Below, one piece after another: positions 1-56,140 of a stretch of DNA of 56,140 bases. The stretch lies in the IMG/VR virus record IMGVR_UViG_2563366805_000004, positions 1 through 56,140 of that record; one strand, given 5' to 3'. The stretch comes from a virus (Duplodnaviria; Heunggongvirae; Uroviricota; Caudoviricetes). Position numbers and translations under genes: made by a program. The notes beneath the pieces were generated by a model. That model did no database searches. It saw only the letters and a program-made list of their open reading frames with translations, and was not told the DNA's origin. Numbering within the stretch: position 1 is the first letter of the stretch; each line of letters starts with the position of its first letter.

Positions 1-1490
1 TCTGCGATGGTTTTGTAGCCAGCCTTGAACGCTTCTGATTTCTCATTAATCTCCTCTGGAAGTTGAATCATGACGAATCTTCGAGACGAACCATCGACGC
101 TATTTGCTGCAATAGTTGCATGTGCGGTAGTCGCCGATCCTGCAAAAAAATCCATCACTATATCGTCGCCTGCCGTGGTCATTTCCACTAGTGCCTGAAT
201 GATCGTTTCATCCTTCGGAAAATCAAAAACATGTGCTTCCATCAACGCATCAAGTCGAATTGATGCACCACGCCCATCTTGATAGAAAACGCTGTAAGCA
301 GCTTCTTTGTTTGCCTCGTGAAGATATACCTTTAATGTTGGCCGTGTCTTTTCGTCTGCACCAAATCGAATACGCTCATCTGCAAGCAACTCCTTCATGC
401 GCTCCGGGGCAAATGACCAGCCATTAGGATGCATATTCACTGGTTTCCCAGTTATTGGATGCAAAATTTCATAGCGCGAGCGCGATGTGGGCTGTGGTTT
501 GCGAAGATCACTTGCAAAATAGATACCTCGCTTGTCAACGTATTGATAGTGTTTATGCCGCTTACTTGGATCGCTATCGGAGAGGCTGCTATACCATTTT
601 CGCAAGCCAACTTCGACAGCCGCATCGTCACCACCAAACTTACGGCGCAACTCCGAATAGGTTTTCTCAATTTCGGTGAGACCCTTTTTCAGAATTTGCC
701 ACGAGGCTCCTCGCTCTTTAAGAGCATTCATACTACGCGCAAAGCAAATGATGTATTCGTGTGACGCCGATATAAAGCGCGAGTCATTCTTTCGTCCAGC
801 AGCCCAAACCATCGTACCTACAAAATTCTCTGCACCGAAAACTTCACTGGCTATACTTTTTAAGTTCTCAAATTCAGCATCATTGATGGAGATAAAGATG
901 GCACCATCTTCTTTTAATAACCCCCTGGCAAGACGAAGCCGTGAATAAATCATTGAGAGCCAATCGGAATGAAAGCGACCATTCGATACTGTGTTAGCCA
1001 CCAACCTATTTCCGTCTTCATCTACTTGATTTGAACGACGCAAGTATTCGTCTGCATCTTCGGCAAAGTCATCCTCGTAAATAAAGTCGTTCCCGGTGTT
1101 GTACGGCGGATCAATGTAGATCAGCTTCACCTTGCCCAGATACGTCTCCTGCAACAGCTTCAGTGCATCAAGGTTGTCTCCCTCAATGAACAGGTTCTTC
1201 GTCGTATCGAAGTCCACACTTTCCTCACGCACCGGGCGCAGTGTCTTGGCAATCGGCGCGTTAGCCGCGAGCAAGGCTTCGCGCTTACCGGGCCAGTTCA
1301 GGTGGTAGCGTTCTTGCGGTCCTTCCACAATCGACTCAGCAAGCTCCTGCCGCAGTTGGTCAAAATCCACCGCCAGTTTCACACTGCCGTCTTCGCCCTT
1401 GGCTTCGGTGATGCAGCCTGGAAACAGATCGCGAATGCGGGCGATGTTGTCCTGCGTGAGATTTGGTGAATGCATTTTTAGCTTTTCCAT
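1..1490 (-). CDS. Type III Mod-like N6-adenine DNA methyltransferase, partial (C-terminus beyond window start)
   Basis: Minus-strand frame opens at ATG 1490 (MEKLKMHSPNLTQDNIARIRDLFPGC) after a GAGGA RBS and has no stop before the window edge, so it is absent from the ORF track. Same frame carries DPPYNTGNDF near 1100 and DFFAGSATTA near 130-158, the motif IV-then-motif I order of beta-class Mod enzymes. Confidence 0.8.
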   Translation of the reverse strand, partial: MEKLKMHSPNLTQDNIARIRDLFPGCITEAKGEDGSVKLAVDFDQLRQELAESIVEGPQERYHLNWPGKREALLAANAPIAKTLRPVREESVDFDTTKNLFIEGDNLDALKLLQETYLGKVKLIYIDPPYNTGNDFIYEDDFAEDADEYLRRSNQVDEDGNRLVANTVSNGRFHSDWLSMIYSRLRLARGLLKEDGAIFISINDAEFENLKSIASEVFGAENFVGTMVWAAGRKNDSRFISASHEYIICFARSMNALKERGASWQILKKGLTEIEKTYSELRRKFGGDDAAVEVGLRKWYSSLSDSDPSKRHKHYQYVDKRGIYFASDLRKPQPTSRSRYEILHPITGKPVNMHPNGWSFAPERMKELLADERIRFGADEKTRPTLKVYLHEANKEAAYSVFYQDGRGASIRLDALMEAHVFDFPKDETIIQALVEMTTAGDDIVMDFFAGSATTAHATIAANSVDGSSRRFVMIQLPEEINEKSEAFKAGYKTIA

Positions 1491-1549
1491 GTTCTTTTCC
1501 TCTGGACGTCGCACTGTTGCGCGGCGTCCTAATTCTTTCTGGGCTGGTT

Positions 1550-2965
1550 TTATTCGGCGTCAGAATTGTTTTGGTGTTTGAGCTCGGCAAATTTGGCAGC
1601 CATCGTTGGGTTGCCGCGCGTGAGTCGCTTGACCGTCAGGTCTTCGGCTTTATCGTTGGCAAGCCGAAGATTGTTGGCGGACTTGTGCAGGGCTTCTTTG
1701 GTCTTTTCAAGGTCCTTGATGGCTTCGTCGATGCGCTTGACCGCTTCTTCAAACCCATCTGAAGCCAAACGCCAGTTGCGACCGAATGCGGTCTTGAAGT
1801 CATCGAGCTGGGTTTCAAATTGGGTGATGTCGATGTTCTGCGCCTTCACCAGCGCCAGCTCGGACTTGTATTGAAGTGACTTCATCGCTGCATTGCGTAG
1901 TAGCGTGATGATGGGGATGAAGAACTGAGGCCGAACGACATACATCTTCGGGTAGCGGTGAAACACATCAACGATCCCAGCGTTGTAAAGTTCACTGTCT
2001 GGCTCCAGCAGGGAAACCAGCACGGCGTATTCGCAACCTTTTTCGGTGCGGTCCTTGTCGAGCTCCTTGAAGAAGTCTTCGTTTTTCTTCTTGGTTGCTG
2101 TTTCGTCGCCTTCGTTCTTCATCTCGAACATGATCGAGACGATCTCGGTGCCTGCATCATCCATGTCCCGGAAGATGTAGTCGCCCTTGCTGCCGGTGCG
2201 AACGTCGTTGTCTTTTTCGAAGTAGGCCATTGGGAATGCGGTGGCTCGGAGACGGTTAAACTCAATCTCGCAATGCTGCTCCAGGGTTTCCCCAATCATC
2301 TTGGTCGACAGCCGTGCCTTCATGTCCCGCAGACGTACAATCTCACCATCGCGATCTTTAAGCTGTGTTTCGTATTTATCTTTGAGTGCAGTCTCGGCAA
2401 GTTGCTTTTCCAATGCTGCTCGCTCTAGTCCGTTCTTGAGTTCGTCACGCTCCTTCGTCACCACGCTGACCGCTTCGGTGAGCGCGAGCTTTTGTGTAAC
2501 TTCGCCCGCTGCAAGCTTGGCCTGCAGACGCTGAATCTCCGCATCCTTGGTGGCCTCGGCTTGCTGTAGCTCACTTAATCGCTTCGCCTCGGCCAGTTGA
2601 GCTTTAGTTTCAATCTCTTGCTTTGCTTTTTCCAGCGCGTTCCTCAGTGCATCGCGATCTTTTTCTACCGCGCTCAGCGCCTCACTGACAGCAAGCTTTT
2701 GCGCCACCTCTCCTGCATCCAGCCTAGCCTTTAATGCCTGGATTTCGGCATCTTTTTCAGAAGCAGCCTTCTGCAATTCGCTGGTAACCTTGGCTTGAGC
2801 CAGCTCGACCGCATTTTGCTTGTCCCTTTCGGCCAGCTCAAGGCGTTCATGTAACTGCTTCTCAAAGTCAGCATCGCGAACCTGTTTCAGAATGTCTGAG
2901 TAACCAGCTTCATCAATCTTGAAAGCCTTGCCGCAATGGGGGCAGATGATTTCATGCATAGTCAT
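1550..2965 (-). CDS. Zn-ribbon plus long coiled-coil protein, DUF2130-like
   Basis: 471-aa ORF with N-terminal CPHCGK zinc-ribbon motif, a long E/K/A/L-rich heptad region and a conserved C-terminal domain; start overlaps the upstream stop by 4 nt (ATGA); GAAGGA RBS. Confidence 0.6.
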
Positions 2966-4842
2966 TTTCCTTCTACCTTGGCCAAAATTTGCTGGAGCAT
3001 CTCTGGCACCGCCCCTGCGGATTTGAGTGTCGCCGTGCGGTATGCGAGTTGGTTCTTCGAGAGACTAATACCTGTGGCAATCTCGATTTCACTGCAAGCA
3101 GCTAGCCACTCAGGCCAGTTGGCTACGAGAAATGATTCCAGATGGTCTTCAAAAATGGCGACTGTGTCGCCTACGACAGCTTCCGGAAAATCTTCTTCAG
3201 CAATACCGAAGTATTTCAGAGCTGTCCGGTTTTCTCGGGCATTTTTTGCAAGTTCTTCATCGATCTTGTTTTGCTGTTTTCCTTTGGCTTTTGCTCGCGC
3301 CGCACATGCTCTGTCAGCATCGAAAAGCGCATAAACCGGGATACCGAGTGCGGACAGGATGGCATGGACAAGAGGAATCGACGTCTTGCCTCCGACTGGG
3401 ACAATGGAAATACCAGCGGCTTCAAGCGCACCATGAGATATTTTGTCGCCTATACCGTGGAACACCGATGACTCGGTGGTACCCTCCACAAGAAAAGCGC
3501 GATGGGCAAAGAGGGCTACAGCCAGTTGCTCTGAAACGATGCCATCTAACTGACGTTCGACAACATCACCATTTACTATCTGGTGCAGCCTGGTCTTCAC
3601 ATCATCAATGGAGGCAAAGTGGATAGTCACAGTCGGAGTCTCTCCAGATGATCGCGTCAATCTCCTGACATGATCAAAATGGCGGGCCTCAAGGAAATAA
3701 GGGCTGTGCGTTGCATAGGTTACTTGGATACACTTGTCGGGGTCTTCAACAAGTGAGCGGAGCACTTTTGCAAACGCCTGTGCCTGAATCGGGTGCTGAA
3801 AGAGCTCAGGTTCTTCAATTGCTAAACAGATGACTCCGTCGGCTGAAGCTGCTCCCGATTGTGCCAAGAGCTGGAGCGCCGAGATCAGAATAGTCCGCTG
3901 AAAACCATGCCCCTGTCGCTCTACCGCTGTTTCGGTTGTACCATCGAGCACGGATACTTCGAACGTGGTCTTGGGGGCTTTGAGCTCTACCTCTGCGGGA
4001 GAAACCGTGACCGCCCGACCGGGTGAGTATGAGCAAACAACCTCGTTAAGCTGCGTCGTCATCACCTTAAGCTGGGCTTGGAATTTCTCTTCGTAGACTT
4101 TCTGCTGCTTTGCTCTGGACTCCTCGACGATTGCCGCAATCTCCTGATCTGCCGCTGCACGATCAACGGAGCGTTCCAGGATGCGTCCGATGATGCTCGA
4201 TTTACCGTCAATGGACTCTTCGCTTGCACGAAGGTCTGCAGTCACCAGCACAAAATCGAAGAGGCCGCTCATCTTGCCGCCGCTGTTGAAACCAAAGAAG
4301 TTGGTTTGCAGCGATTCGGGGGCGTCTACGAGTAACTCTGTATGTGATGCCTCCCAGGTAGTCATTGCCTGGTCAATGGCTGTACCGGTAGTGGCTGTAG
4401 GAAGCTCCAGCTCTGGACGACTAGTTCTGAGATTTGTATAAAGCTCCCTCTTCGCCGCTACGCCATTTGCAGTTTTGATTACGTTGAACTCTGGGAATCC
4501 CTTTGCGTTTGCAGAGAGCACATCGGTGCCGTCAGCTGAACGGCGCTTCCACGCCGTGAATGTAGCTGCGCCCTCTGGAGTGTACTTACCAAGCGCCTCC
4601 CGATCCTTTTCGGTGAGATCTGCGAATGTGACTTGCACCTCGATGTCTTCGCTAGCTTCTCCAAAGGAGCAGTCTTTCTCTGTCAGCGAGCCGGGCTTGC
4701 CGTTGAAGAACCAATCGAGTGCATGTAGCACTGTCGACTTGCCAGCGCCGTTCGGCCCTATGAATGTCGTAACGGAGTCGAAGGGAATCGTGACGTCTTT
4801 GAGTGCCCGGAAGTTTTTGATGCGAACGGATTGAATCTTCAT
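2962..4842 (-). CDS. OLD-family ABC-ATPase / Toprim nuclease
   Basis: 626 aa; N-terminal [14 protein letters not shown]...[11 protein letters not shown] Walker A; C-terminal Toprim signatures FLVEGTTE and a DxD motif (ALFDAD). Confidence 0.8.
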
Positions 4843-4876
4843 TTCAGTTTTATTCCCTTATACCTGTTGTGATCTA

Positions 4877-5566
4877 TCAATGTTTGAGTTCTTCCAGTTC
4901 TATTTTCAACATTCGCAGTTTGGCGTTGATCTCTACCTTGCGGTTGAATTGTTTTTCTTTGGCAAGTCTGCTGGCTATTTTTTCAACCTCACGTTGCTTG
5001 GCTGCAACCAGTTCGACACGTGCGACCAAATCCGCGAGACTTTCTTGTAGGCGCGCGGGCGTGGAGATCAGGCTGTGAAGCAACTGCTCATACAAGCCGC
5101 CCAAGTCGAGTGCTAAGGGCATGGCGGCGCGCTCACAGTCACTCGGCAACCAGGCTGTTGCAAAGTAGTCACTCAAGACCCAACGGCTGGCGTCTGACTC
5201 ATTGGGGCGTTTGTACGCAGCGATCACCTTTGTTCGGCCATCAAAGCTCAGCTCGAAGATAATGGGAAACTGCACTGCGCCATCGATGCAACGCAAAACG
5301 TCCAGATTCAGCTCCGATGCCTTGAGCTGGATTGAGAAAATCTGAAGCTCTGGTACTCCCAGCCTGGCGGGCAGGTTGATCGTTTCCGGAGCCAACTTGT
5401 ATTGCCAGACGATCTGCTCCACCTGCTCGACGAACAAGTCCTTCAGCCTCGTATTGGCGCCGCTGTGTTCGTAGATCTTATTCTTTGGCAGGGTACGACC
5501 AAAGACAGCCTGCTTCGGATAGTTGATGAACGCGGTATTCGACTCAAATCGCGCAGACTGACTCAT
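4877..5566 (-). CDS. DUF4391-like protein
   Basis: 229-aa ORF, 4-nt overlap with helicase stop; family assignment is from recollection of this domain next to helicase/methyltransferase genes, not verified. Confidence 0.5.
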   Translation of the reverse strand: MSQSARFESNTAFINYPKQAVFGRTLPKNKIYEHSGANTRLKDLFVEQVEQIVWQYKLAPETINLPARLGVPELQIFSIQLKASELNLDVLRCIDGAVQFPIIFELSFDGRTKVIAAYKRPNESDASRWVLSDYFATAWLPSDCERAAMPLALDLGGLYEQLLHSLISTPARLQESLADLVARVELVAAKQREVEKIASRLAKEKQFNRKVEINAKLRMLKIELEELKH

Positions 5567-8500
5567 CCGGCCTCCTGAATCACGAGGAAGGTAATCAGTT
5601 CGAAGTCGTCCAGTCCGACGATAGTATTGACCAACGCGGTGGTCTTTCCGCTGCAGAAGAGGCTGTCCAGATCCTTATCTTCCTTCACCTCGATCATTGA
5701 GCGGATGGCCTTGCCAAGCAGGTCCGAATACATCTGCATCTTGCGGCCATCGGCCGTTTCCTTATTGAACAGGAGACAGGCATCTGTAATAGGCTGGGCT
5801 TGTCCCTTGCAGCAGGTGCGAACCAGATCCAGCAAACGTTTGACTTCGGTGTAATCGTGAATGACTTCCCCCTCGCGATTAATGTAGACGAGGTAATAAG
5901 GGTGCAGGCGGTTGTGCTGACTGACGTTGACGCTTGGATTCCGGTTGCGTAGCGTGAAGATTACACCCGGGCGTAGGCCCATCTCCGGCTTGGCAGGCAC
6001 TACGGCGTGCATCCCGCTTGGCACGTTGCTCATTTCGCCATTGGCCTTCACATAGTTGAGCAAGTCCATTCGGAAGTCATTGAGCCCGAGATCAGTAATC
6101 GACACTCCGGTTTTCAGGTCTTCCAGCTCAATCACTTCCTCTTGCAAACGTCGCAATTGCTCTTTGCGATAAGACACATCGTTGGCTTGGGCGCTCAGCA
6201 CATTGTCGTCACCGGTGGCAGTGACATCGGCAATCATCATTCGGCTTTCAACCCGTTCCTTCAGGTTGATGTATTCGTCGAGCGAGATGTCTGGCCAGTA
6301 GTTAACCAGTTGGATGCTGCTGTTGGGTGAGCCGATGCGATCCACACGGCCGAAGCGCTGGATGATGCGCACGGGATTCCAGTGGATGTCGTAGTTGATG
6401 AGGTAGTCGCAGTCCTGTAGGTTCTGGCCTTCAGAGATACAATCGGTGCCGATCAACACATCTATCTCTGCCTCCTCATTTGGCAGCACGATGGCTTTCT
6501 CCTTCGAGTGCGGCGAGAAGAGGGTGAGCAGTTCCTGGAAGTCATAGCTCTTCTTGAGCGTGCTCTTCGGTGCCCCTTTGCCGGTGACTTTTGCACTGTG
6601 CAAGGTCTGTGTAGCCAGCAATTCCGGAGCCAAATTGGCATACAGATAGTCAGCGGTGTCGGCGAAGGCGGTGAAGATCAGCACCTTCTTGTTGCCAGGA
6701 TTCAGCGGTGCTGCGATCTTTTCCAGAACCAGTGCTTTGAGATGCTGCAGTTTGGCATCATCGGCAGCCGTGATCTTGTTCATCGACGTCAGCAAAGCAT
6801 CAATGATTTCCAGATCGACCTTCAGCTCGTGCTCCCAGGAAGGCAAGTCCATATCGGCGAGGCTGATTTTGACCTTGCCACCGATCTCACTGTCGCCATT
6901 GCTTGGCAGGTCGTCGTCCGCGTCGAGGTTTTCTAACTGGTCGGTCAGGTCATTTATTCTGCTATCAATGCCACTGAGGCCGCCAGTCTCATTGAAAGTG
7001 CTGATCTTGGCCAGCGTATTAGTGTGGTTCGCGCGCAGGGACTTGAGCGTCAAGCGGAAAGACTCAATCGAGCTTTCCAGGCGCTTGAGCAGGTTGGTCG
7101 TCATCAATGCCTGCAAACTCTTTTCACGGTCGATTTGTTTAAGCTTGCCTTTCCCTGCAACCTGAGTGTCATACATCTCCTCGTACTTCTTGAGCCGACT
7201 GGGCAGAATGTAGCTGATCGGGGCATAAACGGCGAGCTTGAGCAAAGACAGCTGCTCGAAGATCTCGTTGAAGCTCATCACATCCGTTCGCTGCGTGAGC
7301 GGACAGTGGAACGACAAGGGTTTGCGGCGCTCGGGGAATTGGCCTATTTCCTTGGTGTCGTAGAAAGTCTGGATATGCTTGCGTGAGCGTGCGATGGTGA
7401 CGCTGTCGAGCAATTCGAAGAAGTCGAAGTCCAACGAGTCCAGGATGGCCCGCGCTGTGCGCTCTTCCGGTGGAAGCTTTGCCCATGCATTGAAGCTGGC
7501 CTGCGCACCACGGAAAATGTCCTCTACCGTCTTGCCGGTACGCAGCTTCTTGCTGAGGTTTTCGGAATCGCCTTCGTAGGCCAGTGCCAGTTGGTTGCGC
7601 AGGTCATTGAAGCGGTTGTTCACCGGGGTGGCCGAAAGCATCAGCACCTTGGTCTTCACGCCTTCCTTGATAACCTTGTTCATCAGCTTCTGGTAGCGGG
7701 TTTCCTTGTCCTTATAGGCGTCATTGTTGCGGAAGTTGTGTGACTCGTCGATGACGACGAGGTCGTAGTTGCCCCAGTTAATGCGATTCAGCGGTGTGCC
7801 AAATGACTCACCGCTCGTACGGCTGAGGTCGGTATGACAAAGTACGTCGTAGTTGAACCGGTCGCGAGCAAATATGTTGGTTTTGAGGTTACGGCTGTAG
7901 TTCAGCCAGTTGTCCGCCAGCTTCTTGGGGCATAACACCAGAACTGACTTGTTGCGCAGTTCGTAATACTTTATCACGGCCAGCGCGGTGAAAGTCTTGC
8001 CCAAGCCCACGCTGTCGGCCAAGATGCACCCGCTGTAGCTCTCAAGTTTGTTAATGATCCCGGTGGCAGCATCTTTCTGGTAATTGAAGAGTTTGTTCCA
8101 GATGAGCGTGTCTTGATAGCCTGTGCGGTCGTTCGGTAGGACATCCTCGTTGATGTCGTCCAGAAACTCATTGAAGATATTGTAGAGCATCAGGAAGTAG
8201 ATGCTCTCGGGCGAGTTTTCCTGGTAGACGGATGCAATGTGGTCGCAGATCTGCTCCGTTACATCCTCCAGCTTCTCAGGATCTTGCCAGATCTGGTTAA
8301 ACAGACTGAGGTAGGTCGCCGTAAACGTCGACTCGTCCATTTTGTTGACGAGGTTTGAGACAGCGTTGCCTTGCTGGTAGCCAAGATCGACGGCGGTAAA
8401 TCCGTGCAGTGGCATGTAGGCAGTCTCTGCGGCGGCGGCCTGAACACAAGCAAACTGCTGCATCGGAGCCTTGCTGCGATTGGACTTGAATGTTGCCTTG

Positions 8501-8844
8501 CGCCGCATCCAGTCCGCGCACTCTTTTGCAATTGCGCGCTGGGTCAGTTTGTTACGCAGCTGAATTTCGAACTCACTCCCGTACAAGCTCCGTTCGCGGT
8601 CAGCCTTCGGTATGTGAAATTCTCTGCGTTCCTTGCGAATCTTGTCGGTAACCTCGTTAGCGGTAAACGTCGGTGAGGTAAAGATGAATTGCAGCTCGTC
8701 GATTTTTTCCAGCTCTGCTTTGAGCGCTTCGAACGCGTACATCGAAAAGCAGGAGGCGGCGATCTTCAGGCGAGCACTAGGTTTGAGCGTCTGCTTTAGG
8801 TCGTCTCCGAGCAGGTGGTTGATATTGTCGATCAGTTCCATCAA
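5563..8844 (-). CDS. SNF2-family (SF2) helicase/translocase with ~250-aa N-terminal extension
   Basis: 1093 aa; motif I LADSVGLGKTFTA, motif II VVIDESHNFRN, motif III LMLSATPVNN, motif VI QRFGRVDRIGS; no recognisable nuclease motif seen by eye. Confidence 0.85.
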   Translation of the reverse strand: MMELIDNINHLLGDDLKQTLKPSARLKIAASCFSMYAFEALKAELEKIDELQFIFTSPTFTANEVTDKIRKERREFHIPKADRERSLYGSEFEIQLRNKLTQRAIAKECADWMRRKATFKSNRSKAPMQQFACVQAAAAETAYMPLHGFTAVDLGYQQGNAVSNLVNKMDESTFTATYLSLFNQIWQDPEKLEDVTEQICDHIASVYQENSPESIYFLMLYNIFNEFLDDINEDVLPNDRTGYQDTLIWNKLFNYQKDAATGIINKLESYSGCILADSVGLGKTFTALAVIKYYELRNKSVLVLCPKKLADNWLNYSRNLKTNIFARDRFNYDVLCHTDLSRTSGESFGTPLNRINWGNYDLVVIDESHNFRNNDAYKDKETRYQKLMNKVIKEGVKTKVLMLSATPVNNRFNDLRNQLALAYEGDSENLSKKLRTGKTVEDIFRGAQASFNAWAKLPPEERTARAILDSLDFDFFELLDSVTIARSRKHIQTFYDTKEIGQFPERRKPLSFHCPLTQRTDVMSFNEIFEQLSLLKLAVYAPISYILPSRLKKYEEMYDTQVAGKGKLKQIDREKSLQALMTTNLLKRLESSIESFRLTLKSLRANHTNTLAKISTFNETGGLSGIDSRINDLTDQLENLDADDDLPSNGDSEIGGKVKISLADMDLPSWEHELKVDLEIIDALLTSMNKITAADDAKLQHLKALVLEKIAAPLNPGNKKVLIFTAFADTADYLYANLAPELLATQTLHSAKVTGKGAPKSTLKKSYDFQELLTLFSPHSKEKAIVLPNEEAEIDVLIGTDCISEGQNLQDCDYLINYDIHWNPVRIIQRFGRVDRIGSPNSSIQLVNYWPDISLDEYINLKERVESRMMIADVTATGDDNVLSAQANDVSYRKEQLRRLQEEVIELEDLKTGVSITDLGLNDFRMDLLNYVKANGEMSNVPSGMHAVVPAKPEMGLRPGVIFTLRNRNPSVNVSQHNRLHPYYLVYINREGEVIHDYTEVKRLLDLVRTCCKGQAQPITDACLLFNKETADGRKMQMYSDLLGKAIRSMIEVKEDKDLDSLFCSGKTTALVNTIVGLDDFELITFLVIQEAG

Positions 8845-9746
8845 GAGTCAGCCTTTGTAGCGGCGCTATAGCCTGGTGCCAGTAAGGCGTTTTTCACGCC
8901 GTAAATCGCGAGATGATCTTTGAGCCATAAACGGTACTCCGGTCCATTTAGGCAATGATCGGGTGAGCAGTCAACCCGCCAGCGCTGCAACATATAGCCC
9001 ACTACAGCCGCGCGAACGCGCATCCTAATCGAGCCATCGGCCATCCCGTAGTCCATCTTGATGATCTCGGGGCGTTCAATGCGCGGGTGCGGCACGAAAT
9101 CCAACTCGACGATGCGCGTCCACTGGATATCATTATCCGGTCGTTCGTTGGCCTGTGGAACCTCTTCAAGCAATGTTGGCGCTTCGATGCGGGTGACGAC
9201 GAAATCCCGAAACTCTCCACTTTTGCGATCAAAGGCCCGGGCGTGCCAGCGCAGGCCGGTATCTACCAAAGCAAAGGGCACAATGACCCGTTCGGACTTG
9301 CCGCTGCTCATCGAGTGGTAGCGGATGGCGACGGGGCGCTTGGAGTGGATGGCTCGACAAATCACGGCCAACACATCCATCTTGGGTATGCTCAGGACTG
9401 TGGGGGATTCACAGGGTAGCAACGCCTGCATTGGGCCATTCACGCCATCGCCAAAGCCCAGAGCCAGCGCCGACAGAACACGCTGCGATGCGTGCTCGAA
9501 TAACGGAGAGAACGCCTGCCCGATACGATAGATCTTGTCGCTACCATCAAAGGTGATGTTATTCGGAGCGATTTCCCGGTACAAAGCCAAATCGCGAGTC
9601 GCTCCTGCTGGAGCAACGCCAAAGCGCTCAATCAAATCTGGGCGACCGATCTCACCGAAGAAGTAAAGCCGAAAATCGATGTAGGCCAGCCGTTCGCGCT
9701 GGACCTGGCTCAAGTCGTCAAGCCGCTTACAAGGGGGACTAGGCAT
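8841..9746 (-). CDS. WYL-domain transcriptional regulator, BrxR/CapW-like
   Basis: 301 aa; N-terminal wHTH signature ERLAYIDFRLYFFGEIGRPDLIERFGVAPAGATRDLALYREIAP; stop overlaps helicase start (ATGA); first gene of the co-directional operon. Confidence 0.8.
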   Translation of the reverse strand: MPSPPCKRLDDLSQVQRERLAYIDFRLYFFGEIGRPDLIERFGVAPAGATRDLALYREIAPNNITFDGSDKIYRIGQAFSPLFEHASQRVLSALALGFGDGVNGPMQALLPCESPTVLSIPKMDVLAVICRAIHSKRPVAIRYHSMSSGKSERVIVPFALVDTGLRWHARAFDRKSGEFRDFVVTRIEAPTLLEEVPQANERPDNDIQWTRIVELDFVPHPRIERPEIIKMDYGMADGSIRMRVRAAVVGYMLQRWRVDCSPDHCLNGPEYRLWLKDHLAIYGVKNALLAPGYSAATKADS

Positions 9747-10090
9747 GAATCATCACTATAGGGAAAAATTAAAATTTAATACGGTAATCAATAAAGTGCC
9801 ATGATTATAATCAAATTGATGATAATCGACATTAATATTTATGTAAAAGCAAGAGATGACGTTTCAAACGTAGACAGTCATCGTATTAGCCGATGTTTCT
9901 ACAACGTTAGATTAATGCCTAACAACTATAAAACCTTACTGCCCAATGCCCTATCGCCCCTCGGACAATTTGTCCTTACCCACTGATCTGGCTTGAGGAT
10001 GAGGGGGACAGAATAACCTAACGACTTAGTAGCCGGGATCACCGGCGGAAGGGGTCTAACACCTACCTTAACTCAAATTAATTTCAGTTA

Positions 10091-10250
10091 TATATCATCC
10101 CTCTGAACATATCCGATTAACGGCGGAATCTCTCGATCCTGCCGTTTTTGTATTATTTTTCAGAGGAGTAGTAATGAACAATTCTGAAGGTTTGAAGCCA
10201 TTTCAGCAGTCGCTTGATGGTCTGCCACAATGGGTCTCAGAACGAGTCAT
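10091..10250 (+). repeat. Copy A of ~160-bp direct repeat (5' leader plus first codons of yfjP-type GTPase gene)
   Basis: About 80% identical by eye to 17285-17445; contains a hairpin followed by a T-run just upstream of a GAGGAG RBS. Confidence 0.6.
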
Positions 10251-11037
10251 GCAGCAAATTCGTCAACTGACAAACTACGAACCAGTGATCGGCATCATGG
10301 GTAAAACCGGTGTTGGGAAGAGCAGTCTGTGCAATGCCCTGTTTGCTGGAGAGGTATCGCCGGTCAGCGATGTGGCGGCCTGTACTCGTGAGCCACTGCG
10401 CTTTCGACTGCAAGTTGGCGACCGCCATATGACGCTGGTGGACCTGCCCGGCGTAGGCGAAAGTGGCGCTCGCGATATCGAGTATGCTGCGCTGTATCGC
10501 GAACAACTCCCCCGGCTCGACCTGGTGCTGTGGTTGATCAAGGCTGATGACCGGGCGCTGGCAGTAGATGAACACTTTTATCATCAGGTGATTGGGGAGG
10601 CATACCGGCATAAGGTGCTGTTTGTTATCAGCCAGTCGGATAAGGCCGAACCCACCAGCGGTGGGAGACCATTGTCCATCACGCAGAAGCAGAACATCAG
10701 CCGCAAAATCTGTCTGCTGCATGAGCTGTTCCAGCCCGTACATCCAGTATGTGCCGTGTCGGTCCGTCTTCAGTGGGGGCTGCGGGTGATGGCCGAGCGA
10801 ATGATTAAGTGTCTGCCACGTGAGGCCACCAGCCCGGTGGTGTCGCAACTCCAGCCTTCCTTTCGCACGACGTTAGTCCGGGAGCAGGCTCGTAGCGATT
10901 TTGGTGAAACCATCGGTGCTGTACTCGATAGCATCAGTGCCTTTCCCCTGATACCCGCCCCGGTGCGGGCCGTCATTCAGGCCGTGCGCACCACTGTGGT
11001 GTCAGTGGCCCGCGCCGTCTGGGATTTCTTCTTCTAA
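10174..11037 (+). CDS. yfjP: YfjP/YeeP/YkfA-family GTPase
   Basis: 287 aa; P-loop GIMGKTGVGKSSLCNAL and DLPG motif; length and order match the CP4-57 backbone. Confidence 0.85.
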   Translation: MNNSEGLKPFQQSLDGLPQWVSERVMQQIRQLTNYEPVIGIMGKTGVGKSSLCNALFAGEVSPVSDVAACTREPLRFRLQVGDRHMTLVDLPGVGESGARDIEYAALYREQLPRLDLVLWLIKADDRALAVDEHFYHQVIGEAYRHKVLFVISQSDKAEPTSGGRPLSITQKQNISRKICLLHELFQPVHPVCAVSVRLQWGLRVMAERMIKCLPREATSPVVSQLQPSFRTTLVREQARSDFGETIGAVLDSISAFPLIPAPVRAVIQAVRTTVVSVARAVWDFFF

Positions 11038-11128
11038 GTATTTAACCCATTCCTGTTATTTCCCTGACCCTGTCGCCGATGCGACGGGGATCCCTTTTAT
11101 TTGTTTTCCCGTTATGAGGAGTCTGCTT

Positions 11129-11950
11129 ATGACCCGTCTGGCTTCGCGCTTTGGCGCAGCAAATTTTATCCGTCGCGACCGCCCTTTAACCCGTGAGGAG
11201 CTGTTTCGCGTGGTGCCCAGTGTGTTCAGCGAGGACAAACATGAGTCCCGCAGTGAGCGTTATACCTATATACCCACCATATCCCTGCTGGGCAGCCTAC
11301 AGCGAGAAGGCTTCCAGCCATTCTTTGCCTGTCAGACCCGGGTACGTGACCCGGGTCGTCGGGAACACACAAAGCACATGCTGCGCCTGCGTCGGGAGGG
11401 ACAGATTACCGGTAAGCAGGTGCCGGAAATCATTTTGCTGAATTCACATGATGGCACCAGTTCGTACCAGATGTTGCCGGGACTATTTCGTGCGGTTTGT
11501 CAGAACGGGCTCGTCTGTGGTGAGTCATTTGGCGAGGTGCGGGTGCCGCACAAGGGGGACGTGGTAAGTCAAGTGATTGAAGGCGCGTATGAAGTGCTGG
11601 GCATTTTTGACCGTGTGGAGGAGAAGCGGGATGCGATGCAGTCGTTGCTGTTGCCGCCACCGGCGCAGCAGGCACTGGCAAAAGCCGCGCTGACGTACCG
11701 CTTTGGTGAAGACCACCAGCCGGTGACTGAATCGCAGATCCTCTCCCCGCGCCGCTGGCAGGATGAGAGTAACGACCTGTGGACCACGTATCAGCGTATT
11801 CAGGAGAACCTGATTAAGGGCGGGCTCAGTGGCCGTAATGCCAAAGGGGGACGGTCACATACCCGGGCCGTTCGCGGTATAGACGGGGACGTGAAACTTA
11901 ACCGGGCACTGTGGGTGATGGCGGAAGCGATGCTCACGCAACTGCGGTGA
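11129..11950 (+). CDS. yfjQ: YfjQ-like protein (DUF932 family)
   Basis: Start moved to MTRLASRFGAA (GAGGAG RBS 8 nt upstream); sequence matches recollected YfjQ/YeeQ N-terminus. Confidence 0.75.
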   Translation: MTRLASRFGAANFIRRDRPLTREELFRVVPSVFSEDKHESRSERYTYIPTISLLGSLQREGFQPFFACQTRVRDPGRREHTKHMLRLRREGQITGKQVPEIILLNSHDGTSSYQMLPGLFRAVCQNGLVCGESFGEVRVPHKGDVVSQVIEGAYEVLGIFDRVEEKRDAMQSLLLPPPAQQALAKAALTYRFGEDHQPVTESQILSPRRWQDESNDLWTTYQRIQENLIKGGLSGRNAKGGRSHTRAVRGIDGDVKLNRALWVMAEAMLTQLR

Positions 11951-12166
11951 CCGTTTCATGTTGCCACGTTGTTAATATCGGACACCACCTGTCCGCATTG
12001 CAACGTGCTGGCGGTCCTTACACACCGAGGGATGGCCTGTAACCCCCGCTACATCTGGCTTTTGCAGAAATAAAAAATAGTTTCTGTGGTGTCCATACCC
12101 TGTCCGCCCCCTTATTTAAAGTAATCACATCATTTTCAGTCAGTTAACTTCCACGGAGAACGTCTC

Positions 12167-12868
12167 ATGACACAGGCAGAACGCCGCCATGACCGGCTGG
12201 CTGTCAGACTGTCACTGATAATCAGCCGTCTGGTGGCGGGGGAAACGCTGAGTGTGCATAAGCTGGCCGCTGAGTTTGGTGTGTCGGTGCGCACGCTGCG
12301 GCGTGATTTTCGCGAGCGGCTGATGTATCTGGACCTGGAGTATCAGTCCGGATATTGCCGCTTACGTACTGCTGGCAGTGAAATGCAGATGGTGCCCGAC
12401 GTGCTTATCTTTGCTCACCGCAGCGGGCTGGCCGGACTTTTTCCAGGCCTTGACCGCCGTCTGGTGAACGCTCTGCTGATGTGCGATGAGTCTCCCTGCG
12501 TGATAGCACCAGCTAATCCGGTTCCTTCGCCCTCAGGAGCATTGTCTTTCTGGAGACTGATTCAGGCCATTACCGGGCGCAGGCGGGTGACGCTGATTGC
12601 GGAGGGGCGACGCTGTGAGCGCCTGGCTCCCTGCCGATTACTCATACACCAGCAGACCTGGTATCTGGTGGCTGAACACTACGGGCATATCGCCGTATTC
12701 ACACTTGATGAAATCCATCTGATTCATCCTTTGCAGGAGACTTTTCGCCGCAATGACAGTCTGTGCCGTCTGACTGAAGACCCGGTTTTCATTCAGGCCT
12801 TACCCCATTTTCGCTTTATCCAGCAGTCACTGCTTACGTTTGTTCCGGCTGACAGCCCACCGGAATAG
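12167..12868 (+). CDS. yfjR: YfjR-like HTH transcriptional regulator
   Basis: 233 aa; N-terminal HTH ([21 protein letters not shown]); position after yfjQ. Confidence 0.7.
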
Positions 12869-12908
12869 CGTAGGCGTTGTTATCAACCCGGCAACAGGGA
12901 GGAACCCG

Positions 12909-13154
12909 ATGCCCGTTATTGCCATTATCGCCATTGTTGTTATCGTCATCATTCTGAACAAAACCGGGGTGTCCGACAGCCTCATCGCCCTGACGCTTGC
13001 CACCGTTGCCGCTCTGCTGACGGGCGGCGGTGCAGCCGGTGCTGCCAGTGTTGCACTGACGCCGTTCGTCGGTGTGCCGGTGGGTATTTTTGTGGGGATT
13101 TATGTCTTTGCCAAAGTGGTTCGTCTGATTTCAGGAAAAAATAATGAAACGTAA
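12909..13154 (+). CDS. Small hydrophobic membrane protein (YpjK-like)
   Basis: Start at MPVIAIIAIVV with GGGAGGAA RBS; two predicted TM segments. Confidence 0.5.
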   Translation: MPVIAIIAIVVIVIILNKTGVSDSLIALTLATVAALLTGGGAAGAASVALTPFVGVPVGIFVGIYVFAKVVRLISGKNNET

Positions 13155-13587
13155 AACACTACCTCTGCTGGGGCTGGTTGCCGCCACTCTGTTTCTGAGC
13201 GCCTGCGATGACAGGAGTGATGACCTCAAAGCTATCAGTAAATTTAAGGACCTCACGCCTCCGCGCTTCAGCGATGTTGTCAGCCGTCAGGATGATGTCA
13301 GCGAAGAATGGTCCCAGGTTGGCTTCTCATCCGGTCTCACCCTGCAGGTCTTACGTACCCGCCAGTCGCCCGATGGCTGCGAGGGAGGCAGTTACTACTA
13401 TCTGGTGGATATGGAGGAAAAAACCGTCCAGCCGCTGATGAATGCGCTATGTATTGCCGACAACATCAGCCTGGAATACCACGAGAAAACTGACCCGCGC
13501 ACCCGGGAGCGTTTCCTTGAATATTCCCATGACGGCAAACTGATGGGACGGCTGCTGATACCCTCAAATCCTGATAACCGGGAATAA
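13144..13587 (+). CDS. yfjS: YfjS-like lipoprotein
   Basis: 147 aa; signal peptide with lipobox LFLSAC. Confidence 0.65.
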   Translation: MKRKTLPLLGLVAATLFLSACDDRSDDLKAISKFKDLTPPRFSDVVSRQDDVSEEWSQVGFSSGLTLQVLRTRQSPDGCEGGSYYYLVDMEEKTVQPLMNALCIADNISLEYHEKTDPRTRERFLEYSHDGKLMGRLLIPSNPDNRE

Positions 13588-13610
13588 ATACAAAGACAAA
13601 GGAGACAGAA

Positions 13611-14078
13611 ATGAAAGTACGTTCACTAAGCCGGTATGTGCTCTCAGGCGTGCTGCTTACCAGCTTTAATGCCTCAGCGGTTCCCGGACTATGGCAGCAG
13701 GGTTATGGCCAGGGCAATGCGGAATACAGCGTGACGGATGGCAGCGGAAAGATATTTACCATCAACTGCACGGAAAATCCGGACCAGAACGGTATTTACC
13801 AGCACTCGGTTTTTCTGACCCTCGCAGGGGATAAAACGATCAGCTCGCATGATGACAGTACCGACATCACAGTGGTGATGGACCATAAGCAATATGCCAT
13901 TCCCTCAACCCTTGGCTGGCGTAACGGGGATAATGCCTGGTTTAGTTTCATCATGGATATCCGTAAGGCCAGTCAGTTCGACGTCTACGTTAATGACCGC
14001 AAAGCGGGGACCTTCAGCGTTGACCTGACGAACGCTACGAAAGCACTGCCAACATTAGCAGACTGCACTAACGAGTGA
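13611..14078 (+). CDS. yfjT: YfjT-like secreted protein
   Basis: 155 aa; N-terminal signal peptide (LLTSFNASA); position after yfjS. Confidence 0.6.
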   Translation: MKVRSLSRYVLSGVLLTSFNASAVPGLWQQGYGQGNAEYSVTDGSGKIFTINCTENPDQNGIYQHSVFLTLAGDKTISSHDDSTDITVVMDHKQYAIPSTLGWRNGDNAWFSFIMDIRKASQFDVYVNDRKAGTFSVDLTNATKALPTLADCTNE

Positions 14079-14107
14079 CAGTTGTGCTTTCCATCCATAA
14101 CAACATA

Positions 14108-14141
14108 CCTGACTGCCAGGAGCAGTCAGGGTTTATTTTTT
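14108..14141 (+). terminator. Rho-independent terminator downstream of yfjT-like gene
   Basis: cctgactg / cagtcagg 8-bp stem followed by gtttatttttt. Confidence 0.6.
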
Positions 14142-14275
14142 CCTTTTTATTTCCACCGATTAGTCCAGGCACTTCCGAATGACGATCACAGTGGCCAGTT
14201 TTAGTTGACTATATAGCAATGATAAAATAATCACGTGTTATGTTGAGATTGTTTATTTAGCGGTTGAGAGAAACT

Positions 14276-14464
14276 ATGGATAAAATTTGTGATAAGTGTG
14301 CACACATGATGAGTGCATGCACCTGTGGAACTTGTGAGAACTGTGACGAGAAAGAGTCGGACTGCACCTGCAAAAAATGTAGCCAGTGCAATAAACTTGA
14401 GGACTTCTGCTCTTGCAGAGTTTGTGAAGAATGTAGTGAAAAAGAAGCAGAGTGCTGCTGTTAA
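14276..14464 (+). CDS. Cysteine-rich small protein (62 aa) with three ~15-aa CxCxxCxxC repeats
   Basis: MDKICDKCAHMMSACTCGTCENCDEKESDCTCKKCSQCNKLEDFCSCRVCEECSEKEAECCC; strongly periodic Cys spacing with TGT/TGC codons; GAGAGA RBS-like sequence upstream. Confidence 0.45.
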   Translation: MDKICDKCAHMMSACTCGTCENCDEKESDCTCKKCSQCNKLEDFCSCRVCEECSEKEAECCC

Positions 14465-14699
14465 AATGTTAACAATACAGGCTGCAGGAGCTGCCTGCCT
14501 GCAGCTTCGATTGCCGACGTCAACCGCTCCCAGTTGGTTAGGGTACTTCGATTCTTGCAACAATCGCTGGACTCACAGCACAAAGCGGACAAACTTTCTA
14601 AACCAAAGGTCCGCTGAGAGCGAGAATCAGACGTTACTAAGACATTACGTACACCACGGCGCCTTAGTCGACTGGAAATAGGTATTCCTACCATAAGGT

Positions 14700-16322
14700 T
14701 CATTCTTCCTCATGATAATCGCTCTTGCTCCATAATGGCTTGATAGCGTGATAGGCGCCACTGAATGGACATTTAGAATTTTTGTTCCGCTGGATTCGGA
14801 GCAAATCATCAATATCCTTTTCGATGATTTTTTTTACCTGTGAATGGTATCGCTGAAGTGAGACATCACTAATGGACTTTTCAAAGCGGAGGCTGGTGTC
14901 TTGATTCACAAGATCGTAAACACCGTCTTTTATTTTCATTCTGTTGCCTTCAGGGATGCCCATTTTCAGGTCATAGCATTTCAACCCGGCCAGACGGACT
15001 TCGACACCGACGCGCTCAGTACGTGTTTTCTTGTGGCTAATCAGAAGCACTTTATTGTTTTCGTACCATTTTTCAAAGGATTGCACTATATCTCTGTTCT
15101 TTTGTTGGTTGCCTTGAGAAGCGCTGTAAAAATGATAACTGTTCGAACTATAGACGTGACGTTCCCGGTCGGAGATTTGCGGAATGGTACCTTTCTGCCT
15201 GCGCATCTGGTCGGCAGGCTGCTCATAAATACGTAGTAAGCAGTCTGCGAGAGAGTCTGAAGCATCATGCAACGTATTGGTCTGGATGAGTTTCAGGAGG
15301 GTATCTCGCTTGATTGAAATCTGGCAATAATCGCTCTCCCAAGCCACTGTCGGTTGCTGCTCTTCCCCTTCTGAAGAGGTGGTGATATCAGGCGTAACAG
15401 TGGTGAATTTCCAGACAAATGGTGTTGATTGCGAATATTTGAAATACATCTGAAGCTCAGCCAGCCACTGTATGATCTCCGAAGCATAAATGCCCACATA
15501 CTGGTCGAACAGATATTCGGCGTACTGAGGTGCGCACTGTTCAACAATCCTTTCAATGAACTCAACACGCCCTTCATCGTTAATTAACTTTATTATTTTA
15601 TGGAATACGCCGTTCTTCCGCCTTTCTCCTATCAGAAAATTTGTGTGAACTTTTTCAAATTCGGACAGCCAGTCGGGAGTAACAATGCCGGCATCATGCA
15701 AAGCGGTAATTAAGTTGTAAATTGCATCAGCAAGTATCGGAAGTGAATCTATTTTGTGGAAATCGTTCAATCGGGAAAGTAGCTCCTGGCTGCATGAGTG
15801 CGCAATGGAAAGGTCCTGATGGCAGTAGCCTTTTCGTGCCTGAGGCGGGATTGGCGAACAATGTGTCGGGCCCTCGGCCAAGATGGCAAACATATCATCG
15901 TGAATAAACTGCTCCAGAAGTTTGCTTTGTTCCGTAAAGCGGAACCCCTGCTCTGTTGGCTGCCGGTTCATCTCTCTCCAGGTCTTCAGACTGACCTTGC
16001 CATCATCAAAACCGGCATAGAGTTGATGCATGAAAATGAGTGCATCCATGAGGCTGTCCTGCTTTTGTTCCTTAAAATGAAACTCATATGTGTTCTGAGA
16101 GTAGATTTTGTTGATTTTATTGCTCTGGGCTCGCAGCTTTGTCAGTACCTTGTGCTGCTCATCAAACCACTTGCTGAATTCAGTATCTTCATTCAGTTGC
16201 CGGGCCTTAAGGATGAGGAGAAGTATCTGTTCGCTGATTGCATCATAAATGTTCGGGAAAGGGTTGGCGGCACCAGAAAGAAACGTGCAGAACAGAGACT
16301 TGTTATGTTCAGAATGGTGCAT
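14700..16322 (-). CDS. Hypothetical 540-aa protein, AT-rich (positional equivalent of CP4-57 yfjW)
   Basis: Long uninterrupted ORF in a visibly AT-rich segment with AT-rich promoter-like region upstream (16323-16660); no motif recognised by eye. Confidence 0.6.
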   Translation of the reverse strand: MHHSEHNKSLFCTFLSGAANPFPNIYDAISEQILLLILKARQLNEDTEFSKWFDEQHKVLTKLRAQSNKINKIYSQNTYEFHFKEQKQDSLMDALIFMHQLYAGFDDGKVSLKTWREMNRQPTEQGFRFTEQSKLLEQFIHDDMFAILAEGPTHCSPIPPQARKGYCHQDLSIAHSCSQELLSRLNDFHKIDSLPILADAIYNLITALHDAGIVTPDWLSEFEKVHTNFLIGERRKNGVFHKIIKLINDEGRVEFIERIVEQCAPQYAEYLFDQYVGIYASEIIQWLAELQMYFKYSQSTPFVWKFTTVTPDITTSSEGEEQQPTVAWESDYCQISIKRDTLLKLIQTNTLHDASDSLADCLLRIYEQPADQMRRQKGTIPQISDRERHVYSSNSYHFYSASQGNQQKNRDIVQSFEKWYENNKVLLISHKKTRTERVGVEVRLAGLKCYDLKMGIPEGNRMKIKDGVYDLVNQDTSLRFEKSISDVSLQRYHSQVKKIIEKDIDDLLRIQRNKNSKCPFSGAYHAIKPLWSKSDYHEEE

Positions 16323-16667
16323 TCGGACCTCTTTTTTGTGATATTTATCACAATTTATGATTATGTTTATGCCGTTCAGCTGAAGAGAAAATTGATAAAG
16401 CTGGCCATTTCAACACCGCCGCCTGTGTTTTCATCTAAAAATCATAGCAGAATGATTATAAAAATCACGAAAATTATCTATTTGATTTTAAATTGTGACT
16501 TTTCTTTACCAAAAAACGAAAAATAAAAAAAATTGATAAATTAACAACGTGGAATTTTAAAATTAATCAATTTAATAAAATAATTAACTAACTTGATTTT
16601 TTTATCGCCATATACCATTGTGTCTTCAGCGGGGTGTGTTGCCTCGCATTTCATGAGGGTGATAGAC

Positions 16668-17108
16668 ATGAGTGAAGTAACGACGCAGGATATTGATGAT
16701 GCATTGGAGCGAGCCCAGACGTTGAAAGATATAGCTGAGGAGTTCGTCGATATCGCTGATGGCATCAATAATGCTGAGCGTATCAGATTGGAGGAAGAGC
16801 GTGATATCGACATTGATAGCTCACGCTGGGTTCCTCTGGATGACATCCCACTGGGTGAAGAAGTGCTTCGAGTGAAAGATGATACGCCTAGCCTAGAAAG
16901 CGCAATCCAGACGCTGGAAAACCTGGCTGAAGGTAAAATTCCTGCTGCTGATATCATCGAAAAATTCCAAGAGGCGATGGAAGACCTGGAAACTGTCGAA
17001 GGTACGCTTCAAGATGTAGGCGCAGAAGAAGTCATCAAAGCCTCTCAAGCACCTTACGAAAATGACTTCGACGATGAGCAGGATGACGGGGAATACAGTG
17101 AAGAGTAG
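16668..17108 (+). CDS. Highly acidic small protein (~146 aa)
   Basis: Start at MSEVTTQDIDD; extremely D/E-rich throughout (…ENDFDDEQDDGEYSEE at C-terminus). Confidence 0.6.
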   Translation: MSEVTTQDIDDALERAQTLKDIAEEFVDIADGINNAERIRLEEERDIDIDSSRWVPLDDIPLGEEVLRVKDDTPSLESAIQTLENLAEGKIPAADIIEKFQEAMEDLETVEGTLQDVGAEEVIKASQAPYENDFDDEQDDGEYSEE

Positions 17109-17284
17109 GACAATTAACGGGTATGGCTACCCGTTCAACTTGAACCGCTCCATGTAGTTTGAATTCACGGGCCTGCTATTAAAGTCAGGCCCTGAATTTT
17201 TAAACAACACATGATAATCCTGCGTATTAAGGAACGTCCGCCAATGGCACAGAATGGTCTATCAGCATTATAAAAGTATTCAGA

Positions 17285-17445
17285 TATATATCATTCCTCT
17301 GAACATACCCGATTAGCGGCAGAAACTCACGATTCTGCCGCTTTTTTATTATTTTTCTGAGGAGTAATAATGAACAGTTCTGAAGATTTAAACTCGTTTC
17401 ACCAATCGTTTTATGACCTACCTCAGTGGGTATCGGCTGATTGCG
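17285..17445 (+). repeat. Copy B of ~160-bp direct repeat (see 10091-10250)
   Basis: Near-identical leader, RBS and first ~25 codons of the yfjP-type gene; homology ends inside the ORF. Confidence 0.6.
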
Positions 17446-17654
17446 CAGCAGGGCTACTGGTACCTGTCGGTATCACCGGCATTAACATTGAAGACGACCA
17501 GGGCAGTCACGTCCGCATGATAGTTTGCGATGCCGAAGGTCGGATGGCTGGCAGGCATGGAACTTTTAACCGGAAGCCGGTGAAGGTCTTAACCGCTATA
17601 TCTCCAAGCCAGATATCTTTACGGACTTATTCACCCATTACCAGCAACATTTAA
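17370..17654 (+). pseudogene. Truncated yfjP/yeeP-type GTPase remnant
   Basis: N-terminus MNSSEDLNSFHQSFYDLPQWVS parallels MNNSEGLKPFQQSLDGLPQWVS of the intact gene, but no P-loop follows and the ORF is only 94 aa. Confidence 0.55.
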
Positions 17655-17728
17655 CCTTCCCGAACACACATTATTACTCCATACGCCAGCCATCGCCGCT
17701 GGCGTTTTTTATTGACGGAGACATACCC

Positions 17729-18187
17729 ATGACAACAGCGGCACAAAACAATCTTGCATCTGCTAACGAGTCCGAATTTGAACTGACCGTAACGCAGGTA
17801 CCTGACGAACAGCGTCTCGATTTCTGGCCGCAGCACTTTGGCGCTATCCCGCAGTGGATAACGCTGGAACCCCATATTTTCGCCTGGATGGACCGCTTCT
17901 GTGATGAGTACTGCGGGGGTATCTGGTCCTTTTACACGCTCAGCAATGGCGGCGCGTTTATGGCCCCAGATGCTGAGAGTGGCGATAAATGGCACCTGTG
18001 CAACAGCATGAACGGCAATGGTGCGCAAATGAGCGCGGAAGCCGCAGGTATCGCTGTCTGCCTGATTGAATACAGCCATCACGCCTGTCGCACCGAATGT
18101 GATGCCATGACTGAGCACTATTACCGCCTGCGGGATTACGCCCTGCAGCACCCTGAATCCAGCGCCATTCTGAGCATTATTGATTGA
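17729..18187 (+). CDS. yfjX: Antirestriction protein (YfjX/KlcA/ArdB-like)
   Basis: 152 aa; conserved position and length in CP4-type islands. Confidence 0.8.
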   Translation: MTTAAQNNLASANESEFELTVTQVPDEQRLDFWPQHFGAIPQWITLEPHIFAWMDRFCDEYCGGIWSFYTLSNGGAFMAPDAESGDKWHLCNSMNGNGAQMSAEAAGIAVCLIEYSHHACRTECDAMTEHYYRLRDYALQHPESSAILSIID

Positions 18188-18678
18188 GGATACTCATGAT
18201 GGAACAGTCACTTACCCCACTGGCTCCGGTACTCCCACTGAGCGCTCAACGCACTGTGCAACATGCCCTGGCCCTGCTTGACCGCCACCTGCGCGAAACA
18301 GGCGTGGCATTCACTTCCACTCAGGCTGCCCGTGACTGGCTGAAACTGAAAATGGCGGGACTGGAGCGCGAAGAGTTTATGGTGCTGTACCTGAACCAGC
18401 AGAACCGGTTGATTGCCCACGAAACCCTATTTGTCGGTTCCATTAGCAGTACCGAGGTACATCCCCGTGAGGTGGTCAAACGCGCCCTGTACTTCAATGC
18501 GGCAGCAGTGATATTGGCTCATAACCATCCCTCCGGCGACACCTCGCCCAGCAAGGCAGATAAGACCATCACGCAGCGTCTGGTGCAGGCGCTCCAGCTC
18601 GTTGATATCCGTGTGCCTGACCACCTTATCGTTGGTGGCACGCAGATATTGTCGTTCGCTGAACACGGTCTGCTTTGA
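18184..18678 (+). CDS. yfjY: RadC-like JAB/MPN domain protein
   Basis: JAMM-like motif AHNHPSGDTSPSKAD; ATGA overlap with preceding gene. Confidence 0.85.
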   Translation: MRILMMEQSLTPLAPVLPLSAQRTVQHALALLDRHLRETGVAFTSTQAARDWLKLKMAGLEREEFMVLYLNQQNRLIAHETLFVGSISSTEVHPREVVKRALYFNAAAVILAHNHPSGDTSPSKADKTITQRLVQALQLVDIRVPDHLIVGGTQILSFAEHGLL

Positions 18679-18686
18679 GGTCTGCC

Positions 18687-18908
18687 ATGAAAATTATCAG
18701 TAAACGCCGGGCGATGACGATTTACCGTCAGCATCCGGCTTCCCGCATTTTTCGCTACTGCACCGGCAGATACCAGTGGCACGGCAGTGTCTGTCATTAC
18801 ACCGGTCTTGTAGTTCCTGACATTCCCGGTGTGCTGGCGATATACGCCGAACGCCGCCAGGACCGCAACGGGCCCTATGCCTGTCTGATGAGTATCACCC
18901 TGAACTGA
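18687..18908 (+). CDS. DUF987 protein (YeeT/YkfH/YpjJ-like)
   Basis: Start at MKIISKRRAMTIYRQ; conserved position between RadC-like and antitoxin genes. Confidence 0.6.
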   Translation: MKIISKRRAMTIYRQHPASRIFRYCTGRYQWHGSVCHYTGLVVPDIPGVLAIYAERRQDRNGPYACLMSITLN

Positions 18909-18925
18909 CAATAAAGGAAAAGCTG

Positions 18926-19246
18926 ATGAGGAGTAACGCTACATGGGGACTGCAACGTGATATCACACCGCGTCTGGGAGCCCGTCTGGTGCAGGAGGGC
19001 AACCGGCTGCACTATCTGGCTGACCGGGCAAGTATCACAGGTAAGTTTAGTGATGCCGAATGCCTGAAGTTGGATGCCGCATTTCCGCATTTTATCAGTC
19101 AGATGGAATCGATGCTGACCACTGGTGAAATGAACTCTCGCCATGCCCACTGCGCCATCCTGTATCACAACGGCTTTACCTGCGAAGCCGATACTCTTGG
19201 TAGTTGCGGCTACGTATACATCGCCATTTATTCCACTCAACGCTAA
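18926..19246 (+). CDS. yfjZ: Type IV TA antitoxin CbeA/YeeU/YfjZ family
   Basis: Near-identical to recollected YeeU (…[20 protein letters not shown]…[19 protein letters not shown]…). Confidence 0.85.
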
Positions 19247-19266
19247 CAAATTTCACGAGAGCAAAC

Positions 19267-19596
19267 ATGAAAACTCTACCTGCTACAATTTCGCGGGCGG
19301 CGAAGCCCTGTCTGACGCCCGTGGCTGCCTGGCAAATGTTACTGACACGTCTGCTAGAACAGCACTATGGCCTGACACTGAACGACACGCCGTTCAGTGA
19401 TGAAACTGTTATTAAGGAACATATTGATGCAGGGATCACCCTGGCCGATGCAGTCAACTTTCTGGTGGATAAGTACGAACTAGTTCGTATCGACCGGAAG
19501 GGATTTTCGTGGCAAGAGCAGACCCCGTATCTTTCCGTAGTGGATATTCTGCGAGCAAGGCGCTCTACCGGATTGCTAAAAGCCAAGGTGAAATAA
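19267..19596 (+). CDS. ypjF: Type IV TA toxin CbtA/YeeV/YpjF family
   Basis: Start at [12 protein letters not shown]; [14 protein letters not shown] and DAVNFLV motifs match CbtA family. Confidence 0.8.
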
Positions 19597-19928
19597 ACGC
19601 TTAAATACAGAGCAGACTAAAGGAAAGCAACATGCTAATCTCACAGACGAAGAAGCTCCTGCTGTAACCTCCCCTCCCCTGCAAAAAAACCTGACATTTT
19701 CTTTTAGGACCAACAATAGGACCAAAATAAAATTTGAATTGAAAGTTAAAAATTATAAAACAACAAGTTACACAACCAATTCAGACTCCGCCAGCCCAAT
19801 CATGATTGGACGGTGTAAGGACAACACCAACAAAAACAGGAAGTTAGCAGTCTCAGCAGGACACCGACCAGACGGTGAGGAGACAAAAAAGGATACGCAA
19901 AGGAGCCGCGGCTCTCGAGTGACACAAA

Positions 19929-19956
19929 AGCCCGCTTATGCGGGCTTTTTGTTTTT
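19929..19956 (+). terminator. Rho-independent terminator
   Basis: agcccgc ttat gcgggct hairpin followed by tttttgttttt. Confidence 0.6.
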
Positions 19957-20032
19957 CCCTTAAGTTCCTAGCCGCTTATCTATAACTATGGAAAAATGTT
20001 AACCCTGACTGTATGTTAACAAAGGGATGTAT

Positions 20033-21241
20033 ATGTCGGTTTTTCATAACTGGCTGCTTGATATCGCAAGCGGGAATTACTTTATCTACATCAAACGCCT
20101 TTCTGCAAACGACACAGGCGCAACAGGTGGCCATCAGGTCGGACTTTATATCCCCTCAAATATCGTTGAAAAGCTTTTTCCATCTATCAATCATACTCGC
20201 GAACTGAACCCTTCAGTCTTCCTTACTGCGCATGTATCATCCCATGATTGCCCTGATACCCAAGCACGCGCAATTTATTACAACAACCGTTATTTTGGTA
20301 AGACCCGAAACGAAAAAAGAATTACGCGCTGGGGGAGAGGAAGTCCATTACAGAACCCTGAAAATACAGGAGCCCTCACAATTCTTGCTTTCAGGTTAAA
20401 CGAACAGAACACTGACTGTTCCGAGGTAGATATATGGGTCTGCGTCAATCCCGATGAAGAGGATATCATCGAGTCTGCTATTGGCGAAATCATACCTGGA
20501 ACCCTAATTTCCGGCCCTGCCGGACAAATTTTGGGCGGATTGTCTCTTCAGCAAACTCCAGTAAATCATAAATATGTTATTCCTGAAGACTGGAAGAAGC
20601 GTTTTCCTTCTGGAAACGAAATTATTCAATATGCTGCTGGCCATTATGCTAAAAACTCCAAGGATCCAGATGAGCAACTGATTGACCGTCGGCGTGTCGA
20701 GTATGATATTTTTCTACTCGTCGAGGAATTACATGTTCTTGATATTATTAAGAAAGGATTCGATTCTGTAGATGAGTTTATTGCATTAGCCAACTCTGTC
20801 AGTAATCGACGTAAATCAAGGGCAGGCAAATCACTTGAACTTCACCTAGAGAAGCTTTTTATCGAGCACGGACTACGGCATTTCTCCACTCAGGCAGTTA
20901 CTGAAGGTAATAAAAAACCAGATTTCCTGTTTCCTTCAGCAGAGGCATATCATAACGTTGAATTTCCTGTAGAAAACTTACGTATGCTGGCAGTAAAGAC
21001 CACCTGCAAAGATCGCTGGCGTCAGATACTGAATGAAGCAGATAAAATCCATCAGGTACATTTATTTACACTGCAAGAAGGTGTTTCTTCAGCACAATAC
21101 CGAGAAATGAAAGATGCGGGTGTCAGACTCGTTGTACCATCAACTTTACATAAAAAATACCCAGAAGCAGTTAGAGAAGAATTAATAACGCTCGGAGCAT
21201 TCATTACTGAGCTGATAGAGCTTTACGCTGAACTATCATAG
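20033..21241 (+). CDS. ecoRIIR: EcoRII-like Type IIE restriction endonuclease
   Basis: Near full-length match to recollected EcoRII (MSVFHN…RLSANDTG…GGHQVGLYIPS…VENLRMLAVKTTCKDRWRQILNEADKIHQVHLFTLQEG). Confidence 0.9.
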   Translation: MSVFHNWLLDIASGNYFIYIKRLSANDTGATGGHQVGLYIPSNIVEKLFPSINHTRELNPSVFLTAHVSSHDCPDTQARAIYYNNRYFGKTRNEKRITRWGRGSPLQNPENTGALTILAFRLNEQNTDCSEVDIWVCVNPDEEDIIESAIGEIIPGTLISGPAGQILGGLSLQQTPVNHKYVIPEDWKKRFPSGNEIIQYAAGHYAKNSKDPDEQLIDRRRVEYDIFLLVEELHVLDIIKKGFDSVDEFIALANSVSNRRKSRAGKSLELHLEKLFIEHGLRHFSTQAVTEGNKKPDFLFPSAEAYHNVEFPVENLRMLAVKTTCKDRWRQILNEADKIHQVHLFTLQEGVSSAQYREMKDAGVRLVVPSTLHKKYPEAVREELITLGAFITELIELYAELS

Positions 21242-21245
21242 GCTG

Positions 21246-21270
21246 ACTCCCGGCTTAAAAGGCCGGGAGA
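21246..21270. other. Perfect 8-bp-stem hairpin between convergent R and M genes
   Basis: ctcccggc ttaaaag gccgggag; no flanking T-run, so terminator function is uncertain. Confidence 0.4.
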
Positions 21271-21275
21271 TGTTC

Positions 21276-22709
21276 TTAAGGCTGCCCAGTCTTACCAGCA
21301 TCAGCAGAAACAGCTTTGAGGATATAGGGTTCCAGAAGTCTGGCAACAGCTTCAAATACTGGCACCACAACTGAGTTACCGAACTGCCGATATGACTGAG
21401 TATCTGAAACCGGAATACGGAATGGTTTCCCTCCAGGTTTTTCAAATCCCATAAGGCGTGCGCACTCTCGGGGAGTCAGCCTGCGTGGTCGACGAGCCTG
21501 ATTACTCTCATTCATAAAGTCAGCCTCTCCCGTTGCCATATCCCAACCACGATCAATAAGAATTTCTGATCCGTCTTTGTGATATCTGGCAGAAAGTGTG
21601 CGTGCAATGCTTTCCTTATTCTCAGGATTGACCAACCCAAAGCCAAAACCATTCCCCTTGGCTGCATGCTTTTTGGCGTAGTTATAAAGGTACTCCCATA
21701 GTTTTGGCGTAAGTATATATTTACTGTCGACTACAGGCTCCAGCAATTCACCAAATGATGGGCGGTGTTCCGGATAAAAACGACTGATATCACGCAAGGT
21801 AAACCCCTTGTGAATATTCAGATCTCGTCTAAATCCGACCAGAACAATACGTTCACGATGCTGAGGCAAAAAATGCTTCCCATCGATAATCTTTGGATCG
21901 TTTTTTCCCATTTCTGCAGCATCGGCAACTTCGTAGCCCAGCTCGTCAAGGGTCTCCATAATGACTTTGAAAGTTTTACCCTTATCATGGCTCTTCAGAT
22001 TTTTGACATTTTCCAGCACAAAAATTGCCGGTTTTTTTGCTCGTATAATACGTGCCACGTCAAAAAAAAGTGTTCCTTGTGCTTCACATTCAAAACCATG
22101 CGCACGACCAAGTGAGTTTTTCTTACTAACACCAGCAAGGCTAAATGGCTGGCACGGGAACCCCGCAAGAAGCACATCATGATCCGGCACATGCTCATCA
22201 ATATATGCATAAGCATCCGTTTCCAATACATCGGTTTTATCACTCAGCGTGACTTCCCGAATATCGAGATTGAATTTATGCACCTGTTCATCGTTAAACC
22301 AGTTGGCCTTGTATGTACGCACAGCATCTTTATTCCATTCACTGGTAAAAACACACTGGCCTCCAATGGCCTCAAAACCTTTCCGTATCCCTCCAATTCC
22401 AGCAAATAAGTCAATGAAGCGGAAAGCATATTCCGGATGGTTTGCAGGTGGTTCTGGTAGCATCTTACGCAGAAGAGACTCTTCTACTGAAGTCAACGAT
22501 TTTGGTAAACACTTGCCATTAATCCAGCGGTTAATGGTTTCACGGCTCCACTCATTTTTTCCGACTTTTCTCAGTAATTCAGCCACATACTTCTGATCAT
22601 AGATTTCCAGCACTTTCTCGATAAGCTTTTTATCATTTTCCTGTCGCAGCTTTTCTTCCGCCTCGGCTTCCTTCAGCAGATGCTGTGCCAACACTTCAAA
22701 TTCAGACAT
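21276..22709 (-). CDS. ecoRIIM: M.EcoRII/Dcm-type C5-cytosine DNA methyltransferase
   Basis: Start moved to MSEFEVLAQ (GGAGG RBS); motifs FAGIGG, PCQPFS, ENV; near-identical to recollected M.EcoRII and Dcm. Confidence 0.9.
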
Positions 22710-23070
22710 AATTCCTCCAAGGGGTCTAATGGGTGAAACTTTATCACTCATTCAACCCAGAAGGAAATGTTTTATCTGGATATTTAAACAGTGACTACAA
22801 CGTAATCTAGCACTGGTGATGCTTTGTTAGGCATAGAGAATCATTCTATATACGACTAATGACAGAAAAACAGCAGACAAGTAGTTTGTTCATAAATTAA
22901 CGCATACTATGTGTCTACGGTTTTCGAGACCGGTCCAATCATCAAACGAAACATAAAATTAGCTCACATTATGAGGAAAAGTATCTTTTTTGTACTATGT
23001 AAATTCAAAGGCTTAGCCTCATTTCTCCGATGGTTTTCTCAACACTACTGGTTGTGAGCCCTTGCAATGA

Positions 23071-23889
<819 letters not shown>

Positions 23890-23911
23890 GTCTTTAAGTG
23901 ATAAGCATAAA

Positions 23912-23956
23912 CCGCAGCACGTCATGCATACGTCGTGTCTGCGGTTTTTCTTTTTT
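23912..23956. terminator. Bidirectional terminator between GIY-YIG gene and tfa
   Basis: ccgcagcacg…cgtgtctgcgg hairpin followed by tttttctttttt on the plus strand. Confidence 0.6.
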
Positions 23957-23958
23957 GC

Positions 23959-24543
23959 TTACACGGTGTCTGGTTCTTCTGGCCACTCAATATCCGGTGC
24001 AGTTGATGTATCAACACGGTTCAGCAACACCCGATACTTTTTCCAGGCTTCCAGCAATGAGGTTTCTTCCTCCGTTGCGATTTCCAGATCTACAGCATCC
24101 TGAAGTGGCGCAATATGCTCACTGGCTACCTGCATCAGGCTGTTTTTTGTTTCTTCTGCCTCCCGGATCCGGAACAGTTTTTCTGCTTCCGTATCCTTCA
24201 CCCAGGCTGTGCCGTTCCACTTCTGATATTCCCCTCCCGGCGACAACCAGGTAACATTTTCCGGTAACGGACCGAGTTCAGAAATAAATAACGCGTCGCC
24301 GGAAGCCACGTCATAAACCGTTTTACCCCGATGGTCTTCAACGAGATGCCACGATGCCTCATCACTGTTGAAAACAGCCACGAAGCCTGCCGGAATATCT
24401 GGTGGTGCAATATCGGTACTGTTTGCTGGCAGACCTGTATGAGGCGGAATATATGCGTCACCTTCACCAATAAATTCATTAGTTCCGGCCAGCAGATTAT
24501 AAATTTTTATGGTCCGTGCTTGTTCACTCATTCTGAATGCCAT
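23959..24543 (-). CDS. tfa: Tail fiber assembly protein Tfa
   Basis: 194 aa; conserved C-terminus [19 protein letters not shown] typical of lambda Tfa family; directly downstream of stf. Confidence 0.85.
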
Positions 24544-27509
24544 TATGCAAGCCTCACAATATAGTTAAATGCGATGTTTTTGACGGTGTTTTCCGCGTTA
24601 CCAGCAGCGTTAACGGTGATGGTGTGTCCATGTGAACCAATCGCAACGGAGTGCGTATGAGCACCAATACCGACAGTATGCGCGTGTGCACCTGCAGATG
24701 CTGCTGTGCCGGACAGTGAATGGCTATGATTACCATCTGTACTGGTATTCGCTAACCACCCCGTAGACATACCTACTGAGCCTTGTACCCCCCAGGTATT
24801 TTGACCTGAGCTTGTATAACCATATTGATAAGTATCTTTAAAAACACTGGGGTTAAATCGACGGCCATCTCTATGGCTGTGATTACCAGCTGCATTCGTG
24901 CTGCCACTTAAACTATGGGTATGCGCACCAGTGTTATTCGTGGATTTAGTGCCGTAATCAAACGACGATGTGGTTTTCGTCCCCAAATCCGTACTGGATG
25001 CGCTGGCGCTGTGGGTATGCGATTTAATGCCGTCCTGTTCCTGAGACAATACGGCCCGACCACTGGCAGGTTTGCCCTTAATCGTCCAGCCACGCATATC
25101 AGGGATCACGCCTGACGGATAAGCGGCTGCAAGTTTCGGGTATGCAGATTTGTCAAAAGTCTGCCCCTGCATCAGGGCATAGCCAGACGGAACGGTATCT
25201 GATGGCCACGGGATTGGTGCGCCAGGCGGATAAAACTGCTCTGATGGCGTATAGAGTGAATAAACTGTACCGTCCGTTAACCCTTCCGGCTTATTAGCAG
25301 AATATGCTGGTGACGTATGAATCGTCACGCTGGCATTACTGGTATAATCCCATTGAATATTTACACCAGTCGCATAATTTCCGATTGCAACGTAAATATC
25401 GTAAGTATCACCAGATGTATTGACCCAGGCAAAATTTGTAAACCCTGTCGATGTGCGCTGCCATAAAGCACCAGTAATCCCCTTCGGATTACCATTACCT
25501 GCACGTAAAACAAGTTCAGATATACCTGCCTGTTGAGGTGACCCCACGTTAAATCCAGCGCCACCAATCAACGTAATTGAAACAACAGAACTCGCCTGTG
25601 GCATGGTTACCGTTGCTAATTTGAACCAACCAGCACCACCGCTGAATGACATTGTTGTTGAGTTAAGCGTACCAATATCTTTCGGCGTCAGTGTTATATC
25701 CGCTGAAAGCGCCTTACCATTCACCTTACGGGCAGAAGGTACCCGACCATTCGCATTGTCATTAGCTGCTTTCACTGCTTTCGGTGTCGCAGCAAGCGTT
25801 TCAGATGTGCTGTTGGTTGCACTACTGAGCTGGACAATTCCTTTTTGTGCTGTCGTAGCGTCCTGTGCGGTGTATTTCCCGTTAGCCAGGTCATACGCGG
25901 CCTTAACGGCTTTTGGCGTTGCCGCCTGTGACTCGGAAGTGCTGTTAGTCGCACTGCTGAGCTGAACTATCCCTTTCTGTGCTGTCGTTGCATCCTGTGC
26001 GGTGTATTTCCCGTTAGCCAGGTCATACGCGGCCTTAACGGCTTTTGGCGTTGCCGCCTGTGACTCGGAAGTGCTGTTGGTCGCACTGCTGAGCTGTACT
26101 ATCCCCTTTTTCGTCGTGCTCGCATCCTCAAGCGCCACGGCGGATGCAATATCCTCTGCCCGTTTTGCTGCTGTCTCGGCGCGCGTTGCCGCGGATTCCG
26201 CCGTACTTTTGCTCTGTGCTGCCGCTGCCGCACTGCCAGCAGCCTCTGTCGCCTTCGTGGATGCCGTCGTGGCGCTGCCCCTCGCTGCTGACGCCTGTCT
26301 GGTCGCCTCATCTTTTGAAGCAGACGCAGATGATGCCGATGACGCCGCCGAACTGGCGGACGATGCGGCAGCCGTTTTTGAGGATTCTGCGCTGGTTTCC
26401 GACGCTTTCGCGTTCGTTTCGGATGTCTTCGCTGCGGAAGCAGACCTCGCTGCTGCGCTGGCCTGTTCAGTGGCTTCGCCAGCCTTCGTTGTGGCTGTTG
26501 AAGCGGATGATGCGGCGCTTTCTGCCGATTTTCCGGCGGCGGTGGCACTGACTGCTGCCTCCTCTGCCTTAATGGACGCCTCACGGGCCGATGATGCAGC
26601 TGCTGTCTCAGAGTCTGCCGCAGCTGAGGCGCTCTGTTCCGCTGCCGTTTCAGAAGACCTGGCATTCGTCTCGGACGTTTTTGCCGCCTTCACGGAATTT
26701 CCTGCCGCCGTTGCCGAGGAGGCTGCACTGCTGGCGCTTGTGGAGGCGTTCGTTTCTGATGATTTTGCCGCCTCTTTGGAGGCCGCCGCATCTCTGGCTG
26801 AAGTGGCGGCTTCTGACGCTTTCGTCGTCGCAGTGGATGCAGAAGTGGCTGCTGATTTTTGTGACGCTGCAGCATTCGTTTCTGACGTTTTCGCCGCACC
26901 GGCACTGGTGGCCGCCGCGCTTTTTGAGGACTCTGCAGCGGCAGCACTTTTTGATGCTTCAGTGGCCTTTGTTGATGCCGTTCCTGCGCTGGAAGACGCC
27001 TCCTGAGCCGAAGTCGCGGCCTGTCCGGCTGACGTGCTGGCTGCACGCGCTGAGCCTGCAGCATCAGTCGCATGGGTTGCCGCCTCACGGGCAGATGTGC
27101 CGGCATCACTGGCTGACTTCTTCGCGGCTGCCGTGTTCTGTGCCACCGCGGACGCGTTACGCGTCACCTCTTCCACCATCAGTTCAAAACGGCGCAGTGC
27201 CTCTGGCCGGGCATCATCCTCCGTCATGGCACCGAGAAAATCATTCAGCGTACCGGGTCGGGAATCTTCATACACGGTGATGGTCCCGGCATGTGACGGC
27301 GGGAATCCTTCCACCAACAGAATAACGCTGTACTGACCGTACTCAACGTCCATGCTGTAACGCCCGGCTTCATCCGGATTTTCTGAGGCCAGCGTGTTCA
27401 CCACCACCGTGGTGCTGTTACGTTTTGCTTTCAGCTGGATTGTGCAGTTCTGTACCGGTTTTCCTGTGCCGTCTTTCAGTACACCTGAAATCTTTACTGC
27501 CATATTCAC
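24543..27509 (-). CDS. stf: Side tail fiber protein Stf
   Basis: 988 aa; N-terminus [24 protein letters not shown], Ala/Ser/Thr-rich coiled region, repeated [14 protein letters not shown] collar modules, His-rich C-terminus. Confidence 0.9.
25770..26110. repeat. ~132-bp tandem repeats (about 2.5 copies) inside stf
   Basis: Near-identical nucleotide units encoding [44 protein letters not shown]. Confidence 0.6.
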
Positions 27510-27514
27510 CCCAC

Positions 27515-27540
27515 AAAAAAGCCCGCCTGAACCGGCGGGC
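27515..27540 (-). terminator. Rho-independent terminator downstream of lom
   Basis: Minus strand reads gcccgcc ggttca ggcgggc followed by tttttt. Confidence 0.6.
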
Positions 27541-27567
27541 TGTCATAACACTGTGTTACCTGGCTAA

Positions 27568-28167
27568 TCAGAACTTATAACCGACACCCACGATGAAACC
27601 GTCAGTGCGCCAGTCGCCACTGCCGGAGCCTTCATAAGCAATATCAATGGCCACGGATTCGGTCGGGTTAAACTGCACGCCAGCTCCCCACGCCAGAGAC
27701 GTGTTGCTGTGGCGACCGTCATCACTTCCGGTCAGCACGTCGTGCGTTTTCCCCTTGTTGTCAGTTACGCGGAGATAATCCCCGGAGAAAGTCGACACAC
27801 GGCTGTAAGCCACACCCGCCATCGCATACGCGCTGAACCATTCATTCACGCGCACAGATGGCCCCGCCATTACGCTGAACCAGCGGTTACGAACGGAATC
27901 TTCATGCCAGCGAGTATCGCTGTAATGGGTCAGCTGGCGATTCTTGTCTCCTGCATAGCTGAATGACGTCACCAGCCCCAGCGTATCCGTAAACTCATAA
28001 CGGTATTTCACGTTAATCCCGTTCAGATCATCACTGCCGGGAACGTTGGTCCGGGCATGAAGATACCCCGCGCTCAGCGTGGACTGATGTTCAGACGCCC
28101 ATGCAGGCGCACCGGATACGGCCAGACAAATGGCTGCGGACAAAATGGCGGCACAAACTTTACGCAT
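27568..28167 (-). CDS. lom: Outer membrane protein Lom (Ail/Lom family)
   Basis: 199 aa with signal peptide and C-terminal GVGYKF beta-barrel signature. Confidence 0.9.
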   Translation of the reverse strand: MRKVCAAILSAAICLAVSGAPAWASEHQSTLSAGYLHARTNVPGSDDLNGINVKYRYEFTDTLGLVTSFSYAGDKNRQLTHYSDTRWHEDSVRNRWFSVMAGPSVRVNEWFSAYAMAGVAYSRVSTFSGDYLRVTDNKGKTHDVLTGSDDGRHSNTSLAWGAGVQFNPTESVAIDIAYEGSGSGDWRTDGFIVGVGYKF

Positions 28168-28190
28168 AATTACCTCTCGCTTTTCTGCAA

Positions 28191-28216
28191 TAAAAAAGGC
28201 GTCATTCCTGACGCCA
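28191..28216 (-). terminator. Rho-independent terminator downstream of J
   Basis: Minus strand reads ggcgtca ggaa tgacgcc followed by ttttttatt. Confidence 0.6.
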
Positions 28217-28237
28217 TTTATTGGGGTTATAAATATT

Positions 28238-31200
28238 TCAACGAATACTGATGCCGGAAGCCGCTTTTTTGGTCACAATCACCGTACAGTCGGTGATATT
28301 GCCTGCCCCCTGATTGCCTTTCTGGAAAATCTTAAACTCCAGAGTGACGCTACCACCACCACTAGGCATATCAATAACTGCACTGTAACTACCGGGAATG
28401 GCCCCTTTAGTTTCTCTGGATGCGATTAATACGCCGTTTTTGCGAACTTCAAAACCATAACCCGTGTATCGCGTGCCTCCCGGGTTATTTCCGCTCCCCG
28501 GATCGTCATACGCTATACCGTTAAAAATAATGGGCGGAATAATAATCTGGCGGTCAAAGTTATGATCATCGCTGATGGTGACTGTAACCGTACCGTTTGG
28601 TGTTTCCGTGTTACCCCACGTACCGACTTTTTTCGGGAAGGCTTTTGATACAGCTTTAACGAAATCTCCTCTGACCTGGGTCGCCTCCAGCATGCCCTTA
28701 ATCGTACAGTTCTGGTTAATCGTGACATTGTTGAGCGTTCCTGAGTTCGCATTCACACTGCCACTGATATCCGCATTTTTCGCCGTCAGTCTCCCGTCTG
28801 ATGTCAGGGAAAATGCCGGAGGATTACCGCCGCTGGTAATGGTGGGGGCCGTCAGGCGTTTCAGGAACACTTCATTCATGAATATCTGATCGCCCTGACC
28901 AACAAACATCGGCTTTGTGTTGCCATTCGCAGGATTAATCATCGCAATCCTGTCTGCTGCCAGCAGCACCTGACTCTGCATGCCGTCAGGGGTGTTCTCA
29001 ATACCGGCACCGATACCCGCAATATAAAGGCGTCCGTCCTGCATCTGCTGCAGCTTCACTGCCCACATGCTGTTCAGGTTATTATTTGTATCAACCTGAA
29101 CCTTCTGTATCTGCTGGATCGCTGCACTCTGGTCTTCCAGTTTCTTATTGACGGTCTGTGTTATTTCATTGCTGACATCCGTTATGGACGTCCTGATTTC
29201 AGTCAGGTCAGGCGCAAGCTGACCGTTATCAATCTGCGTCCACAGCTCCTGAGCCAGATGGGTTTTCCCTATCTCGCCTTTGAAAAAATCCAGATAGCCT
29301 GATGCATCATCACTCGGCTGACCGACAGCCTCCACGAATGCCGATTTGCCAACGGTGTTCACACTGCGAACGTAAAAATAATAATCATGGCCCGGTTTGA
29401 TATTGATACTGGCGGCTATCCAGTACAGTGCCGTACCAAGATAACGCGCGCTGGTTTCAACCTGCCTGATATCCGCAATCCGTTTTTCCGAGAACCAGAA
29501 CTCAAACTGTACCGTCGGGTCATAAACCGCAAGATGCGGCGTGGCGGTTATCTGAAAATAGCCCGGCGTCAGCTCAATCCGCGACGGCGCTGCCGGTGCG
29601 GCAATCCGGAACGATACCGACGCCGGATCGCCCTGCAGCCCCCACGCATTTACCGCCCGGACCGTCAGCATGTAACGCCCCAGCGCCAGTTGCGTGAAGC
29701 GGTATGTGGTTTCCGTCGTCCGGGCCGTGCTGACCAGCCGCTCACTGCCGTCATCCGCTGCCACGGTCAGGCGAAGCAGGAAGCTCACGCCCTTCACCAC
29801 CTTCGGCGTGTCCCAGCGCGCCAGCACCTGGTATTCCCCGCTGTCTGCGGTGACTTCTGCGGTCAGGTGCTGCACCGCTGGCGGCGTGACACCATTTACC
29901 GTGCCGCTCTGGTCGCCGTCAAAGTGCGCCCCGTTATCCACGATGGCCTCTTTTTCCGGTACATGCTGCACGGCGGTGATGGCATACGTGCCGTCGTCGT
30001 TCTCACGGATACTCACACAGCGGAACAGGCGCTGGCGCAACGTCGGCAACTTCAGCCCCCACACGCTGTATTCAGCAACGCCGTCAGGAACACGGCTCAC
30101 TTTCACCTTCACGCCGTCGGTGACGGACTGGACCTCCACGCTGACCGGATTACCCTCACCGTCAACCAGGCTTATCAGCGTGGTGCCGGAGGATGGCAGC
30201 GTGATTTCACGGTCGAGCGTCAGCGTCCGGGTCTGGCTGTTTACCGCCAGCACGCGCCCGCCGGTGCTGATACCGGCATAGTCATCATCACAGATTTCAA
30301 TGACATCGCCCGGCACATGGCGAAGCCCTTCTGCGCCCACGCTGAAGTCCACGGTCTGCGTTTCCAGCAGTTCTGTTTTAATCAGCCACAGCCCGGCGCG
30401 GTGTGCCTGCCCCCGGCTGGTACAGCCAAAAGCATCCATCTTCGTGACGTTACGACCGTAACGGGCAATGGCCTGCGTATCCTCCACAAGCTCTGTCGCC
30501 GTCTCCCAGCCGTTGTTCGGGTCAATCCAGTTCACCTCAACGGCATTATGGCGGTCTTTCAGGGCGCTGAAGCTGTAGCGGAACGGCGCGCCATCATCCG
30601 GCATCACCACATTACTGCGGTTATAGGTCCACACCTTATCCGATGGCCGGTCCTGCACAAACGTCAGCGTCTGCCCGTTCCATACCGGCATACAGCGCAT
30701 CGCCGAGCAGAAATCACTGAGCACATCCCACGCCTTGCGCTGCGTGGTCAGGTACGCATTACAGGTAATACGCGGCTCCGTGCCACCAAAGCCATCCGGC
30801 ACCGACTGGTCGCAATTCTGGCCGATGACATACAGCGCCCATTTATCCACATCCGCCGCACCAAGACGTTTCCCCATGCCGTAGCGCGGATGGGTCAGCA
30901 TATCCCACAGACACCAGGCCATGTTGTTGCTGTATGCCGGTTTAAACGTTCCGTCCCAGATACCGCTGTATTGCCGCGTCTGCGGGTTATAATTCGACGG
31001 CACCTGCAGAATACGCCCGCGCAGATGATAATTACGGCTCACCTGCTGGCTGCCGAACTGCTCCGAATCCACCTGCACGCCGACCAGTGCCGTGTTCGGG
31101 TAGCACTGTTTCACATCGATGATTTCGGTGTATGACGACCAGAGCGTTTTGTTCTGCAGCTGGTCTGTGGTGCTGTCCGGCGTCATTCTGCGCATCCGGA

Positions 31201-31735
31201 TATTAAACGGGCGCGGCGGCAGGTTATCCACCACCACCGAGGCCAGATACTGCGAGGTGGTTTTGCCCTTAATGGTGATGTCTTTTTCCGTCACCCAGCC
31301 ACCATTACGCTGTATCTGAACCAGCAGGCGAACTTCCGACGGATTCCGGTCACCCTTTGAGGTGGTTTCCACCAGTGCCTGCACACCGAAGGTAAAGCGC
31401 AGACGGTCGATGTTTGCCGACGTGATGGTGCGGGTGATCGGCGTGTCATATTTCACTTCCGTACCCAGCACCGTCTCGGAACCGGAGGATTCAAACCCCT
31501 CCGGCGGAGTCTGCTCCTGCTCACCTGCCCGGAACACCACCGTGACACCGGAGATATTGGTATTCCCCTCATTGTCCAGCACCGGCGTACTGTTCAGCAG
31601 CACGCTTTTTAATCCCTCCACCGGACCTTCAACCGGCCCTTCGCTGATGGCATCGATCACACTCAGCAACTGCGTGGACTTCAGGTTGTCCTTCGCTTCG
31701 CGCGGAGTATGCCCCTTACTGCTGCCTTTACCCAT
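28238..31735 (-). CDS. J: Host specificity protein J (central tail fiber)
   Basis: 1165 aa; N-terminus [34 protein letters not shown]… matches recollected lambda J over most of its length; C-terminal receptor-binding part diverges. Confidence 0.95.
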
Positions 31736-31795
31736 TCCTCACGCTCCATAAACGACAAAACCGCCCGGAGGCGGTTTCACATAAAACGTTTTTCA

Positions 31796-32443
31796 TCAGC
31801 GACCAATCACCACAACCTGACCACCATCCCCTTCGTCTGCCGTGCTGATCTCCTGAGAGACCACCCGCGACCCCACGCGCATTTCACCGTACAGAACGGG
31901 CAGAACATTGCCCTGGGCAACCATGTTATCCAGTGAGGAGAAATAGGTGTTCTGTTTGCCGTTATCTGTACTTGCTGCCGTGGGCGTCCTGGCTTTCGGT
32001 GCCAGCATCTGCGCCACTCCGCCCAGGATCATACTGGCCCCTGCCGCATACATGCCCGATACAGCCGCGGCACCCAGCCAGCCCACAGGGTTCCACCATG
32101 CCACCGCAATCAGCGCCGCCCCCAGCACCACCTGAAACACACCGCCACTTTTAGCTCCCGCCAGACGCGGCACGATGTGGATCACGGCACCATTTGCCAG
32201 CGGCTCATTAAGACGGGCAGACAATTCGGTTTCACCTGCATCACGCCCGGCAATGCGTACCTGGTACCAGCCGTCGCTCAGTTTCTGACGAAACGCCGGG
32301 ATCTGCATGGCCAGCGCCCGGATGGCTTCGGACCCCGTTTTCACTCGAAGGTCGATGCGGCGGCCAAATCGTTGTAAATCCCCGTAAAGGCAGATGCGTG
32401 CCATGCCCGGTGACGCCAGAGGGAGTGTGTGCGTCGCTGCCAT
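31796..32443 (-). CDS. I: Tail assembly protein I
   Basis: C-terminus NYFSSLDNMVAQGNVLPVLYGEMRVGSRVVSQEISTADEGDGG matches lambda I; true start may be downstream of the listed ATG. Confidence 0.85.
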   Translation of the reverse strand: MAATHTLPLASPGMARICLYGDLQRFGRRIDLRVKTGSEAIRALAMQIPAFRQKLSDGWYQVRIAGRDAGETELSARLNEPLANGAVIHIVPRLAGAKSGGVFQVVLGAALIAVAWWNPVGWLGAAAVSGMYAAGASMILGGVAQMLAPKARTPTAASTDNGKQNTYFSSLDNMVAQGNVLPVLYGEMRVGSRVVSQEISTADEGDGGQVVVIGR

Positions 32444-33084
32444 TTGTCGGTGTACCTCTCTCGTTTGCTCAGTTGTTCAGGAATATGGTGCAGCAGCTCG
32501 CTGTCACCACAGTAAATGGCGGCATGATTCGGCACCGATGAACCAAAACAGCACAGCAGCACATCGCCCGGCTGCGCCGCTGACAACGGCACCTGATACA
32601 GCCCTGTGGCCTCCAGATTATCCAGATAGAGATTCTGACCGTTACGCCACCAGTCATCCTCGCGATGAAAATCCGGCATCTCAATCCCCGCCAGATGGTA
32701 AGCATCCCGGAACAGCGTGTAACAGTCCGTCACCCCGTGCTCAAAGCGCCGCCCGGAAAGATGTGGCACACAGCGGAACTTGTGAATCGCCCCCCGGCAA
32801 ACCAGCCACCACGGCAAATCACTCTGCACCTGCAGCCGCCGGTCGGTCTCACTCAGCCAGGGCAGACCACCGGGGTGGCTGTGGACCAGCGCCACAATCT
32901 CACCCTGCATCTCTGCCCGCAGCCAGTACTCCGGCGACATCCGGAAATACTCCTCCGGCTCACCGGAGATATTCACGCAGGGAAAATATCTTTCCCCCTC
33001 CGGCGTGCTTACCACGAAGCCGCACGACTCCGCTGGCGCACATCGCCGGGCGTGCGCCAGAATCGCTGATTCTGTCTGTGTCAT
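32341..33084 (-). CDS. K: Tail assembly protein K (JAB/MPN plus NlpC/P60)
   Basis: 247 aa; HSHPGG JAMM motif; lambda K-like. Confidence 0.9.
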   Translation of the reverse strand: MTQTESAILAHARRCAPAESCGFVVSTPEGERYFPCVNISGEPEEYFRMSPEYWLRAEMQGEIVALVHSHPGGLPWLSETDRRLQVQSDLPWWLVCRGAIHKFRCVPHLSGRRFEHGVTDCYTLFRDAYHLAGIEMPDFHREDDWWRNGQNLYLDNLEATGLYQVPLSAAQPGDVLLCCFGSSVPNHAAIYCGDSELLHHIPEQLSKRERYTDKWQRRTHSLWRHRAWHASAFTGIYNDLAAASTFE

Positions 33085-33089
33085 GGGAT

Positions 33090-33788
33090 TTACTGCGAAA
33101 GTTTGTTAATGGAAAGGAAGCCGCCAAAGTTGCCGACGTTATTGCGGAACTTACAACCGCTCAGGCATTTGCTGCATTTATCCTTCGTGATATCGGACGT
33201 TGGCTGGTCATATTCATCCGCGACAGCCGGACCGCTATAACCGCACTCGTCACCGCGATAGGTCCAGGTGCAGGTGTTGGCCAGCATGATACGTCCCGGA
33301 AAAACAGCGCCATCCGTTTCCGTCGGCGTGGACAGTACAAAGGAGGCACTCACCGCGCTCAGTTCGCTGCACTGCTCAATGCGCCAGCGGCTGATCACCT
33401 CCTGCTCCGGATCGGCGTCACTGTTTCCGTTGACGAAGTTCACCGCATCCAGAAAACGGGCGTAAACCTTACGCCGGACCACCGTTCCTCCGACCAGACT
33501 CTGCAGGTCTTCCGCCATCCCGGTGACCATGCCGTGCAGGTTAGAAACCGTCAGTGTCGGACGGGCAGCACTGCCCTTGCCGTTCAGTTCAAATCCCGTC
33601 CCCTGAATGGGGTATACCTGATACTGCCGCCCCTGCCAGATAACCGGCTCACCTTTTTCGTTCTGCTCATTACAGAAAAAATAACGTTCACCACCGACCT
33701 CTGTCAGATCGATTTCCCAGAGCACCACCTGGGCTGACTGAGTGAGGCGTGTCGTCTCATGATGTGTTTCCTGTGGAATATCCTGCAT
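33090..33788 (-). CDS. L: Minor tail protein L
   Basis: 232 aa; lambda L-like including C-terminal Cys cluster. Confidence 0.9.
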   Translation of the reverse strand: MQDIPQETHHETTRLTQSAQVVLWEIDLTEVGGERYFFCNEQNEKGEPVIWQGRQYQVYPIQGTGFELNGKGSAARPTLTVSNLHGMVTGMAEDLQSLVGGTVVRRKVYARFLDAVNFVNGNSDADPEQEVISRWRIEQCSELSAVSASFVLSTPTETDGAVFPGRIMLANTCTWTYRGDECGYSGPAVADEYDQPTSDITKDKCSKCLSGCKFRNNVGNFGGFLSINKLSQ

Positions 33789-33797
33789 CAGAGCCTC

Positions 33798-34127
33798 CTA
33801 TGCCACGACCTGTTCAAAATCTGCCGTTATGGTTACCCACAACGCCCCCACGCTTGCCGACCATTTACGACAAACCACCCTGATCGGTTTCCAGTCATAA
33901 GGTGGCGTCCACTGAAATGCACGGACGCCACCGTGCCGTTCCAGAAAGGCTTTTAAAGATGGGTGTTCACATTTACGAACACGTATCGTCACGCTGTAAG
34001 TCGACAACTGGTTATTCAGTCCCGCCGCACGACGCTGTTCATAACCATCGCCAAGCTTCACTGTCACCACTTTCGGCTCTGATACCACATTCATATCCGG
34101 GCGCACTTTCCAGTGAAACGTCTCCAT
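33798..34127 (-). CDS. M: Minor tail protein M
   Basis: 109 aa; lambda M-like; position between H and L. Confidence 0.85.
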   Translation of the reverse strand: METFHWKVRPDMNVVSEPKVVTVKLGDGYEQRRAAGLNNQLSTYSVTIRVRKCEHPSLKAFLERHGGVRAFQWTPPYDWKPIRVVCRKWSASVGALWVTITADFEQVVA

Positions 34128-37100
34128 TACCGATATGCTCCACTTAACCGACCACCATCACGGGCCTGCTGTTGCATAAAGTCCGCTGCCGCTTTTTTCC
34201 CGAGGTCATAAACCGCCTTCAGGGCAGCCGGACCTATCTGCCCGTTCGTGCCATCGTTATTGATCTCGATGTTGTACTGCGGGGAAAACATCGCCATACC
34301 TGAACCCCCAATATCCGCCACAACCCCCAGCTTACCGTCAGCACCACGACGCAATGGCAGAATGGCTTCAGGTCCCGCTTCCCCCATCACACCCGCGCCT
34401 TTTGCAAAAGCAAAAAACGTCGGACGGTTAACCACCGTGCCACTGTAACGACTCAAATCAGCAGACTGATAAATCCCCCCATTGGCATTCAGGGAAAGGC
34501 TGCTGAGATCAAATCCCAGTACACTGCCAATCCCTTTTATCGATTTCATCATGGTTGCCTGCGCCAGGATTTTCGCCATATCTGACAGCACCGAAGAGGT
34601 GAAGGATTTGAAGTTGAGTTTGCCGGTAGTGACAAAAGTTGCCAGGCCATTTCCCATGTTGCTGAAAGCTGACGAGAACACCTGTTCTGCTGTTCCTGCC
34701 GTATTATCTGCATCCACGGTAAAATCCTGAAATGCACGCAGGACTCCGTTTTTCCAGTTACCCTGCACAACTTCAAGCTGTTGCCAGTAACGGCGATTCT
34801 CATTCAGTTGTCGGTTCAGGCTCTCCGTCAGCGCCTGCTCGGCCTTTCTGTAGTCATCCGTGTTATATGTCCCTTTCTGCTCACTATCCCGCCTCAACTG
34901 CTCCAGCTGTTGCTGGTATTTCTGGCGAAGACTCAGTTGTACCTGATATCGCTGCCGCTGCTGATCACCCATACCCACCGTGGCGATATCCAGGTCATGT
35001 TGCTGACGCTGAGCGCGCTCTTCTTCAGCCAGTTGACTGGTCAGCTGAATTGTTTTTTTCTTCAGATCGTTGAGTGCCGTCTGTTTCTGAAGCTCCTGCT
35101 GTTTTACATCCAGCAGCGTCAGTGCCTGAATCAGTTCATCTTTACGGGCCAGCACACTCTTTTCATCTGCCGTCAGTTTTTTCCCGTCCAGATCGCTGAT
35201 GCGCTGCTGCAGAGCCAGAAGCTGTTTATGCGCTTCTGTCATCCTGTCAGTGGCAATGCCTGCTGACTGTCTTGCAGCAGCAATCTGTCCTTCCACCTGT
35301 GCCTGTTGCTGACTGTACTGCAGCAATAACCGGGTGGCCTCATCATTACGGGTTTCGCGTGTTTTTTTCTTACCGGATGCCAGGGCTTTCTCGTAACGTT
35401 CATTTTCACGTTGTATCGCCGCATCCCTGACAGCCTGATCGGCGTACTGCATGGCATTAATACGCGCAATTTCACGCTGATGTCGTGCAGCTTCCGTTTC
35501 ATTCATCCGGTTCAGTGCAGCATTTTCAGCATTACGGCGTTTCTGTTGCTCCTGATAATTCCGCTCTGCCTGCTCTTTTGCATCCTGCAAATCCTTCTGG
35601 CGTTTTTTCTCCTGAAGATCGTTAAGACGCTGCTGATCGTATTCAACCTGAGAAGATGATGCCGTCCAGGGGAGTCTTTTCGCCCGCGACACTTTCTCCT
35701 GCAAAGTGGCAATCTGCGCATCCAGCGAATCTTCACGACCAATATTCATGGCCGCATCCCAGAACTGCTTCCACCAGTCAGACAAGGTTTGCAGCGTACT
35801 ACCCAGCGCATTGAGGTTATTATCAATATCCGCAGTACGCCGTCCGGTTTCCTCTGCCAGTGCAGACATGGCTATCCGTGCAGCATCACTGGACCGCCCC
35901 TGCTCTCCAAGGACGCGTATCTGCTCAAGCTGAGTGGCAGTAAGAAAATGCAGCTCATTGTCCAGAGACTTCGCGGCATTTACAGGATCATCCTTCAGCC
36001 GCTTAAACTGATTTATGGTATCGCTGACCGACTGGCCAACCGATCGCTCCATCTGTGCGGCAGCTCTCGCCACCATACCGATATCGTTTCCACGAAATGC
36101 ACCACTCCCCACCACCTGAGCCAGCGCACCGGCTGCAGCATGTTGCGTGATACCATTCCCGGAAATAGTACGACTGAGCGTCCACAGCTGCCCGGCAGTG
36201 ACTCCGGCATAATGCCCCGTCAGCGACAGCTGGCGGTTAAATTCTTCCCCCTCCTTCTGACCGTCATACCAGGCTTTACCCAGACCATAGACGGCCGCGG
36301 TAATACCGCCAATAACCCCGCCCAGCATCATGCCTTTCGGTGACATCAGTGTGTCTATCCATCCGGCACGGTTAGCCAGCGTTATCCCGGATCCCCTCAG
36401 CGCCCCTAAATTGCCGCGGGCCAGTTCACCTATCAGAACGCCTATCTCCTGGCGGGCCGCTGCACTTTTCAGACCCAGCGAATGCGTGGCTTTTCCTGCC
36501 CGCTCCATTTTGCGGATATACACTTCTGCAGCACTGCTTACCCCCAGCTGGGCAGCCCTGGCACGAAGCAACTCAGAAGAAGAAAGATTCTGGCGGGTTG
36601 CCTGCTCTTTAAGCTGACGGATAAACGCCACTTTCTGTCGGGTAGCCTCTGCCTCAGCCTGCGTAAGAACACGGGTTTTCGCCGTAACCTCAGAAATCAG
36701 CGCCAGATAATCCTGCTGACCAATCCCGCCACTGTTTCTGGCCTGTCGGATCTGCTGCTGAATACGCTGTAATTCCTGCAACCCCGCACTGGCCTGTTTC
36801 ACACTGTCAATCTGACGATAAAACGCGGCAGCCGCTTTATCCTGAGCCTCCGCCAGAGCCATGGCCTGCGCCTGTTCCTCGCGCATTTTCTGGCTCAGTG
36901 CCTCCATACGCTGGCGGGTTTGCTCCACCTCGCGGGCCATGCGTTCATGAGCCTGTGCGCTCTTCTCCACCGTCTGCGCATGGACGGATGCGGCTGTTGC
37001 AGCCGAAGACGCCGCCTGCATTGTCTGCCGGGCGGCCTGAGTCTGACGATCCATAAAACGCTGCATACGGGCAGAAGACCGTTCTGCATCGCTGGCTGCA

Positions 37101-37222
37101 CCATTCAGAAGGTTTTTGATACGGGGAATTTCATTTTTAAACTCTGCCGCATCAATCCCCAAATCAATGACCAGGTTGGCTATCTGGTCCATAACGCACA
37201 CCTCCGGAAATACCTTCCCCAA
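34127..37222 (-). CDS. H: Tail tape measure protein H
   Basis: 1031 aa, coiled-coil-rich; C-terminus INNDGTNGQIGPAALKAVYD matches lambda H; true start probably at MDQIANLVIDL near 37192. Confidence 0.85.
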   Translation of the reverse strand: MGKVFPEVCVMDQIANLVIDLGIDAAEFKNEIPRIKNLLNGAASDAERSSARMQRFMDRQTQAARQTMQAASSAATAASVHAQTVEKSAQAHERMAREVEQTRQRMEALSQKMREEQAQAMALAEAQDKAAAAFYRQIDSVKQASAGLQELQRIQQQIRQARNSGGIGQQDYLALISEVTAKTRVLTQAEAEATRQKVAFIRQLKEQATRQNLSSSELLRARAAQLGVSSAAEVYIRKMERAGKATHSLGLKSAAARQEIGVLIGELARGNLGALRGSGITLANRAGWIDTLMSPKGMMLGGVIGGITAAVYGLGKAWYDGQKEGEEFNRQLSLTGHYAGVTAGQLWTLSRTISGNGITQHAAAGALAQVVGSGAFRGNDIGMVARAAAQMERSVGQSVSDTINQFKRLKDDPVNAAKSLDNELHFLTATQLEQIRVLGEQGRSSDAARIAMSALAEETGRRTADIDNNLNALGSTLQTLSDWWKQFWDAAMNIGREDSLDAQIATLQEKVSRAKRLPWTASSSQVEYDQQRLNDLQEKKRQKDLQDAKEQAERNYQEQQKRRNAENAALNRMNETEAARHQREIARINAMQYADQAVRDAAIQRENERYEKALASGKKKTRETRNDEATRLLLQYSQQQAQVEGQIAAARQSAGIATDRMTEAHKQLLALQQRISDLDGKKLTADEKSVLARKDELIQALTLLDVKQQELQKQTALNDLKKKTIQLTSQLAEEERAQRQQHDLDIATVGMGDQQRQRYQVQLSLRQKYQQQLEQLRRDSEQKGTYNTDDYRKAEQALTESLNRQLNENRRYWQQLEVVQGNWKNGVLRAFQDFTVDADNTAGTAEQVFSSAFSNMGNGLATFVTTGKLNFKSFTSSVLSDMAKILAQATMMKSIKGIGSVLGFDLSSLSLNANGGIYQSADLSRYSGTVVNRPTFFAFAKGAGVMGEAGPEAILPLRRGADGKLGVVADIGGSGMAMFSPQYNIEINNDGTNGQIGPAALKAVYDLGKKAAADFMQQQARDGGRLSGAYR

Positions 37223-37493
37223 GATGCATCAGTTCTTCGTCCGTTCGCTCCGGTATCCCGTTCTCTTCCGGTAAAAGGCTGAAATCAGCCACCGCAGCAT
37301 CACTGCTGCCGGACACCATTCTCACGATCAATGCCTTCAGCGAGGCAAACTGCGCATCCATCCACACATCACTGAAGCTCTGCATCCGGAAATAATCGCC
37401 CCACTCACCAAGCTCAGTGGCCGACATTTCCGACAGCATCCGCCGCCAGTCTGCCCGCCGGAACTCCCGGGCAAGCCGCATGACAAACTGCAT
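37164..37493 (-). CDS. T: Tail assembly chaperone T segment (expressed as G-T fusion by -1 frameshift)
   Basis: ORF lies in the -1 frame relative to G and follows its 3' end; coordinates are the ATG-delimited part only. Confidence 0.7.
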   Translation of the reverse strand: MQFVMRLAREFRRADWRRMLSEMSATELGEWGDYFRMQSFSDVWMDAQFASLKALIVRMVSGSSDAAVADFSLLPEENGIPERTDEELMHLGEGISGGVRYGPDSQPGH

Positions 37494-37501
37494 TTCCCGC
37501 G

Positions 37502-37888
37502 TCAGGACTTTTCCGGCGTCAGCACCTCATGCTCCAAATCCCCGGCATTCTCAATGGCTCCCATACCGCTCAGCGACAGAACCATCTCCGCCCCCGCTCC
37601 CAGGGCATCATACGACCATGTTGTAATAACGGATGCGCAAAGCGTCTCAACATCCTGAGACTGTTCCGCATTCCACAGTGAGCGGGAAACCAGCCAGGCA
37701 TTGATATCCATCCCCATCCGCAGAAAAGCAATCTGTCGTTCAGCCTCCGGCAGTTCTCCCTCTTCGGCATCAAACTTTGCCGTTCGCTGCTGAACAAACG
37801 CCAGATATTCAATTCTCTGCAGCCCGGACAGCTCACTGAGCACCACGGACTGCTTTTCATAATTAAACGTGCCCTGTTTCAGAAACAT
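37502..37888 (-). CDS. G: Tail assembly chaperone G
   Basis: Start at MFLKQGTF…VVLSELSGLQRIEYLAF, similar to lambda G. Confidence 0.75.
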   Translation of the reverse strand: MFLKQGTFNYEKQSVVLSELSGLQRIEYLAFVQQRTAKFDAEEGELPEAERQIAFLRMGMDINAWLVSRSLWNAEQSQDVETLCASVITTWSYDALGAGAEMVLSLSGMGAIENAGDLEHEVLTPEKS

Positions 37889-37948
37889 CATGTTCTCCAC
37901 CTGCAAAAAAGCCCCTGATAACCGGGGCAAATGATGAGTATCGTCCTG

Positions 37949-38692
37949 TTAACCTGCGGCGCTGACAGCCACCGTAGCCACTGCCACAAAATCGCCGTCA
38001 GAAGTCATGCCCACAATGCTGACACTGCCCTGCTTCACGCCTTTCACCGTGGCCACAAGCCCGTTCAGGGTCACCGTGGCAGTCTGTGGATCTGTCGAAT
38101 GCACGCTGATCGCTTTGTCACTGGCTCCGTCAGGTTTTACTGTAAAGGTCAGCGTGGTGGTTGCTCCCACTTTTACACTGGCAGATGCCGGTGCCACCGT
38201 CAGCCCGGTAACGCTCACTGTTTCAGTGCCTTCCTCTGCCAGATACGGACGCCCAACACCGCTGATTTTCACTGTGCGGGTCATCACGTCTTTTGAGGCA
38301 ATGGTTTTACCCAGTGAGCTCAGCCAGCCACGGAAAACATCAACAGTGCCGTTGGGATATTTGATACGAAACGCGCAGACTTCACCGGAGTCGAACAACT
38401 GAACCAGTTTTTTCTGCCCGCTGTCACCCGGACGCCAGGCCAGCGTCGCCGAAGTATCACCAACGGATTTCTGCCCCTGGGTTGTCGTTTTCCAGTCTGC
38501 ATCTTCATCATCGAGATAAGTGTCATCTTCTGCATCAGCGGTCATTTCGCCAGGTTGCAGATCCTTCACCATCGCAAGACGCAGCCAGTCAGTGTCCGAC
38601 AAAGGGTTCGCAAACGCATCGCCGTTGCCGGTATACATCCAGAACGTCGTCCCCGCACCTTTCGTCTTTGCCAGTGGATTTGGTGTGGTCAT
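37949..38692 (-). CDS. V: Major tail protein V (with C-terminal Ig-like domain)
   Basis: Start at MTTPNPLAKTKGAGTTFWMY; FRGW and YLDDEDADW motifs match lambda V. Confidence 0.9.
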   Translation of the reverse strand: MTTPNPLAKTKGAGTTFWMYTGNGDAFANPLSDTDWLRLAMVKDLQPGEMTADAEDDTYLDDEDADWKTTTQGQKSVGDTSATLAWRPGDSGQKKLVQLFDSGEVCAFRIKYPNGTVDVFRGWLSSLGKTIASKDVMTRTVKISGVGRPYLAEEGTETVSVTGLTVAPASASVKVGATTTLTFTVKPDGASDKAISVHSTDPQTATVTLNGLVATVKGVKQGSVSIVGMTSDGDFVAVATVAVSAAG

Positions 38693-38702
38693 TACCACCT
38701 CC

Positions 38703-39116
38703 TTAATTCGTGTACGTGATCTGGTACGTGATTTCCGCCATCGCCCAGGTGGCCATCTCATTATCACGTTGATAGTTAAAACCGAGTGGGATCAGGGTGT
38801 CGATGAGTCCGGAAAGTGCCGGTATATCATTCAGGGCAGGGAAAATGGTGCTCTCCATCCACATATCCAGCTCTGAATCCGGTGCCTGTGCCCGGATGAA
38901 GACGGCAATATGCAGAACAGCCTGCCAGTCATCTTCATCCGTCATTTTTCCGGTGTACTGAGCATCACTCAGCCACACCGCCACGGCAGGCAGTTCCTGC
39001 GCATCAATAAATGCCGGAAGCCCGTCAAAAAATGTGGCGCTGTCTCCACACTGTTCCCGAAGGCGTGCCAGTACGGCCTGGCGGATTTGTGTATGTCGGT
39101 TCATCGGGTCAGCCAT
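38703..39116 (-). CDS. U: Tail terminator protein U
   Basis: ATFFDG, AVAV and SDIPALS motifs match lambda U. Confidence 0.8.
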   Translation of the reverse strand: MADPMNRHTQIRQAVLARLREQCGDSATFFDGLPAFIDAQELPAVAVWLSDAQYTGKMTDEDDWQAVLHIAVFIRAQAPDSELDMWMESTIFPALNDIPALSGLIDTLIPLGFNYQRDNEMATWAMAEITYQITYTN

Positions 39117-39679
39117 AACCTCAGTTGTTGTTTCAGTGCATACCCCAGCTGTTTCGGCATTTCCGCAGCAATGATGTGGTCGCGGGCATCTTCAAATGCC
39201 TGTGTCAGCGGCCCGGACAGCGGGATTTTCACCACATCAATGGGGTAACGATTTTTGCCATCAATACGTCGCATCACATGCCAGCGACCATTCGCCAGTT
39301 GCTGAATAAACGCATCCCGGAAAAGATATTTACCCACCTTCAGCACGCTGCCACGGTACTGCAGTTTTCCACCACGCCGGGCCAGTCTGACCCGGGCTGT
39401 CCCCAGCTTAATGGCGGGCAGATTGCCCCGGTTAACGCGGATCCTGGCCGTCATTTTTCCTGACGGACTGGCTTTAAACACCCGGACACGCTGACGTACC
39501 AGTTTCAGGGGGATCCCTTTCACCTGGTTATCTCCCGCAACGGTATTCCCGGCAACCTGCCGGGTGGCAACCGAGACCGCTTTCTGTGCCACACGGTTTA
39601 TCGCCCATGCGCTGGCCTGTGGCACCATACGGGTATCAAGGCTGTTCAGATTGCGGATGGCATTCTCAAGCCCCTTCAT
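39101..39679 (-). CDS. Z: Tail completion protein Z
   Basis: 192 aa; position between FII-like and U. Confidence 0.75.
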   Translation of the reverse strand: MKGLENAIRNLNSLDTRMVPQASAWAINRVAQKAVSVATRQVAGNTVAGDNQVKGIPLKLVRQRVRVFKASPSGKMTARIRVNRGNLPAIKLGTARVRLARRGGKLQYRGSVLKVGKYLFRDAFIQQLANGRWHVMRRIDGKNRYPIDVVKIPLSGPLTQAFEDARDHIIAAEMPKQLGYALKQQLRLWLTR

Positions 39680-39690
39680 CCCACACCTCT

Positions 39691-39966
39691 TTACTCAATA
39701 AAGATCATTGGCTTACCGTTAAAGCGTTCATGCCGTGTGACCGTCCATTGTTGTCCGTCATAAACAACGCGATCCCCGCGCCGTGGGCGGTATCCCGAAG
39801 AAAACACCACCAGAGAGACCGCAGGTCCGGACAGAGCATTCAGCTCTGCCAGTGTTTCTCCCGGGATCACAGTCATATCGACATCATTAATCGAGGCTGT
39901 CTTTCCCATCTTTCTGACCGTGATCGCATCCATACGCGCTGCCAGCCGGGAAAAGGGATCAGACAT
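39691..39966 (-). CDS. Head-tail connector FII-like protein
   Basis: 91 aa; RRGD motif and position. Confidence 0.6.
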   Translation of the reverse strand: MSDPFSRLAARMDAITVRKMGKTASINDVDMTVIPGETLAELNALSGPAVSLVVFSSGYRPRRGDRVVYDGQQWTVTRHERFNGKPMIFIE

Positions 39967-40282
39967 TGAGTTTTACCGGCACTTCTTCTGCACTGGTTCC
40001 GGCATCTGCCCAGACAACCCCGACCAGCGGATCAGAGCCGCTGTTAGTCAGCTGAACTTTTCCGGACTTCAGATAAACCTTCTTACCCGTTTTCATATCA
40101 TCCGTTTTCAGCTTAGGCAGCATAAACACACCTTCGGTCATGCCGTCGCCTGTTTCACCCTGTGGAATATCGGTCAGCGCCACCGCAAAAACATCACCCA
40201 CCTGCACCAGATCTCCGCTGCTGATGGCTGCACTGGCAACAATCGCCACCGTTTTTCCTTCTTCTACAAAATTCTTTGCCAT
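39959..40282 (-). CDS. Small head protein (possible decoration/cement protein)
   Basis: Start at MAKNFVEEGK; lies immediately after the capsid gene; assignment by position only. Confidence 0.4.
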   Translation of the reverse strand: MAKNFVEEGKTVAIVASAAISSGDLVQVGDVFAVALTDIPQGETGDGMTEGVFMLPKLKTDDMKTGKKVYLKSGKVQLTNSGSDPLVGVVWADAGTSAEEVPVKLNV

Positions 40283-40368
40283 AACTGTCTCCGCACAGCC
40301 CCGTTCAGGGGCTGATTTCAGGTACAAAAAAAGCCCTTACGGGCCATCAGAGTTGTTGTCTGCGACGT

Positions 40369-42327
40369 TTACGCCGTACATTTCACCAGACCACGGTGAT
40401 CAACTGGCGCGACACCGGCGTCAATACGCACTTTCGTTGTCACGCCATCCACACTGAAGCCCTCCATCTGATCAATATATGGCGTATCCACACCGTTGAG
40501 ATAAGCCACTTCAATCGTATCGGAGCCTTTTGACGCAGCCAGGTAGAAGGTGGTCTGGCTGTTATCATCAAGACGAGGCTCTGCAATAACGGTCGCAAAA
40601 TCTTTCACCGGGTTAATAATACCGGCGTTAATGTCAGCCCCCTTGACACTTGAGGAGCGAATGACCTGGTTAGCAACAGACTCCATCGCCGTCGGTACCA
40701 GTACGAACGCAGGACGAATATTCAGATGACGCTCCCCCTCTTTCTGAACGCGCATCAACTGGCGGGCTTTATCCAGCGATGCCACGTCCATTGCAGCGCT
40801 CTCCAGTACGTTTGCATGTTTCGCTTTATCGAACAGACTTACATTATCTGTGGAGATTTTCGGGTTAGACGTCAGAATGGCATAAACCAGATCGGCAATA
40901 GTGGATTTCGCCGCACGGCCCAGTTTCATCGGGACATCGGTCAGCATATTCAGATCATCATTGATAATGGCCTGACGGGTGATACTGAACAGCTCGCCAT
41001 AGGTCGCCAGTGCAATAGTGGCCTGTTTATCTCCGGTGGTGACGTATTTATATTCCGCCCCTTCACGCACCTGACGCAGAGCACTGAAGCCCCCCATACC
41101 CACACGATGGGCAATTTTAAAATCAGACAACTGACCTTTCCGCGTCCACTGTTCATAGGTTTCAGGGGCATCTTCCCAGCCCTGCAGAATGGCTTTGTTC
41201 GCAACATCCAGCAGAATATTACCGAAGTCAGACGTACTGTGTGTGAACGCCGCACCGACCATCTGCATCGGGTTATAACTGGAAACCCCAATACCCCGTT
41301 CAGTCAGTGACATACGGGCATATTCACGCAGGGTCATCCCGTTGTAGACATTATCACGTTCGGTTTTTTCAAATCCGGCACGCGCCATCAGCGCCTGGCG
41401 GATCCCGTCCCCCACAAAATTACCGTTACCGGCATAAATATGAGCCGGGGTATTTTTATTGGATGGCGTGGACTCGCGCCCCATCTCGTTCAACAGCTTT
41501 TCGCGGGCCTGCTCCAGCGAACATTCAGGATCGGCAAGACACTGAGCCTGCAGCGTCTGATAACGCCCGCCAAACATGGCAAACAGATCATTAATACCGT
41601 TTACACGCGCTTTTTGCTCTGCCAGTACCTGCGCACGGATGCTGTTTTCATCCACCACGGGTGCTGCTGCCTGCACTGGCGTCCGGGAGGCTGCAGGTTC
41701 ATCATCCTGTACGCGTGGAGCACTGTTGCGTGGCGGAGTAATCATGTTTCGAATGGATTCCGGCATCTTTTTAAATTCCTCTGTACGTTTTGACTGAATA
41801 CATGCCATTGCCTTAACGGCTGGCGTCACCTGATCAGCAAATCCCTGTGCCAGACATTCGGCACCGGACATCCAGGTCTCATCCGCCAGCATGGCAGCAA
41901 TTTCATCGGTGGTTTTCCCGGTTTTCTGTGCATAAGCGGGTAACAGAACCGCCTCAACCTTATCGAGCAGGTCGGCATAGGTGCGCATGTCCTCCGCATC
42001 ACCGCCCGTAAAGCCAAATGGTTTATGAATCATCATGAAGGTGTTTTCCGGCATAATGACCGGGTTTCCCACCATCGCAATGACCGACGCCATTGACGCC
42101 GCCACACCGTCGACATAAACGGTAATGGACGCACCATGTGTTTTCAGTGCATTAAAAATGGCGATGCCTTCAAAGACATCGCCACCCGGTGAATTGATAT
42201 GGAGATTAATGTGGGTGATATCGCCCAGTGCATTCAGATCACTGATAAACTGCTTCGCTGTAACACCCCAGAAACCAATCTCGTCATAAATATAAATATC
42301 CGCGTCACTCTGGTGACCAGCCTGCAT
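40369..42327 (-). CDS. Prohead protease (ClpP/S49-like) fused to major capsid protein
   Basis: Start moved to MQAGHQSDADIYIYDEIG; ClpP-like motifs SPGGDVFEGIAIFNAL and DGVAASMASVIA; ~400-aa C-terminal capsid-like domain. Confidence 0.75.
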   Translation of the reverse strand: MQAGHQSDADIYIYDEIGFWGVTAKQFISDLNALGDITHINLHINSPGGDVFEGIAIFNALKTHGASITVYVDGVAASMASVIAMVGNPVIMPENTFMMIHKPFGFTGGDAEDMRTYADLLDKVEAVLLPAYAQKTGKTTDEIAAMLADETWMSGAECLAQGFADQVTPAVKAMACIQSKRTEEFKKMPESIRNMITPPRNSAPRVQDDEPAASRTPVQAAAPVVDENSIRAQVLAEQKARVNGINDLFAMFGGRYQTLQAQCLADPECSLEQAREKLLNEMGRESTPSNKNTPAHIYAGNGNFVGDGIRQALMARAGFEKTERDNVYNGMTLREYARMSLTERGIGVSSYNPMQMVGAAFTHSTSDFGNILLDVANKAILQGWEDAPETYEQWTRKGQLSDFKIAHRVGMGGFSALRQVREGAEYKYVTTGDKQATIALATYGELFSITRQAIINDDLNMLTDVPMKLGRAAKSTIADLVYAILTSNPKISTDNVSLFDKAKHANVLESAAMDVASLDKARQLMRVQKEGERHLNIRPAFVLVPTAMESVANQVIRSSSVKGADINAGIINPVKDFATVIAEPRLDDNSQTTFYLAASKGSDTIEVAYLNGVDTPYIDQMEGFSVDGVTTKVRIDAGVAPVDHRGLVKCTA

Positions 42328-42340
42328 CCTGAACCAGGAA

Positions 42341-43849
42341 TTATTCTTCGGACTGGTCGTCGATGTGCTGCGGCTCCTGTCGTTTCGTTGCGGCACTGCT
42401 GCCTCCTTTATCACTGGCCGGATCGGTATCAAATACCAGATCCAGCTTGCGGTTTTCATCAATTTCGGCCTTGCGCCGACGTTTGACATCATCCGGATTA
42501 CGACCACCAGCACGTACCCAGTCTGATTCTGTCGCCGCTCCACCACGAATCTGGATTTTCCAGGCCTCAGCCTCCTTAACAGGGTCAATCCACGGCATCA
42601 CCGGTCCGGAATACACCGCGGTATACAGTGAAGAACGGTCAAGATCGCGGGGTAGCCTGATAACACCGGATGCCACAGCCTGTTTCAGCCAGGCACGGTA
42701 CATCGGGCGGGTGACGGCACCAATAAACCAGTCCTGCAGGATCAGGTAGCCATCAGTGGATTCAACCAGCTCCTGACGCTGGGCGCTGTAAGTGCCGTTA
42801 TAGTTGCGCGCTGTACTGGAAAAACTCAGACGACTGCCAGCCGCCACTGCACGCAACTGACCATTACGAAAAGTTTCAAGGTTAGGATTGGGACGATCCG
42901 ACTTCACCATTCCGATTTCTTCGCCGGGTTTCAGATCGTCGTAAATAATGCCTGGCTGAATGGTAAGCTCGCGTTCCTTATCCTTGCTGCCATTACCATC
43001 CGGTTCATAGCTCTGCCCGTCGCCTTTGCGGATGTACATCCCCAGAGCAGCGGCGATCCTTGCTGCAGTCAGCTCAGAATCTTCATACTCTTTCAGGGCA
43101 CTGAGGCGGATCAGTACACCGGACAATAAAGACGTCCCGCGCATCTGGTGCAGACGGCGAACAAATTTAAGATGCAGCATTCGCTCTGCATCCACTTCTT
43201 TGGTTTCCATCTGCCGTCCGGATACAGGACGACTTTTATACACCAGATATTTTTCGGGACGCCCCCAGTCATCAACAAACACGCCCTGATTCAGCCTGTT
43301 GCTCTCATCACTGGTCATGGGAATAAAGTCCGGCTCGAGTGCCTCCAGCCAGAAATGAACACCGGCAGAAGGCGTCAGGCTGTTTATGCGCCCGGAAACC
43401 ATCTGGGCAAACACCTCACCATCGCGCAGCCAGGTACGCAGCATCAGACGTTCCAGCATCGGACGGGTAAACTGCCCGGTGACTTCCGGGCTGACAGACC
43501 ATTCACTCCATCGGGTGCGAATCTCCGCAGCCAGGTCACGGGCAATGGCCCCATTGCGTAATACCGGATGTGGCTCGACAATAATCCCGTTTTTCCCCAC
43601 CACCCGTTCTTCCAGCTTGTCAAATACACCAATGACCAGATCGTGGTTGTTATCAAGGTAACGGGCCTGCTCACGTAACGACACGGCCCCGTACTGGCTT
43701 AACTGGTCGGCAGTTCGGTTTTCCCGCCGGGCTTTGTGTGTCCGCGTCGTTTTTACGGCCTCATAAGCCTGGATCACCGCACGGGAACGCAGCCTTGCCG
43801 CTTTCCATCCTGGTGAAAAAACGCCAATCACATCATCAAGAATTGCCAT
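42341..43849 (-). CDS. Portal protein
   Basis: Start moved to MAILDDVIGVF (TGATG overlap with W stop); position between W and the protease-capsid gene. Confidence 0.75.
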   Translation of the reverse strand: MAILDDVIGVFSPGWKAARLRSRAVIQAYEAVKTTRTHKARRENRTADQLSQYGAVSLREQARYLDNNHDLVIGVFDKLEERVVGKNGIIVEPHPVLRNGAIARDLAAEIRTRWSEWSVSPEVTGQFTRPMLERLMLRTWLRDGEVFAQMVSGRINSLTPSAGVHFWLEALEPDFIPMTSDESNRLNQGVFVDDWGRPEKYLVYKSRPVSGRQMETKEVDAERMLHLKFVRRLHQMRGTSLLSGVLIRLSALKEYEDSELTAARIAAALGMYIRKGDGQSYEPDGNGSKDKERELTIQPGIIYDDLKPGEEIGMVKSDRPNPNLETFRNGQLRAVAAGSRLSFSSTARNYNGTYSAQRQELVESTDGYLILQDWFIGAVTRPMYRAWLKQAVASGVIRLPRDLDRSSLYTAVYSGPVMPWIDPVKEAEAWKIQIRGGAATESDWVRAGGRNPDDVKRRRKAEIDENRKLDLVFDTDPASDKGGSSAATKRQEPQHIDDQSEE

Positions 43850-44067
43850 CAGAACCTCGCCAGCCGGTACCCGGGATGCCCCCGTCGTCGTGTAATCAGA
43901 GCCGCAAGGCGGCGCTCCCACTCCTGCCGTCCCTGCCGGATCTCAGATAAGTTTTCCATGGTCATCTGCTGACCATTAAAGGTGACGGATTTTCCGTCCA
44001 GCACCGCCATTTCAGCTTCCGTATAACGCTGAATCATGGCTTCGATATCATTCTGGTTCATAACCAT
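43849..44067 (-). CDS. W: Head-to-tail joining protein W-like
   Basis: 72 aa; between terminase large subunit and portal; C-terminus RRRGHPGYRLARF resembles lambda W. Confidence 0.6.
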   Translation of the reverse strand: MVMNQNDIEAMIQRYTEAEMAVLDGKSVTFNGQQMTMENLSEIRQGRQEWERRLAALITRRRGHPGYRLARF

Positions 44068-46160
44068 CCTCCGGAAGTCAGCCAGGGGTTAACATCGTCA
44101 GTTACTGTTTTCTTCCGTTTTTGTTTTTTAACAGGCGTGGATACCGGTTCCGGTGAGGGTGACGGTTCGGTACTGTCCGGGACACACTCCAGCCAGGTTT
44201 CCCGGCTCGCCCATTCCGGTACATCCGGCCAGCGGATCTTTTCGTATCCATGCAGAATGACCAGAGCCTCGGCATACACCATCAGGTCAAAGGCTTCGTT
44301 GGCACCGCGCCCCGGCTTACTCCATTTCCCGTCACTGCTCCGCTCTTCATACGTCAGTTCGTCGTAAAACCAGCTCCCCAGCCAGTCAGGAAAATGCACA
44401 TAGCCGGGACCTGGCGAGTCACGCCATAACGCGTTATTCACCCGGTCTTTCAGGGCATCCGTCTGAAGAAGCCAGAGCGGCACATCACCTGCGGCCTGCG
44501 CCCGTCGGCCCGTTCGTCCGGTGTTATCAGGGAATGTACGGGTGATCAGTTTTGCGCGCCGGATGCTGTCGCCCTTAAACAGGTAAATACGTTTACCAAG
44601 GCCATCACGACGGCAACGACGCCAGAATTTATAGGCATTATCAGTGACCCCGTCTTCACCGCCGGAGTCCACCGCCATTGCCATCAGTCGCATTTGTTGA
44701 GAAGGATCGGAGGCCAGCGGCCAGCTTTTATGAAAAACATCCGTCAGCAGGACATCCCAGTCTTCCGGATAGCTGGCCGGATCAATTCGCTGGCTCTCCC
44801 CGTCGCTGTCACCGCGCAATGACTGCGTGATGTTGTAACGATCAATAATCCAGCGTTCGCCACGGCTGCCATAGCCCGTTACCTGAACCACAAAACGGCG
44901 ATGACGTCCCGCCTGCACATCCACTGTCGCCACAAGGAAATTAACGCCATCCGGCACACTGCGGGAAGGAACTGGCTCTGCCCGCTGCTCAAGCAGTTCA
45001 CTTTTTCGTTGCTCCATGCTGGCGCGGGGAAGATAAGGTAATCCCCAGTCAGTATTGATAACCGCCCTGAGTGTTTCTTCACTTCCGGTTGTCTCGTATT
45101 CCTGTTCTGCAGTAAGCAGTTTGTAAACGAGTTGCGAGAGTGTCTGGTAAGCAGCTGCCGGACCCTCCATCCAGAATGACGCAATACGTGAGCGTCGGGG
45201 ATCACCATAACGACTACCATCCGCATTGATGGATTCACCATCCCGCAACCAGACCCCACGTCCGTTCAGCTCACGTTTTTGTTCAGGCATAATCCGTCCT
45301 GAACAGGAAGGACACTGAATATAAGCCGCCTCACTTGCCAGCACGGGATCGGCAATATCACGGAAACCAGCAACCACATCGCCGCAGGGCTGAAAATACT
45401 CACCACAGTGTGGACAGGGCCAGTACCAGCGACGGCGATCGCCACGGTTATAGAGCGACAGTATCCCCGTGGTTGGTGGAGCCTCATGCGGTGAAGTCCG
45501 TCGCCATTTCACATCCTTCACATCCCTGCCGGGGGAACTCTCCACCAGCGTCATACCACTGGACATAAATGTTGTGGTACGTTTTGAGGCAAGAGAGAAA
45601 GCATCCCCCTCGCCATCAATATCTTCCGGAAAACGGTCATAATCCGTCAGCGCGACGCATTTATAATCTGATGAGGACATGATATTGACTGACGGCCAGC
45701 CGATTTTCAGGTAGTTACCAGCAAGGAATGTTCTGTCATAAACGTTGTTGTCATTTTTGTTCGGACTCAGGCGACTGACCACTTCCGGGCTGACGCGAAT
45801 CGTTCTGGCGAGTCGTTTTTTGGAGTGTTCGCGGGCTTTTTCCTCCGTCATCTGAATGATCAGCATATCAGCAGGATCGCAAATCACGTTGTAAATCACC
45901 CAGCCGTCAATCAGGCCGATAGTCTTGCCGGTTCGTGCCGGGCCAACAAATATCACTGCGTCGTATTCACGCGAGGCCAGGCAGTTCATCGGCTCAATAA
46001 CATACGGTGCCACCAGCGGATCCCACGGGACTGAGTTCCCTGCCCCCATGGGCACCCGCATATACTGAGCAACGGCATCAGCAACCCGCATTCGCCTCGG
46101 TGCGCGAAGGATATAACCTGAATCGGTTCGTGCTGCCTTTGCGGTTTCCTGATTCAGCAT
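44058..46160 (-). CDS. Terminase large subunit (lambda GpA family)
   Basis: 700 aa; Walker A VGPARTGKT and CPHCGEYF zinc-binding motif. Confidence 0.85.
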   Translation of the reverse strand: MLNQETAKAARTDSGYILRAPRRMRVADAVAQYMRVPMGAGNSVPWDPLVAPYVIEPMNCLASREYDAVIFVGPARTGKTIGLIDGWVIYNVICDPADMLIIQMTEEKAREHSKKRLARTIRVSPEVVSRLSPNKNDNNVYDRTFLAGNYLKIGWPSVNIMSSSDYKCVALTDYDRFPEDIDGEGDAFSLASKRTTTFMSSGMTLVESSPGRDVKDVKWRRTSPHEAPPTTGILSLYNRGDRRRWYWPCPHCGEYFQPCGDVVAGFRDIADPVLASEAAYIQCPSCSGRIMPEQKRELNGRGVWLRDGESINADGSRYGDPRRSRIASFWMEGPAAAYQTLSQLVYKLLTAEQEYETTGSEETLRAVINTDWGLPYLPRASMEQRKSELLEQRAEPVPSRSVPDGVNFLVATVDVQAGRHRRFVVQVTGYGSRGERWIIDRYNITQSLRGDSDGESQRIDPASYPEDWDVLLTDVFHKSWPLASDPSQQMRLMAMAVDSGGEDGVTDNAYKFWRRCRRDGLGKRIYLFKGDSIRRAKLITRTFPDNTGRTGRRAQAAGDVPLWLLQTDALKDRVNNALWRDSPGPGYVHFPDWLGSWFYDELTYEERSSDGKWSKPGRGANEAFDLMVYAEALVILHGYEKIRWPDVPEWASRETWLECVPDSTEPSPSPEPVSTPVKKQKRKKTVTDDVNPWLTSGGWL

Positions 46161-46654
46161 TACTCCTCCTGCTGTAATTCCTCCTCATCATCCGCACCTG
46201 CTTCGGTCACCCGCAGGGCTATCTGATCGCGCAGATCATCAATAATGGACTGAACACGGCTCACAGCGGCAGGCTGCAGACCGCAGTCACGTTCCAGAAT
46301 ATCCGGTAATGTCTCCAGCACCTGCACGACCGCTTTTGCCCAGATGGCAAACTCCCGTCTGACATCACTGGCCGGAATGAGTTGCGCCGTTTCCTGTTCG
46401 AACTTAAGACGCTCACGTTCAGACTGATACCAGGCTTTGCGCTCATGCGCGTCCATTTCGCCTTCTGCAACCGGCGGTGGTAATGCCAGAAATGCCGACA
46501 CAATATCAACCACCCGATAAAGCTTGAGGTTGCTTTCATGCCCCCCTGCAACGGGTAGATTTTGCAGCCTTGCCGCAGCAGTCTGGCGATGTACACCTGA
46601 CAGTGCCGCCAGTTGACTGATATTCAGCGTCAGATTTTTTAACTCTCGATCCAT
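46160..46654 (-). CDS. Terminase small subunit
   Basis: 164 aa; N-terminal HTH (LNISQLAALSGVHRQTAAARL), acidic C-terminus; 1-nt overlap with large subunit. Confidence 0.6.
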   Translation of the reverse strand: MDRELKNLTLNISQLAALSGVHRQTAAARLQNLPVAGGHESNLKLYRVVDIVSAFLALPPPVAEGEMDAHERKAWYQSERERLKFEQETAQLIPASDVRREFAIWAKAVVQVLETLPDILERDCGLQPAAVSRVQSIIDDLRDQIALRVTEAGADDEEELQQEE

Positions 46655-47469
46655 ACCCGCTCCAGAATGTTTTAAACATGCATCTTGCGAACAACTTTAG
46701 GCAAACGGTGTTAGTGATGAACAAAAAACAATCAAAATCGACACCATAAAAATAAAACCAATGTAATATCAATGCATTACAGTAGTGGTGATGACGAATG
46801 AAATTTCAAAAACTAGCCTTTTCCCGCGCCGCTCCCGCCCCGTGGCAGGCCACCCCACCGGGAGGACCCGTCAGCCTGACAGCTCTGACGAACGTCTGAT
46901 ACAACGCCTTGCATGAATGGCATCGGGATAATCCAGAAAGGCATAGCATCGCGCCCACAAGAATCTGTGTAAGTGTCCTGTTTCTTCCACCCCCGCACAG
47001 GACTGGCGAGCATGAGGGACAAACCCGCGAACCATAAACGCGGTAAAAACCCGGTGTGCATCGTTTTTGATTATTCCCGCACACTCGCGCAGAAGGAGTT
47101 CCCCGTCGGGCTACGGTCTCTGTTAATACGGGAATACGGCGACGATACAGCGCATGATGTGTCAGGCTTGAATACCTTTATCCGTTAAAAGGGATATCAG
47201 TTAAGCTATCCCGTGTAGGGTATAAGCCATTATCAAAGCCACTCTGTAGGGAGTGGCTTTTGTAATGGCAATAAAAAGCCCCGCGAATGCGAGGCTAAAT
47301 CCTGGTATTTGTAATGACTGGCTCTTATCTCAACGCAGCCCCTTACCGCGCGCAAGATGCTCAATATCAAGCATCAGCAATGAGATGTTTAATCTGGATT
47401 CACTCCAGAAGTGATCACCATCCTGTCTACAGAGCCAGATGTGAAGGATGATGAGTAAAATTATCGCTA

Positions 47470-47937
47470 TCATCGAAGGCATTGCGTCCTGATGTATTCC
47501 TGAAGCGTTCTCAGTGCTGTTTGGTCGCGGATAATTCCGTCCCGGATACCGAGAACGTTTCGTCCAGCAACTGGAGAGAGTTCGACGGTGGCATCATTGC
47601 CCATGCCGGAGGCGCTGGAGGTTTCGGCTGAGGATGGCACAGGGCATTTTCCTTTGACGAACACCCGACCACCATTATCAAGCTTGCGCCGAAGAGCATC
47701 ATTTTTAGCTTTCGCATCAGCTAACTCCTTCGTGTATTTAGCATCGAGTGCATCAGCAGAACGCTGGCGCTGCTGCATGTCAGTAATGGTGGCGGTCGCC
47801 TCCTTCAGCTCACTGACTTTTTTATCTCGCTGTTCTTTGTAGGCGATGGCGTTATCACGGTAATGATTGACCGCCCACGACAGGCAGACGATGATGCAGA
47901 TAACCAGAGCGGAGATAATCGCGGTTACTCTGCTCAT
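47470..47937 (-). CDS. Rz: i-spanin Rz
   Basis: N-terminal TM anchor then coiled-coil; 4-nt overlap with endolysin stop. Confidence 0.75.
47511..47717 (-). CDS. Rz1: o-spanin Rz1 (embedded in Rz, +1 frame)
   Basis: Lipobox (VVGC) followed by Pro-rich segment [11 protein letters not shown], fully nested in Rz. Confidence 0.65.
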
Positions 47938-48431
47938 TGTTGCCCCCACAAACAGACTTCACGCTCAATCTCACGACGAGTCATCAGGCCTTTCCATTGC
48001 TTACCGCCAGCGTATATCCAGCGACGTAGCTGGTCACATGCGCCTTTGATATCGCCCTGGTTTATTTTGCGAAGAAGCGTCGATGTTCTGAAATTGCCAG
48101 CACCCACGTTGTAGACGAACGAGTAAAGAGCGCCGCGCGTTGTTTCCGGTATATCGACTTTGATGTACGGGTTAATTTGTCTGGCAACCGTGGCAAGGTC
48201 TTTATTCAGGAGGGCTTTGCATTCTGCTTCGGTATACGTTTTACCGAGCATGATGTCTTTTCCGGTGTGTCCGTGACATACAGTCCATACGCCAACGATA
48301 TCTTTGTATGGTATGTAACTGACACCTTCCAGGCCATCGTCACCACTTGGGCCAGTGATTAACACTGATGCTATAGCAATTGCTCCGCCACCAATAGCAG
48401 CAGCAACTGCTTTTCGTAATGATGGAGGCAT
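47934..48431 (-). CDS. R: SAR endolysin (T4-lysozyme-like, R21-type)
   Basis: N-terminal Gly/Ala-rich SAR domain [17 protein letters not shown]; lysozyme catalytic region. Confidence 0.85.
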
Positions 48432-48646
48432 TATTCACCTCTCGCAGCCTTGCGCTTATCTTCTTTAATCTTGAAATAAAGGTTTGTCAGGTACGTCAGC
48501 AGGCCAAATACCAGACTACCCAGCACACCTATTGCCGCCCACTGTGAGGGCGTGACTTTATCGAGCAACTGTAAAAACCAGTACCCGGCACTACCTGCTG
48601 AGGTGCCATAGGCGACACCCGTTGTTAACTTATCCATGGATTTCAT
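48431..48646 (-). CDS. S: Class II holin (S21-type), dual-start motif
   Basis: Start [26 protein letters not shown] with GAGGTGGGG RBS; MKSM dual start typical of antiholin/holin pair. Confidence 0.8.
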
Positions 48647-48713
48647 AACCCCACCTCGCAGATGCGGGTGCTGTGTAATGGAAATAAAAAGGCCACCTGA
48701 CGTGGCCACCAGA

Positions 48714-49766
48714 TTATTTCCCCACCAGCTCGTTTATCTCTTTCACTGTCTGGTTAAACCGCTCTGACTCAAGCTCAACACCTAAGGCCCGACGCCCCAG
48801 CGCCATTGCTGCTTTTATTGTGGAACCGGATCCCATAAAAAAATCAGCAACCAGATCACCAGGTCGACTACTGGCATTGATTATTTGCCTGAGCATATCC
48901 ACTGGTTTCTCACACGGATGTTTACCCGGGTAGAACTGAACGGGTTTATGCATCCAGACATCGGTATAAGGCACGGAGACTGATACGGAGAAATAGCGCC
49001 GGAGAGATTTAAACTCATCCAGCAATTCAGAATATTTGCGATTCAGTGAATCATAAGATGCCACCAGCTGGTGGTGTGGTTGTTCCAGTTGTTGTTCCTG
49101 AAACTTCTCTGCCGCTATACGGGAAAACAGTGCCTGTAACTTCCGATAGTCAGCCTCATTCGGCAACTGCCACTGACTGGCACCAAACCAGTGGGAAACC
49201 ATATTTTTCTTACCTGTGGCTTCGGCAATTTGTTTTGCCGTTATACCCAGTTCGGCACGAGCATCCCTGAAATACGATATCAGCGGTGCCATTATGTGCT
49301 GTTTGAGTTCCCTTTCTTTTGCCGCATAGCCGTCACTTTTGCCGCGATATGGCCCCTGGTAATGTTCAGCAAACAGAACGCGCTCTGTGGCAGGAAAATA
49401 TGCGCGCAGACTTTCTTTATTACACCCATTCCAACGTCCGGACGGCTTCGCCCAGATGATATGGTTAAGCACGTTGAAACGTTCACGCATCATGATCTCA
49501 ATATCAGATGCCAGGCGATGCCCACAGAACAGGTAAAGGCTTCCGGCAGGTTTCAACACCCGCCAGAACTGGGCCAGACAGTGGTCCAGCCACTTAAGGT
49601 AATCTTCGTCCCCTTTCCACTGATTGTCCCAACCGTTGGGTTTCACCTTGAAGTAAGGCGGATCGGTAACAATCAGGTCAATGGAATCATCAGGCAGGGA
49701 CTGAATAAAATGCAGGCAATCAGCGTTGATTAAATCAACACTGTTTATTTTTACAGTATTTTTCAT
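48714..49766 (-). CDS. Phage DNA N6/N4 methyltransferase
   Basis: 350 aa; TDPPYF motif near N-terminus and FMGSGST near C-terminus. Confidence 0.8.
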
Positions 49767-49916
49767 GGATCAGTAAGCGTAACTCTGGTAGGCTCACTCT
49801 GCTTTTGCGCTAAAGCAGTGGGCCGTGGTTCGCTTGTGACCAGTAAGCATGAGCGAATGGCTGGCAGGTGCTACCAACACCCACCAGCCGCCCATTTTCA
49901 CAGCAGGAAACCGCCA

Positions 49917-50120
49917 TTACTGGCAGCGTCTGAATTTATTCCCGTACCCGCCGTTATCCTTCGCCAGACCCGCCAGAACTAACTGAGTCAGTATTAACTG
50001 GCACCGGGCTTCGCTTACTCCGGTAGTTCTCGTCATCATGCGTGGCGTTACCCACTTGTCAGCAGGTAAGAAATGAAGGACTGCGGCGGCGGTTTCTGTC
50101 ATATCTTGCTGTTTTAGCAT
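49917..50120 (-). CDS. Small hypothetical protein (67 aa)
   Basis: Start at MLKQQDM with AAGGGA RBS; lies between the cassette and the methyltransferase. Confidence 0.35.
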   Translation of the reverse strand: MLKQQDMTETAAAVLHFLPADKWVTPRMMTRTTGVSEARCQLILTQLVLAGLAKDNGGYGNKFRRCQ

Positions 50121-50240
50121 GTCTTTTCCCTTCTGGTTAACATGACATACCAATAACTCTTGTCTAAAAAGCCAGCAAGATAAAAAGCCAGTATTCACGA
50201 CCACCAGCGTGTTTACTGTACTGCACAAGGTTTACAGGTA

Positions 50241-50263
50241 CAAAAAAACCGCTCAGCGGCGGG
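50241..50263 (-). terminator. Rho-independent terminator on minus strand (candidate tR'-like)
   Basis: Minus strand reads ccgc tga gcgg followed by ttttttt. Confidence 0.5.
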
Positions 50264-50384
50264 TTTAAGTTGTGTGGCGAAGTAACCACTCTTAACACGA
50301 TATAATACTTTTTGCGTACGCGTTAGGATTTTTATAAACTATGCGTCCCCATTCTCGCTATCTTTAGTCGGTCCTGGAATACAC

Positions 50385-51311
50385 ATGAAAGTTAGAAGCA
50401 TAGGATTTACAATAAATAACAATAACAAAAATATTAATACCGTTGACGTAATGAATGCTTTTATCAACGCATCAAACAGAGAACACAGTCGCACAGACTA
50501 TACTCGTAAAATTCTCATTTCGGATGTGAATGATTTCTATTATGGATTAGTTGTCACATTCAGAAACCAAAAAAAGAACTGTAAGTCGCAATTTGTTGAT
50601 GGTAAATTCCAGCTTAAAATTGAAGATCTTCAAGGAAGTGACAAACTTGCTAATTTCAACTTTTTCTTAATTAAAAAATCTAATCTTTCTGGTCTCTATA
50701 TGTATCACCACGGTTCATGCAGTCTGAACACTCTCTTTTCTCATTTAGAAACAATAAGTAATGAATTTATCAGAAATCAAAATAAAGAAGAAATAAAAAA
50801 ACTTGGTGATAAACCAAAACAAAAAGAAGTAACTGCAATAAATAAAAAATACAAAGAAAGACTGACTTTCAGCCTTATGACAAATAAAAACAACATTCAG
50901 AGTGTTTTATGTCAATTCAAAGAGATTAAAAGCACAAGCTTTAAATTTAATTATATAGATTTTAAAGGTGGACCAATGACTGCGCTTGAACAATTTGTTA
51001 ACACCACCACAATAGATATGAATTTTAATTCTAGCGACAGAACAAAAGTGCAACAACTATCTCAGAATCTTTCAAATATTTATAATTCTATGAGTGGAGT
51101 TGCTAAAGCACAGGTTATTGCAGTAAACCATGCAGGAATAGAAAAAACCATTGATTTTATGAACTGCCCTGTTTTTTTTGAAACATACGATTTCGATATA
51201 ATTGCCGATAAAGTCAATGGATTGACAAACGATAATTATACAACAAACCCTGTTTTTGATATGATAAAAGAAGAAATGCTGAACGGGACGAATAAAAATG
51301 CCTTTATATGA
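50385..51311 (+). CDS. Hypothetical 308-aa soluble protein, first gene of AT-rich two-gene cassette
   Basis: Asn/Lys-rich ORF on the strand opposite to all flanking phage genes; no motif recognised by eye. Confidence 0.65.
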   Translation: MKVRSIGFTINNNNKNINTVDVMNAFINASNREHSRTDYTRKILISDVNDFYYGLVVTFRNQKKNCKSQFVDGKFQLKIEDLQGSDKLANFNFFLIKKSNLSGLYMYHHGSCSLNTLFSHLETISNEFIRNQNKEEIKKLGDKPKQKEVTAINKKYKERLTFSLMTNKNNIQSVLCQFKEIKSTSFKFNYIDFKGGPMTALEQFVNTTTIDMNFNSSDRTKVQQLSQNLSNIYNSMSGVAKAQVIAVNHAGIEKTIDFMNCPVFFETYDFDIIADKVNGLTNDNYTTNPVFDMIKEEMLNGTNKNAFI

Positions 51312-51846
51312 ATGGCTAATAAATAAAAGATTGAGGTATCAGTACCTTACACTGCTTGCATTCTCGATCCTGGCATTGCTTGCACTTTACCTATTGTACA
51401 GAAACACACCTAAAGTAAGTGTTAACTTTTTTGATTTTTATCATAAAAACTTACGAGGCTATCTCTTCTCCGGTTTTATTTCCGTGGGCTCATTTTTATT
51501 GAGCCTGCATACCTTTGTCATAATAAATTTACGCGATAAGGTTTTTGCAACTCAGGAATATAAGGAAATTTATAGCATTGCCACTGGTATACCTATTGAC
51601 AAAATCAATGATAGTGTACTTTATAAACCTTTAGACAATTTATCCTCATTTATTAATACATCAATATTATGTTCTATCACAACAGCAATTGCACAATTCA
51701 CTATTGGGCTTTCAACTAATTTATATGCATGCTTATTTTGCGTATGGCTTGCAATACTAACGGTATTTCTTTTATTACATTGCCTCATCATAATCAGACA
51801 AAATATTAAAATTTTATTAAAGCAACAGAGAAAAAAAGGGGGGTAA
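51298..51846 (+). CDS. Hypothetical 182-aa integral membrane protein (4 predicted TM helices), second gene of cassette
   Basis: Overlaps upstream gene by 14 nt; four hydrophobic segments at approx. aa 16-34, 54-78, 115-137, 141-166; basic C-terminus. Confidence 0.65.
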   Translation: MPLYEWLINKRLRYQYLTLLAFSILALLALYLLYRNTPKVSVNFFDFYHKNLRGYLFSGFISVGSFLLSLHTFVIINLRDKVFATQEYKEIYSIATGIPIDKINDSVLYKPLDNLSSFINTSILCSITTAIAQFTIGLSTNLYACLFCVWLAILTVFLLLHCLIIIRQNIKILLKQQRKKGG

Positions 51847-51853
51847 TCCCCCC
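51838..51853. terminator. GGGGGG-TAAT-CCCCCC hairpin between convergent cassette gene and Q
   Basis: Perfect 6-bp G/C stem; A-run on plus side gives T7 run after the hairpin on the minus strand, 5 nt after the Q stop; cassette stop codon sits in the loop. Confidence 0.6.
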
Positions 51854-51858
51854 TAATA

Positions 51859-52200
51859 TTACAACATTGAAAGCACACCATCCAGAAAACCAAGAGCTGT
51901 TTGCAACTCTTTTCTTATTGTCCCATCAGAACACTTCTGCTTCTTTGCAATAGTTCTTAGTGAGATGCCGATAACAAAATGAGCAATAACCAACTCATAC
52001 TCTTCGGGCTTATATTTCCGCAATCGCGCAACACAGCTGTCAATCATGATTCCTTCATCATCATCGCATTGTTGGCGTGTTTTCTTTCCATGAGGTAGTA
52101 AACCTTTAAACCCTGCAGCAACAGGCTGCCAGTCCACACCACTGTTATCTGCTGCAGCCCATGCACCCCAGCGGTCCAATACTTCATACATATCACGCAT
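51859..52200 (-). CDS. Late-gene antiterminator Q (QuuD-like)
   Basis: MRDMYEVLDRWGAWAA…GFKGL…CDDD matches recollected QuuD family; start chosen by homology (listed ORF starts 15 nt upstream at 52215). Confidence 0.75.
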   Translation of the reverse strand: MRDMYEVLDRWGAWAAADNSGVDWQPVAAGFKGLLPHGKKTRQQCDDDEGIMIDSCVARLRKYKPEEYELVIAHFVIGISLRTIAKKQKCSDGTIRKELQTALGFLDGVLSML

Positions 52201-52217
52201 CAACTTTCTCCACAAAA

Positions 52218-53213
52218 TCAGGCCAGTACGCCAATTGCCAGTGCACGATCGATAAAACGAAATATCAGCTCCAGCTGGGAGCCATACTTCTCTTCAAATG
52301 CCACGGTATCCGCATGCAGCTCGTCGTGATGCTTTCTGCACAAAGGCAACACAAAGAGGTCATGCGCTTTTGTAGCCATTCCACCCTGACCGTGACCTAT
52401 CAGGTGGTGGGGATCATCAGCAGGTTTTCCACAACATGCGCACGGCTGCGTCTTAACCCATCGCGTGTACTTTTCATTAACCCAGCGGCGACGTTTGGGG
52501 CGTAACATAAAAGACTCCGGCGACTCCGGATCCACTTTCAGCGCCAGCACCTTTTTCGCCTTATCCTGGATGATGCTGGTGGCAGGAACCGAAGGCATAA
52601 GGTCACTTTCCCGGGTAACAGACGGCACAACAGGCTTCGGTAATCTCAGTGCCTTACGGGCTGCACTTTCCGGTAAGGCATCCGCCAGATCATTACGAAT
52701 CAGCCACCAGCACAGTTCCGGCATTGTCACAACGTGACTATCATCAAAACCGAGATCCCGACGCACAACAGACAACACCCAGCGGGCACAGTTATCCGTT
52801 GCCATTGATTCCAGCCGTTCCGTGAACTGATCGCGCAGCTGGTTATCGCAGTGCCAGCACAAACGGATTGCGCCCGGAGCGTGTCGCATTGTTGTCATGT
52901 TCTCGCTGTGCCAGTCGGAATGAGGCCACTGGCAGCCTTTTTCACGAAGTAACCAGCTTTCAAGACATTCCACGCCACCAGCACGACGGATCACTGCCTC
53001 ATTGCGGAACACGGCCCGAACGGCAGGATCATCCGCCAGCGGTTGTGATGCCGCCGGAACGGCACCACTGGCGAAAGATGAATAACGTTCCGGCTCAGGC
53101 TCCAGCAAGACACGCCCCTGCATAAACAAGGGCATCAGCTCTGAACCTGGTCTGAACAATACGATCCCCATACGCGGGGCAATTTCAGGGGTCAGTAGTG
53201 CTCTCACGGTCAC
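52218..53213 (-). CDS. DUF968 (YdfU-like) phage protein with C-terminal HNH-like Cys/His cluster
   Basis: C-terminus CACCGKPADDPHHL…LPLCRKHHDELH. Confidence 0.7.
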   Translation of the reverse strand: MTVRALLTPEIAPRMGIVLFRPGSELMPLFMQGRVLLEPEPERYSSFASGAVPAASQPLADDPAVRAVFRNEAVIRRAGGVECLESWLLREKGCQWPHSDWHSENMTTMRHAPGAIRLCWHCDNQLRDQFTERLESMATDNCARWVLSVVRRDLGFDDSHVVTMPELCWWLIRNDLADALPESAARKALRLPKPVVPSVTRESDLMPSVPATSIIQDKAKKVLALKVDPESPESFMLRPKRRRWVNEKYTRWVKTQPCACCGKPADDPHHLIGHGQGGMATKAHDLFVLPLCRKHHDELHADTVAFEEKYGSQLELIFRFIDRALAIGVLA

Positions 53214-53214
53214 C

Positions 53215-54024
53215 TCAATGAACGGTATCGAGCAGCTTTAACAGCTCAGGGAATCGGGATTCGAAGAAATGCGGCTGCGTCTCGCGCGGATTTGCGGGAC
53301 TGGTGATGTTCTTGCCGAACATGCAGCCTTTCGCCGTCAGCGACCAGAATTTTTTGATGTTGTTAATCGCAGTGCGGCTGTATCGTTCACGTTGTTCAAC
53401 GATCCCCAGCTTCGCCATCTGGTGATATGCCTGATTAGCTGTCAGGCGGATACCATACTGCTTCAGCAGTGCACTCAATGATAGCGTGGGGCGGCTTGAG
53501 CCATCAGGCGCGTCAGCAGGAGCATCAATGGCATAGCGCGGTGCCAGATTCGGTAAGCCAACAGCCTCCTGGAGTTTCTGACAGGCACCAAGCACTGAAG
53601 AGTTAGACAGGTTTAACTCCCGGCGCATAAAGTCCAGCAGGATCACGCCAGCCTGCATCTTGTCAGCAGCCTGTCCGGATAATTTTTCCGGTGCGCTGGT
53701 TACCATATCGAAAGTACGGATCACCTTCAGATGGAATGACGGGCTGATCCACATTGCATAGGCATACACCAGTTCCTTGCAGACATACGTTCCCCGTTCA
53801 TTTCCCCCATGAATCACACTCACCGGGTCAACACCCAAATTCTGGGTGTTGGTCAATTCATGAACAAGCTCAACAGTTTGTTGGCTGGAAAGAAACTTTC
53901 CCGGCTCCTTGGTTCTGGCATTTGCACCAGATGCTACTGCAGCGCGATGCAGATCGTTCAGGCTGTAACGCCCATAAGCATCACGACGAACTTCAATACC
54001 ATCAATGACCATCAGATTATTCAT
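53215..54024 (-). CDS. KilA-N domain antirepressor-like protein
   Basis: N-terminal KilA-N signature GTYVCKELVYAYAMWISPSFHLKV. Confidence 0.8.
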   Translation of the reverse strand: MNNLMVIDGIEVRRDAYGRYSLNDLHRAAVASGANARTKEPGKFLSSQQTVELVHELTNTQNLGVDPVSVIHGGNERGTYVCKELVYAYAMWISPSFHLKVIRTFDMVTSAPEKLSGQAADKMQAGVILLDFMRRELNLSNSSVLGACQKLQEAVGLPNLAPRYAIDAPADAPDGSSRPTLSLSALLKQYGIRLTANQAYHQMAKLGIVEQRERYSRTAINNIKKFWSLTAKGCMFGKNITSPANPRETQPHFFESRFPELLKLLDTVH

Positions 54025-54043
54025 ACTTCGTTTCTCCTCTTAA

Positions 54044-54433
54044 TCAGGCGGCTGCACCCGCCGTTTTCTCGTACTTACTGATAGTGATCTCGACCTTCCC
54101 TTCCGGGATAACCGGTCCCCACTCCACCAGCATTCTTTTCACCTGACTGTCGTCTTCCCACACACCCGCGTGGGTCAGGGCGTCAAACAGCGCCTTGTTA
54201 TAGTTGTCCAGATCGCGGATCCGGTTATCCGGAGGAAACAACACGATCTCCACTGAAGCAGGTGCCGACGTTGGTTTTGGCAGACGACGTAACTGCTCAA
54301 CTATTGCTGCACACGCCGCGCTCTGGAATTTGCGCCCCGCCGCGCTTATCAGGCTCTTACCTGCAAACGCCCCTTTGTTGGGGTGTCGCCAGTACGTGTT
54401 CACGCTGGGCGGGAAAGGCAGAATCAGCTTCAT
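54044..54433 (-). CDS. rusA: RusA-family Holliday junction resolvase
   Basis: 129 aa; PPSVNTYW and DLDNYNKALFDALT motifs. Confidence 0.85.
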   Translation of the reverse strand: MKLILPFPPSVNTYWRHPNKGAFAGKSLISAAGRKFQSAACAAIVEQLRRLPKPTSAPASVEIVLFPPDNRIRDLDNYNKALFDALTHAGVWEDDSQVKRMLVEWGPVIPEGKVEITISKYEKTAGAAA

Positions 54434-54756
54434 ACTTTCAGACCCCTCTCATGTAACCAGTGGGCTGCACGCAGCCTGGCGTTTTCCTCACCGGCAAGCA
54501 GTGAGCGGATAATCCCGACCGCCTCGCTGTCGTCGTCCTTCACCGCGGTATGAAGCGTTATCCCCCGGGCCACACCACGCTTTATCGTGATGACGCCTTT
54601 TTTCTCCAGTGCGCGAAGATGCTCCACCGCTGCATTCACTGAACGATATCCCAGCATGGTTGCCACCTCCTGATTGGTTGGCGGAAAGCCACGCTCTTTC
54701 TGGTAAGAAATCAGCATATCCAGCACCTGCTGCTGGCATTGAGTTAACGTCGTCAT
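54430..54756 (-). CDS. LexA-N-terminal-like winged-helix DNA-binding protein
   Basis: LTQCQQQVLDMLISYQKERGFPPTNQEVATMLGYRSVNAAVEHLRALEKKGVI resembles the LexA DNA-binding domain; no peptidase domain. Confidence 0.6.
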   Translation of the reverse strand: MTTLTQCQQQVLDMLISYQKERGFPPTNQEVATMLGYRSVNAAVEHLRALEKKGVITIKRGVARGITLHTAVKDDDSEAVGIIRSLLAGEENARLRAAHWLHERGLKV

Positions 54757-55406
54757 GCCGCCATCTCCCTGACCAGTTTTTCCGCCTGCTGGCGAACCTG
54801 CGCCAGAAACGCCTCACCACATGCCTCAAGTTCATCACGCCCGATGTAGCTGATTGCCGGTCCCTTCCAGGTCTTGTCGAAAACAGCAATAGCACCAGCG
54901 AAGAAAGCGCCTGTCGGCACCTGCTTCTCGTCCTTCGGTATAAACCAGGCAGGCAGTTCAAAACCAATACGCCCGCGAATAAAAGCAATATGATCTGCAT
55001 CTTCCGGCCACCACACTTCGCTGGTGGCCGCTTTGATCAGGAAAACATAGCGCCCGCCCTTATCACGCATGGCACTGGCATGTTTCATGATGTAACGCAT
55101 GCCGGTGATGTATTGCCCCTCATGCTGACTGGCGCGGCTGTACGGGGGATTACCAAAGGCAGCACCTTTAAGCTCCGCAAGACGTTCTGACCAGTCATGC
55201 GCCAGCGCGTTATCTTCCGCCGTGTAATACGCGGCACATTTGGCGTTATCACCGTCAGTAAACAGATCCAGAACAAACGGGCCAAACAGGGTGTTAATTC
55301 CCCAGAAAATGTTGTCCGGCGTGCGCCACTGATCGCCCACTTCCTTCAGTTCATGGGCTGGTTTGTTCCGCAGTTCCACCAGCGCCTGGCAATATTTATT
55401 ACTCAT
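54753..55406 (-). CDS. Phage N6-adenine DNA methyltransferase (Dam-like)
   Basis: NPPYS catalytic motif; start chosen at MSNKYCQ (TAATG overlap with upstream stop); listed ORF starts at 55439. Confidence 0.8.
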   Translation of the reverse strand: MSNKYCQALVELRNKPAHELKEVGDQWRTPDNIFWGINTLFGPFVLDLFTDGDNAKCAAYYTAEDNALAHDWSERLAELKGAAFGNPPYSRASQHEGQYITGMRYIMKHASAMRDKGGRYVFLIKAATSEVWWPEDADHIAFIRGRIGFELPAWFIPKDEKQVPTGAFFAGAIAVFDKTWKGPAISYIGRDELEACGEAFLAQVRQQAEKLVREMAA

Positions 55407-55900
55407 TAAGCCCCCACGTAATTCCCTGACAGATACCACTCTTCACCCGATGCAGCGCGCTTGCTGCTTTTCCGTAAGCACCGCTCACGACGCGCCAGAA
55501 AATTGTTTCGTTCTGGCTGGGAGTGGCTTTCACGGAATGCCGCCATCCACACGGTTGCAGCACGACGGTATAAGCCCCTGGACTCCAGTTCTTCCGCCTG
55601 GCGGGTCAGGCACAAAATCACCCGAGGATCGTTAGTGCCGACATAGAAATTGCGCACAGATCTGGTTTCTCGAACTGGTTGTGGTTCCGGTTCCTGCGCT
55701 CTCTCAGTCAGGCGCGGAAAATGTCTGCGTGTATCTCCTTCACAACGGTGAGCCACACGCCCACTCTGACGTAACTTGCTTGCAGACTGCAGAACGCGCT
55801 GCCGTGAGTAACCTGCAAAAGCATCCGCAATGTCTCCGGAAGTACACCCCGGATGGGCTTCAATGTATTTCTGAACTTCATTCAAAAGACTCATGATCAC
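55406..55900 (-). CDS. Hypothetical phage protein, possible DNA-binding
   Basis: 164-aa ORF coupled to flanking genes by overlaps; basic, Arg-rich. Confidence 0.5.
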   Translation of the reverse strand: MIMSLLNEVQKYIEAHPGCTSGDIADAFAGYSRQRVLQSASKLRQSGRVAHRCEGDTRRHFPRLTERAQEPEPQPVRETRSVRNFYVGTNDPRVILCLTRQAEELESRGLYRRAATVWMAAFRESHSQPERNNFLARRERCLRKSSKRAASGEEWYLSGNYVGA

Positions 55901-56139
55901 CCCCTGAATCCTGCCGGGATCTGGCTGTAGTCCACGTTGTCGTAACTGGCTTTGAAGTACGGGTCTTCGCGTTTTTCGGTGTACGTGCTGACGGACGGCG
56001 ATAAGCGCAGGGAAAGCTCATCCCATTTTTCCCGCAGCTTCGACGGGCTGAGCACGTTACGGCACCAGAACGGATCGCGGCTGACGCGGCTGTACATCTC
56101 GCAGATTTGTTTGTGAGTACGACCATCCTGCACACACAT
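55897..56139 (-). CDS. Hypothetical phage protein, probably 5'-partial (start beyond window end)
   Basis: ORF reaches the window edge; ATGA overlap with downstream gene. Confidence 0.4.
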   Translation of the reverse strand: MCVQDGRTHKQICEMYSRVSRDPFWCRNVLSPSKLREKWDELSLRLSPSVSTYTEKREDPYFKASYDNVDYSQIPAGFRG

Positions 56140-56140
56140 C

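What the first reader, a model, noticed from the sequence alone, without database searches (positions are those of the whole stretch)
16668..17108. Extremely acidic ~146-aa protein just upstream of the antirestriction gene
The D/E density is reminiscent of DNA-mimic proteins (Ocr/ArdA-type) that inhibit restriction enzymes or other DNA-binding defence proteins. Its position next to a KlcA/ArdB-type antirestriction gene fits an anti-defence role for the island.
Basis: inference. Interest (0 to 1): 0.45.

Follow-up and report, generated by a model that had tools for sequence, protein, structure and literature searches.

The report
Acidic protein in mobile two-gene cassette
The very acidic 146-residue protein is real, folded and conserved. 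It belongs to a small two-gene cassette that moves between phages, plasmids and genomic islands, not to the neighbouring antirestriction gene, and its function is still unknown.

Summary
ORF 16668..17108 (+) encodes a 146-aa protein with 31.5% D+E and net charge -35, the most acidic ORF in the window. It is under purifying selection and is predicted to be a helical bundle with a disordered acidic tail.

The protein shows no sequence or fold similarity to Ocr, ArdA or any solved or viral structure. Its position near the ArdB/KlcA gene is incidental.

The gene is half of a ~2.6-kb cassette (14636..17244). The other half is a divergently transcribed 540-aa orphan protein (14700..16322, -). The same cassette occurs in a P2-like prophage tail hotspot, a lambdoid prophage end, integrase islands, an ICE-like element and IncF plasmids, never beside ArdB. 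A sister E. coli island carries a Gabija-like nuclease/helicase pair in exactly this slot.

The wider acidic family shares an invariant LDDxPxGEExxR motif. It also sits alone in temperate phages, or next to four other unrelated 460-560-aa proteins.

Best guess: a polyanionic protein-binding decoy or modulator in a conflict (defence or counter-defence) cassette. This mechanism is inferred, not shown. Both families are uncharacterised, so the cassette is a reasonable candidate for experiments.

The parts
16668..17108 (+). Gene for the 146-aa acidic helical protein (the finding). Predicted helices are 6-44, 63-87, 93-116 and 119-127, with a disordered acidic tail at 131-146. The family-invariant motif L57-D-D-I-P-L-G63-E64-E65-V-L-R68 lies at the loop/helix-2 junction.
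   Evidence: ORF, composition; homologues, start; AF2 pLDDT 81.9, pTM 0.69; wider family, invariant G63 E64 E65; dN/dS 0.13-0.33
14700..16322 (-). Divergently transcribed 540-aa partner gene. It is an orphan, mostly alpha-helical protein with a conserved R163-x-G-Y-x-H-Q-D-L-S-x-A-H-S motif, and it is co-inherited with the acidic gene.
16323..16667 (.). Shared 345-bp AT-rich (30% GC) divergent control region, alignable across loci.
   Evidence: alignment of five loci; promoter-like matches, not above chance
16337..16352 (.). Perfect CRP-type palindrome TGTGATATTTATCACA, 14 nt upstream of the 540-aa gene's ATG and abutting its AAGAGG ribosome-binding site. It is conserved in 4 of 5 diverged loci and absent in the P2-prophage copy.
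   Evidence: only match in 56 kb; 0.07 expected; as RNA a weak hairpin, -5.8 kcal/mol
16590..16599 (+). Conserved AACTTGATTT element (contains the -35-like TTGATT), about 70 nt upstream of the acidic gene's ATG. Putative promoter of the acidic gene.
   Evidence: ACTTGAT kept in four of the five diverged loci, one mismatch in L008; the flanking bases vary; function inferred
17161..17199 (+). Strong terminator-like hairpin (GC-rich stem followed by UGAAUUUUU) ending the acidic gene's transcription unit. It is conserved in the window, L005 and L034.
   Evidence: (dG -21 kcal/mol, z -6.1)
14636..17244 (.). Extent of the swapped cargo: the two-gene cassette inserted in the yfjT-DUF905 slot of a CP4-57-type island.
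   Evidence: sister island collinear with window 12000-14635 and 17245-19506; cassette block 14686-17125 shared with all other loci; 14618-17251 at 96% in L034/L035

Best explanation
Shown: the acidic gene is one half of a self-contained, horizontally mobile cassette of about 2.6 kb. The cassette holds a 540-aa orphan gene, a 345-bp divergent control region, and the acidic gene with what look like its own promoter (inferred) and a terminator-like hairpin. Here it fills the variable cargo slot between yfjT and DUF905/ArdB of a CP4-57-type E. coli island. It is not part of the ArdB/RadC/CbtA backbone.

Inferred: the protein is a folded, elongated helical bundle whose solvent faces and C-terminal tail are covered with carboxylates. 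Its most likely mode of action is stoichiometric protein binding, as a polyanionic (nucleic-acid-like) decoy or modulator. The likely binding site is the invariant LDDxPxGEExxR loop/helix-cap. The likely target is its co-travelling large protein, or that protein's target.

Inferred from position only: the cassette is inter-MGE conflict cargo (phage defence or exclusion, or counter-defence). It occupies documented defence hotspots and replaces a Gabija-like pair in a sister island.
For: Cassette unit:
- The same block (window 14686-17125) is the only DNA shared with seven other loci, from six different backgrounds.
- Those backgrounds are a Pectobacterium integrase island next to an OLD-TOPRIM/UvrD pair, a Vibrio ICE-like element, a Klebsiella P2-like prophage between gpS and gpV, IncF plasmids, a lambdoid prophage end, and the Siccibacter chromosome.
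- The two genes co-diverge (dN correlation r=0.91) and both are under purifying selection.
- A sister island is collinear on both sides but carries an ATP-dependent nuclease plus a UvrD helicase in the slot.
- A tail-gene accessory/defence hotspot of P2 is documented (PMC13586616).

Folded acidic binder:
- AF2 gives pLDDT 82.
- In helices H1 and H3, 17 of 21 acidic residues lie opposite the hydrophobic face.
- Acidity and the GEE motif are conserved down to about 25% identity.

Own transcription unit: a terminator-like hairpin with dG -21 kcal/mol.

Recurrent pairing: other family members sit next to other large proteins, namely a 506-aa orphan, a 533-aa DndB/ParB-superfamily protein, a 462-476-aa orphan and a 559-aa Sel1-repeat protein. 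In one plasmid the 540-aa gene is split by IS5 while the acidic gene stays intact.
Against: - There is no functional data at all.
- Neither protein hits PADLOC or PHROGs.
- The pairing is not obligate. More distant acidic relatives stand alone in temperate phages and beside an integrase. Relatives of the 540-aa protein at 41-55% identity lack any acidic partner.
- The large neighbours are unrelated to each other and are not basic: the 540-aa protein has net charge -8. Simple electrostatic neutralisation of the partner is therefore not supported.
- Divergent transcription is atypical for toxin-antitoxin or immunity pairs.
- The invariant motif sits at a helix N-cap and may be purely structural.
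Confidence: 0.42

Rival explanations
1. Stand-alone anti-defence decoy. The acidic helical protein would mimic DNA and block restriction enzymes or other DNA-binding defence proteins of a new host. The large neighbours would be unrelated cargo.
For: [quoted passage not shown] These are described as acidic, elongated DNA mimics in PMC2836571.
- The protein is folded and helical with a long first helix of 39 residues.
- Acidity is conserved across the family.
- The gene appears to be its own transcription unit (terminator-like hairpin; conserved promoter-like element).
- Distant relatives occur as single genes in temperate phages and alone beside an integrase.
- The family is confined to mobile elements.
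Against: - It shows no sequence or fold similarity to Ocr, ArdA or any solved or viral structure.
- In Enterobacterales and Vibrio it is tightly co-inherited with the 540-aa gene across at least six backgrounds, which a free-standing anti-defence gene does not require.
- In two of the phage contexts it lies next to late or lysis genes rather than in an early or leading region: after NinG in L042 and before the holin in L046.
- In this window it sits in a chromosomal island's cargo slot, not in an entry-expressed region.
Confidence: 0.25
2. Non-inhibitory accessory factor for large partner proteins. It would act as an adaptor, chaperone or assembly factor that several unrelated 460-560-aa proteins share, analogous in logic to small acidic effector chaperones.
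For: - One conserved small protein sits next to five unrelated large proteins.
- One of these partners is a Sel1-repeat scaffold.
- The protein is small, acidic and cytoplasmic.
Against: - The predicted all-alpha fold is unlike the alpha/beta class I secretion chaperones (the comparison rests on general knowledge).
- No secretion genes are linked to the cassette.
- Solo copies occur in phages.
- The 540-aa family exists without it.
Confidence: 0.1
3. Mimic of the SSB C-terminal tip. The invariant internal L-D-D-[ILM]-P-[FLY]-G-E-E would copy the SSB-Ct hexapeptide DDDIPF and sequester SSB-interacting replication or repair proteins.
For: - The motif is the only invariant stretch in a family that diverges to about 25% identity.
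- SSB-Ct is DDDIPF, a hub for many partners (PMC5872125, abstract).
- The motif lies at the end of the only long loop and has lower pLDDT.
Against: - The motif is internal. SSB-Ct recognition is thought to need the free C-terminal carboxylate (general knowledge).
- It sits at a helix N-cap, where P-x-G-E-E could be purely structural.
- There is no experimental or modelling support.
Confidence: 0.05
4. Spurious or decaying ORF with no function.
For: The window allele ends 3 codons early relative to its relatives (CAG to TAG). The gene is rare, found in 8 of 5,426 complete E. coli genomes.
Against: dN/dS of 0.13-0.33 between diverged loci, 49 homologue clusters plus distant relatives, a confident fold, and a conserved ribosome-binding site and start.
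Confidence: 0.01

Closest known systems
Ocr (T7 gp0.3) and ArdA DNA-mimic antirestriction proteins
   Same: Small, cytoplasmic, very acidic proteins (here net charge -35 over 146 aa) that are folded rather than disordered and are carried only by mobile elements. Ocr is also all-helical and elongated (PMC2836571).
   Different: There is no Pfam or NCBIfam hit, no PDB profile hit, and no Foldseek match to any solved or viral structure. The gene sits in a two-gene cassette with a large partner rather than in an early or leading region. Activity against restriction is untested.
ArdB/KlcA (PF03230), the neighbouring gene at 17729..18187
   Same: Both are small acidic proteins on the same island.
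   Different: They are unrelated in sequence: the neighbour hits PF03230 at 4e-39 and the acidic protein does not. KlcA is globular and is not a DNA mimic (PMC2836571). ArdB is part of the island backbone, whereas the acidic gene is swapped cargo.
Hotspot-borne two-gene defence cargo of P2-like prophages, P4-like satellites and CP4-57-type islands (for example Gabija, PARIS)
   Same: It has the same genomic niche: the P2 tail-gene hotspot (PMC13586616), integrase-proximal island slots, and the very slot that holds a Gabija-like nuclease/helicase pair in a sister island. It is a compact two-gene unit that moves as a block.
   Different: There are no recognisable ATPase, nuclease or other enzymatic domains and no PADLOC hit. 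The genes are divergent, not an operon. One component is a polyanionic helical protein that also occurs alone in phages.
Acidic helical inhibitor or immunity proteins (colicin DNase immunity Im7/Im9, barstar). This comparison rests on general knowledge.
   Same: These are small, acidic proteins (the Im proteins helical, barstar alpha/beta) encoded next to the protein they neutralise. Retention of the small gene when the large one is disrupted by IS5 fits that logic.
   Different: Here the small protein is the conserved element and the large neighbour varies, the reverse of cognate immunity pairs. The genes are divergent, and the large protein family exists without the small one.

Membership tests
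Ocr-type DNA mimic (T7 gp0.3) | Sequence membership in the Ocr family | tested here: not met
   Pfam-A and NCBIfam scans gave no hit at E below 0.01. A profile search of PDB sequences gave nothing below E 0.2.
Ocr-type DNA mimic (T7 gp0.3) | Fold similarity to the Ocr structure | tested here: not met
   Foldseek of the AF2 model against PDB gave a best E of 0.4, all generic or designed helical bundles. Against BFVD viral structures the best E was 0.09. Ocr was not among the top 50 matches printed for either search.
Ocr/ArdA-type DNA mimic | High net negative charge on a folded protein | tested here: met
   Net charge -35, 31.5% D+E. pLDDT 82 with helices covering residues 6-127. Acidic residues lie on the faces opposite the hydrophobic moment.
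Ocr/ArdA-type DNA mimic | Surface carboxylates spaced like the phosphates of B-DNA, and a dimeric elongated shape | not testable with these tools
   Model coordinates are not exposed to scripts and no multimer prediction was available.
Ocr/ArdA-type DNA mimic | Binds and inhibits Type I R-M (or BREX) enzymes | not testable with these tools
   This needs in vivo plating assays and in vitro binding assays.
ArdA (conjugative-element antirestriction) | ArdA Pfam domain, and a location in the leading or early-entry region of a conjugative element | tested here: not met
   No Pfam hit. The contexts are cargo slots of islands, prophage hotspots and plasmid accessory regions flanked by IS elements.
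ArdB/KlcA (PF03230) | PF03230 domain | tested here: not met
   Only the neighbouring ORF 17729..18187 matches PF03230 (4e-39). The acidic protein does not.
Type II toxin-antitoxin or cognate immunity pair | Co-transcribed adjacent genes with strict co-occurrence of the two families | tested here: not met
   The genes are divergent with a 345-bp spacer. Relatives of the 540-aa protein lack the acidic gene, and acidic relatives occur alone.
Known anti-phage defence systems (PADLOC-DB v2) | Match of either protein to a defence-system model | tested here: not met
   There were no hits for the acidic protein or the 540-aa protein at E up to 1, and none of substance for the other partners except DndB.
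SSB C-terminal tip (DDDIPF) interaction motif | D-D-[D]-I-P-F at the extreme C-terminus of a flexible tail | tested here: inconclusive
   A D-D-[ILM]-P-[FLY] core is present and conserved. However, it is internal (residues 58-62) at a helix N-cap. Binding to SSB partners was not tested.

The most novel reading that the evidence does not exclude
The acidic protein is the conserved core of a new, modular family of two-gene mobile-element conflict systems. One polyanionic helical decoy or sensor, marked by the invariant LDDxPxGEExxR motif, is combined with interchangeable effectors of about 460-560 aa. These include the 540-aa orphan fold, a DndB/ParB-superfamily protein, a Sel1-repeat protein and two other orphans. 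Phages carry the small protein alone, as the counter-measure or the ancestral form.
Probability: 0.2. Interest if true: 0.75.

Novelty: new member of a known kind. Interest (0 to 1): 0.45.

Why it matters
Neither protein family is in Pfam, NCBIfam, PHROGs, PADLOC or the PDB, yet both are confidently folded and under selection. They travel together through well-documented defence hotspots: the P2 tail hotspot, integrase-proximal slots, and the CP4-57 cargo slot that holds a Gabija-like pair in a sister island.

That makes the 2.6-kb cassette a compact, easily cloned candidate for a new defence or counter-defence module. The acidic family, with its single invariant motif, is a candidate new class of polyanionic protein inhibitor.

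The result also corrects an annotation-by-adjacency inference. ArdB/KlcA next door belongs to the island backbone and says nothing about this gene.

Tried and rejected
- **Homology to known families.** Pfam, NCBIfam, PHROGs, PADLOC and PDB sequence profiles gave nothing for either protein.
- **Common origin of the five large neighbours.** Rejected at the sequence and profile level.
- **Conserved 5'-UTR hairpin (16629-16647) as a regulatory RNA.** RNAalifold found no compensatory changes, so no claim is made.
- **Phage JSS1_004 (anti-Dnd) as a relative.** It is a kinase/shutoff protein and is irrelevant.
- **Wider context surveys.** The genome contigs and metagenome scans returned few loci: 1 and 5. 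A degenerate-motif DNA scan of IMG/VR added only one new contig. No hits were found in the GenBank phage collection.
- **Literature search by accession numbers.** Nothing was found.
- **A broad alignment (A3) could not seed a locus search**.

Full report
**1. The observation**

- ORF 16668..17108 (+) is exactly as described: ATG to TAG, 146 aa. It has 25 Glu and 21 Asp (31.5%), only 11 Lys+Arg, no Cys or His, net charge -35 and a computed pI near 4.05.
- Among the 89 ORFs of at least 100 aa in the six frames of the window, nothing comes close; the next has 19% D+E.
- All homologues start at the same Met (MS[DE]VT...). A GAGGG ribosome-binding site lies 8 nt upstream. RefSeq calls the same CDS 'hypothetical protein' (WP_016243785.1).
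- Pairwise dN/dS between diverged copies is 0.13-0.33, so this is a real gene under selection. The 138-aa ORF on the opposite strand (16541..16957) is its shadow.
- The window allele carries CAG to TAG three codons before the ancestral TAA, trimming QDN from the tail.

**2. What the protein looks like**

- AlphaFold2 with a 42-sequence alignment gives pLDDT 81.9 and pTM 0.69. The model has helices at 6-44, 63-87, 93-116 and 119-127, a less confident loop at 45-62, and a disordered poly-acidic tail at 131-146.
- The helices are amphipathic. Most carboxylates point away from the hydrophobic face: 10 of 13 in helix 1 and 7 of 8 in helix 3.
- Nothing links the protein to known DNA mimics. There is no Pfam or NCBIfam hit. 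A profile search of all PDB sequences gives nothing below E 0.2. Foldseek against PDB and against BFVD viral structures returns only generic or designed helical bundles, with E at or above 0.09.

**3. The family**

- A word-indexed search found 49 clusters at 56-99% identity in Enterobacterales and Vibrio, all 'hypothetical'.
- An exhaustive HMM search of 1.8 billion representatives found 47 proteins. These include 107-150-aa relatives at about 25-35% identity that are just as acidic (D+E 21-35%, median 29%).
- Across this range only G63-E64-E65 are invariant. L57, D58/D59, P61 and R68 are conserved in most members, giving the motif L-D-D-x-P-[LFY]-G-E-E-x-x-R at the loop/helix-2 junction. There is also a conserved TL(D/E)D(C/V) near residue 113-117.
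- No domain fusions were seen.

**4. Context in the window**

- The window is a CP4-57-type E. coli island and is 100% identical to strain PCP06171.
- Gene order, left to right:
  - Type III R-M, then a UvrD-like ATPase, DUF4391, an HKD-Snf2 helicase and a WYL regulator
  - yfjP-like GTPase, DUF932, DeoR/WYL, ypjK, yfjS, yfjT
  - the 540-aa orphan (-), then the acidic gene (+)
  - DUF905, ArdB/KlcA (PF03230), RadC, DUF987, YeeU/CbtA, ypjA
- The ArdB gene starts 620 bp after the acidic gene's stop. A strong terminator-like hairpin at 17161-17199 (dG -21 kcal/mol, z -6.1) and a second at 17315-17342 lie in between.

**5. The key result: a mobile two-gene cassette**

In every close relative examined, the acidic gene is divergently paired with a 536-540-aa protein across about 340 bp of AT-rich DNA. 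The surrounding genes differ each time:

| Background |
|---|
| Pectobacterium integrase island next to an OLD-TOPRIM/UvrD (Gabija-type) pair |
| Vibrio ICE-like element beside its integrase |
| Klebsiella P2-like prophage, between tail genes S and V |
| IncF plasmids of Klebsiella, Raoultella and Citrobacter |
| End of a lambdoid prophage, between SRAP/colicin-like genes and UmuDC/tail-fibre genes |
| Siccibacter chromosome |

- At the DNA level, the only shared block is window 14686-17125 (14618-17251 at 96% identity in L034/L035). It ends within a few bases of the two stop codons.
- The two genes co-diverge (dN correlation r=0.91 over 28 non-independent pairs) with similar dN/dS.
- A sister CP4-57 island (E. 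coli 19SZHZ803Rt) is collinear with the window at 12000-14635 and at 17245-19506. Between these points it carries an ATP-dependent nuclease plus a UvrD helicase instead.
- So the acidic gene is swapped cargo, ArdB is backbone, and their adjacency is incidental. No antirestriction gene is called or annotated within the 5-8 kb inspected on either side of the cassette in the other contexts.
- A tail-gene accessory/defence hotspot in P2-like phages is documented (PMC13586616).

**6. The partner**

- The 540-aa protein has no Pfam, NCBIfam, PHROG, PADLOC or PDB-sequence match.
- It has a conserved R-x-G-Y-x-H-Q-D-L-S-x-A-H-S motif.
- Relatives at 41-55% identity lack any acidic gene nearby:
  - E. 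coli copies in P4-like, integrase-proximal slots, which are very abundant clusters
  - a Proteus ICE
  - Serratia
- The absence of an acidic gene in these loci was checked by an HMM search of six-frame ORFs.

**7. The acidic family is promiscuous**

Other branches of the family sit next to other, mutually unrelated large proteins:

| Neighbour | Arrangement |
|---|---|
| 506-aa orphan | divergent |
| 533-aa PF14072 DndB (ParB/Srx-superfamily) protein, beside a Type II R-M | divergent |
| 462-476-aa orphan, in two Pectobacterium integrative elements and an IMG/VR contig | co-directional, downstream |
| 559-aa Sel1-repeat protein | co-directional, upstream |

Still other members stand alone:

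- Between an integrase and a YafO toxin gene.
- In temperate phages, between the early and late modules. The contexts are after NinB/NinG, between DnaB and the terminase, upstream of HNH/TerS/TerL, and immediately before a holin.
- So the small protein can probably act on its own, yet it has repeatedly become fixed next to a large accessory protein.

**8. Mechanism**

*Shown:*
- The protein is a folded polyanionic helical protein.
- It is restricted to mobile elements.
- It has a terminator-like hairpin directly downstream (its own promoter is inferred).
- It is a member of a mobile cassette sitting in defence hotspots.

*Inferred:*
- It acts by stoichiometric binding, as a nucleic-acid-like decoy or modulator.
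- Given the linkage, the most likely target is the co-travelling large protein or that protein's target.
- The cassette is most likely conflict cargo (defence, exclusion or counter-defence).

I put 0.42 on this composite. The cassette and backbone parts are near certain; the mechanistic part is weak.

The solo phage copies and the charge density favour it. The tight linkage, the lack of any fold resemblance, and the late-region positions in phages count against it.

Lesser rivals are a non-inhibitory adaptor or chaperone (0.10) and an SSB-C-terminal-tip mimic (0.05). The latter rests on the resemblance of DD[ILM]P[FLY] to DDDIPF (PMC5872125), but the motif is internal and sits at a helix cap.

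Points against a simple 'acidic antitoxin neutralises a basic toxin' picture:
- The genes are divergent.
- The partner is not basic (net charge -8).
- The partner family survives without the acidic gene.

One plasmid copy has the 540-aa gene split by IS5 while the acidic gene is intact. This is only anecdotal support for an inhibitor role.

**9. Regulatory details**

- The control region contains a perfect TGTGA-N6-TCACA palindrome at 16337-16352. It is the only one in the 56-kb window (0.07 expected), lies 14 nt from the 540-aa gene's ATG, and is conserved in four of five diverged loci.
- A conserved AACTTGATTT element (-35-like) lies about 70 nt upstream of the acidic gene.
- A GC-rich 5'-UTR hairpin (16629-16647) has no covariation support.

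**10. Verdict**

- The thing itself is an uncharacterised acidic helical protein family and an uncharacterised mobile two-gene cassette.
- I file it as a new member of the known kind 'hotspot-borne conflict cargo / acidic decoy-like proteins'.
- It is of moderate interest as an experimental candidate, with no function shown.

Noticed in passing
window 16337-16352: Perfect CRP-type palindrome TGTGATATTTATCACA abutting the ribosome-binding site of the 540-aa gene. It is the only match in the window (0.07 expected) and is conserved in Pectobacterium, Vibrio (one mismatch) and IncF copies, but deleted in the P2-prophage copy.
   Followed up: partly
window 1-9746 (L001 740-13447): The upstream minus-strand operon is a defence cluster. 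It holds a Type III restriction enzyme and methyltransferase, a UvrD-like ATPase, DUF4391, an HKD(PLD)+Snf2 helicase (PADLOC candidate C3a139, E 1e-127) and a WYL-domain regulator. A TrlF-family ATPase lies further upstream in the reference genome.
   Followed up: partly
L072 2729-7000 (E. coli 19SZHZ803Rt), equivalent to window 14636-17244: The yfjT-DUF905 slot of CP4-57-type islands is a swappable cargo site. A sister island carries an OLD-type ATP-dependent nuclease plus a UvrD helicase (Gabija-like by annotation) there.
   Followed up: partly
L011-L013 and L072 10559-12196: Distant relatives (about 42% identity) of the 540-aa protein are common in E. coli, in clusters with hundreds to about 1,800 member sequences. 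They sit in an integrase/AlpA/DUF3987 (P4-like) element next to a convergent 198-aa orphan, with no acidic partner.
   Followed up: partly
window 17106-17117: The window allele of the acidic gene has TAG where relatives have CAG. It therefore ends 3 residues (QDN) before the ancestral TAA.
   Followed up: yes
window 14264-14464 (+): A 66-aa ORF that is extraordinarily rich in Cys (repeated CxxC and CxC motifs, ending ECCC) lies between yfjT and the cassette, within DNA shared with the sister island. It is not annotated in RefSeq.
   Followed up: no
window 17370-17654: The DUF905 ORF between the cassette and ArdB matches PF06006 over only part of its length. PGAP annotates it as a frameshifted, partial pseudogene.
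   Followed up: no
L024 4977-7664 (Raoultella IncF plasmid): The 540-aa gene is interrupted by an IS5 element while the adjacent acidic gene remains intact.
   Followed up: partly
L016 3986-6378; L026 583-2781; L030 6001-7897; L070 1116-3542: Other branches of the acidic family are adjacent to a 533-aa DndB-family protein, a 506-aa orphan, a 476-aa orphan and a 559-aa Sel1-repeat protein respectively. None of these is related to the 540-aa protein.
   Followed up: partly
window 17116-17135: A stable 8-bp hairpin (ACGGGTA.../...TACCCGT, dG -10.3 kcal/mol, z -3.7) lies immediately after the acidic gene's stop codon, at the point where similarity to most other loci ends. Its role is unknown; it could be RNA stability or a recombination boundary.
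   Followed up: partly

Follow-up and report, generated by a model that had tools for sequence, protein, structure and literature searches.

An EcoRII-family restriction-modification pair carried with a type IV nuclease gene at the ssrA-proximal end of Escherichia coli prophages

The viral DNA analysed here, which we refer to as the window, is 56,140 nucleotides in length, and positions 20027–22751 are occupied by two long convergent open reading frames. The first encodes an EcoRII-family type IIE restriction endonuclease (R; 20033–21241, plus strand) and the second a C5-cytosine methyltransferase of the M.EcoRII lineage (M; 21276–22709, minus strand). A spacer of 34 bp separates the stop codons of the two genes and contains only a hairpin with a 10-bp stem (21247–21269), which folding and a terminator scan mark as a possible two-way terminator; a related hairpin occupies the gap of the plasmid EcoRII system. 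The original prediction, made from the sequence of the window, placed a convergent endonuclease and C5-methyltransferase at 20033–22709, and ORF calls, Pfam searches and alignment to Protein Data Bank entry 1NA6 show both the coordinates and the description to be correct.

Two start codons are available to R, an ATG at 20033, which gives a protein of 402 residues, and an alternative ATG at 20027, which gives 404. The former is the better placed, with an AAGGG ribosome site 6 nt ahead of it, and it is also the start given in RefSeq. The protein matches the Pfam families EcoRII-N over residues 18–165 (3.9e-61) and EcoRII-C over residues 229–393 (2.4e-71), and residues 1–403 align to the crystal structure of EcoRII, 1NA6, with E = 3e-243. 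The two-domain build of an N-terminal effector-binding domain and a C-terminal PD-(D/E)XK catalytic domain is therefore present in R.

The functional residues of R.EcoRII have been named by Golovenko et al. 2009 (PMC2770665). They comprise the active-site residues Glu271, Asp299, Lys324 and Glu337; the residues Asn260, Lys328, Asp329 and Arg330, through which EcoRII-C contacts the bases in recognising CC:GG; and the EcoRII-N contacts Asn28, His36, Gln37, Tyr85, Arg94, Glu96, Arg98, Tyr41, Arg81, Lys92, Thr93, Thr100 and Arg101. All 21 of these published catalytic and DNA-contact residues (four active-site, four EcoRII-C and 13 EcoRII-N) are identical in the window protein, and none of the 53 substitutions that distinguish R from the plasmid R.EcoRII falls at any of them. 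No inactivating change in R, one of the results that the original prediction had named as telling against it, was found: the reading frames are intact, every functional residue is retained and the dN/dS ratio is low (see below). Moreover, R and M are both intact in all eight of the prophage-type copies examined. The conservation of these residues suggests that R would show type IIE behaviour and CCWGG specificity.

Translation of M is assigned to the ATG at 22709, ahead of which lies a GGAGG sequence, and a longer reading frame from 22751 also exists. From 22709 the protein has 477 residues, a length equal to that of M.EcoRII. It matches the Pfam families DNA_methylase (4.7e-78) and, at its N-terminus, DNA_meth_N (7.1e-27), and it contains the methyltransferase motifs I (FAGIGG, at 102), IV (PCQ, at 185) and VI (ENV, at 233). 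M is 90.6% identical to the plasmid M.EcoRII, as against 64.0% to the Dcm protein of strain K-12, and in view of the latter figure we group it with M.EcoRII and not with dcm. By homology, M is predicted to methylate the inner cytosine of CCWGG.

The sequences flanking the two coding regions were also considered. Upstream of M, homology with the plasmid EcoRII system continues as far as 22791–22792, and the segment 22710–22792 (minus strand) is presumed on this basis to hold the M promoter and a site for auto-repression; M.EcoRII is reported to repress its own gene (PMC12707154). Upstream of R, an att-proximal arm that travels with the restriction-modification module (19796–20026, plus strand) contains a strong terminator of the intrinsic type, followed by about 70 bp leading up to R. 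The terminator, at 19926–19949, has a folding energy of −22.3 kcal/mol (z = −5.3) and was also detected by the terminator scan. The promoter of R presumably lies within the following 70 bp or so, although a scan for sigma-70 promoters was no richer than shuffled sequence (9 versus 8.4) and no promoter is claimed.

In dcm–vsr loci, vsr overlaps the methylase gene at its 3' end, an arrangement that is absent at M. A tblastn search of the whole window with the K-12 Vsr protein gave a best E of 0.87 and no match near the 3' end of M, with a positive control that scored 2e-107, so that the original prediction was right in stating that M is without a vsr. This absence is not unusual, since neither of two plasmid EcoRII loci inspected has an annotated vsr beside M. 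A neighbouring gene of the GIY-YIG family was considered as a stand-in for Vsr and rejected, because it is PD-T4-3/CMoRE, a characterised type IV nuclease specific for hydroxymethylcytosine (PMC12923530).

This third gene (23116–23889, plus strand) encodes a GIY-YIG type IV restriction endonuclease of 257 residues. It matches the PADLOC model for PD-T4-3 (PDLC04031) over residues 1–256 of 256 with E = 7.6e-140, and it aligns with E = 5e-171 to the crystallised E. coli O157:H7 protein of entry 9U75, from which it differs by few substitutions and to which it is near-identical. The full-length match to the model covers both the GIY-YIG nuclease and the C-terminal modification-sensing domain that define the family. 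CMoRE has been reported to degrade the 5-hydroxymethylcytosine (5hmC) and glucosylated 5-hydroxymethylcytosine (5ghmC) DNA of T-even phages, and neither to bind nor to cut unmodified or 5-methylcytosine (5mC) DNA (PMC12923530); its indifference to 5mC makes it compatible with CCWGG methylation. The linked gene at 23116–23889 had been overlooked in the original prediction, as had an integrative island that abuts the cassette on its other side and is described below.

Together, R, M and CMoRE form a block of 4.15 kb that is found on different prophage backbones with end points that are identical across contexts. Pairwise comparison places the whole block at 19788–23947 (loci L003, L004 and L015), the restriction-modification sub-module alone at 19788–22932 (AST205, locus L014), the CMoRE sub-module alone from 22902 or 22915 to 23947 (O157 strains and DX6, loci L008–L010), and the plasmid EcoRII homology at 19965–22792 (loci L006 and L007), the left limit of this homology, to the left of R, being at 19965–20019. 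The seam between the two sub-modules at 22902–22932 parts the plasmid-homologous sequence upstream of M from some 200 bp that accompany CMoRE when it occurs alone. With this seam lying between them, it is unlikely that M and CMoRE are co-regulated from a shared divergent spacer.

The seams are associated with a repeat of about 40 nt in which a hairpin is followed by a T-run, of the form CCGCAGCACG..CGTGNCTGCGGTTT. An intact, terminator-like copy at 23909–23947 (plus strand; −20.3 kcal/mol, z = −4.1), detected by folding and by an exact pattern match at 23926–23947, forms the right edge of the block, and a degenerate copy (GCATAC..GTG.CT.CGGTTT) found by pattern search lies at the seam between the restriction-modification and CMoRE sub-modules (22902–22923, plus strand). 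The pattern search returned two matches where none was expected. In other phages, a copy of the repeat is situated just to the left of the restriction-modification module, where it is fused to an ssrA-like 3' end. We infer that these repeats are terminator-like boundary elements and att remnants, which would provide short homologies for the exchange of modules.

The left edge of the shared block is defined by a degenerate remnant of the 3' end of ssrA, CCGCCAGC (19788–19795, plus strand), and homology with every other context begins at 19788–19796. Scans of the window for tRNA and tmRNA genes returned nothing, the only trace of ssrA being this 8-nt remnant. In strain G749, the intact 3' end of ssrA (..CCCGCCAGCTCCACCA) abuts the downstream sequence seen in the window. 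The window remnant lies at the junction between the prophage arm and the right end of a CP4-57-like integrative island (17729–19596, plus strand; identified by Pfam and the annotation of locus L001), which is outside the restriction-modification block and carries genes for antirestriction, RadC, DUF987, the CbeA antitoxin and the CbtA toxin. The order in the window is thus one in which the island lies between ssrA and the prophage and abuts the restriction-modification cassette on its left. To the right of the block, the first gene of the lambdoid prophage backbone is that for tail fibre assembly (23959–24543, minus strand; Pfam Caudo_TAP and the RefSeq annotation of near-identical loci). Genes for the tail fibre, lom and J come next, and the sequence to the right of the block includes complete tail and head regions of lambdoid type.

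Comparison with other genomes allowed us to define the element that carries the pair. In G749, R, M, CMoRE and then the tail genes come immediately after ssrA, with 99.8% identity to the window from 19788 on. The integrase lies some 44 kb further, and the element ends about 46 kb from ssrA in an exact 25-nt repeat of that gene's 3' end. The layout is the same in ST131 strain 4993 and in strain AR_0081, the island being absent between ssrA and R in all three of these strains, and the direct junction of ssrA and R without the island is found in 129 genomes. The block is also present, at 98–99% identity, in a circular record of 43.7 kb, where it is positioned between the tail-fibre region and DinI/integrase. 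The record represents the entire genome of another type of phage, one that has e14/SfV-like genes and a contractile tail. A further copy lies at the end of a prophage that adjoins pao genes. The description of the pair as prophage cargo in the original prediction is borne out by the att-bounded lambdoid prophage at ssrA in G749 and others, and by the circular phage record. The pair has the character of accessory, moron-type cargo: it is found inside the att-bounded G749 element, and in related prophage ends CMoRE occurs without the restriction-modification genes or these occur without CMoRE.

The far end of the prophage and the far att site are outside the window sequence. Among the sequenced phages of INPHARED, there was no DNA match to the pair, and the protein matches were only distant, at less than 40% identity, and included Burkholderia phage KL3. 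The prophage assignment rests, therefore, on the comparisons with prophages and with the circular record.

The original prediction also held that the pair is near-identical to EcoRII. Comparison with the reference pair from plasmid pACN001-A (locus L006) confirms the family and not the near-identity. The proteins can be aligned without gaps with identities of 351/404 (86.9%) for R and 432/477 (90.6%) for M, and the DNA identity is 79–82% for both genes, or about 80%. The dN values are 0.079 for R and 0.056 for M with a dS of about 1.65 in each case, giving dN/dS ratios of 0.048 and 0.034, respectively. Protein identities of 87–91%, a DNA identity of about 80% and a dS of around 1.65 point to an old, separate lineage. 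On these sequence comparisons, we conclude that the prophage pair is an old sister lineage of plasmid EcoRII, maintained under strong purifying selection.

This lineage is common. Among 5426 complete E. coli genomes, 262 carry the R allele, taken at a DNA identity of at least 99%, and 263 of its 267 places are chromosomal. The stretch 19600–23950, which contains R, M and CMoRE, is at least 80% covered in 244 genomes; CMoRE itself is present in 838, of which these 244 hold the whole stretch. The carriers of the prophage lineage, about 5% of complete genomes, include ST131, ST95 and a probiotic strain, and strain 0H26 is 99.9–100% identical to the window at the pair locus. The exact R protein is found in at least 1000 contigs under the name "type II restriction endonuclease", so that the sequence is already known and annotated. 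A literature search returned no paper on this prophage allele, and in a paper on the ST131 methylome EcoRII is named solely with reference to Dcm.

We propose that R and M form a working type IIE restriction-modification system of the EcoRII family, which an ssrA-integrating lambdoid prophage carries as accessory cargo near its att site, at the end where the tail-fibre genes lie; we put the probability of this reading at about 0.8. The CCWGG specificity, the activity in the lysogen and the role in defence are the predicted elements of the proposal. By homology with M.EcoRII, M would methylate the inner cytosine of CCWGG. The N-terminal effector domain would keep R inactive until additional unmethylated CCWGG sites are bound, whereupon the activated enzyme would cut before the first C of CCWGG. 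The Dcm methylase of the E. coli host methylates CCWGG as well. A lysogen would then be doubly protected, by M and by Dcm, and the pair could not enforce its own maintenance. Its useful activity would be the cutting of incoming phage or plasmid DNA that is without CCWGG methylation, for example DNA that originates in dcm-minus donors, or phage DNA that is under-methylated, and restriction of such DNA is the likely function of the pair. As most E. coli DNA is already methylated by Dcm, the pool of targets is a narrow one.

CMoRE would act alongside R by cutting hydroxymethylcytosine and glucosyl-hydroxymethylcytosine DNA while ignoring C and 5mC. The 4.15-kb block would thus attack two states of cytosine and spare only 5mC at CCWGG. 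The block as a whole, like either sub-module on its own, has been exchanged between different prophages. More tentatively, the two enzymes may have been co-selected as a 'cytosine-state filter', in which the EcoRII-like enzyme destroys DNA with unmodified C at CCWGG and CMoRE destroys hmC and ghmC DNA, so that only Dcm-type 5mC DNA passes, and which passes between unrelated temperate phages, either complete or as its separate sub-modules, through recombination at the shared ~40-nt hairpin and att-remnant junctions. This is a possibility to which we attach well below even odds. If it is true, the system would persist in Dcm+ hosts, where it is not required for self-protection and cannot enforce its own maintenance, by virtue of a genuine advantage against DNA that arrives from dcm-minus donors or against phage DNA that is under-methylated. 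The prophage shows no avoidance of CCWGG (73 sites observed versus 71 expected in 23951–56140), and the block contains three sites where five are expected.

It had also been suggested that the pair could act as an addiction module, that is, that it serves mainly to stabilise the prophage by post-segregational killing. The plasmid EcoRII system does show post-segregational killing (PMC3874152), and the placement of the pair right at the prophage end and the strong purifying selection on R and M fit such a role. However, the solitary Dcm methylase, which has the same specificity, is reported to attenuate the killing of the host after loss of EcoRII (PMC3874152, PMC3424554), and a dcm-like match is present in 5367 of the 5426 genomes. 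In each of the 60 carrier chromosomes listed, including that of strain 0H26, there is a second place that matches M, which we take to be dcm. The presence of this second dcm-like gene in the examined carriers makes an addiction role unlikely, as it would be workable only in rare dcm-minus hosts, and the suggestion is weakened accordingly.

A little less probable still is that R is silent or inactive, the locus being effectively an orphan methylase that shields the phage genome from EcoRII-type systems in new hosts. CCWGG methylation would indeed be protective, given the occurrence of plasmid EcoRII-type methylase genes (of ~82% identity) in some 260 E. coli records. Nevertheless, R is intact in all the copies examined and has kept every functional residue, with a dN/dS of 0.048 over a deep divergence, and M alone would be redundant because the Dcm protein of the host supplies equal protection. 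Finally, ownership of the pair by the adjacent CP4-57-like island and not by the prophage is very improbable: R in the window is only ~430 bp downstream of the island gene cbtA and the island bears other defence-like genes, but ssrA and R are joined without the island in the 129 genomes noted above, the junction of island and R is rare, being covered by only seven of the matches listed to 19600–23950, and the block is present in the circular phage record.

Overall, we conclude that the pair is real, intact and common, and that it is probably ordinary defence cargo. The family is well known, and prophages are its less familiar carrier. It is a modest finding that EcoRII, known from textbooks as a plasmid system, has a sister lineage on E. 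coli prophages that is both old and well conserved. The coexistence of the pair with the isospecific Dcm offers a natural case in which to ask what keeps a restriction-modification system in place once Dcm has made its methylase redundant and neutralised addiction, and the link to CMoRE is a tidy example of stacked defences against different states of cytosine. In practical terms, lysogens should restrict DNA that comes from dcm-minus cloning strains.

The product of the block's third gene is the PD-T4-3/CMoRE protein of entries 9U75 and 9U7U, and the main text of the paper that describes that protein makes no mention of EcoRII, a prophage or an operon (PMC12923530). The likeness of R and M to plasmid EcoRII extends to the gene order and the convergent layout, the hairpin-containing gap of 33–34 bp from stop to stop, the equal protein lengths without insertions or deletions, the two-domain type IIE endonuclease and the methylase with a DNA_meth_N domain, and upstream homology continues for ~60 bp ahead of R and ~80 bp ahead of M. 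Besides the sequence divergence given above, the window lineage differs in that it rides on chromosomal prophages, not plasmids, and is linked to CMoRE. With the chromosomal dcm–vsr locus of E. coli, the pair has in common the methylase family and, as expected, the CCWGG specificity, but M is 64% identical to Dcm, is without an overlapping vsr, is paired with a restriction gene and has a mobile location. A CCWGG-type restriction-modification module on a temperate phage has a precedent in Burkholderia phage KL3, which carries EcoRII-C, Vsr and methylase genes (PMC3091744). The KL3 endonuclease aligns only to the C-terminal half of R (residues 171–397, ~39% identity), and its module includes vsr and has co-oriented genes, whereas the E. 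coli block, which is without vsr, encodes the full enzyme with both N- and C-terminal domains.

The restriction–modification (R–M) pair, comprising the EcoRII-family endonuclease gene and its convergent C5-methyltransferase gene, forms a single 4.15-kb block with a PD-T4-3/CMoRE gene (23116–23889, + strand), which is divergent from the methyltransferase gene. The product of this last gene is of a type already characterised, a GIY-YIG type IV nuclease specific for hmC and ghmC. The contiguous R–M–CMoRE stretch was found in 244 genomes; the endonuclease allele, defined by at least 99% DNA identity and counted in 5426 complete E. coli genomes, has 262 carriers, and CMoRE has 838.

The composition of the block varies at the end of the prophage. 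In AST205, a diguanylate cyclase gene (10499–11830 of that locus) lies beside the R–M pair in the place of CMoRE, in the same prophage-end slot, and in O157 and DX6 the slot adjoining CMoRE is occupied by an AraC-type regulator or an S1 peptidase. We conclude that the tail-fibre/att end is a variable cargo site. In several prophages, the R–M and CMoRE sub-modules are flanked by a hairpin repeat, terminator-like and about 40 nt long, CCGCAGCACG..CGTGNCTGCGGTTT, with copies at 22902–22923 and 23909–23947 in the window, L015:6715–6775 and L003:32180–32265 (both comparison loci); in some prophages, an ssrA-like 3′ end is fused to it. Modules may be exchanged between prophages by recombination at this repeat, which would then act as a seam.

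The whole block is also present in NZ_CP081794.1 (L003) and NZ_CP081704.1, 43.7-kb circular records that were deposited as 'plasmids' and are both complete temperate phage genomes. The probable source of both records is phage DNA, either excised or episomal, that was captured during assembly.

Elsewhere in the prophage, an Rfam match to the IS009 small-RNA model (24002–24200, − strand; 229 bits versus a gathering score of 117) falls within the tail fibre assembly gene. The late region encodes a solitary N6/N4 DNA methylase (48714–49766, − strand; Pfam N6_N4_Mtase, 1.1e-42) adjoining the lysis genes. Between the Q antiterminator (− strand) and these methylase and lysis genes, a low-GC patch (33–35% versus about 52%) holds an overlapping pair of genes of 308 and 182 aa (50385–51846, + strand), which matched nothing in Pfam or PADLOC, is found also in G749 and is a candidate uncharacterised accessory gene pair.

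In the CP4-57-like island, the separate integrative element to the left, a low-GC stretch (40–46%) contains a 540-aa ORF (14700–16322, − strand) with no match in Pfam or PADLOC, annotated as 'hypothetical' in strain 0H26. The island also carries a series of defence-like genes on the − strand (1550–9746), encoding a DUF2130 protein (1550–2965), a DUF4391 protein (4877–5566), a WYL-domain regulator (8841–9746) and two proteins resembling known systems in PADLOC: an OLD/Gabija-like AAA-TOPRIM ATPase (2962–4842; Old, 7.5e-59; AriA, 6e-46) and an SNF2-type helicase (5563–8844; 'HKD+Snf2', 4.4e-128).

What the first reader, a model, noticed from the sequence alone, without database searches (positions are those of the whole stretch)
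46655..47469. ~800-bp non-coding region between Rz and the small terminase gene, probable cos/packaging region
No convincing ORF lies here. The region contains a GC-rich segment (about 46820-46860), several hairpins including a 9-bp stem at 47236-47262, and is where a lambda-family terminase would need cos. I could not recognise the lambda cosN sequence, so the packaging site may be divergent.
Basis: inference. Interest (0 to 1): 0.25.

Follow-up and report, generated by a model that had tools for sequence, protein, structure and literature searches.

The report
Lambda-type cos site of an E. coli prophage

Summary
The 815-bp gap (46655-47469) is real and lies between Rz and a DUF1441-type small terminase gene, all on the minus strand. 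Read on the minus strand, 46869-46808 is GGGTCCT (cosQ, identical to lambda), a 22-nt spacer, CG|GGGCGGGAGCGG|CG (cosN), then CGGGAAAAGGCTAGTTTTT. The left half of the 12-nt end and both flanking CG pairs match lambda; five of the six right-half bases differ. That is the variation pattern published for lambda-like phages.

The deposited genomes of phages cdtI, LLS, yong2 and lambda are cut exactly at the homologous positions. The cdtI large terminase is 88% identical to the one here. Between cosN and terS lie three copies of TCRWCACYA arranged forward, inverted, forward, with a perfect IHF consensus after the first. This is lambda's R3-I1-R2-R1 layout.

The remaining 600 bp holds a strong back-to-back hairpin pair, small ORFs with no coding support, and a 185-bp non-coding segment. 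That segment is shared by about 70% of complete E. coli genomes and by lambda itself, and its function is unknown.

This is a known kind of site, and interest is low.

The parts
46863..46869 (-). cosQ, GGGTCCT. This is the packaging-termination signal.
   Evidence: Identical to lambda bp 48473-48479, with 22 nt to the predicted nick against 23 in lambda. Also present in cdtI, LLS, yong2, PhiR40_1 and CP-1639. cosQ is reported as invariant among lambda-like phages (PMC4669245).
46827..46842 (-). cosN, CG|GGGCGGGAGCGG|CG. The predicted 12-nt 5' cohesive end is 46840..46829, and the predicted nicks fall between 46841/46840 (top strand) and 46829/46828 (bottom strand).
   Evidence: Aligns base for base with lambda ACG|GGGCGGCGACCT|CGCGGG. 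The cdtI record ends ...CCACG and starts GGGCGGGAGCGT CGCGG. The yong2 record is cut at the second nick, and the LLS record is annotated with a 5' cohesive end. The nick positions are inferred by homology and were not measured for this phage.
46808..46828 (-). Conserved right flank of cosN (bp 13-33), CGCGGGAAAAGGCTAGTTTTT.
   Evidence: Shared as CGCGG(G/A)AA..GGCT.GTTTTT with cdtI, LLS, yong2, PhiR40_1, Chris1 and Gifsy-2, and more loosely with lambda (CGCGGGTTTTCGCTATTTATG).
46786..46794 (-). Candidate R3, TCATCACCA (bp 47-55 from the cohesive end). Predicted TerS binding site.
   Evidence: One of three TCRWCACYA matches clustered in 83 bp; the whole 56-kb window has 9 against 3.1 expected. 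The position matches lambda R3 (bp 50-65) and N15 R3 (bp 48-59). The motif was derived from these same sites, so the count is partly circular.
46767..46779 (+). Candidate I1, a perfect IHF consensus TATCAATGCATTA (bp 62-74).
   Evidence: One of only 4 perfect WATCAANNNNTTR matches in the window, lying between R3 and R2. By my own reading of the sequences printed (not a tool count), CP-1639 and Chris1 carry perfect matches at about the same place.
46738..46746 (+). Candidate R2, TCGACACCA, inverted relative to R3 and R1 (bp 95-103).
   Evidence: Relatives carry (A/G)TGTCGAA ... TTCGACA(C/T) inverted repeats at the same place: Gifsy-2 9 bp perfect, PhiR40_1 8 bp.
46712..46720 (-). Candidate R1, TCATCACTA (bp 121-129).
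   Evidence: The surrounding TTTTTTGTTCATCAC is conserved in CP-1639, Gifsy-2 and PhiR40_1.
46160..46654 (-). terS, small terminase of the DUF1441 family. Its ATG is at bp 187 from the cohesive end.
   Evidence: Pfam DUF1441 2.7e-41 and PHROG 141 'terminase small subunit' 7e-74. No BLASTP similarity to lambda Nu1.
44058..46160 (-). terL, gpA-type large terminase, the enzyme predicted to nick cosN.
   Evidence: Pfam GpA_ATPase and GpA_nuclease. 24% identical to lambda gpA, E 1e-18. 88% identical to cdtI TerL.
47277..47296 (-). Intrinsic-terminator-like hairpin on the late-gene strand, AGCCTCGC-ATTC-GCGGGGCT followed by TTTTATT.
   Evidence: The only terminator-like site found by the scan in 46400-47700; folds as predicted.
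47226..47269 (.). Long hairpin (inner stem 47235-47260). On the + strand it is followed by TTTTG, so it is a likely terminator for + strand transcripts. Together with 47277-47296 it forms a back-to-back terminator pair.
   Evidence: z = -7.2 and -6.9 on the two strands. Kept in phage 2851 through compensating stem changes, GCCAC/GTGGC to GCCCA/TGGGC. Annotated as a terminator in phage Ayreon.
46976..47160 (-). Widely shared non-coding segment of unknown function. It is not part of cos.
   Evidence: Found in 3841 of 5426 complete E. coli genomes, in lambda at 46868-46974 and in K-12 DLP12. No coding signature. The consensus fold favours the late-sense strand, but the single sequence is no more stable than shuffles.
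47330..47482 (-). 50-aa ORF overlapping the end of Rz, annotated 'hypothetical protein' in RefSeq. It is doubtful as a gene.
   Evidence: Annotated and matches PHROG 11822, unknown function. Among 11 variants the changes are mostly amino-acid-changing and one variant has an internal stop.

Best explanation
Window 46712-46869 (minus strand) is the cohesive-end site (cos) of a lambdoid prophage of the mEp460/cdtI packaging type.

Inferred mechanism, by analogy with lambda: during lytic growth the small terminase (DUF1441 family, 46160-46654) binds three R sequences (TCRWCACYA) in the AT-rich cosB. IHF bends the DNA at a consensus site between R3 and R2. This positions the gpA-type large terminase (44058-46160) on the GC-rich cosN, where it makes two nicks 12 bp apart. 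The result is a 5' overhang GGGCGGGAGCGG (46840..46829). Packaging then runs leftwards through terS and terL and ends at the next cos, where the upstream cosQ (GGGTCCT, 46863-46869) is needed for the final cut.

What is shown here: the sequence homology of cosQ, cosN and its right flank; the terminase families; and the fact that related deposited phage genomes are cut at exactly these positions.

What is inferred: the nick positions in this phage, the overhang length, and TerS and IHF binding.

The remaining 600 bp is not cos. It holds a back-to-back terminator pair closing the lysis cassette, and a widely exchanged non-coding segment.
For: 1. Sequence. The minus strand reads GACGGGTCCT-CCCGGTGGGGTGGCCTGCCACG|GGGCGGGAGCGG|CGCGGGAAAAGGCTAGTTTTTGAAATTT. 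Lambda reads GACGGGTCCT-TTCCGGTGATCCGACAGGTTACG|GGGCGGCGACCT|CGCGGGTTTTCGCTATTTATGAAAATTT.

2. Published rules for lambda-like cos (PMC4669245): bp 1-6 and the CG pairs flanking both nicks are conserved, bp 7-12 vary freely, and cosQ is invariant. All of these hold here.

3. Proxy for physical ends. The cdtI record ends ...GGCCTGCCACG and starts GGGCGGGAGCGTCGCGGAAAAAGGCTAGTTTTT, and its TerL is 88% identical to the one here. The yong2 record ends with cosQ, 22 nt and a 12-mer, and starts CGCGGGAAACGG. LLS carries an annotated 5' cohesive end. Cr-LKS3, whose TerS is of the same family, is reported to have 5'-extended cohesive ends starting GGGC, with the same flanking bases (PMC9303873).

4. 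Viable phages mEp460 and vB_EcoS-569R4 carry this cos with a near-identical TerS.

5. The Ayreon virion-DNA assembly has a chimeric insert, built partly from terS sequence, that replaces exactly the cohesive-end bases. An assembler would be expected to fail at a physical end in this way.

6. cosB. Three TCRWCACYA copies lie in 83 bp, oriented forward, inverted, forward, with one of only four perfect IHF consensus matches in the window lying between the first two. The terS ATG is 187 bp from the end, against 191 in lambda.

7. The terminase is gpA-type.

8. The site is the most GC-rich 41-mer of the window, next to a 34% G+C cosB.
Against: No end mapping exists for this prophage or, as far as I could verify, for mEp460 or Ayreon. 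The Ayreon authors state only that cos is expected within about 1 kb upstream of terS.

I could not read the cdtI paper, so I do not know whether the cdtI record start was measured or set by homology.

The mEp460_4F5 record is broken 5 nt upstream of the predicted nick and lacks 3 nt inside the cohesive end. This does not fit the predicted nick exactly.

Only 8 of the 16 cosN base pairs are rotationally symmetric here, against 10 in lambda. This is my own count from the sequence, not a tool result.

The R motif was defined from the three sites it is then counted on.

The overhang could be shorter than 12 nt, as in Cr-LKS3 where it is 9 nt.
Confidence: 0.9

Rival explanations
1. The gap is mainly a coding region for small accessory proteins: the 50-aa ORF at 47330-47482 (-), the 58-aa ORF at 47012-47188 (+), or the 82-92-aa ORFs at 46806-47084 (-). 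The packaging site would then be incidental or elsewhere.
For: These ORFs are annotated in some records. The 50-aa and 82-aa ORFs match PHROGs 11822 and 17397. The + frame is open in 54 of 56 variants of the conserved core. 73 database clusters resemble the 58-aa ORF.
Against: None has a Pfam or NCBIfam family.

The 73 clusters are all from Escherichia or Shigella, at least 68% identical, 35-91 aa long and unnamed.

Variation shows no three-base periodicity. pN/pS is 0.65, no better than two other frames at 0.68 and 0.53. Frameshifting indels are common, and lambda has a 1-nt deletion in the frame.

The 82-92-aa ORFs run across cosN. The Ayreon 'late gene regulator' ORF spans an assembly artefact.

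Variants of the 50-aa ORF differ mostly by amino-acid changes, and one has a stop codon.
Confidence: 0.07
2. The phage does not use cos. The sequence is a decayed relic, and DNA is packaged by a headful (pac) mechanism or from a site elsewhere.
For: No ends have been mapped for this prophage. CP-1639, a cryptic relative, has a cosN two bases shorter, which shows that such sites can decay.
Against: gpA-type large terminases go with 5' cohesive ends (PMC12315714).

All conserved positions of cosQ and cosN are intact.

The same cos is carried by plaque-forming phages mEp460 and vB_EcoS-569R4.

23 of 114 sampled viral contigs keep cosQ-cosN with at most a few substitutions, at a fixed distance from the neighbouring element.
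Confidence: 0.03

Closest known systems
cos of phage lambda (cosQ-cosN-cosB, Nu1/gpA terminase)
   Same: cosQ is an identical heptamer. [quoted passage not shown] The CGCGGG right flank is shared. The order is R3-I1-R2-R1. The distance from cosN to the terS start is almost the same (187 against 191 bp). The large terminase is gpA-type.
   Different: Five of the six right-half bases of the cohesive end differ (GAGCGG against CGACCT). The cosQ-cosN spacer is 22 nt, not 23. The R sequences are unrelated to lambda's. The small terminase belongs to another family (DUF1441, with no BLASTP similarity to Nu1). TerL is only 24% identical to gpA.
cos of phage cdtI (AB285204) and of mEp460-like phages
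   Same: cosQ, the spacer, cosN (GGGCGGGAGCGT against ...GCGG here) and the right flank are nearly identical. TerL is 88% identical. mEp460 has the same GGGCGGGAGCGG and a 99% identical TerS.
   Different: The cdtI TerS is only about 42% identical, and its cosB region is unrelated after bp ~33. This shows that cosN goes with TerL and cosB goes with TerS.
cos of Gifsy-2 / mEp213 / LLS / Hafnia phage yong2 (DUF1441 TerS group)
   Same: The TerS family is the same (47-58% identity). They share the conserved CGCGG..GGCT.GTTTTT flank and a TGTCGAA ... TTCGACA-type inverted repeat upstream of terS.
   Different: Their cohesive ends differ, for example GGGCGGCGCGCT in LLS and GGGGCAGCGACA in yong2. 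Their cosB is shorter, with terS starting at bp 119-130.

Membership tests
lambda-like cos site | [quoted passage not shown] | tested here: met
   GGGCGG|GAGCGG against GGGCGG|CGACCT: 6 of 6 in the left half and 1 of 6 in the right half. The rule is from PMC4669245. The overhang length and polarity are inferred, not measured.
lambda-like cos site | 5'-CG-3' flanking each nick | tested here: met
   CG at 46842-46841 and at 46828-46827, 12 bp apart.
lambda-like cos site | cosQ heptamer GGGTCCT about 20-25 bp upstream of cosN | tested here: met
   46869-46863, 22 nt before the predicted nick.
lambda-like cos site | cosB between cosN and terS with TerS-binding repeats R3, R2 (inverted) and R1, and an IHF site between R3 and R2 | tested here: inconclusive
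   Three TCRWCACYA copies in the right orientations, with a perfect IHF consensus between the first two. The motif was derived from the same sites, and no binding data exist.
lambda-like cos site | Adjacent gpA-family large terminase | tested here: met
   Pfam GpA_ATPase 5e-72 and GpA_nuclease 3e-85; BLASTP to lambda gpA E 1e-18.
lambda-like cos site | Virion DNA ends map to the site | not testable with these tools
   Only proxies are available: the record ends of cdtI, yong2, LLS and Cr-LKS3, and an assembly artefact in Ayreon.
lambda packaging specificity (Nu1 / cosB-lambda) | Nu1-family TerS and lambda R sequences | tested here: not met
   TerS is DUF1441 with no BLASTP similarity to Nu1. 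The R candidates are unrelated to lambda's R3 sequence. The site therefore works like lambda cos but should not be packaged by lambda terminase.
Rfam RNA families (for the rest of the gap) | Match reaching a family's gathering score | tested here: not met
   The best hits were mir-458 at 24.5 bits (gathering 59) and STnc560 at 21.1 bits (gathering 55). Both fall on the hairpin pair, and none falls on the conserved core. No tRNA was found.

The most novel reading that the evidence does not exclude
The 185-bp segment at 46976-47160 may be a functional structured RNA within the late transcript of Escherichia lambdoid phages. It is unannotated even in lambda (46868-46974, between bor and lambdap78) and in K-12 DLP12. 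It could be, for example, a processing or stabilising element at the boundary between the lysis and packaging messages. It would have been overlooked because it lies among accessory genes on the opposite strand.

Support: the consensus fold favours the late-sense strand (-24.65 against -7.65 kcal/mol; 182 against 5 G-U cells). Several pairs run through C:G, U:G and U:A states. A second sample chosen without bias on the helices added two more compensated pairs.

Against: the single sequence folds no better than shuffles. Some phages carry only half of the segment. Two variants have an uncompensated C-A mismatch. The segment is confined to one genus, so its conservation may simply reflect recent exchange.
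Probability: 0.2. Interest if true: 0.45.

Novelty: already known. Interest (0 to 1): 0.1.

Why it matters
It matters mostly for annotation. The result places the genome ends of this prophage, and of the mEp460/Ayreon group whose published genomes were opened arbitrarily, at 46829-46840. It shows that several annotated ORFs across the site are spurious, one of them being an assembly artefact.

It also illustrates the modular rule that cosN travels with the large terminase and cosB with the small one. cdtI shares cosN and TerL with this prophage but has a different TerS and cosB.

It opens no new question about packaging. The only open point is the function, if any, of the widely shared non-coding segment next to cos.

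Tried and rejected
Rfam scan of 46000-48200 at a permissive threshold: nothing near any gathering score. tRNA/tmRNA scan of the whole window: none. The promoter scan found nothing above chance.

Pfam, NCBIfam and PHROGs on five candidate small ORFs gave no curated family. The only matches were PHROGs of unknown function, built from the same near-identical phages.

A protein search with the 58-aa + strand ORF found only sporadic Escherichia/Shigella hypotheticals of inconsistent length. Periodicity, open-frame and pN/pS tests gave no coding signal. I first suspected this ORF was a DUF3950 (YlcI/YnfO) gene. It is not. In an O103 prophage a real YnfO gene lies next to the segment.

The 'Rha family regulator' label under some matches comes from a 4-nt overlap with a neighbouring gene.

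The 'putative late gene regulator' in Ayreon spans a chimeric insert at cos, so I rejected it.

The mEp460 and Ayreon record ends are arbitrary: they were opened at terS. The mEp460_4F5 ends lie 5 nt from the predicted nick, and I treated them as imprecise.

A generic repeat finder did not pick out the R sequences. The PDB sequence search with TerS found nothing.

I could not obtain Vahanian et al. 2017 (the cosN survey) or Asakura et al. 2007 (phage cdtI).

Full report
**Layout.** The late genes of this prophage run on the minus strand. In order they are holin (48431-48709), lysozyme (47934-48431), Rz (47470-47949), a gap (46655-47469), a small terminase (46160-46654) and a large terminase (44058-46160). 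Pfam confirms Rz, assigns the small terminase to DUF1441, and assigns the large one to the gpA family. PHROGs calls the DUF1441 protein a small terminase.

**Check of the observation.** The gap is 815 bp, as stated.
- The GC-rich segment is real and extreme. 46820-46860 is 80% G+C, and the richest 41-mers of the whole 56-kb window start at 46822-46825.
- The hairpin at 47236-47262 is the inner stem of a longer hairpin at 47226-47269. It sits beside a second hairpin at 47277-47296 that is followed by a T-run on the minus strand.
- The pair folds at -40.9 kcal/mol against -19.2 +/- 3.0 for shuffles.

**The cos site.** Read on the minus strand, 46872-46800 is GACGGGTCCT CCCGGTGGGGTGGCCTGCCACG GGGCGGGAGCGG CGCGGGAAAAGGCTAGTTTTTGAAATTT. 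Lambda's joined ends read GACGGGTCCT TTCCGGTGATCCGACAGGTTACG GGGCGGCGACCT CGCGGGTTTTCGCTATTTATGAAAATTT.
- cosQ (GGGTCCT) is identical.
- The first six bases of the cohesive end are identical, and a CG pair flanks each predicted nick.
- Five of the last six bases of the end differ.
- Feiss and colleagues describe exactly this pattern for lambda-like phages: bp 7-12 vary freely (N15, Gifsy-1), while bp 1-6, the flanking CG pairs and cosQ are kept (PMC4669245).

**Evidence on the physical ends.** This evidence is indirect.
- The deposited genome of phage cdtI ends ...GGGTCCTTCCGGTGGGGTGGCCTGCCACG and begins GGGCGGGAGCGTCGCGGAAAAAGGCTAGTTTTT. Its large terminase is 88% identical to the one here.
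- Hafnia phage yong2 has a small terminase 57% identical to this one. Its record ends with cosQ, 22 nt and a 12-mer, and begins CGCGGGAAACGG, so it was cut at the second nick.
- Phage LLS is annotated with a 5' cohesive end GGGCGGCGCGCT followed by the same flank. Its authors say this was inferred (PMC12315714).
- The cyanophage Cr-LKS3 has a small terminase of the same family. It is reported to have 5'-extended cohesive ends beginning GGGC, with lambda's flanking bases (PMC9303873).
- Viable phages mEp460 and vB_EcoS-569R4 carry this cos with a 99-100% identical small terminase.
- The Ayreon record was assembled from virion DNA and opened arbitrarily at terS. It has about 150 nt of unrelated sequence, including a piece of terS, in place of exactly the cohesive-end bases. 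I read this as an assembly failure at a physical end.
- The mEp460_4F5 record breaks 5 nt upstream of the predicted nick and lacks 3 nt within the end. It points to the same place, but not precisely.

**cosB.** Between cosN and terS the DNA is 34% G+C.
- Three copies of TCRWCACYA lie at bp 47-55, 95-103 (inverted) and 121-129, counted from the first base of the cohesive end. The whole window has nine copies against 3.1 expected.
- One of only four perfect IHF consensus sites in the window lies at bp 62-74, between the first two copies.
- This is lambda's R3-I1-R2-R1 order, with R3 at lambda's position (PMC9026076; PMC4669245).
- Relatives with the same small-terminase family carry TGTCGAA ... 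TTCGACA inverted repeats at the same place.
- The motif was defined from these sites, so this part remains a prediction.
- cdtI shares cosN and TerL with this prophage, but its TerS is only 42% identical and its cosB is unrelated. This fits a division of labour in which cosN goes with TerL and cosB goes with TerS.

**The other 600 bp.**
1. *The 50-aa ORF.* It overlaps the end of Rz and is annotated in RefSeq. Its eleven variants differ mostly by amino-acid changes, and one has a stop codon.
2. *The two hairpins.* They form a back-to-back terminator pair. Phage 2851 keeps the long one through compensating stem changes.
3. *The shared segment, 46976-47160.*
   - Distribution: it occurs in 3841 of 5426 complete E. 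coli genomes and in over 300 phage records, including Stx phages with an unrelated terminase. It is in lambda at 46868-46974, between bor and lambdap78, and in the K-12 DLP12 prophage. It is unannotated in lambda and DLP12.
   - Context: it always lies after the lysis cassette and before packaging genes of three different kinds. In a scan of one genome per species it turned up only in Escherichia, apart from tiny contigs that are probably contaminants.
   - Not coding, as far as I can tell: variation has no three-base periodicity, indels are frequent, and pN/pS is no lower than in other frames. There is no protein family, and only sporadic Escherichia hypotheticals resemble the ORF.
   - Possible RNA structure: a consensus fold favours the late-gene strand, at -24.65 against -7.65 kcal/mol. 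98.8% of cells are paired against 87.9% on the other strand, with 182 against 5 G-U cells, and six pairs have changes on both sides.
   - Caveats: the first sample was selected with a pattern covering half of the helices. A second sample added both compensated and uncompensated changes, plus truncated copies. The single sequence folds no better than shuffles, z = -0.28. I leave its function open.

**Verdict.** The gap contains a lambda-family cos site of a type already represented in public phage genomes and described in the literature. It is ordinary, and its value is in annotation.

Noticed in passing
window 46976-47160 (also lambda NC_001416 46868-46974; K-12 DLP12 579009-579116): A ~185-bp non-coding segment shared by about 70% of complete E. 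coli genomes, by lambda itself and by Stx phages with unrelated terminases. It always lies between the lysis cassette and the packaging genes and is unannotated. The consensus fold favours the late-gene strand with some compensating changes, but the fold is not unusually stable and some copies are truncated.
   Followed up: partly
L001 (phage Ayreon MF807953) locus 2133-2285, equivalent to window ~46838-46823: The deposited Ayreon genome has about 150 nt of chimeric sequence, including a fragment of its own terS, in place of the cohesive-end bases. Its annotated 'putative late gene regulator' ORF spans this artefact.
   Followed up: yes
L002/L004 (mEp460_4F5, LR595868) record ends, equivalent to window 46846/46845: The record is opened 5 nt upstream of the predicted nick and reads GGGCGGGAGC-GCGG, three bases shorter than all relatives. 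This is probably an end-assembly error.
   Followed up: partly
window 47330-47482 (-): A 50-aa ORF overlapping the Rz stop is annotated by RefSeq (WP_001139675) and in several phage records. Its few variants differ mainly by amino-acid changes and one carries a stop codon, so it may not be a gene.
   Followed up: partly
L138 (E. coli O103:H2 FWSEC0007) 2090-2130 and 2301-2495: A related prophage carries a canonical lambda cosN (GGGCGGCGACCT) and lambda's right-end sequence. A YlcI/YnfO (DUF3950) gene on the opposite strand sits directly next to the shared 185-bp segment. In K-12 Qin and DLP12 the same small genes lie divergently next to the Nu1 homologues.
   Followed up: partly
L136 (cryptic prophage CP-1639) ~1185-1200: Its cosN reads GGGCGGGCGG, two bases shorter than in relatives. 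This would fit a decayed packaging site in a cryptic prophage.
   Followed up: no
window 48714-49766 (-): A 350-aa DNA methyltransferase gene lies directly upstream of the holin, inside the late region, as in mEp460-like phages.
   Followed up: no

What the first reader, a model, noticed from the sequence alone, without database searches (positions are those of the whole stretch)
50241..51861. Terminator hairpins insulating the cassette from phage transcription
A perfect GGGGGG-TAAT-CCCCCC hairpin with a T7 run on the minus strand lies 5 nt after the Q stop and contains the cassette stop codon in its loop; it should block Q-operon read-through into the antisense cassette. A second minus-strand hairpin plus T7 run at 50241-50263 lies just beyond the cassette start and could be the tR'-like terminator that Q overrides, which would place the late promoter unusually far from Q. 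A weak candidate sigma-70 promoter for the cassette (TTGCGT … TATAAA, 50312-50338, short spacer) sits between them.
Basis: seen in the sequence. Interest (0 to 1): 0.4.

Follow-up and report, generated by a model that had tools for sequence, protein, structure and literature searches.

The report
Prophage late-operon terminator and moron terminator
The two hairpins are real but do different ordinary jobs in an E. coli lambdoid prophage: one ends the early operon where it meets an inserted, backwards-facing RexAB-like gene pair, and the other is the terminator that the phage's Q protein overrides to switch on the lysis genes.

Summary
Both hairpins are in the sequence exactly as described. Hairpin 2 (50248-50260, T7 at 50241-50247, minus strand) is the tR'-type terminator of the Q-dependent late operon. 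It closes an ~85-bp block (50241-50326) found between an antisense insert and the lysis genes in 78 of 78 related loci, including DLP12 of E. coli K-12. The upstream part of that block changes together with the Q protein's C-terminal region. Phages with a Q-lambda-family Q join their own pR' to the same terminator. That distance is the rule in this Q clade, not an oddity. Hairpin 2 does not insulate the cassette, because late transcription starts beside the cassette's 5' end and runs away from it.

Hairpin 1 (51838-51853, T7 on the minus strand) is a strong intrinsic terminator between the convergent Q gene and the cassette. It travels with the cassette.

Eleven of 12 cassette types keep this geometry. 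The cassette looks RexAB-like by fold.

No transcript data were available. These are known kinds of element and of modest interest.

The parts
51859..52200 (-). Q antiterminator gene. The ORF list extends it to a TTG at 52215; relatives are annotated from the ATG at 52200. It is the last gene of the early-right operon.
   Evidence: Pfam PF06530 at E = 2.5e-45. Distant match to Q21 structures 6p18/6jnx at E = 2.6e-4. Annotated 'antiterminator Q family protein' in E. coli genomes.
51831..51854 (-). Hairpin 1: intrinsic terminator between the convergent Q gene and the cassette. Stem 51838-43 / 51848-53 plus an A-U pair at 51837/51854, loop 51844-47, U7 tail at 51837->51831 on the minus strand. 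The plus-strand tail is only TAATATTA.
   Evidence: The window carries the minority perfect allele; 19 of 21 same-cassette loci have GGGGGA (-11.4 kcal/mol). Orthologous cassettes in three other genera have non-homologous hairpins at the same place.
51298..51846 (+). Cassette gene 2: 182-aa protein with several hydrophobic segments, RexB-like by analogy only. Its last codons (AGA AAA AAA GGG GGG TAA) are the terminator DNA.
   Evidence: hydropathy. The C-terminal QRKKGG extension is absent from the Salmonella, Yersinia and Serratia orthologues.
50385..51311 (+). Cassette gene 1: 308-aa protein with a RexA/RdgC-type fold. GC content is about 0.30.
50312..50340 (+). Candidate cassette promoter, divergent from pR': -35 TTGCGT (50312-17), 17-nt spacer, -10 TAAACT (50335-40). 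Predicted start is near 50347; the ATG is at 50385.
   Evidence: TAnnnT lies 17-18 nt after TTGCGT in 11 of 12 cassette types. Background is 0.024 per position; binomial tail 2e-12. Match to consensus is only 7 of 12, and no transcript data exist.
50310..50325 (-). TAACGCGTACGCAAAA: invariant element and candidate Q-binding element. It contains the palindrome GCGTACGC and overlaps the -35 regions of both divergent promoters.
   Evidence: Unique in the window against 0.06 expected. Invariant in all 78 viral-contig loci and conserved in Salmonella (one base changed), Yersinia and Serratia. It changes with the Q C-terminal region.
50297..50326 (-). Candidate late promoter pR': -35 CTAACG (50326->50321), 18-nt spacer, -10 TATCGT (50302->50297). 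Start predicted within 50296-50288.
   Evidence: The -10 keeps the TAnnnT pattern in every variant while its sequence differs (TATCGT, TATTGT, TAATCT, TATGCT, TATCAT, TAATGT, TAACGT, TAAGCT). DLP12 and PhiR40_1 versions read TTTACG/TTTACA-16-TATGCT. An alternative -10, TATTAT at 50307->50302, fits the phage 21 spacing to TAAGAG.
50278..50296 (-). GTTAAGAGTGGTTACTTCG: near-invariant start of the late leader. It contains TAAGAG/AAGAGT-GG, a possible sigma-dependent pause element, and the 5' arm of a small leader hairpin.
   Evidence: Comparators are the phage 21 SDPE TAAGCTG and AACGATGGG in the Q-lambda-family phages. The assignment is unresolved.
50241..50262 (-). Hairpin 2: tR'-type terminator of the roughly 48-nt pR' leader. 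Stem within 50260->50248, U7 at 50247->50241. This is a weakened allele (GCGG-T7 instead of GCGGG-T6).
   Evidence: Homology with Q-lambda-family phages ends exactly here, at window 50265. Annotated 'terminator' in SfV and Ayreon. Stem conserved and loop variable. Replaced by unrelated hairpins in a few loci. Energy -6.4 against -12.0 kcal/mol for the common allele.
47470..50120 (-). Late genes under pR'/Q control: 67-aa ORF (50120->49917), DNA methyltransferase (49766->48714), S21-type holin, lysozyme, and an Rz-position ORF (47949->47470).

Best explanation
The region is the late-control junction of a lambdoid prophage whose phage genes here run on the minus strand. The early-right operon ends with Q (52200->51859).

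An antisense, low-GC two-gene moron lies between Q and the late promoter. It is RexA-fold protein plus small membrane protein (50385-51846, + strand). It occupies a slot that in relatives holds at least ten different cassettes.

Hairpin 1 is the convergent-gene terminator at the Q/cassette junction. On the Q strand it is a canonical intrinsic terminator (6-7 G-C-rich pairs plus U7). It should stop unmodified early transcription before that transcription runs antisense through the cassette and on into the late region. On the cassette strand the same hairpin has a poor U tract and would be a weaker stop.

The late promoter pR' and its Q-binding element lie at about 50297-50326. Transcription starts near 50290 and, without Q, ends after about 48 nt at hairpin 2 (tR'). 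Q made from the gene 1.5 kb upstream acts in trans, loads at this site and lets RNA polymerase read through hairpin 2 into the methylase and lysis genes.

The cassette is read from a divergent promoter (TTGCGT-17-TAAACT, 50312-50340) whose -35 lies inside the Q-binding block.

Shown by sequence and comparison: the positions, the conservation, the co-variation with Q and the promoter geometry. Inferred: all transcriptional activities.
For: Anatomy.

The whole locus is 99.8% identical in phage mEp460_4F5, and 218 E. coli genomes carry at least 80% of 50150-52300.

In 78 of 78 loci encoding a Q at least 87% identical, GTTAAGAGTGGTTACTTCG lies 1003-3780 nt past the Q stop. Ten or more different low-GC antisense cassettes lie in between. 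Conservation begins sharply at TAACGCG.

The same block sits between antisense nmpC and essD in K-12 DLP12, whose Q is quuD.

The upstream element changes with the Q C-terminal region. It is TAACGCGTACGC with ISLR.IAK.RKCSDGT, and this holds even at 63-67% identity in Yersinia and Serratia. It is ACGCGGTCCGC with ISKRKIAKA, and TTTAC..CGTAAAAAA with quuD-type Q.

Phages with a PF03589 Q carry their own lambda-like pR' (TTGCAT-17-TAAGAT-TTTCCC-AACGATGGG) fused to the same terminator. Homology to the window ends at 50265. That terminator is annotated in SfV and Ayreon.

The annotated phage 21 unit (-35, QBE in the spacer, -10, TSS, SDPE, terminator) is about 85 bp, the same size and order of parts.

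Hairpin 1: orthologous cassettes in Salmonella, Yersinia and Serratia are also convergent with a PF06530 Q. Each has an unrelated hairpin of -12 to -19 kcal/mol in the gap.

Cassette promoter geometry: 11 of 12 types.
Against: No transcript start, transcript end or Q-binding data exist for this element.

Look-ups in K-12 Term-seq and Cappable-seq supplements found no entry at the DLP12 homologue.

Both promoters match the sigma-70 consensus poorly (7 of 12 each) and were not listed by the scan.

The pause element could not be placed with phage 21 or lambda geometry if the conserved TAnnnT is the -10. The alternative -10 that fits the geometry is not well conserved.

The putative Q site is a palindrome, not the direct repeat seen for Q21.

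The window's tR' allele is weak at -6.4 kcal/mol.

Stem co-variation is not significant because the stem barely varies (95 of 500 shuffles reach the observed value).

The Yersinia and Serratia loci show no obvious terminator after the block.

Only 3 of 11 cassette types have a canonical Q-strand terminator after Q.
Confidence: 0.75

Rival explanations
1. One reading: both hairpins are insulators that shield the antisense cassette from phage transcription, one on each side.
For: Both are minus-strand hairpins with T7 runs flanking the cassette. Hairpin 1 is well placed to stop read-through from Q.
Against: Hairpin 2 lies downstream of the conserved promoter block and of the cassette's 5' end, so minus-strand transcription reaching it has already left the cassette. 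Hairpin 2 belongs to the late module, which is shared with phages that have no cassette at all (720R4, SfV). Most cassette types lack a canonical Q-strand terminator next to Q.
Confidence: 0.1
2. pR' is next to Q as in lambda and phage 21. Q-modified polymerase then reads antisense through the whole cassette and overrides both hairpins.
For: This is the textbook arrangement: the annotated phage 21 unit starts 6 nt after the Q stop. In locus L007 a related Q is followed on the same strand by a possible TATAAT promoter.
Against: Hairpin 1 begins 5 nt after the Q stop, which leaves no room for a promoter before it. DNA after Q is cassette-specific and unrelated among loci with nearly identical Q. 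A Q-matched site must be conserved, and the only conserved, Q-covarying element is at 50297-50326.
Confidence: 0.04
3. The conserved block is not pR'. It is an operator or regulatory hub for the cassette slot, with the palindrome GCGTACGC bound by some other dimeric regulator, or it is a small-RNA gene with its own terminator. The true late promoter lies elsewhere.
For: The invariant element is palindromic. Consensus promoter matches are weak. The leader is more conserved than needed for a mere spacer and folds into two hairpins. A precedent recalled from memory: the short pR' RNA of Stx phages acts as an sRNA (StxS).
Against: The element co-varies with Q and not with the cassette. It always directly precedes the lysis genes. 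In Q-lambda-family phages the same position holds a recognisable lambda-type pR' joined to the same terminator. An sRNA role would be compatible with pR' rather than exclude it.
Confidence: 0.08
4. Hairpin 1 is only the cassette's own 3' terminator. The minus-strand T7 is incidental, because the A7 run simply encodes Lys-Lys.
For: The hairpin travels with the cassette, and other cassettes bring other hairpins, some oriented for the cassette strand. The A7-G6 run is translated as RKKGG.
Against: On the cassette strand the tail is TAATATTA, with 4 T in 8, below the scan's criterion. On the Q strand it is an uninterrupted U7. The QRKKGG codons are an extension absent from orthologues, so the terminator imposed the codons rather than the reverse. 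Yersinia also has the better tail on the Q strand.
Confidence: 0.15

Closest known systems
Phage 21 late regulatory unit (Q21, pR'21, QBE, SDPE, terminator), as annotated in OL657228 and described by Yin et al. 2019 (10.1101/651190)
   Same: The Q belongs to the same Pfam family, PF06530. The order of parts is the same in about 85 bp: promoter, Q site at the promoter, conserved start of the leader, and a terminator about 45-50 nt after the start. S21-type holin and lysis genes follow.
   Different: The window Q is only a distant relative of Q21 (E = 2.6e-4). The unit is 1.53 kb from Q instead of 6 nt. The candidate Q site is a palindrome overlapping the -35, not two direct 8-bp repeats in the spacer. 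The pause element could not be placed confidently. The unit shares its upstream half with a divergent promoter.
DLP12 cryptic prophage of E. coli K-12 (quuD - nmpC antisense - essD rrrD rzpD). Phage PA-2 with lc is a further example recalled from memory.
   Same: Identical architecture and a homologous leader and terminator block (GTTAAGAGTGGTTACTTCG...CCCGCCGTCGAGCGGGTTTTT) between an antisense moron and the lysis genes. The Q is of the same family.
   Different: The moron is a porin gene, not a Rex-like pair, and it starts 400 nt from the block with its own upstream region. The promoter and Q-site half of the block differs (TTTACGTACGTAAAAAA) in step with a Q that is 45% identical.
Lambda-type pR'-tR' of SfV, Ayreon, mEp460 and vB_EcoM-720R4
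   Same: The same late module, including the homologous terminator hairpin and the downstream 67-aa ORF, methylase and lysis genes at 98% identity.
   Different: Their Q is of the Q-lambda family, PF03589. pR' with AACGATGGG lies directly after Q. There is no antisense cassette in SfV and 720R4.
Morons of lambdoid phages (promoter-gene-terminator inserts; Hendrix and colleagues, recalled from memory) and bidirectional terminators between convergent genes
   Same: Low GC (0.28-0.35 against about 0.5), own promoter and terminator, presence or replacement among otherwise similar phages, and a hairpin shared by two convergent genes.
   Different: The promoter's -35 is supplied by the conserved phage block rather than by the insert. 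The terminator overlaps the last codons of the insert.
Lambda RexA/RexB exclusion system
   Same: [quoted passage not shown] It is followed by a small membrane protein with several hydrophobic segments. The pair is carried by a temperate phage outside the lytic operons.
   Different: No sequence similarity. It is located between Q and pR', not beside the cI repressor gene. No exclusion phenotype is known.

Membership tests
Intrinsic (Rho-independent) terminator: hairpin 1, Q strand | G+C-rich stem-loop immediately followed by a U-rich tract | tested here: met
   7 pairs (6 G-C), 4-nt loop, U7 directly after the stem, -14.1 kcal/mol.
Intrinsic (Rho-independent) terminator: hairpin 1, Q strand | Lies at the end of a transcription unit | tested here: met
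   It starts 5 nt after the Q stop codon, and the next gene is convergent.
Intrinsic (Rho-independent) terminator: hairpin 1, cassette strand | U-rich tract after the stem | tested here: not met
   The tail is TAATATTA, with 4 T in 8, below the criterion used. The hairpin itself is strong at -15.1 kcal/mol.
Intrinsic terminator (both hairpins) | Transcripts end there in vivo or in vitro | not testable with these tools
   No RNA data. K-12 Term-seq tables have no 3' end at the DLP12 homologue, which is uninformative.
Q-dependent late regulatory cassette (pR'-QBE-SDPE-tR') | Terminator shortly downstream of the promoter and upstream of the late (lysis) genes | tested here: met
   Hairpin 2 plus U7 lies about 30-50 nt after the predicted start. 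The methylase, holin and lysozyme genes follow. The terminator is conserved or functionally replaced in relatives.
Q-dependent late regulatory cassette (pR'-QBE-SDPE-tR') | A DNA site specific for the resident Q at the promoter | tested here: inconclusive
   The invariant TAACGCGTACGCAAAA co-varies with the Q C-terminal region in three allele classes. Binding was not tested, and the site is palindromic, unlike the Q21 direct repeat.
Q-dependent late regulatory cassette (pR'-QBE-SDPE-tR') | Sigma-70 promoter | tested here: inconclusive
   The TAnnnT hexamer is conserved as a pattern in all variants, with a -35-like hexamer at 16-18 nt. The match is only 7 of 12 and the scan did not list it.
Q-dependent late regulatory cassette (pR'-QBE-SDPE-tR') | Promoter-proximal -10-like pause element at about +1 to +10 | tested here: inconclusive
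   TAAGAG/AAGAGT-GG is invariant and resembles TAAGCTG (phage 21) and AACGATGGG (lambda type). Its spacing fits only the less conserved -10 candidate.
Q-dependent late regulatory cassette (pR'-QBE-SDPE-tR') | The unit directly follows the Q gene | tested here: not met
   1.53 kb and two antisense genes lie between them. This is the rule in the clade and in DLP12.
Moron | Insert with deviant base composition between conserved phage genes, absent or replaced in close relatives | tested here: met
   GC is 0.28-0.35 against about 0.5 in the flanks. At least ten alternative cassettes occupy the same slot.
Moron | Own promoter and own terminator | tested here: inconclusive
   The terminator travels with the cassette. 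The candidate promoter has its -10 in cassette DNA but its -35 in the conserved block.
RexAB-type exclusion system | RexA fold | tested here: met
   [not shown]
RexAB-type exclusion system | Adjacent RexB-like polytopic membrane protein | tested here: inconclusive
   The 182-aa product has three or four hydrophobic segments and its gene overlaps gene 1. There is no similarity to RexB.
RexAB-type exclusion system | Sequence membership (PADLOC, Pfam or PDB profile) | tested here: not met
   No hits.
RexAB-type exclusion system | Excludes superinfecting phage | not testable with these tools
   Needs plaque assays.

The most novel reading that the evidence does not exclude
The Q-binding block is a two-way switch. 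Its invariant element TAACGCGTACGCAAAA serves as the Q loading site for pR'. On the other strand it also provides the -35 and spacer of a resident divergent promoter that drives whatever defence cassette occupies the Q-pR' slot. When Q accumulates late in lytic growth, it would then turn on the lysis and virion genes and at the same time occlude the cassette promoter. That would switch off a RexAB-like (or CapRel-like, NACHT-type and so on) system that could otherwise harm the phage's own development.
Probability: 0.2. Interest if true: 0.6.

Novelty: new member of a known kind. Interest (0 to 1): 0.33.

Why it matters
For annotation, it places the late promoter, its terminator and the end of the early operon in a widespread family of E. 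coli prophages. At least 218 complete genomes carry this exact cassette, and thousands carry the same kind of Q.

It shows that in the quuD-like Q clade the late promoter is routinely separated from Q by an antisense insert. Automated rules that look for pR' just after Q will therefore fail.

It defines a precise, promoter-equipped slot between the Q stop codon and TAACGCG. That slot holds many different candidate defence cassettes and is a practical place to mine for new systems.

The overlap of the Q site with the cassette promoter gives a simple, testable idea for how a prophage could silence its own defence genes during lytic growth.

Tried and rejected
Rfam scans of the region and of the related phage's early region gave nothing relevant. 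The only matches were a chance-level STnc560 match and a sub-threshold STnc100 match elsewhere.

No tRNA genes are present.

I looked for experimental ends at the K-12 DLP12 homologue (about 577,229 for the start and about 577,277 for the 3' end). The Term-seq tables (PMC7815308) and the Cappable-seq supplements (PMC4782308) had no entries. The Thomason dRNA-seq paper and the two Rueggeberg DLP12 papers are not held. What I say about the latter is from memory.

The co-variation test on the tR' stem and on a leader hairpin was not significant, because the stems hardly vary.

I tried to place QBE and SDPE by analogy with phage 21 and lambda. No assignment satisfies both conservation and spacing, so it is left open.

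I looked for an N-type antiterminator in mEp460_4F5 to judge whether early transcripts would ignore hairpin 1. None was recognised: the first pL gene is an HTH_17 protein. Absence cannot be proven.

PADLOC, NCBIfam, Pfam and a PDB profile search on the cassette proteins were negative. BFVD fold hits were all unnamed.

A literature search for a described Q-pR' defence hotspot found nothing specific.

I rejected pR' directly after Q, and I rejected hairpin 2 as a cassette insulator (see the rival explanations).
Full report
**Setting.** The window is an E. coli lambdoid prophage. The stretch 50150-52300 is 100% identical in strain ECONIH4, and 218 complete E. coli genomes carry at least 80% of it. 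The stretch 49700-52300 is 99.8% identical in phage mEp460_4F5. The phage genes in this region run on the minus strand, in this order:
- a DUF968 gene, 53213->52218;
- Q, 52200->51859, Pfam PF06530 at E = 2.5e-45;
- a low-GC pair of genes on the plus strand, 50385-51311 and 51298-51846;
- a 67-aa ORF;
- a DNA methyltransferase;
- an S21-type holin, a lysozyme, and an ORF at the Rz position.

**Checking the observation.**
- Hairpin 1 is GGGGGG-TAAT-CCCCCC at 51838-51853.
- The cassette stop codon is in its loop.
- It lies 5 nt from the Q stop codon.
- It is followed on the minus strand by seven T.
- It is the top terminator-like site in the scan.
- It folds at -14.1 kcal/mol on the minus strand and -15.1 on the plus strand.
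- Its pattern occurs once in 56 kb against 0.08 expected.

Hairpin 2 runs 50260->50248 and is followed by T7 at 50247->50241. In this allele it is weak: -6.4 kcal/mol, and 21 of 200 shuffles fold as well. Energy alone would not establish it. The TTGCGT/TATAAA pair exists but has a 15-nt spacer, and the scan did not list it.

**What hairpin 2 is.** Related phages settle this.

SfV, Ayreon, mEp460 and vB_EcoM-720R4 share the late module with the window at about 98% identity. The homology stops at window 50265, exactly at the upstream edge of hairpin 2. These phages have a different Q, of the Q-lambda family PF03589. Directly after that Q comes a lambda-like late promoter, TTGCAT-17-TAAGAT-TTTCCC-AACGATGGG, which runs into the same terminator. 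The depositors of SfV and Ayreon annotated that hairpin as a terminator.

A second comparison used 80 viral contigs that encode a Q at least 87% identical to the window's.
- The 19-mer GTTAAGAGTGGTTACTTCG lies downstream of Q in all 78 contigs that extend far enough.
- Its distance from the Q stop ranges from 1003 to 3780 nt.
- The DNA in between consists of at least ten unrelated, low-GC (0.30-0.39) cassettes whose main ORFs are antisense to Q.
- Conservation starts abruptly at TAACGCGTACGCAAAAA. It continues through a hexamer that always reads TAnnnT, through the 19-mer, and into the terminator.
- The terminator stem CCCGC/GCGGG is constant while its loop varies.
- In a few loci an unrelated hairpin followed by a T-run replaces it.
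- The stem varies too little for a co-variation test to be significant.

The same leader and terminator lie between antisense nmpC and essD in the DLP12 prophage of E. coli K-12, whose Q is quuD.

**The promoter half of the block follows the Q allele, not the cassette.** I found three classes.
- Class 1: Q proteins with ISLR.IAK.RKCSDGT.RK in the C-terminal region. These are the window, E. coli L008, and the Salmonella, Yersinia and Serratia loci, the last two at only 67% and 63% identity. All have TAACGCGTACGCAAAA, with one base changed in Salmonella.
- Class 2: Q proteins with ISKRKIAKA..KDEKLIRIE. These have ACGCGGTCCGCA.
- Class 3: quuD and the UTI89/PhiR40_1 type. These have TTTAC(G/A)..CGTAAAAAA.

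This co-variation is what is expected of a Q-binding element.

The richly annotated phage 21 record shows the reference layout for this Q family. It has -35 TTGACA, two 8-bp Q sites in the spacer, -10 AACACT, the start site, the pause element TAAGCTG at +2 to +8, and a terminator. The whole unit is about 85 bp and begins 6 nt after the Q stop (Yin et al., 10.1101/651190). The window block (50241-50326) has the same size and the same order of parts.

I therefore read hairpin 2 as tR'. I place pR' at 50297-50326: -35 CTAACG, an 18-nt spacer and -10 TATCGT, with a start near 50290. The terminated leader would be about 48 nt.

**Uncertainties in the fine structure.**
- Both hexamers match the consensus poorly.
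- The invariant TAAGAG/AAGAGT-GG looks like a pause element. Its spacing fits phage 21 only if the -10 is the less conserved TATTAT (50307->50302).
- The candidate Q site is a palindrome (GCGTACGC; TTACGTACGTAA in DLP12) rather than a direct repeat.
- The Yersinia and Serratia loci show no clear terminator after the block.

I leave the start site as a range, 50288-50296.

**What hairpin 1 is.** It belongs to the cassette, not to Q or to the late module. Each cassette type brings different DNA right up to the Q stop. By the same criteria as the scan, 3 of 11 types have a canonical terminator on the Q strand. These are the window type, L035 (which is bidirectional) and L057. Some other types have one on the cassette strand, or only a hairpin.

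The window's own cassette family is older than E. coli. Homologues of gene 1 at 49-70% identity in Salmonella, Yersinia ruckeri and Serratia fonticola prophages are again followed by gene 2 and are again convergent with a PF06530 Q. Each of those loci has a strong but unrelated hairpin, -12 to -19 kcal/mol, in the short gap. Keeping the position while the sequence is replaced argues for function.

In the window the U7 tract is on the Q strand. The cassette-strand tail (TAATATTA) is poor. The hairpin should therefore chiefly stop early transcription coming out of Q.

The A7-G6 run is translated as the last codons of gene 2 (RKKGG). That extension is missing from the orthologues, so the terminator has been absorbed into the ORF end. 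The window carries the minority perfect allele. Nineteen of 21 same-cassette contigs read GGGGGA, at -11.4 kcal/mol.

Whether early transcripts are terminator-resistant could not be decided. No N-like gene is recognisable in mEp460_4F5.

**The cassette promoter.** In 11 of 12 cassette types a TAnnnT hexamer follows it at 17 nt (nine types) or 18 nt (two types). The hexamer sequences differ: TAAACT, TAGAAT, TATATT, TAAAGT, TAAATT, TATTTT, TATAAT, TACAAT, TACTTT. The background frequency is 0.024 per position, and the binomial tail is 2e-12.

In the window this gives TTGCGT (50312-17), a 17-nt spacer and TAAACT (50335-40). The predicted start is near 50347, which leaves a 38-nt leader. The slot thus appears to carry a resident divergent promoter whose -35 and spacer overlap the Q site and the -35 of pR'. 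This is a comparative inference only.

The cassette sits in a gap between the end of the early operon (hairpin 1) and the start of the late operon (pR'). Late, Q-modified transcription starts beside the cassette's 5' end and moves away from it. Hairpin 2 therefore protects the lysis genes from premature expression and does not protect the cassette. The long Q-to-pR' distance is real, but it is standard for this clade. Q is expected to act in trans.

**Side findings.**
- Gene 1 has no sequence-level family beyond phrog_2802.
- Together with the adjacent small membrane protein, this suggests a RexAB-like exclusion pair.
- Other cassettes in the same slot carry RelA/SpoT, metallophosphatase-NACHT, NA37, ion-channel-like and NYN domains. 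The slot therefore looks like a defence hotspot.

**Verdict.** The elements are new members of well-known kinds: tR', pR' with a Q site, and a convergent-gene terminator of a moron. The architecture is already exemplified by DLP12. The part most worth testing is the overlap of the Q site with a conserved divergent cassette promoter.

Noticed in passing
[not shown]
   Followed up: partly
loci L009, L035-L090 (between the Q stop and TAACGCG); window equivalent 50327-51858: The slot between Q and pR' holds at least ten unrelated antisense, low-GC cassettes. They include proteins with RelA/SpoT, metallophosphatase+NACHT (1050 aa), NA37, ion-channel-like and NYN domains. It is a likely defence-gene hotspot with sharply defined borders.
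   Followed up: partly
window 50248-50262 (-): The window's tR' allele has G->T in the 3' arm (GCGG-T7 instead of GCGGG-T6). This lowers the predicted stability from -12.0 to -6.4 kcal/mol. About 20 loci share this allele, including PhiR40_1 and UTI89. It may make late-gene repression leakier.
   Followed up: partly
window 51829-51846 (+): The last codons of gene 2 (AGA AAA AAA GGG GGG TAA, giving RKKGG) are the terminator's A-tract and 5' arm. Orthologues in Salmonella, Yersinia and Serratia end 4-6 residues earlier and have their hairpin in the intergenic gap.
   Followed up: yes
window 51843 (+ strand G); loci L011-L034: The perfect G6/C6 stem is the minority allele (2 of 21 contigs). Most copies read GGGGGA-ATTA-CCCCCC (-11.4 kcal/mol).
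   Followed up: yes
window 50264-50290 (-): The pR' leader is almost invariant across Q allele classes. It can form a 5' hairpin (GUGGU...GCCAC, kept with G-U changes) ahead of the terminator. A short, constitutively made RNA of this kind could have a function of its own, as reported for the Stx-phage pR' RNA (from memory).
   Followed up: no
window 50310-50325; L091 about 5192-5203: The candidate Q sites are palindromes (GCGTACGC in the window, GCGG-T-CCGC in L009/L010, TTACGTACGTAA in DLP12). The Q21 site is a direct repeat. This suggests a different binding mode in the quuD-like branch.
   Followed up: no
L007 (E. coli FDAARGOS_433) 1-3333: A related PF06530 Q is followed on the same strand by a cytosine methyltransferase and then by an antisense DUF262 gene plus a HEPN-like nuclease gene. 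A possible TATAAT promoter lies directly after Q. This arrangement differs from the 78 other loci.
   Followed up: no
L092 (mEp460_4F5) 7832-8034 (-) and 8100-8468 (-): There is a sub-threshold Rfam match to the sRNA STnc100 (36.3 bits, E = 6e-5) in the leftward early region. The first pL gene is an HTH_17 protein, and no N-like antiterminator was recognised in this phage.
   Followed up: no
window 52218-53213 (-): The DUF968/HNH-like gene upstream of Q is labelled 'Phage antitermination protein Q' in the mEp460_4F5 record, so that record shows two adjacent 'Q' genes. Pfam gives DUF968 and HNHc_6 only.
   Followed up: no
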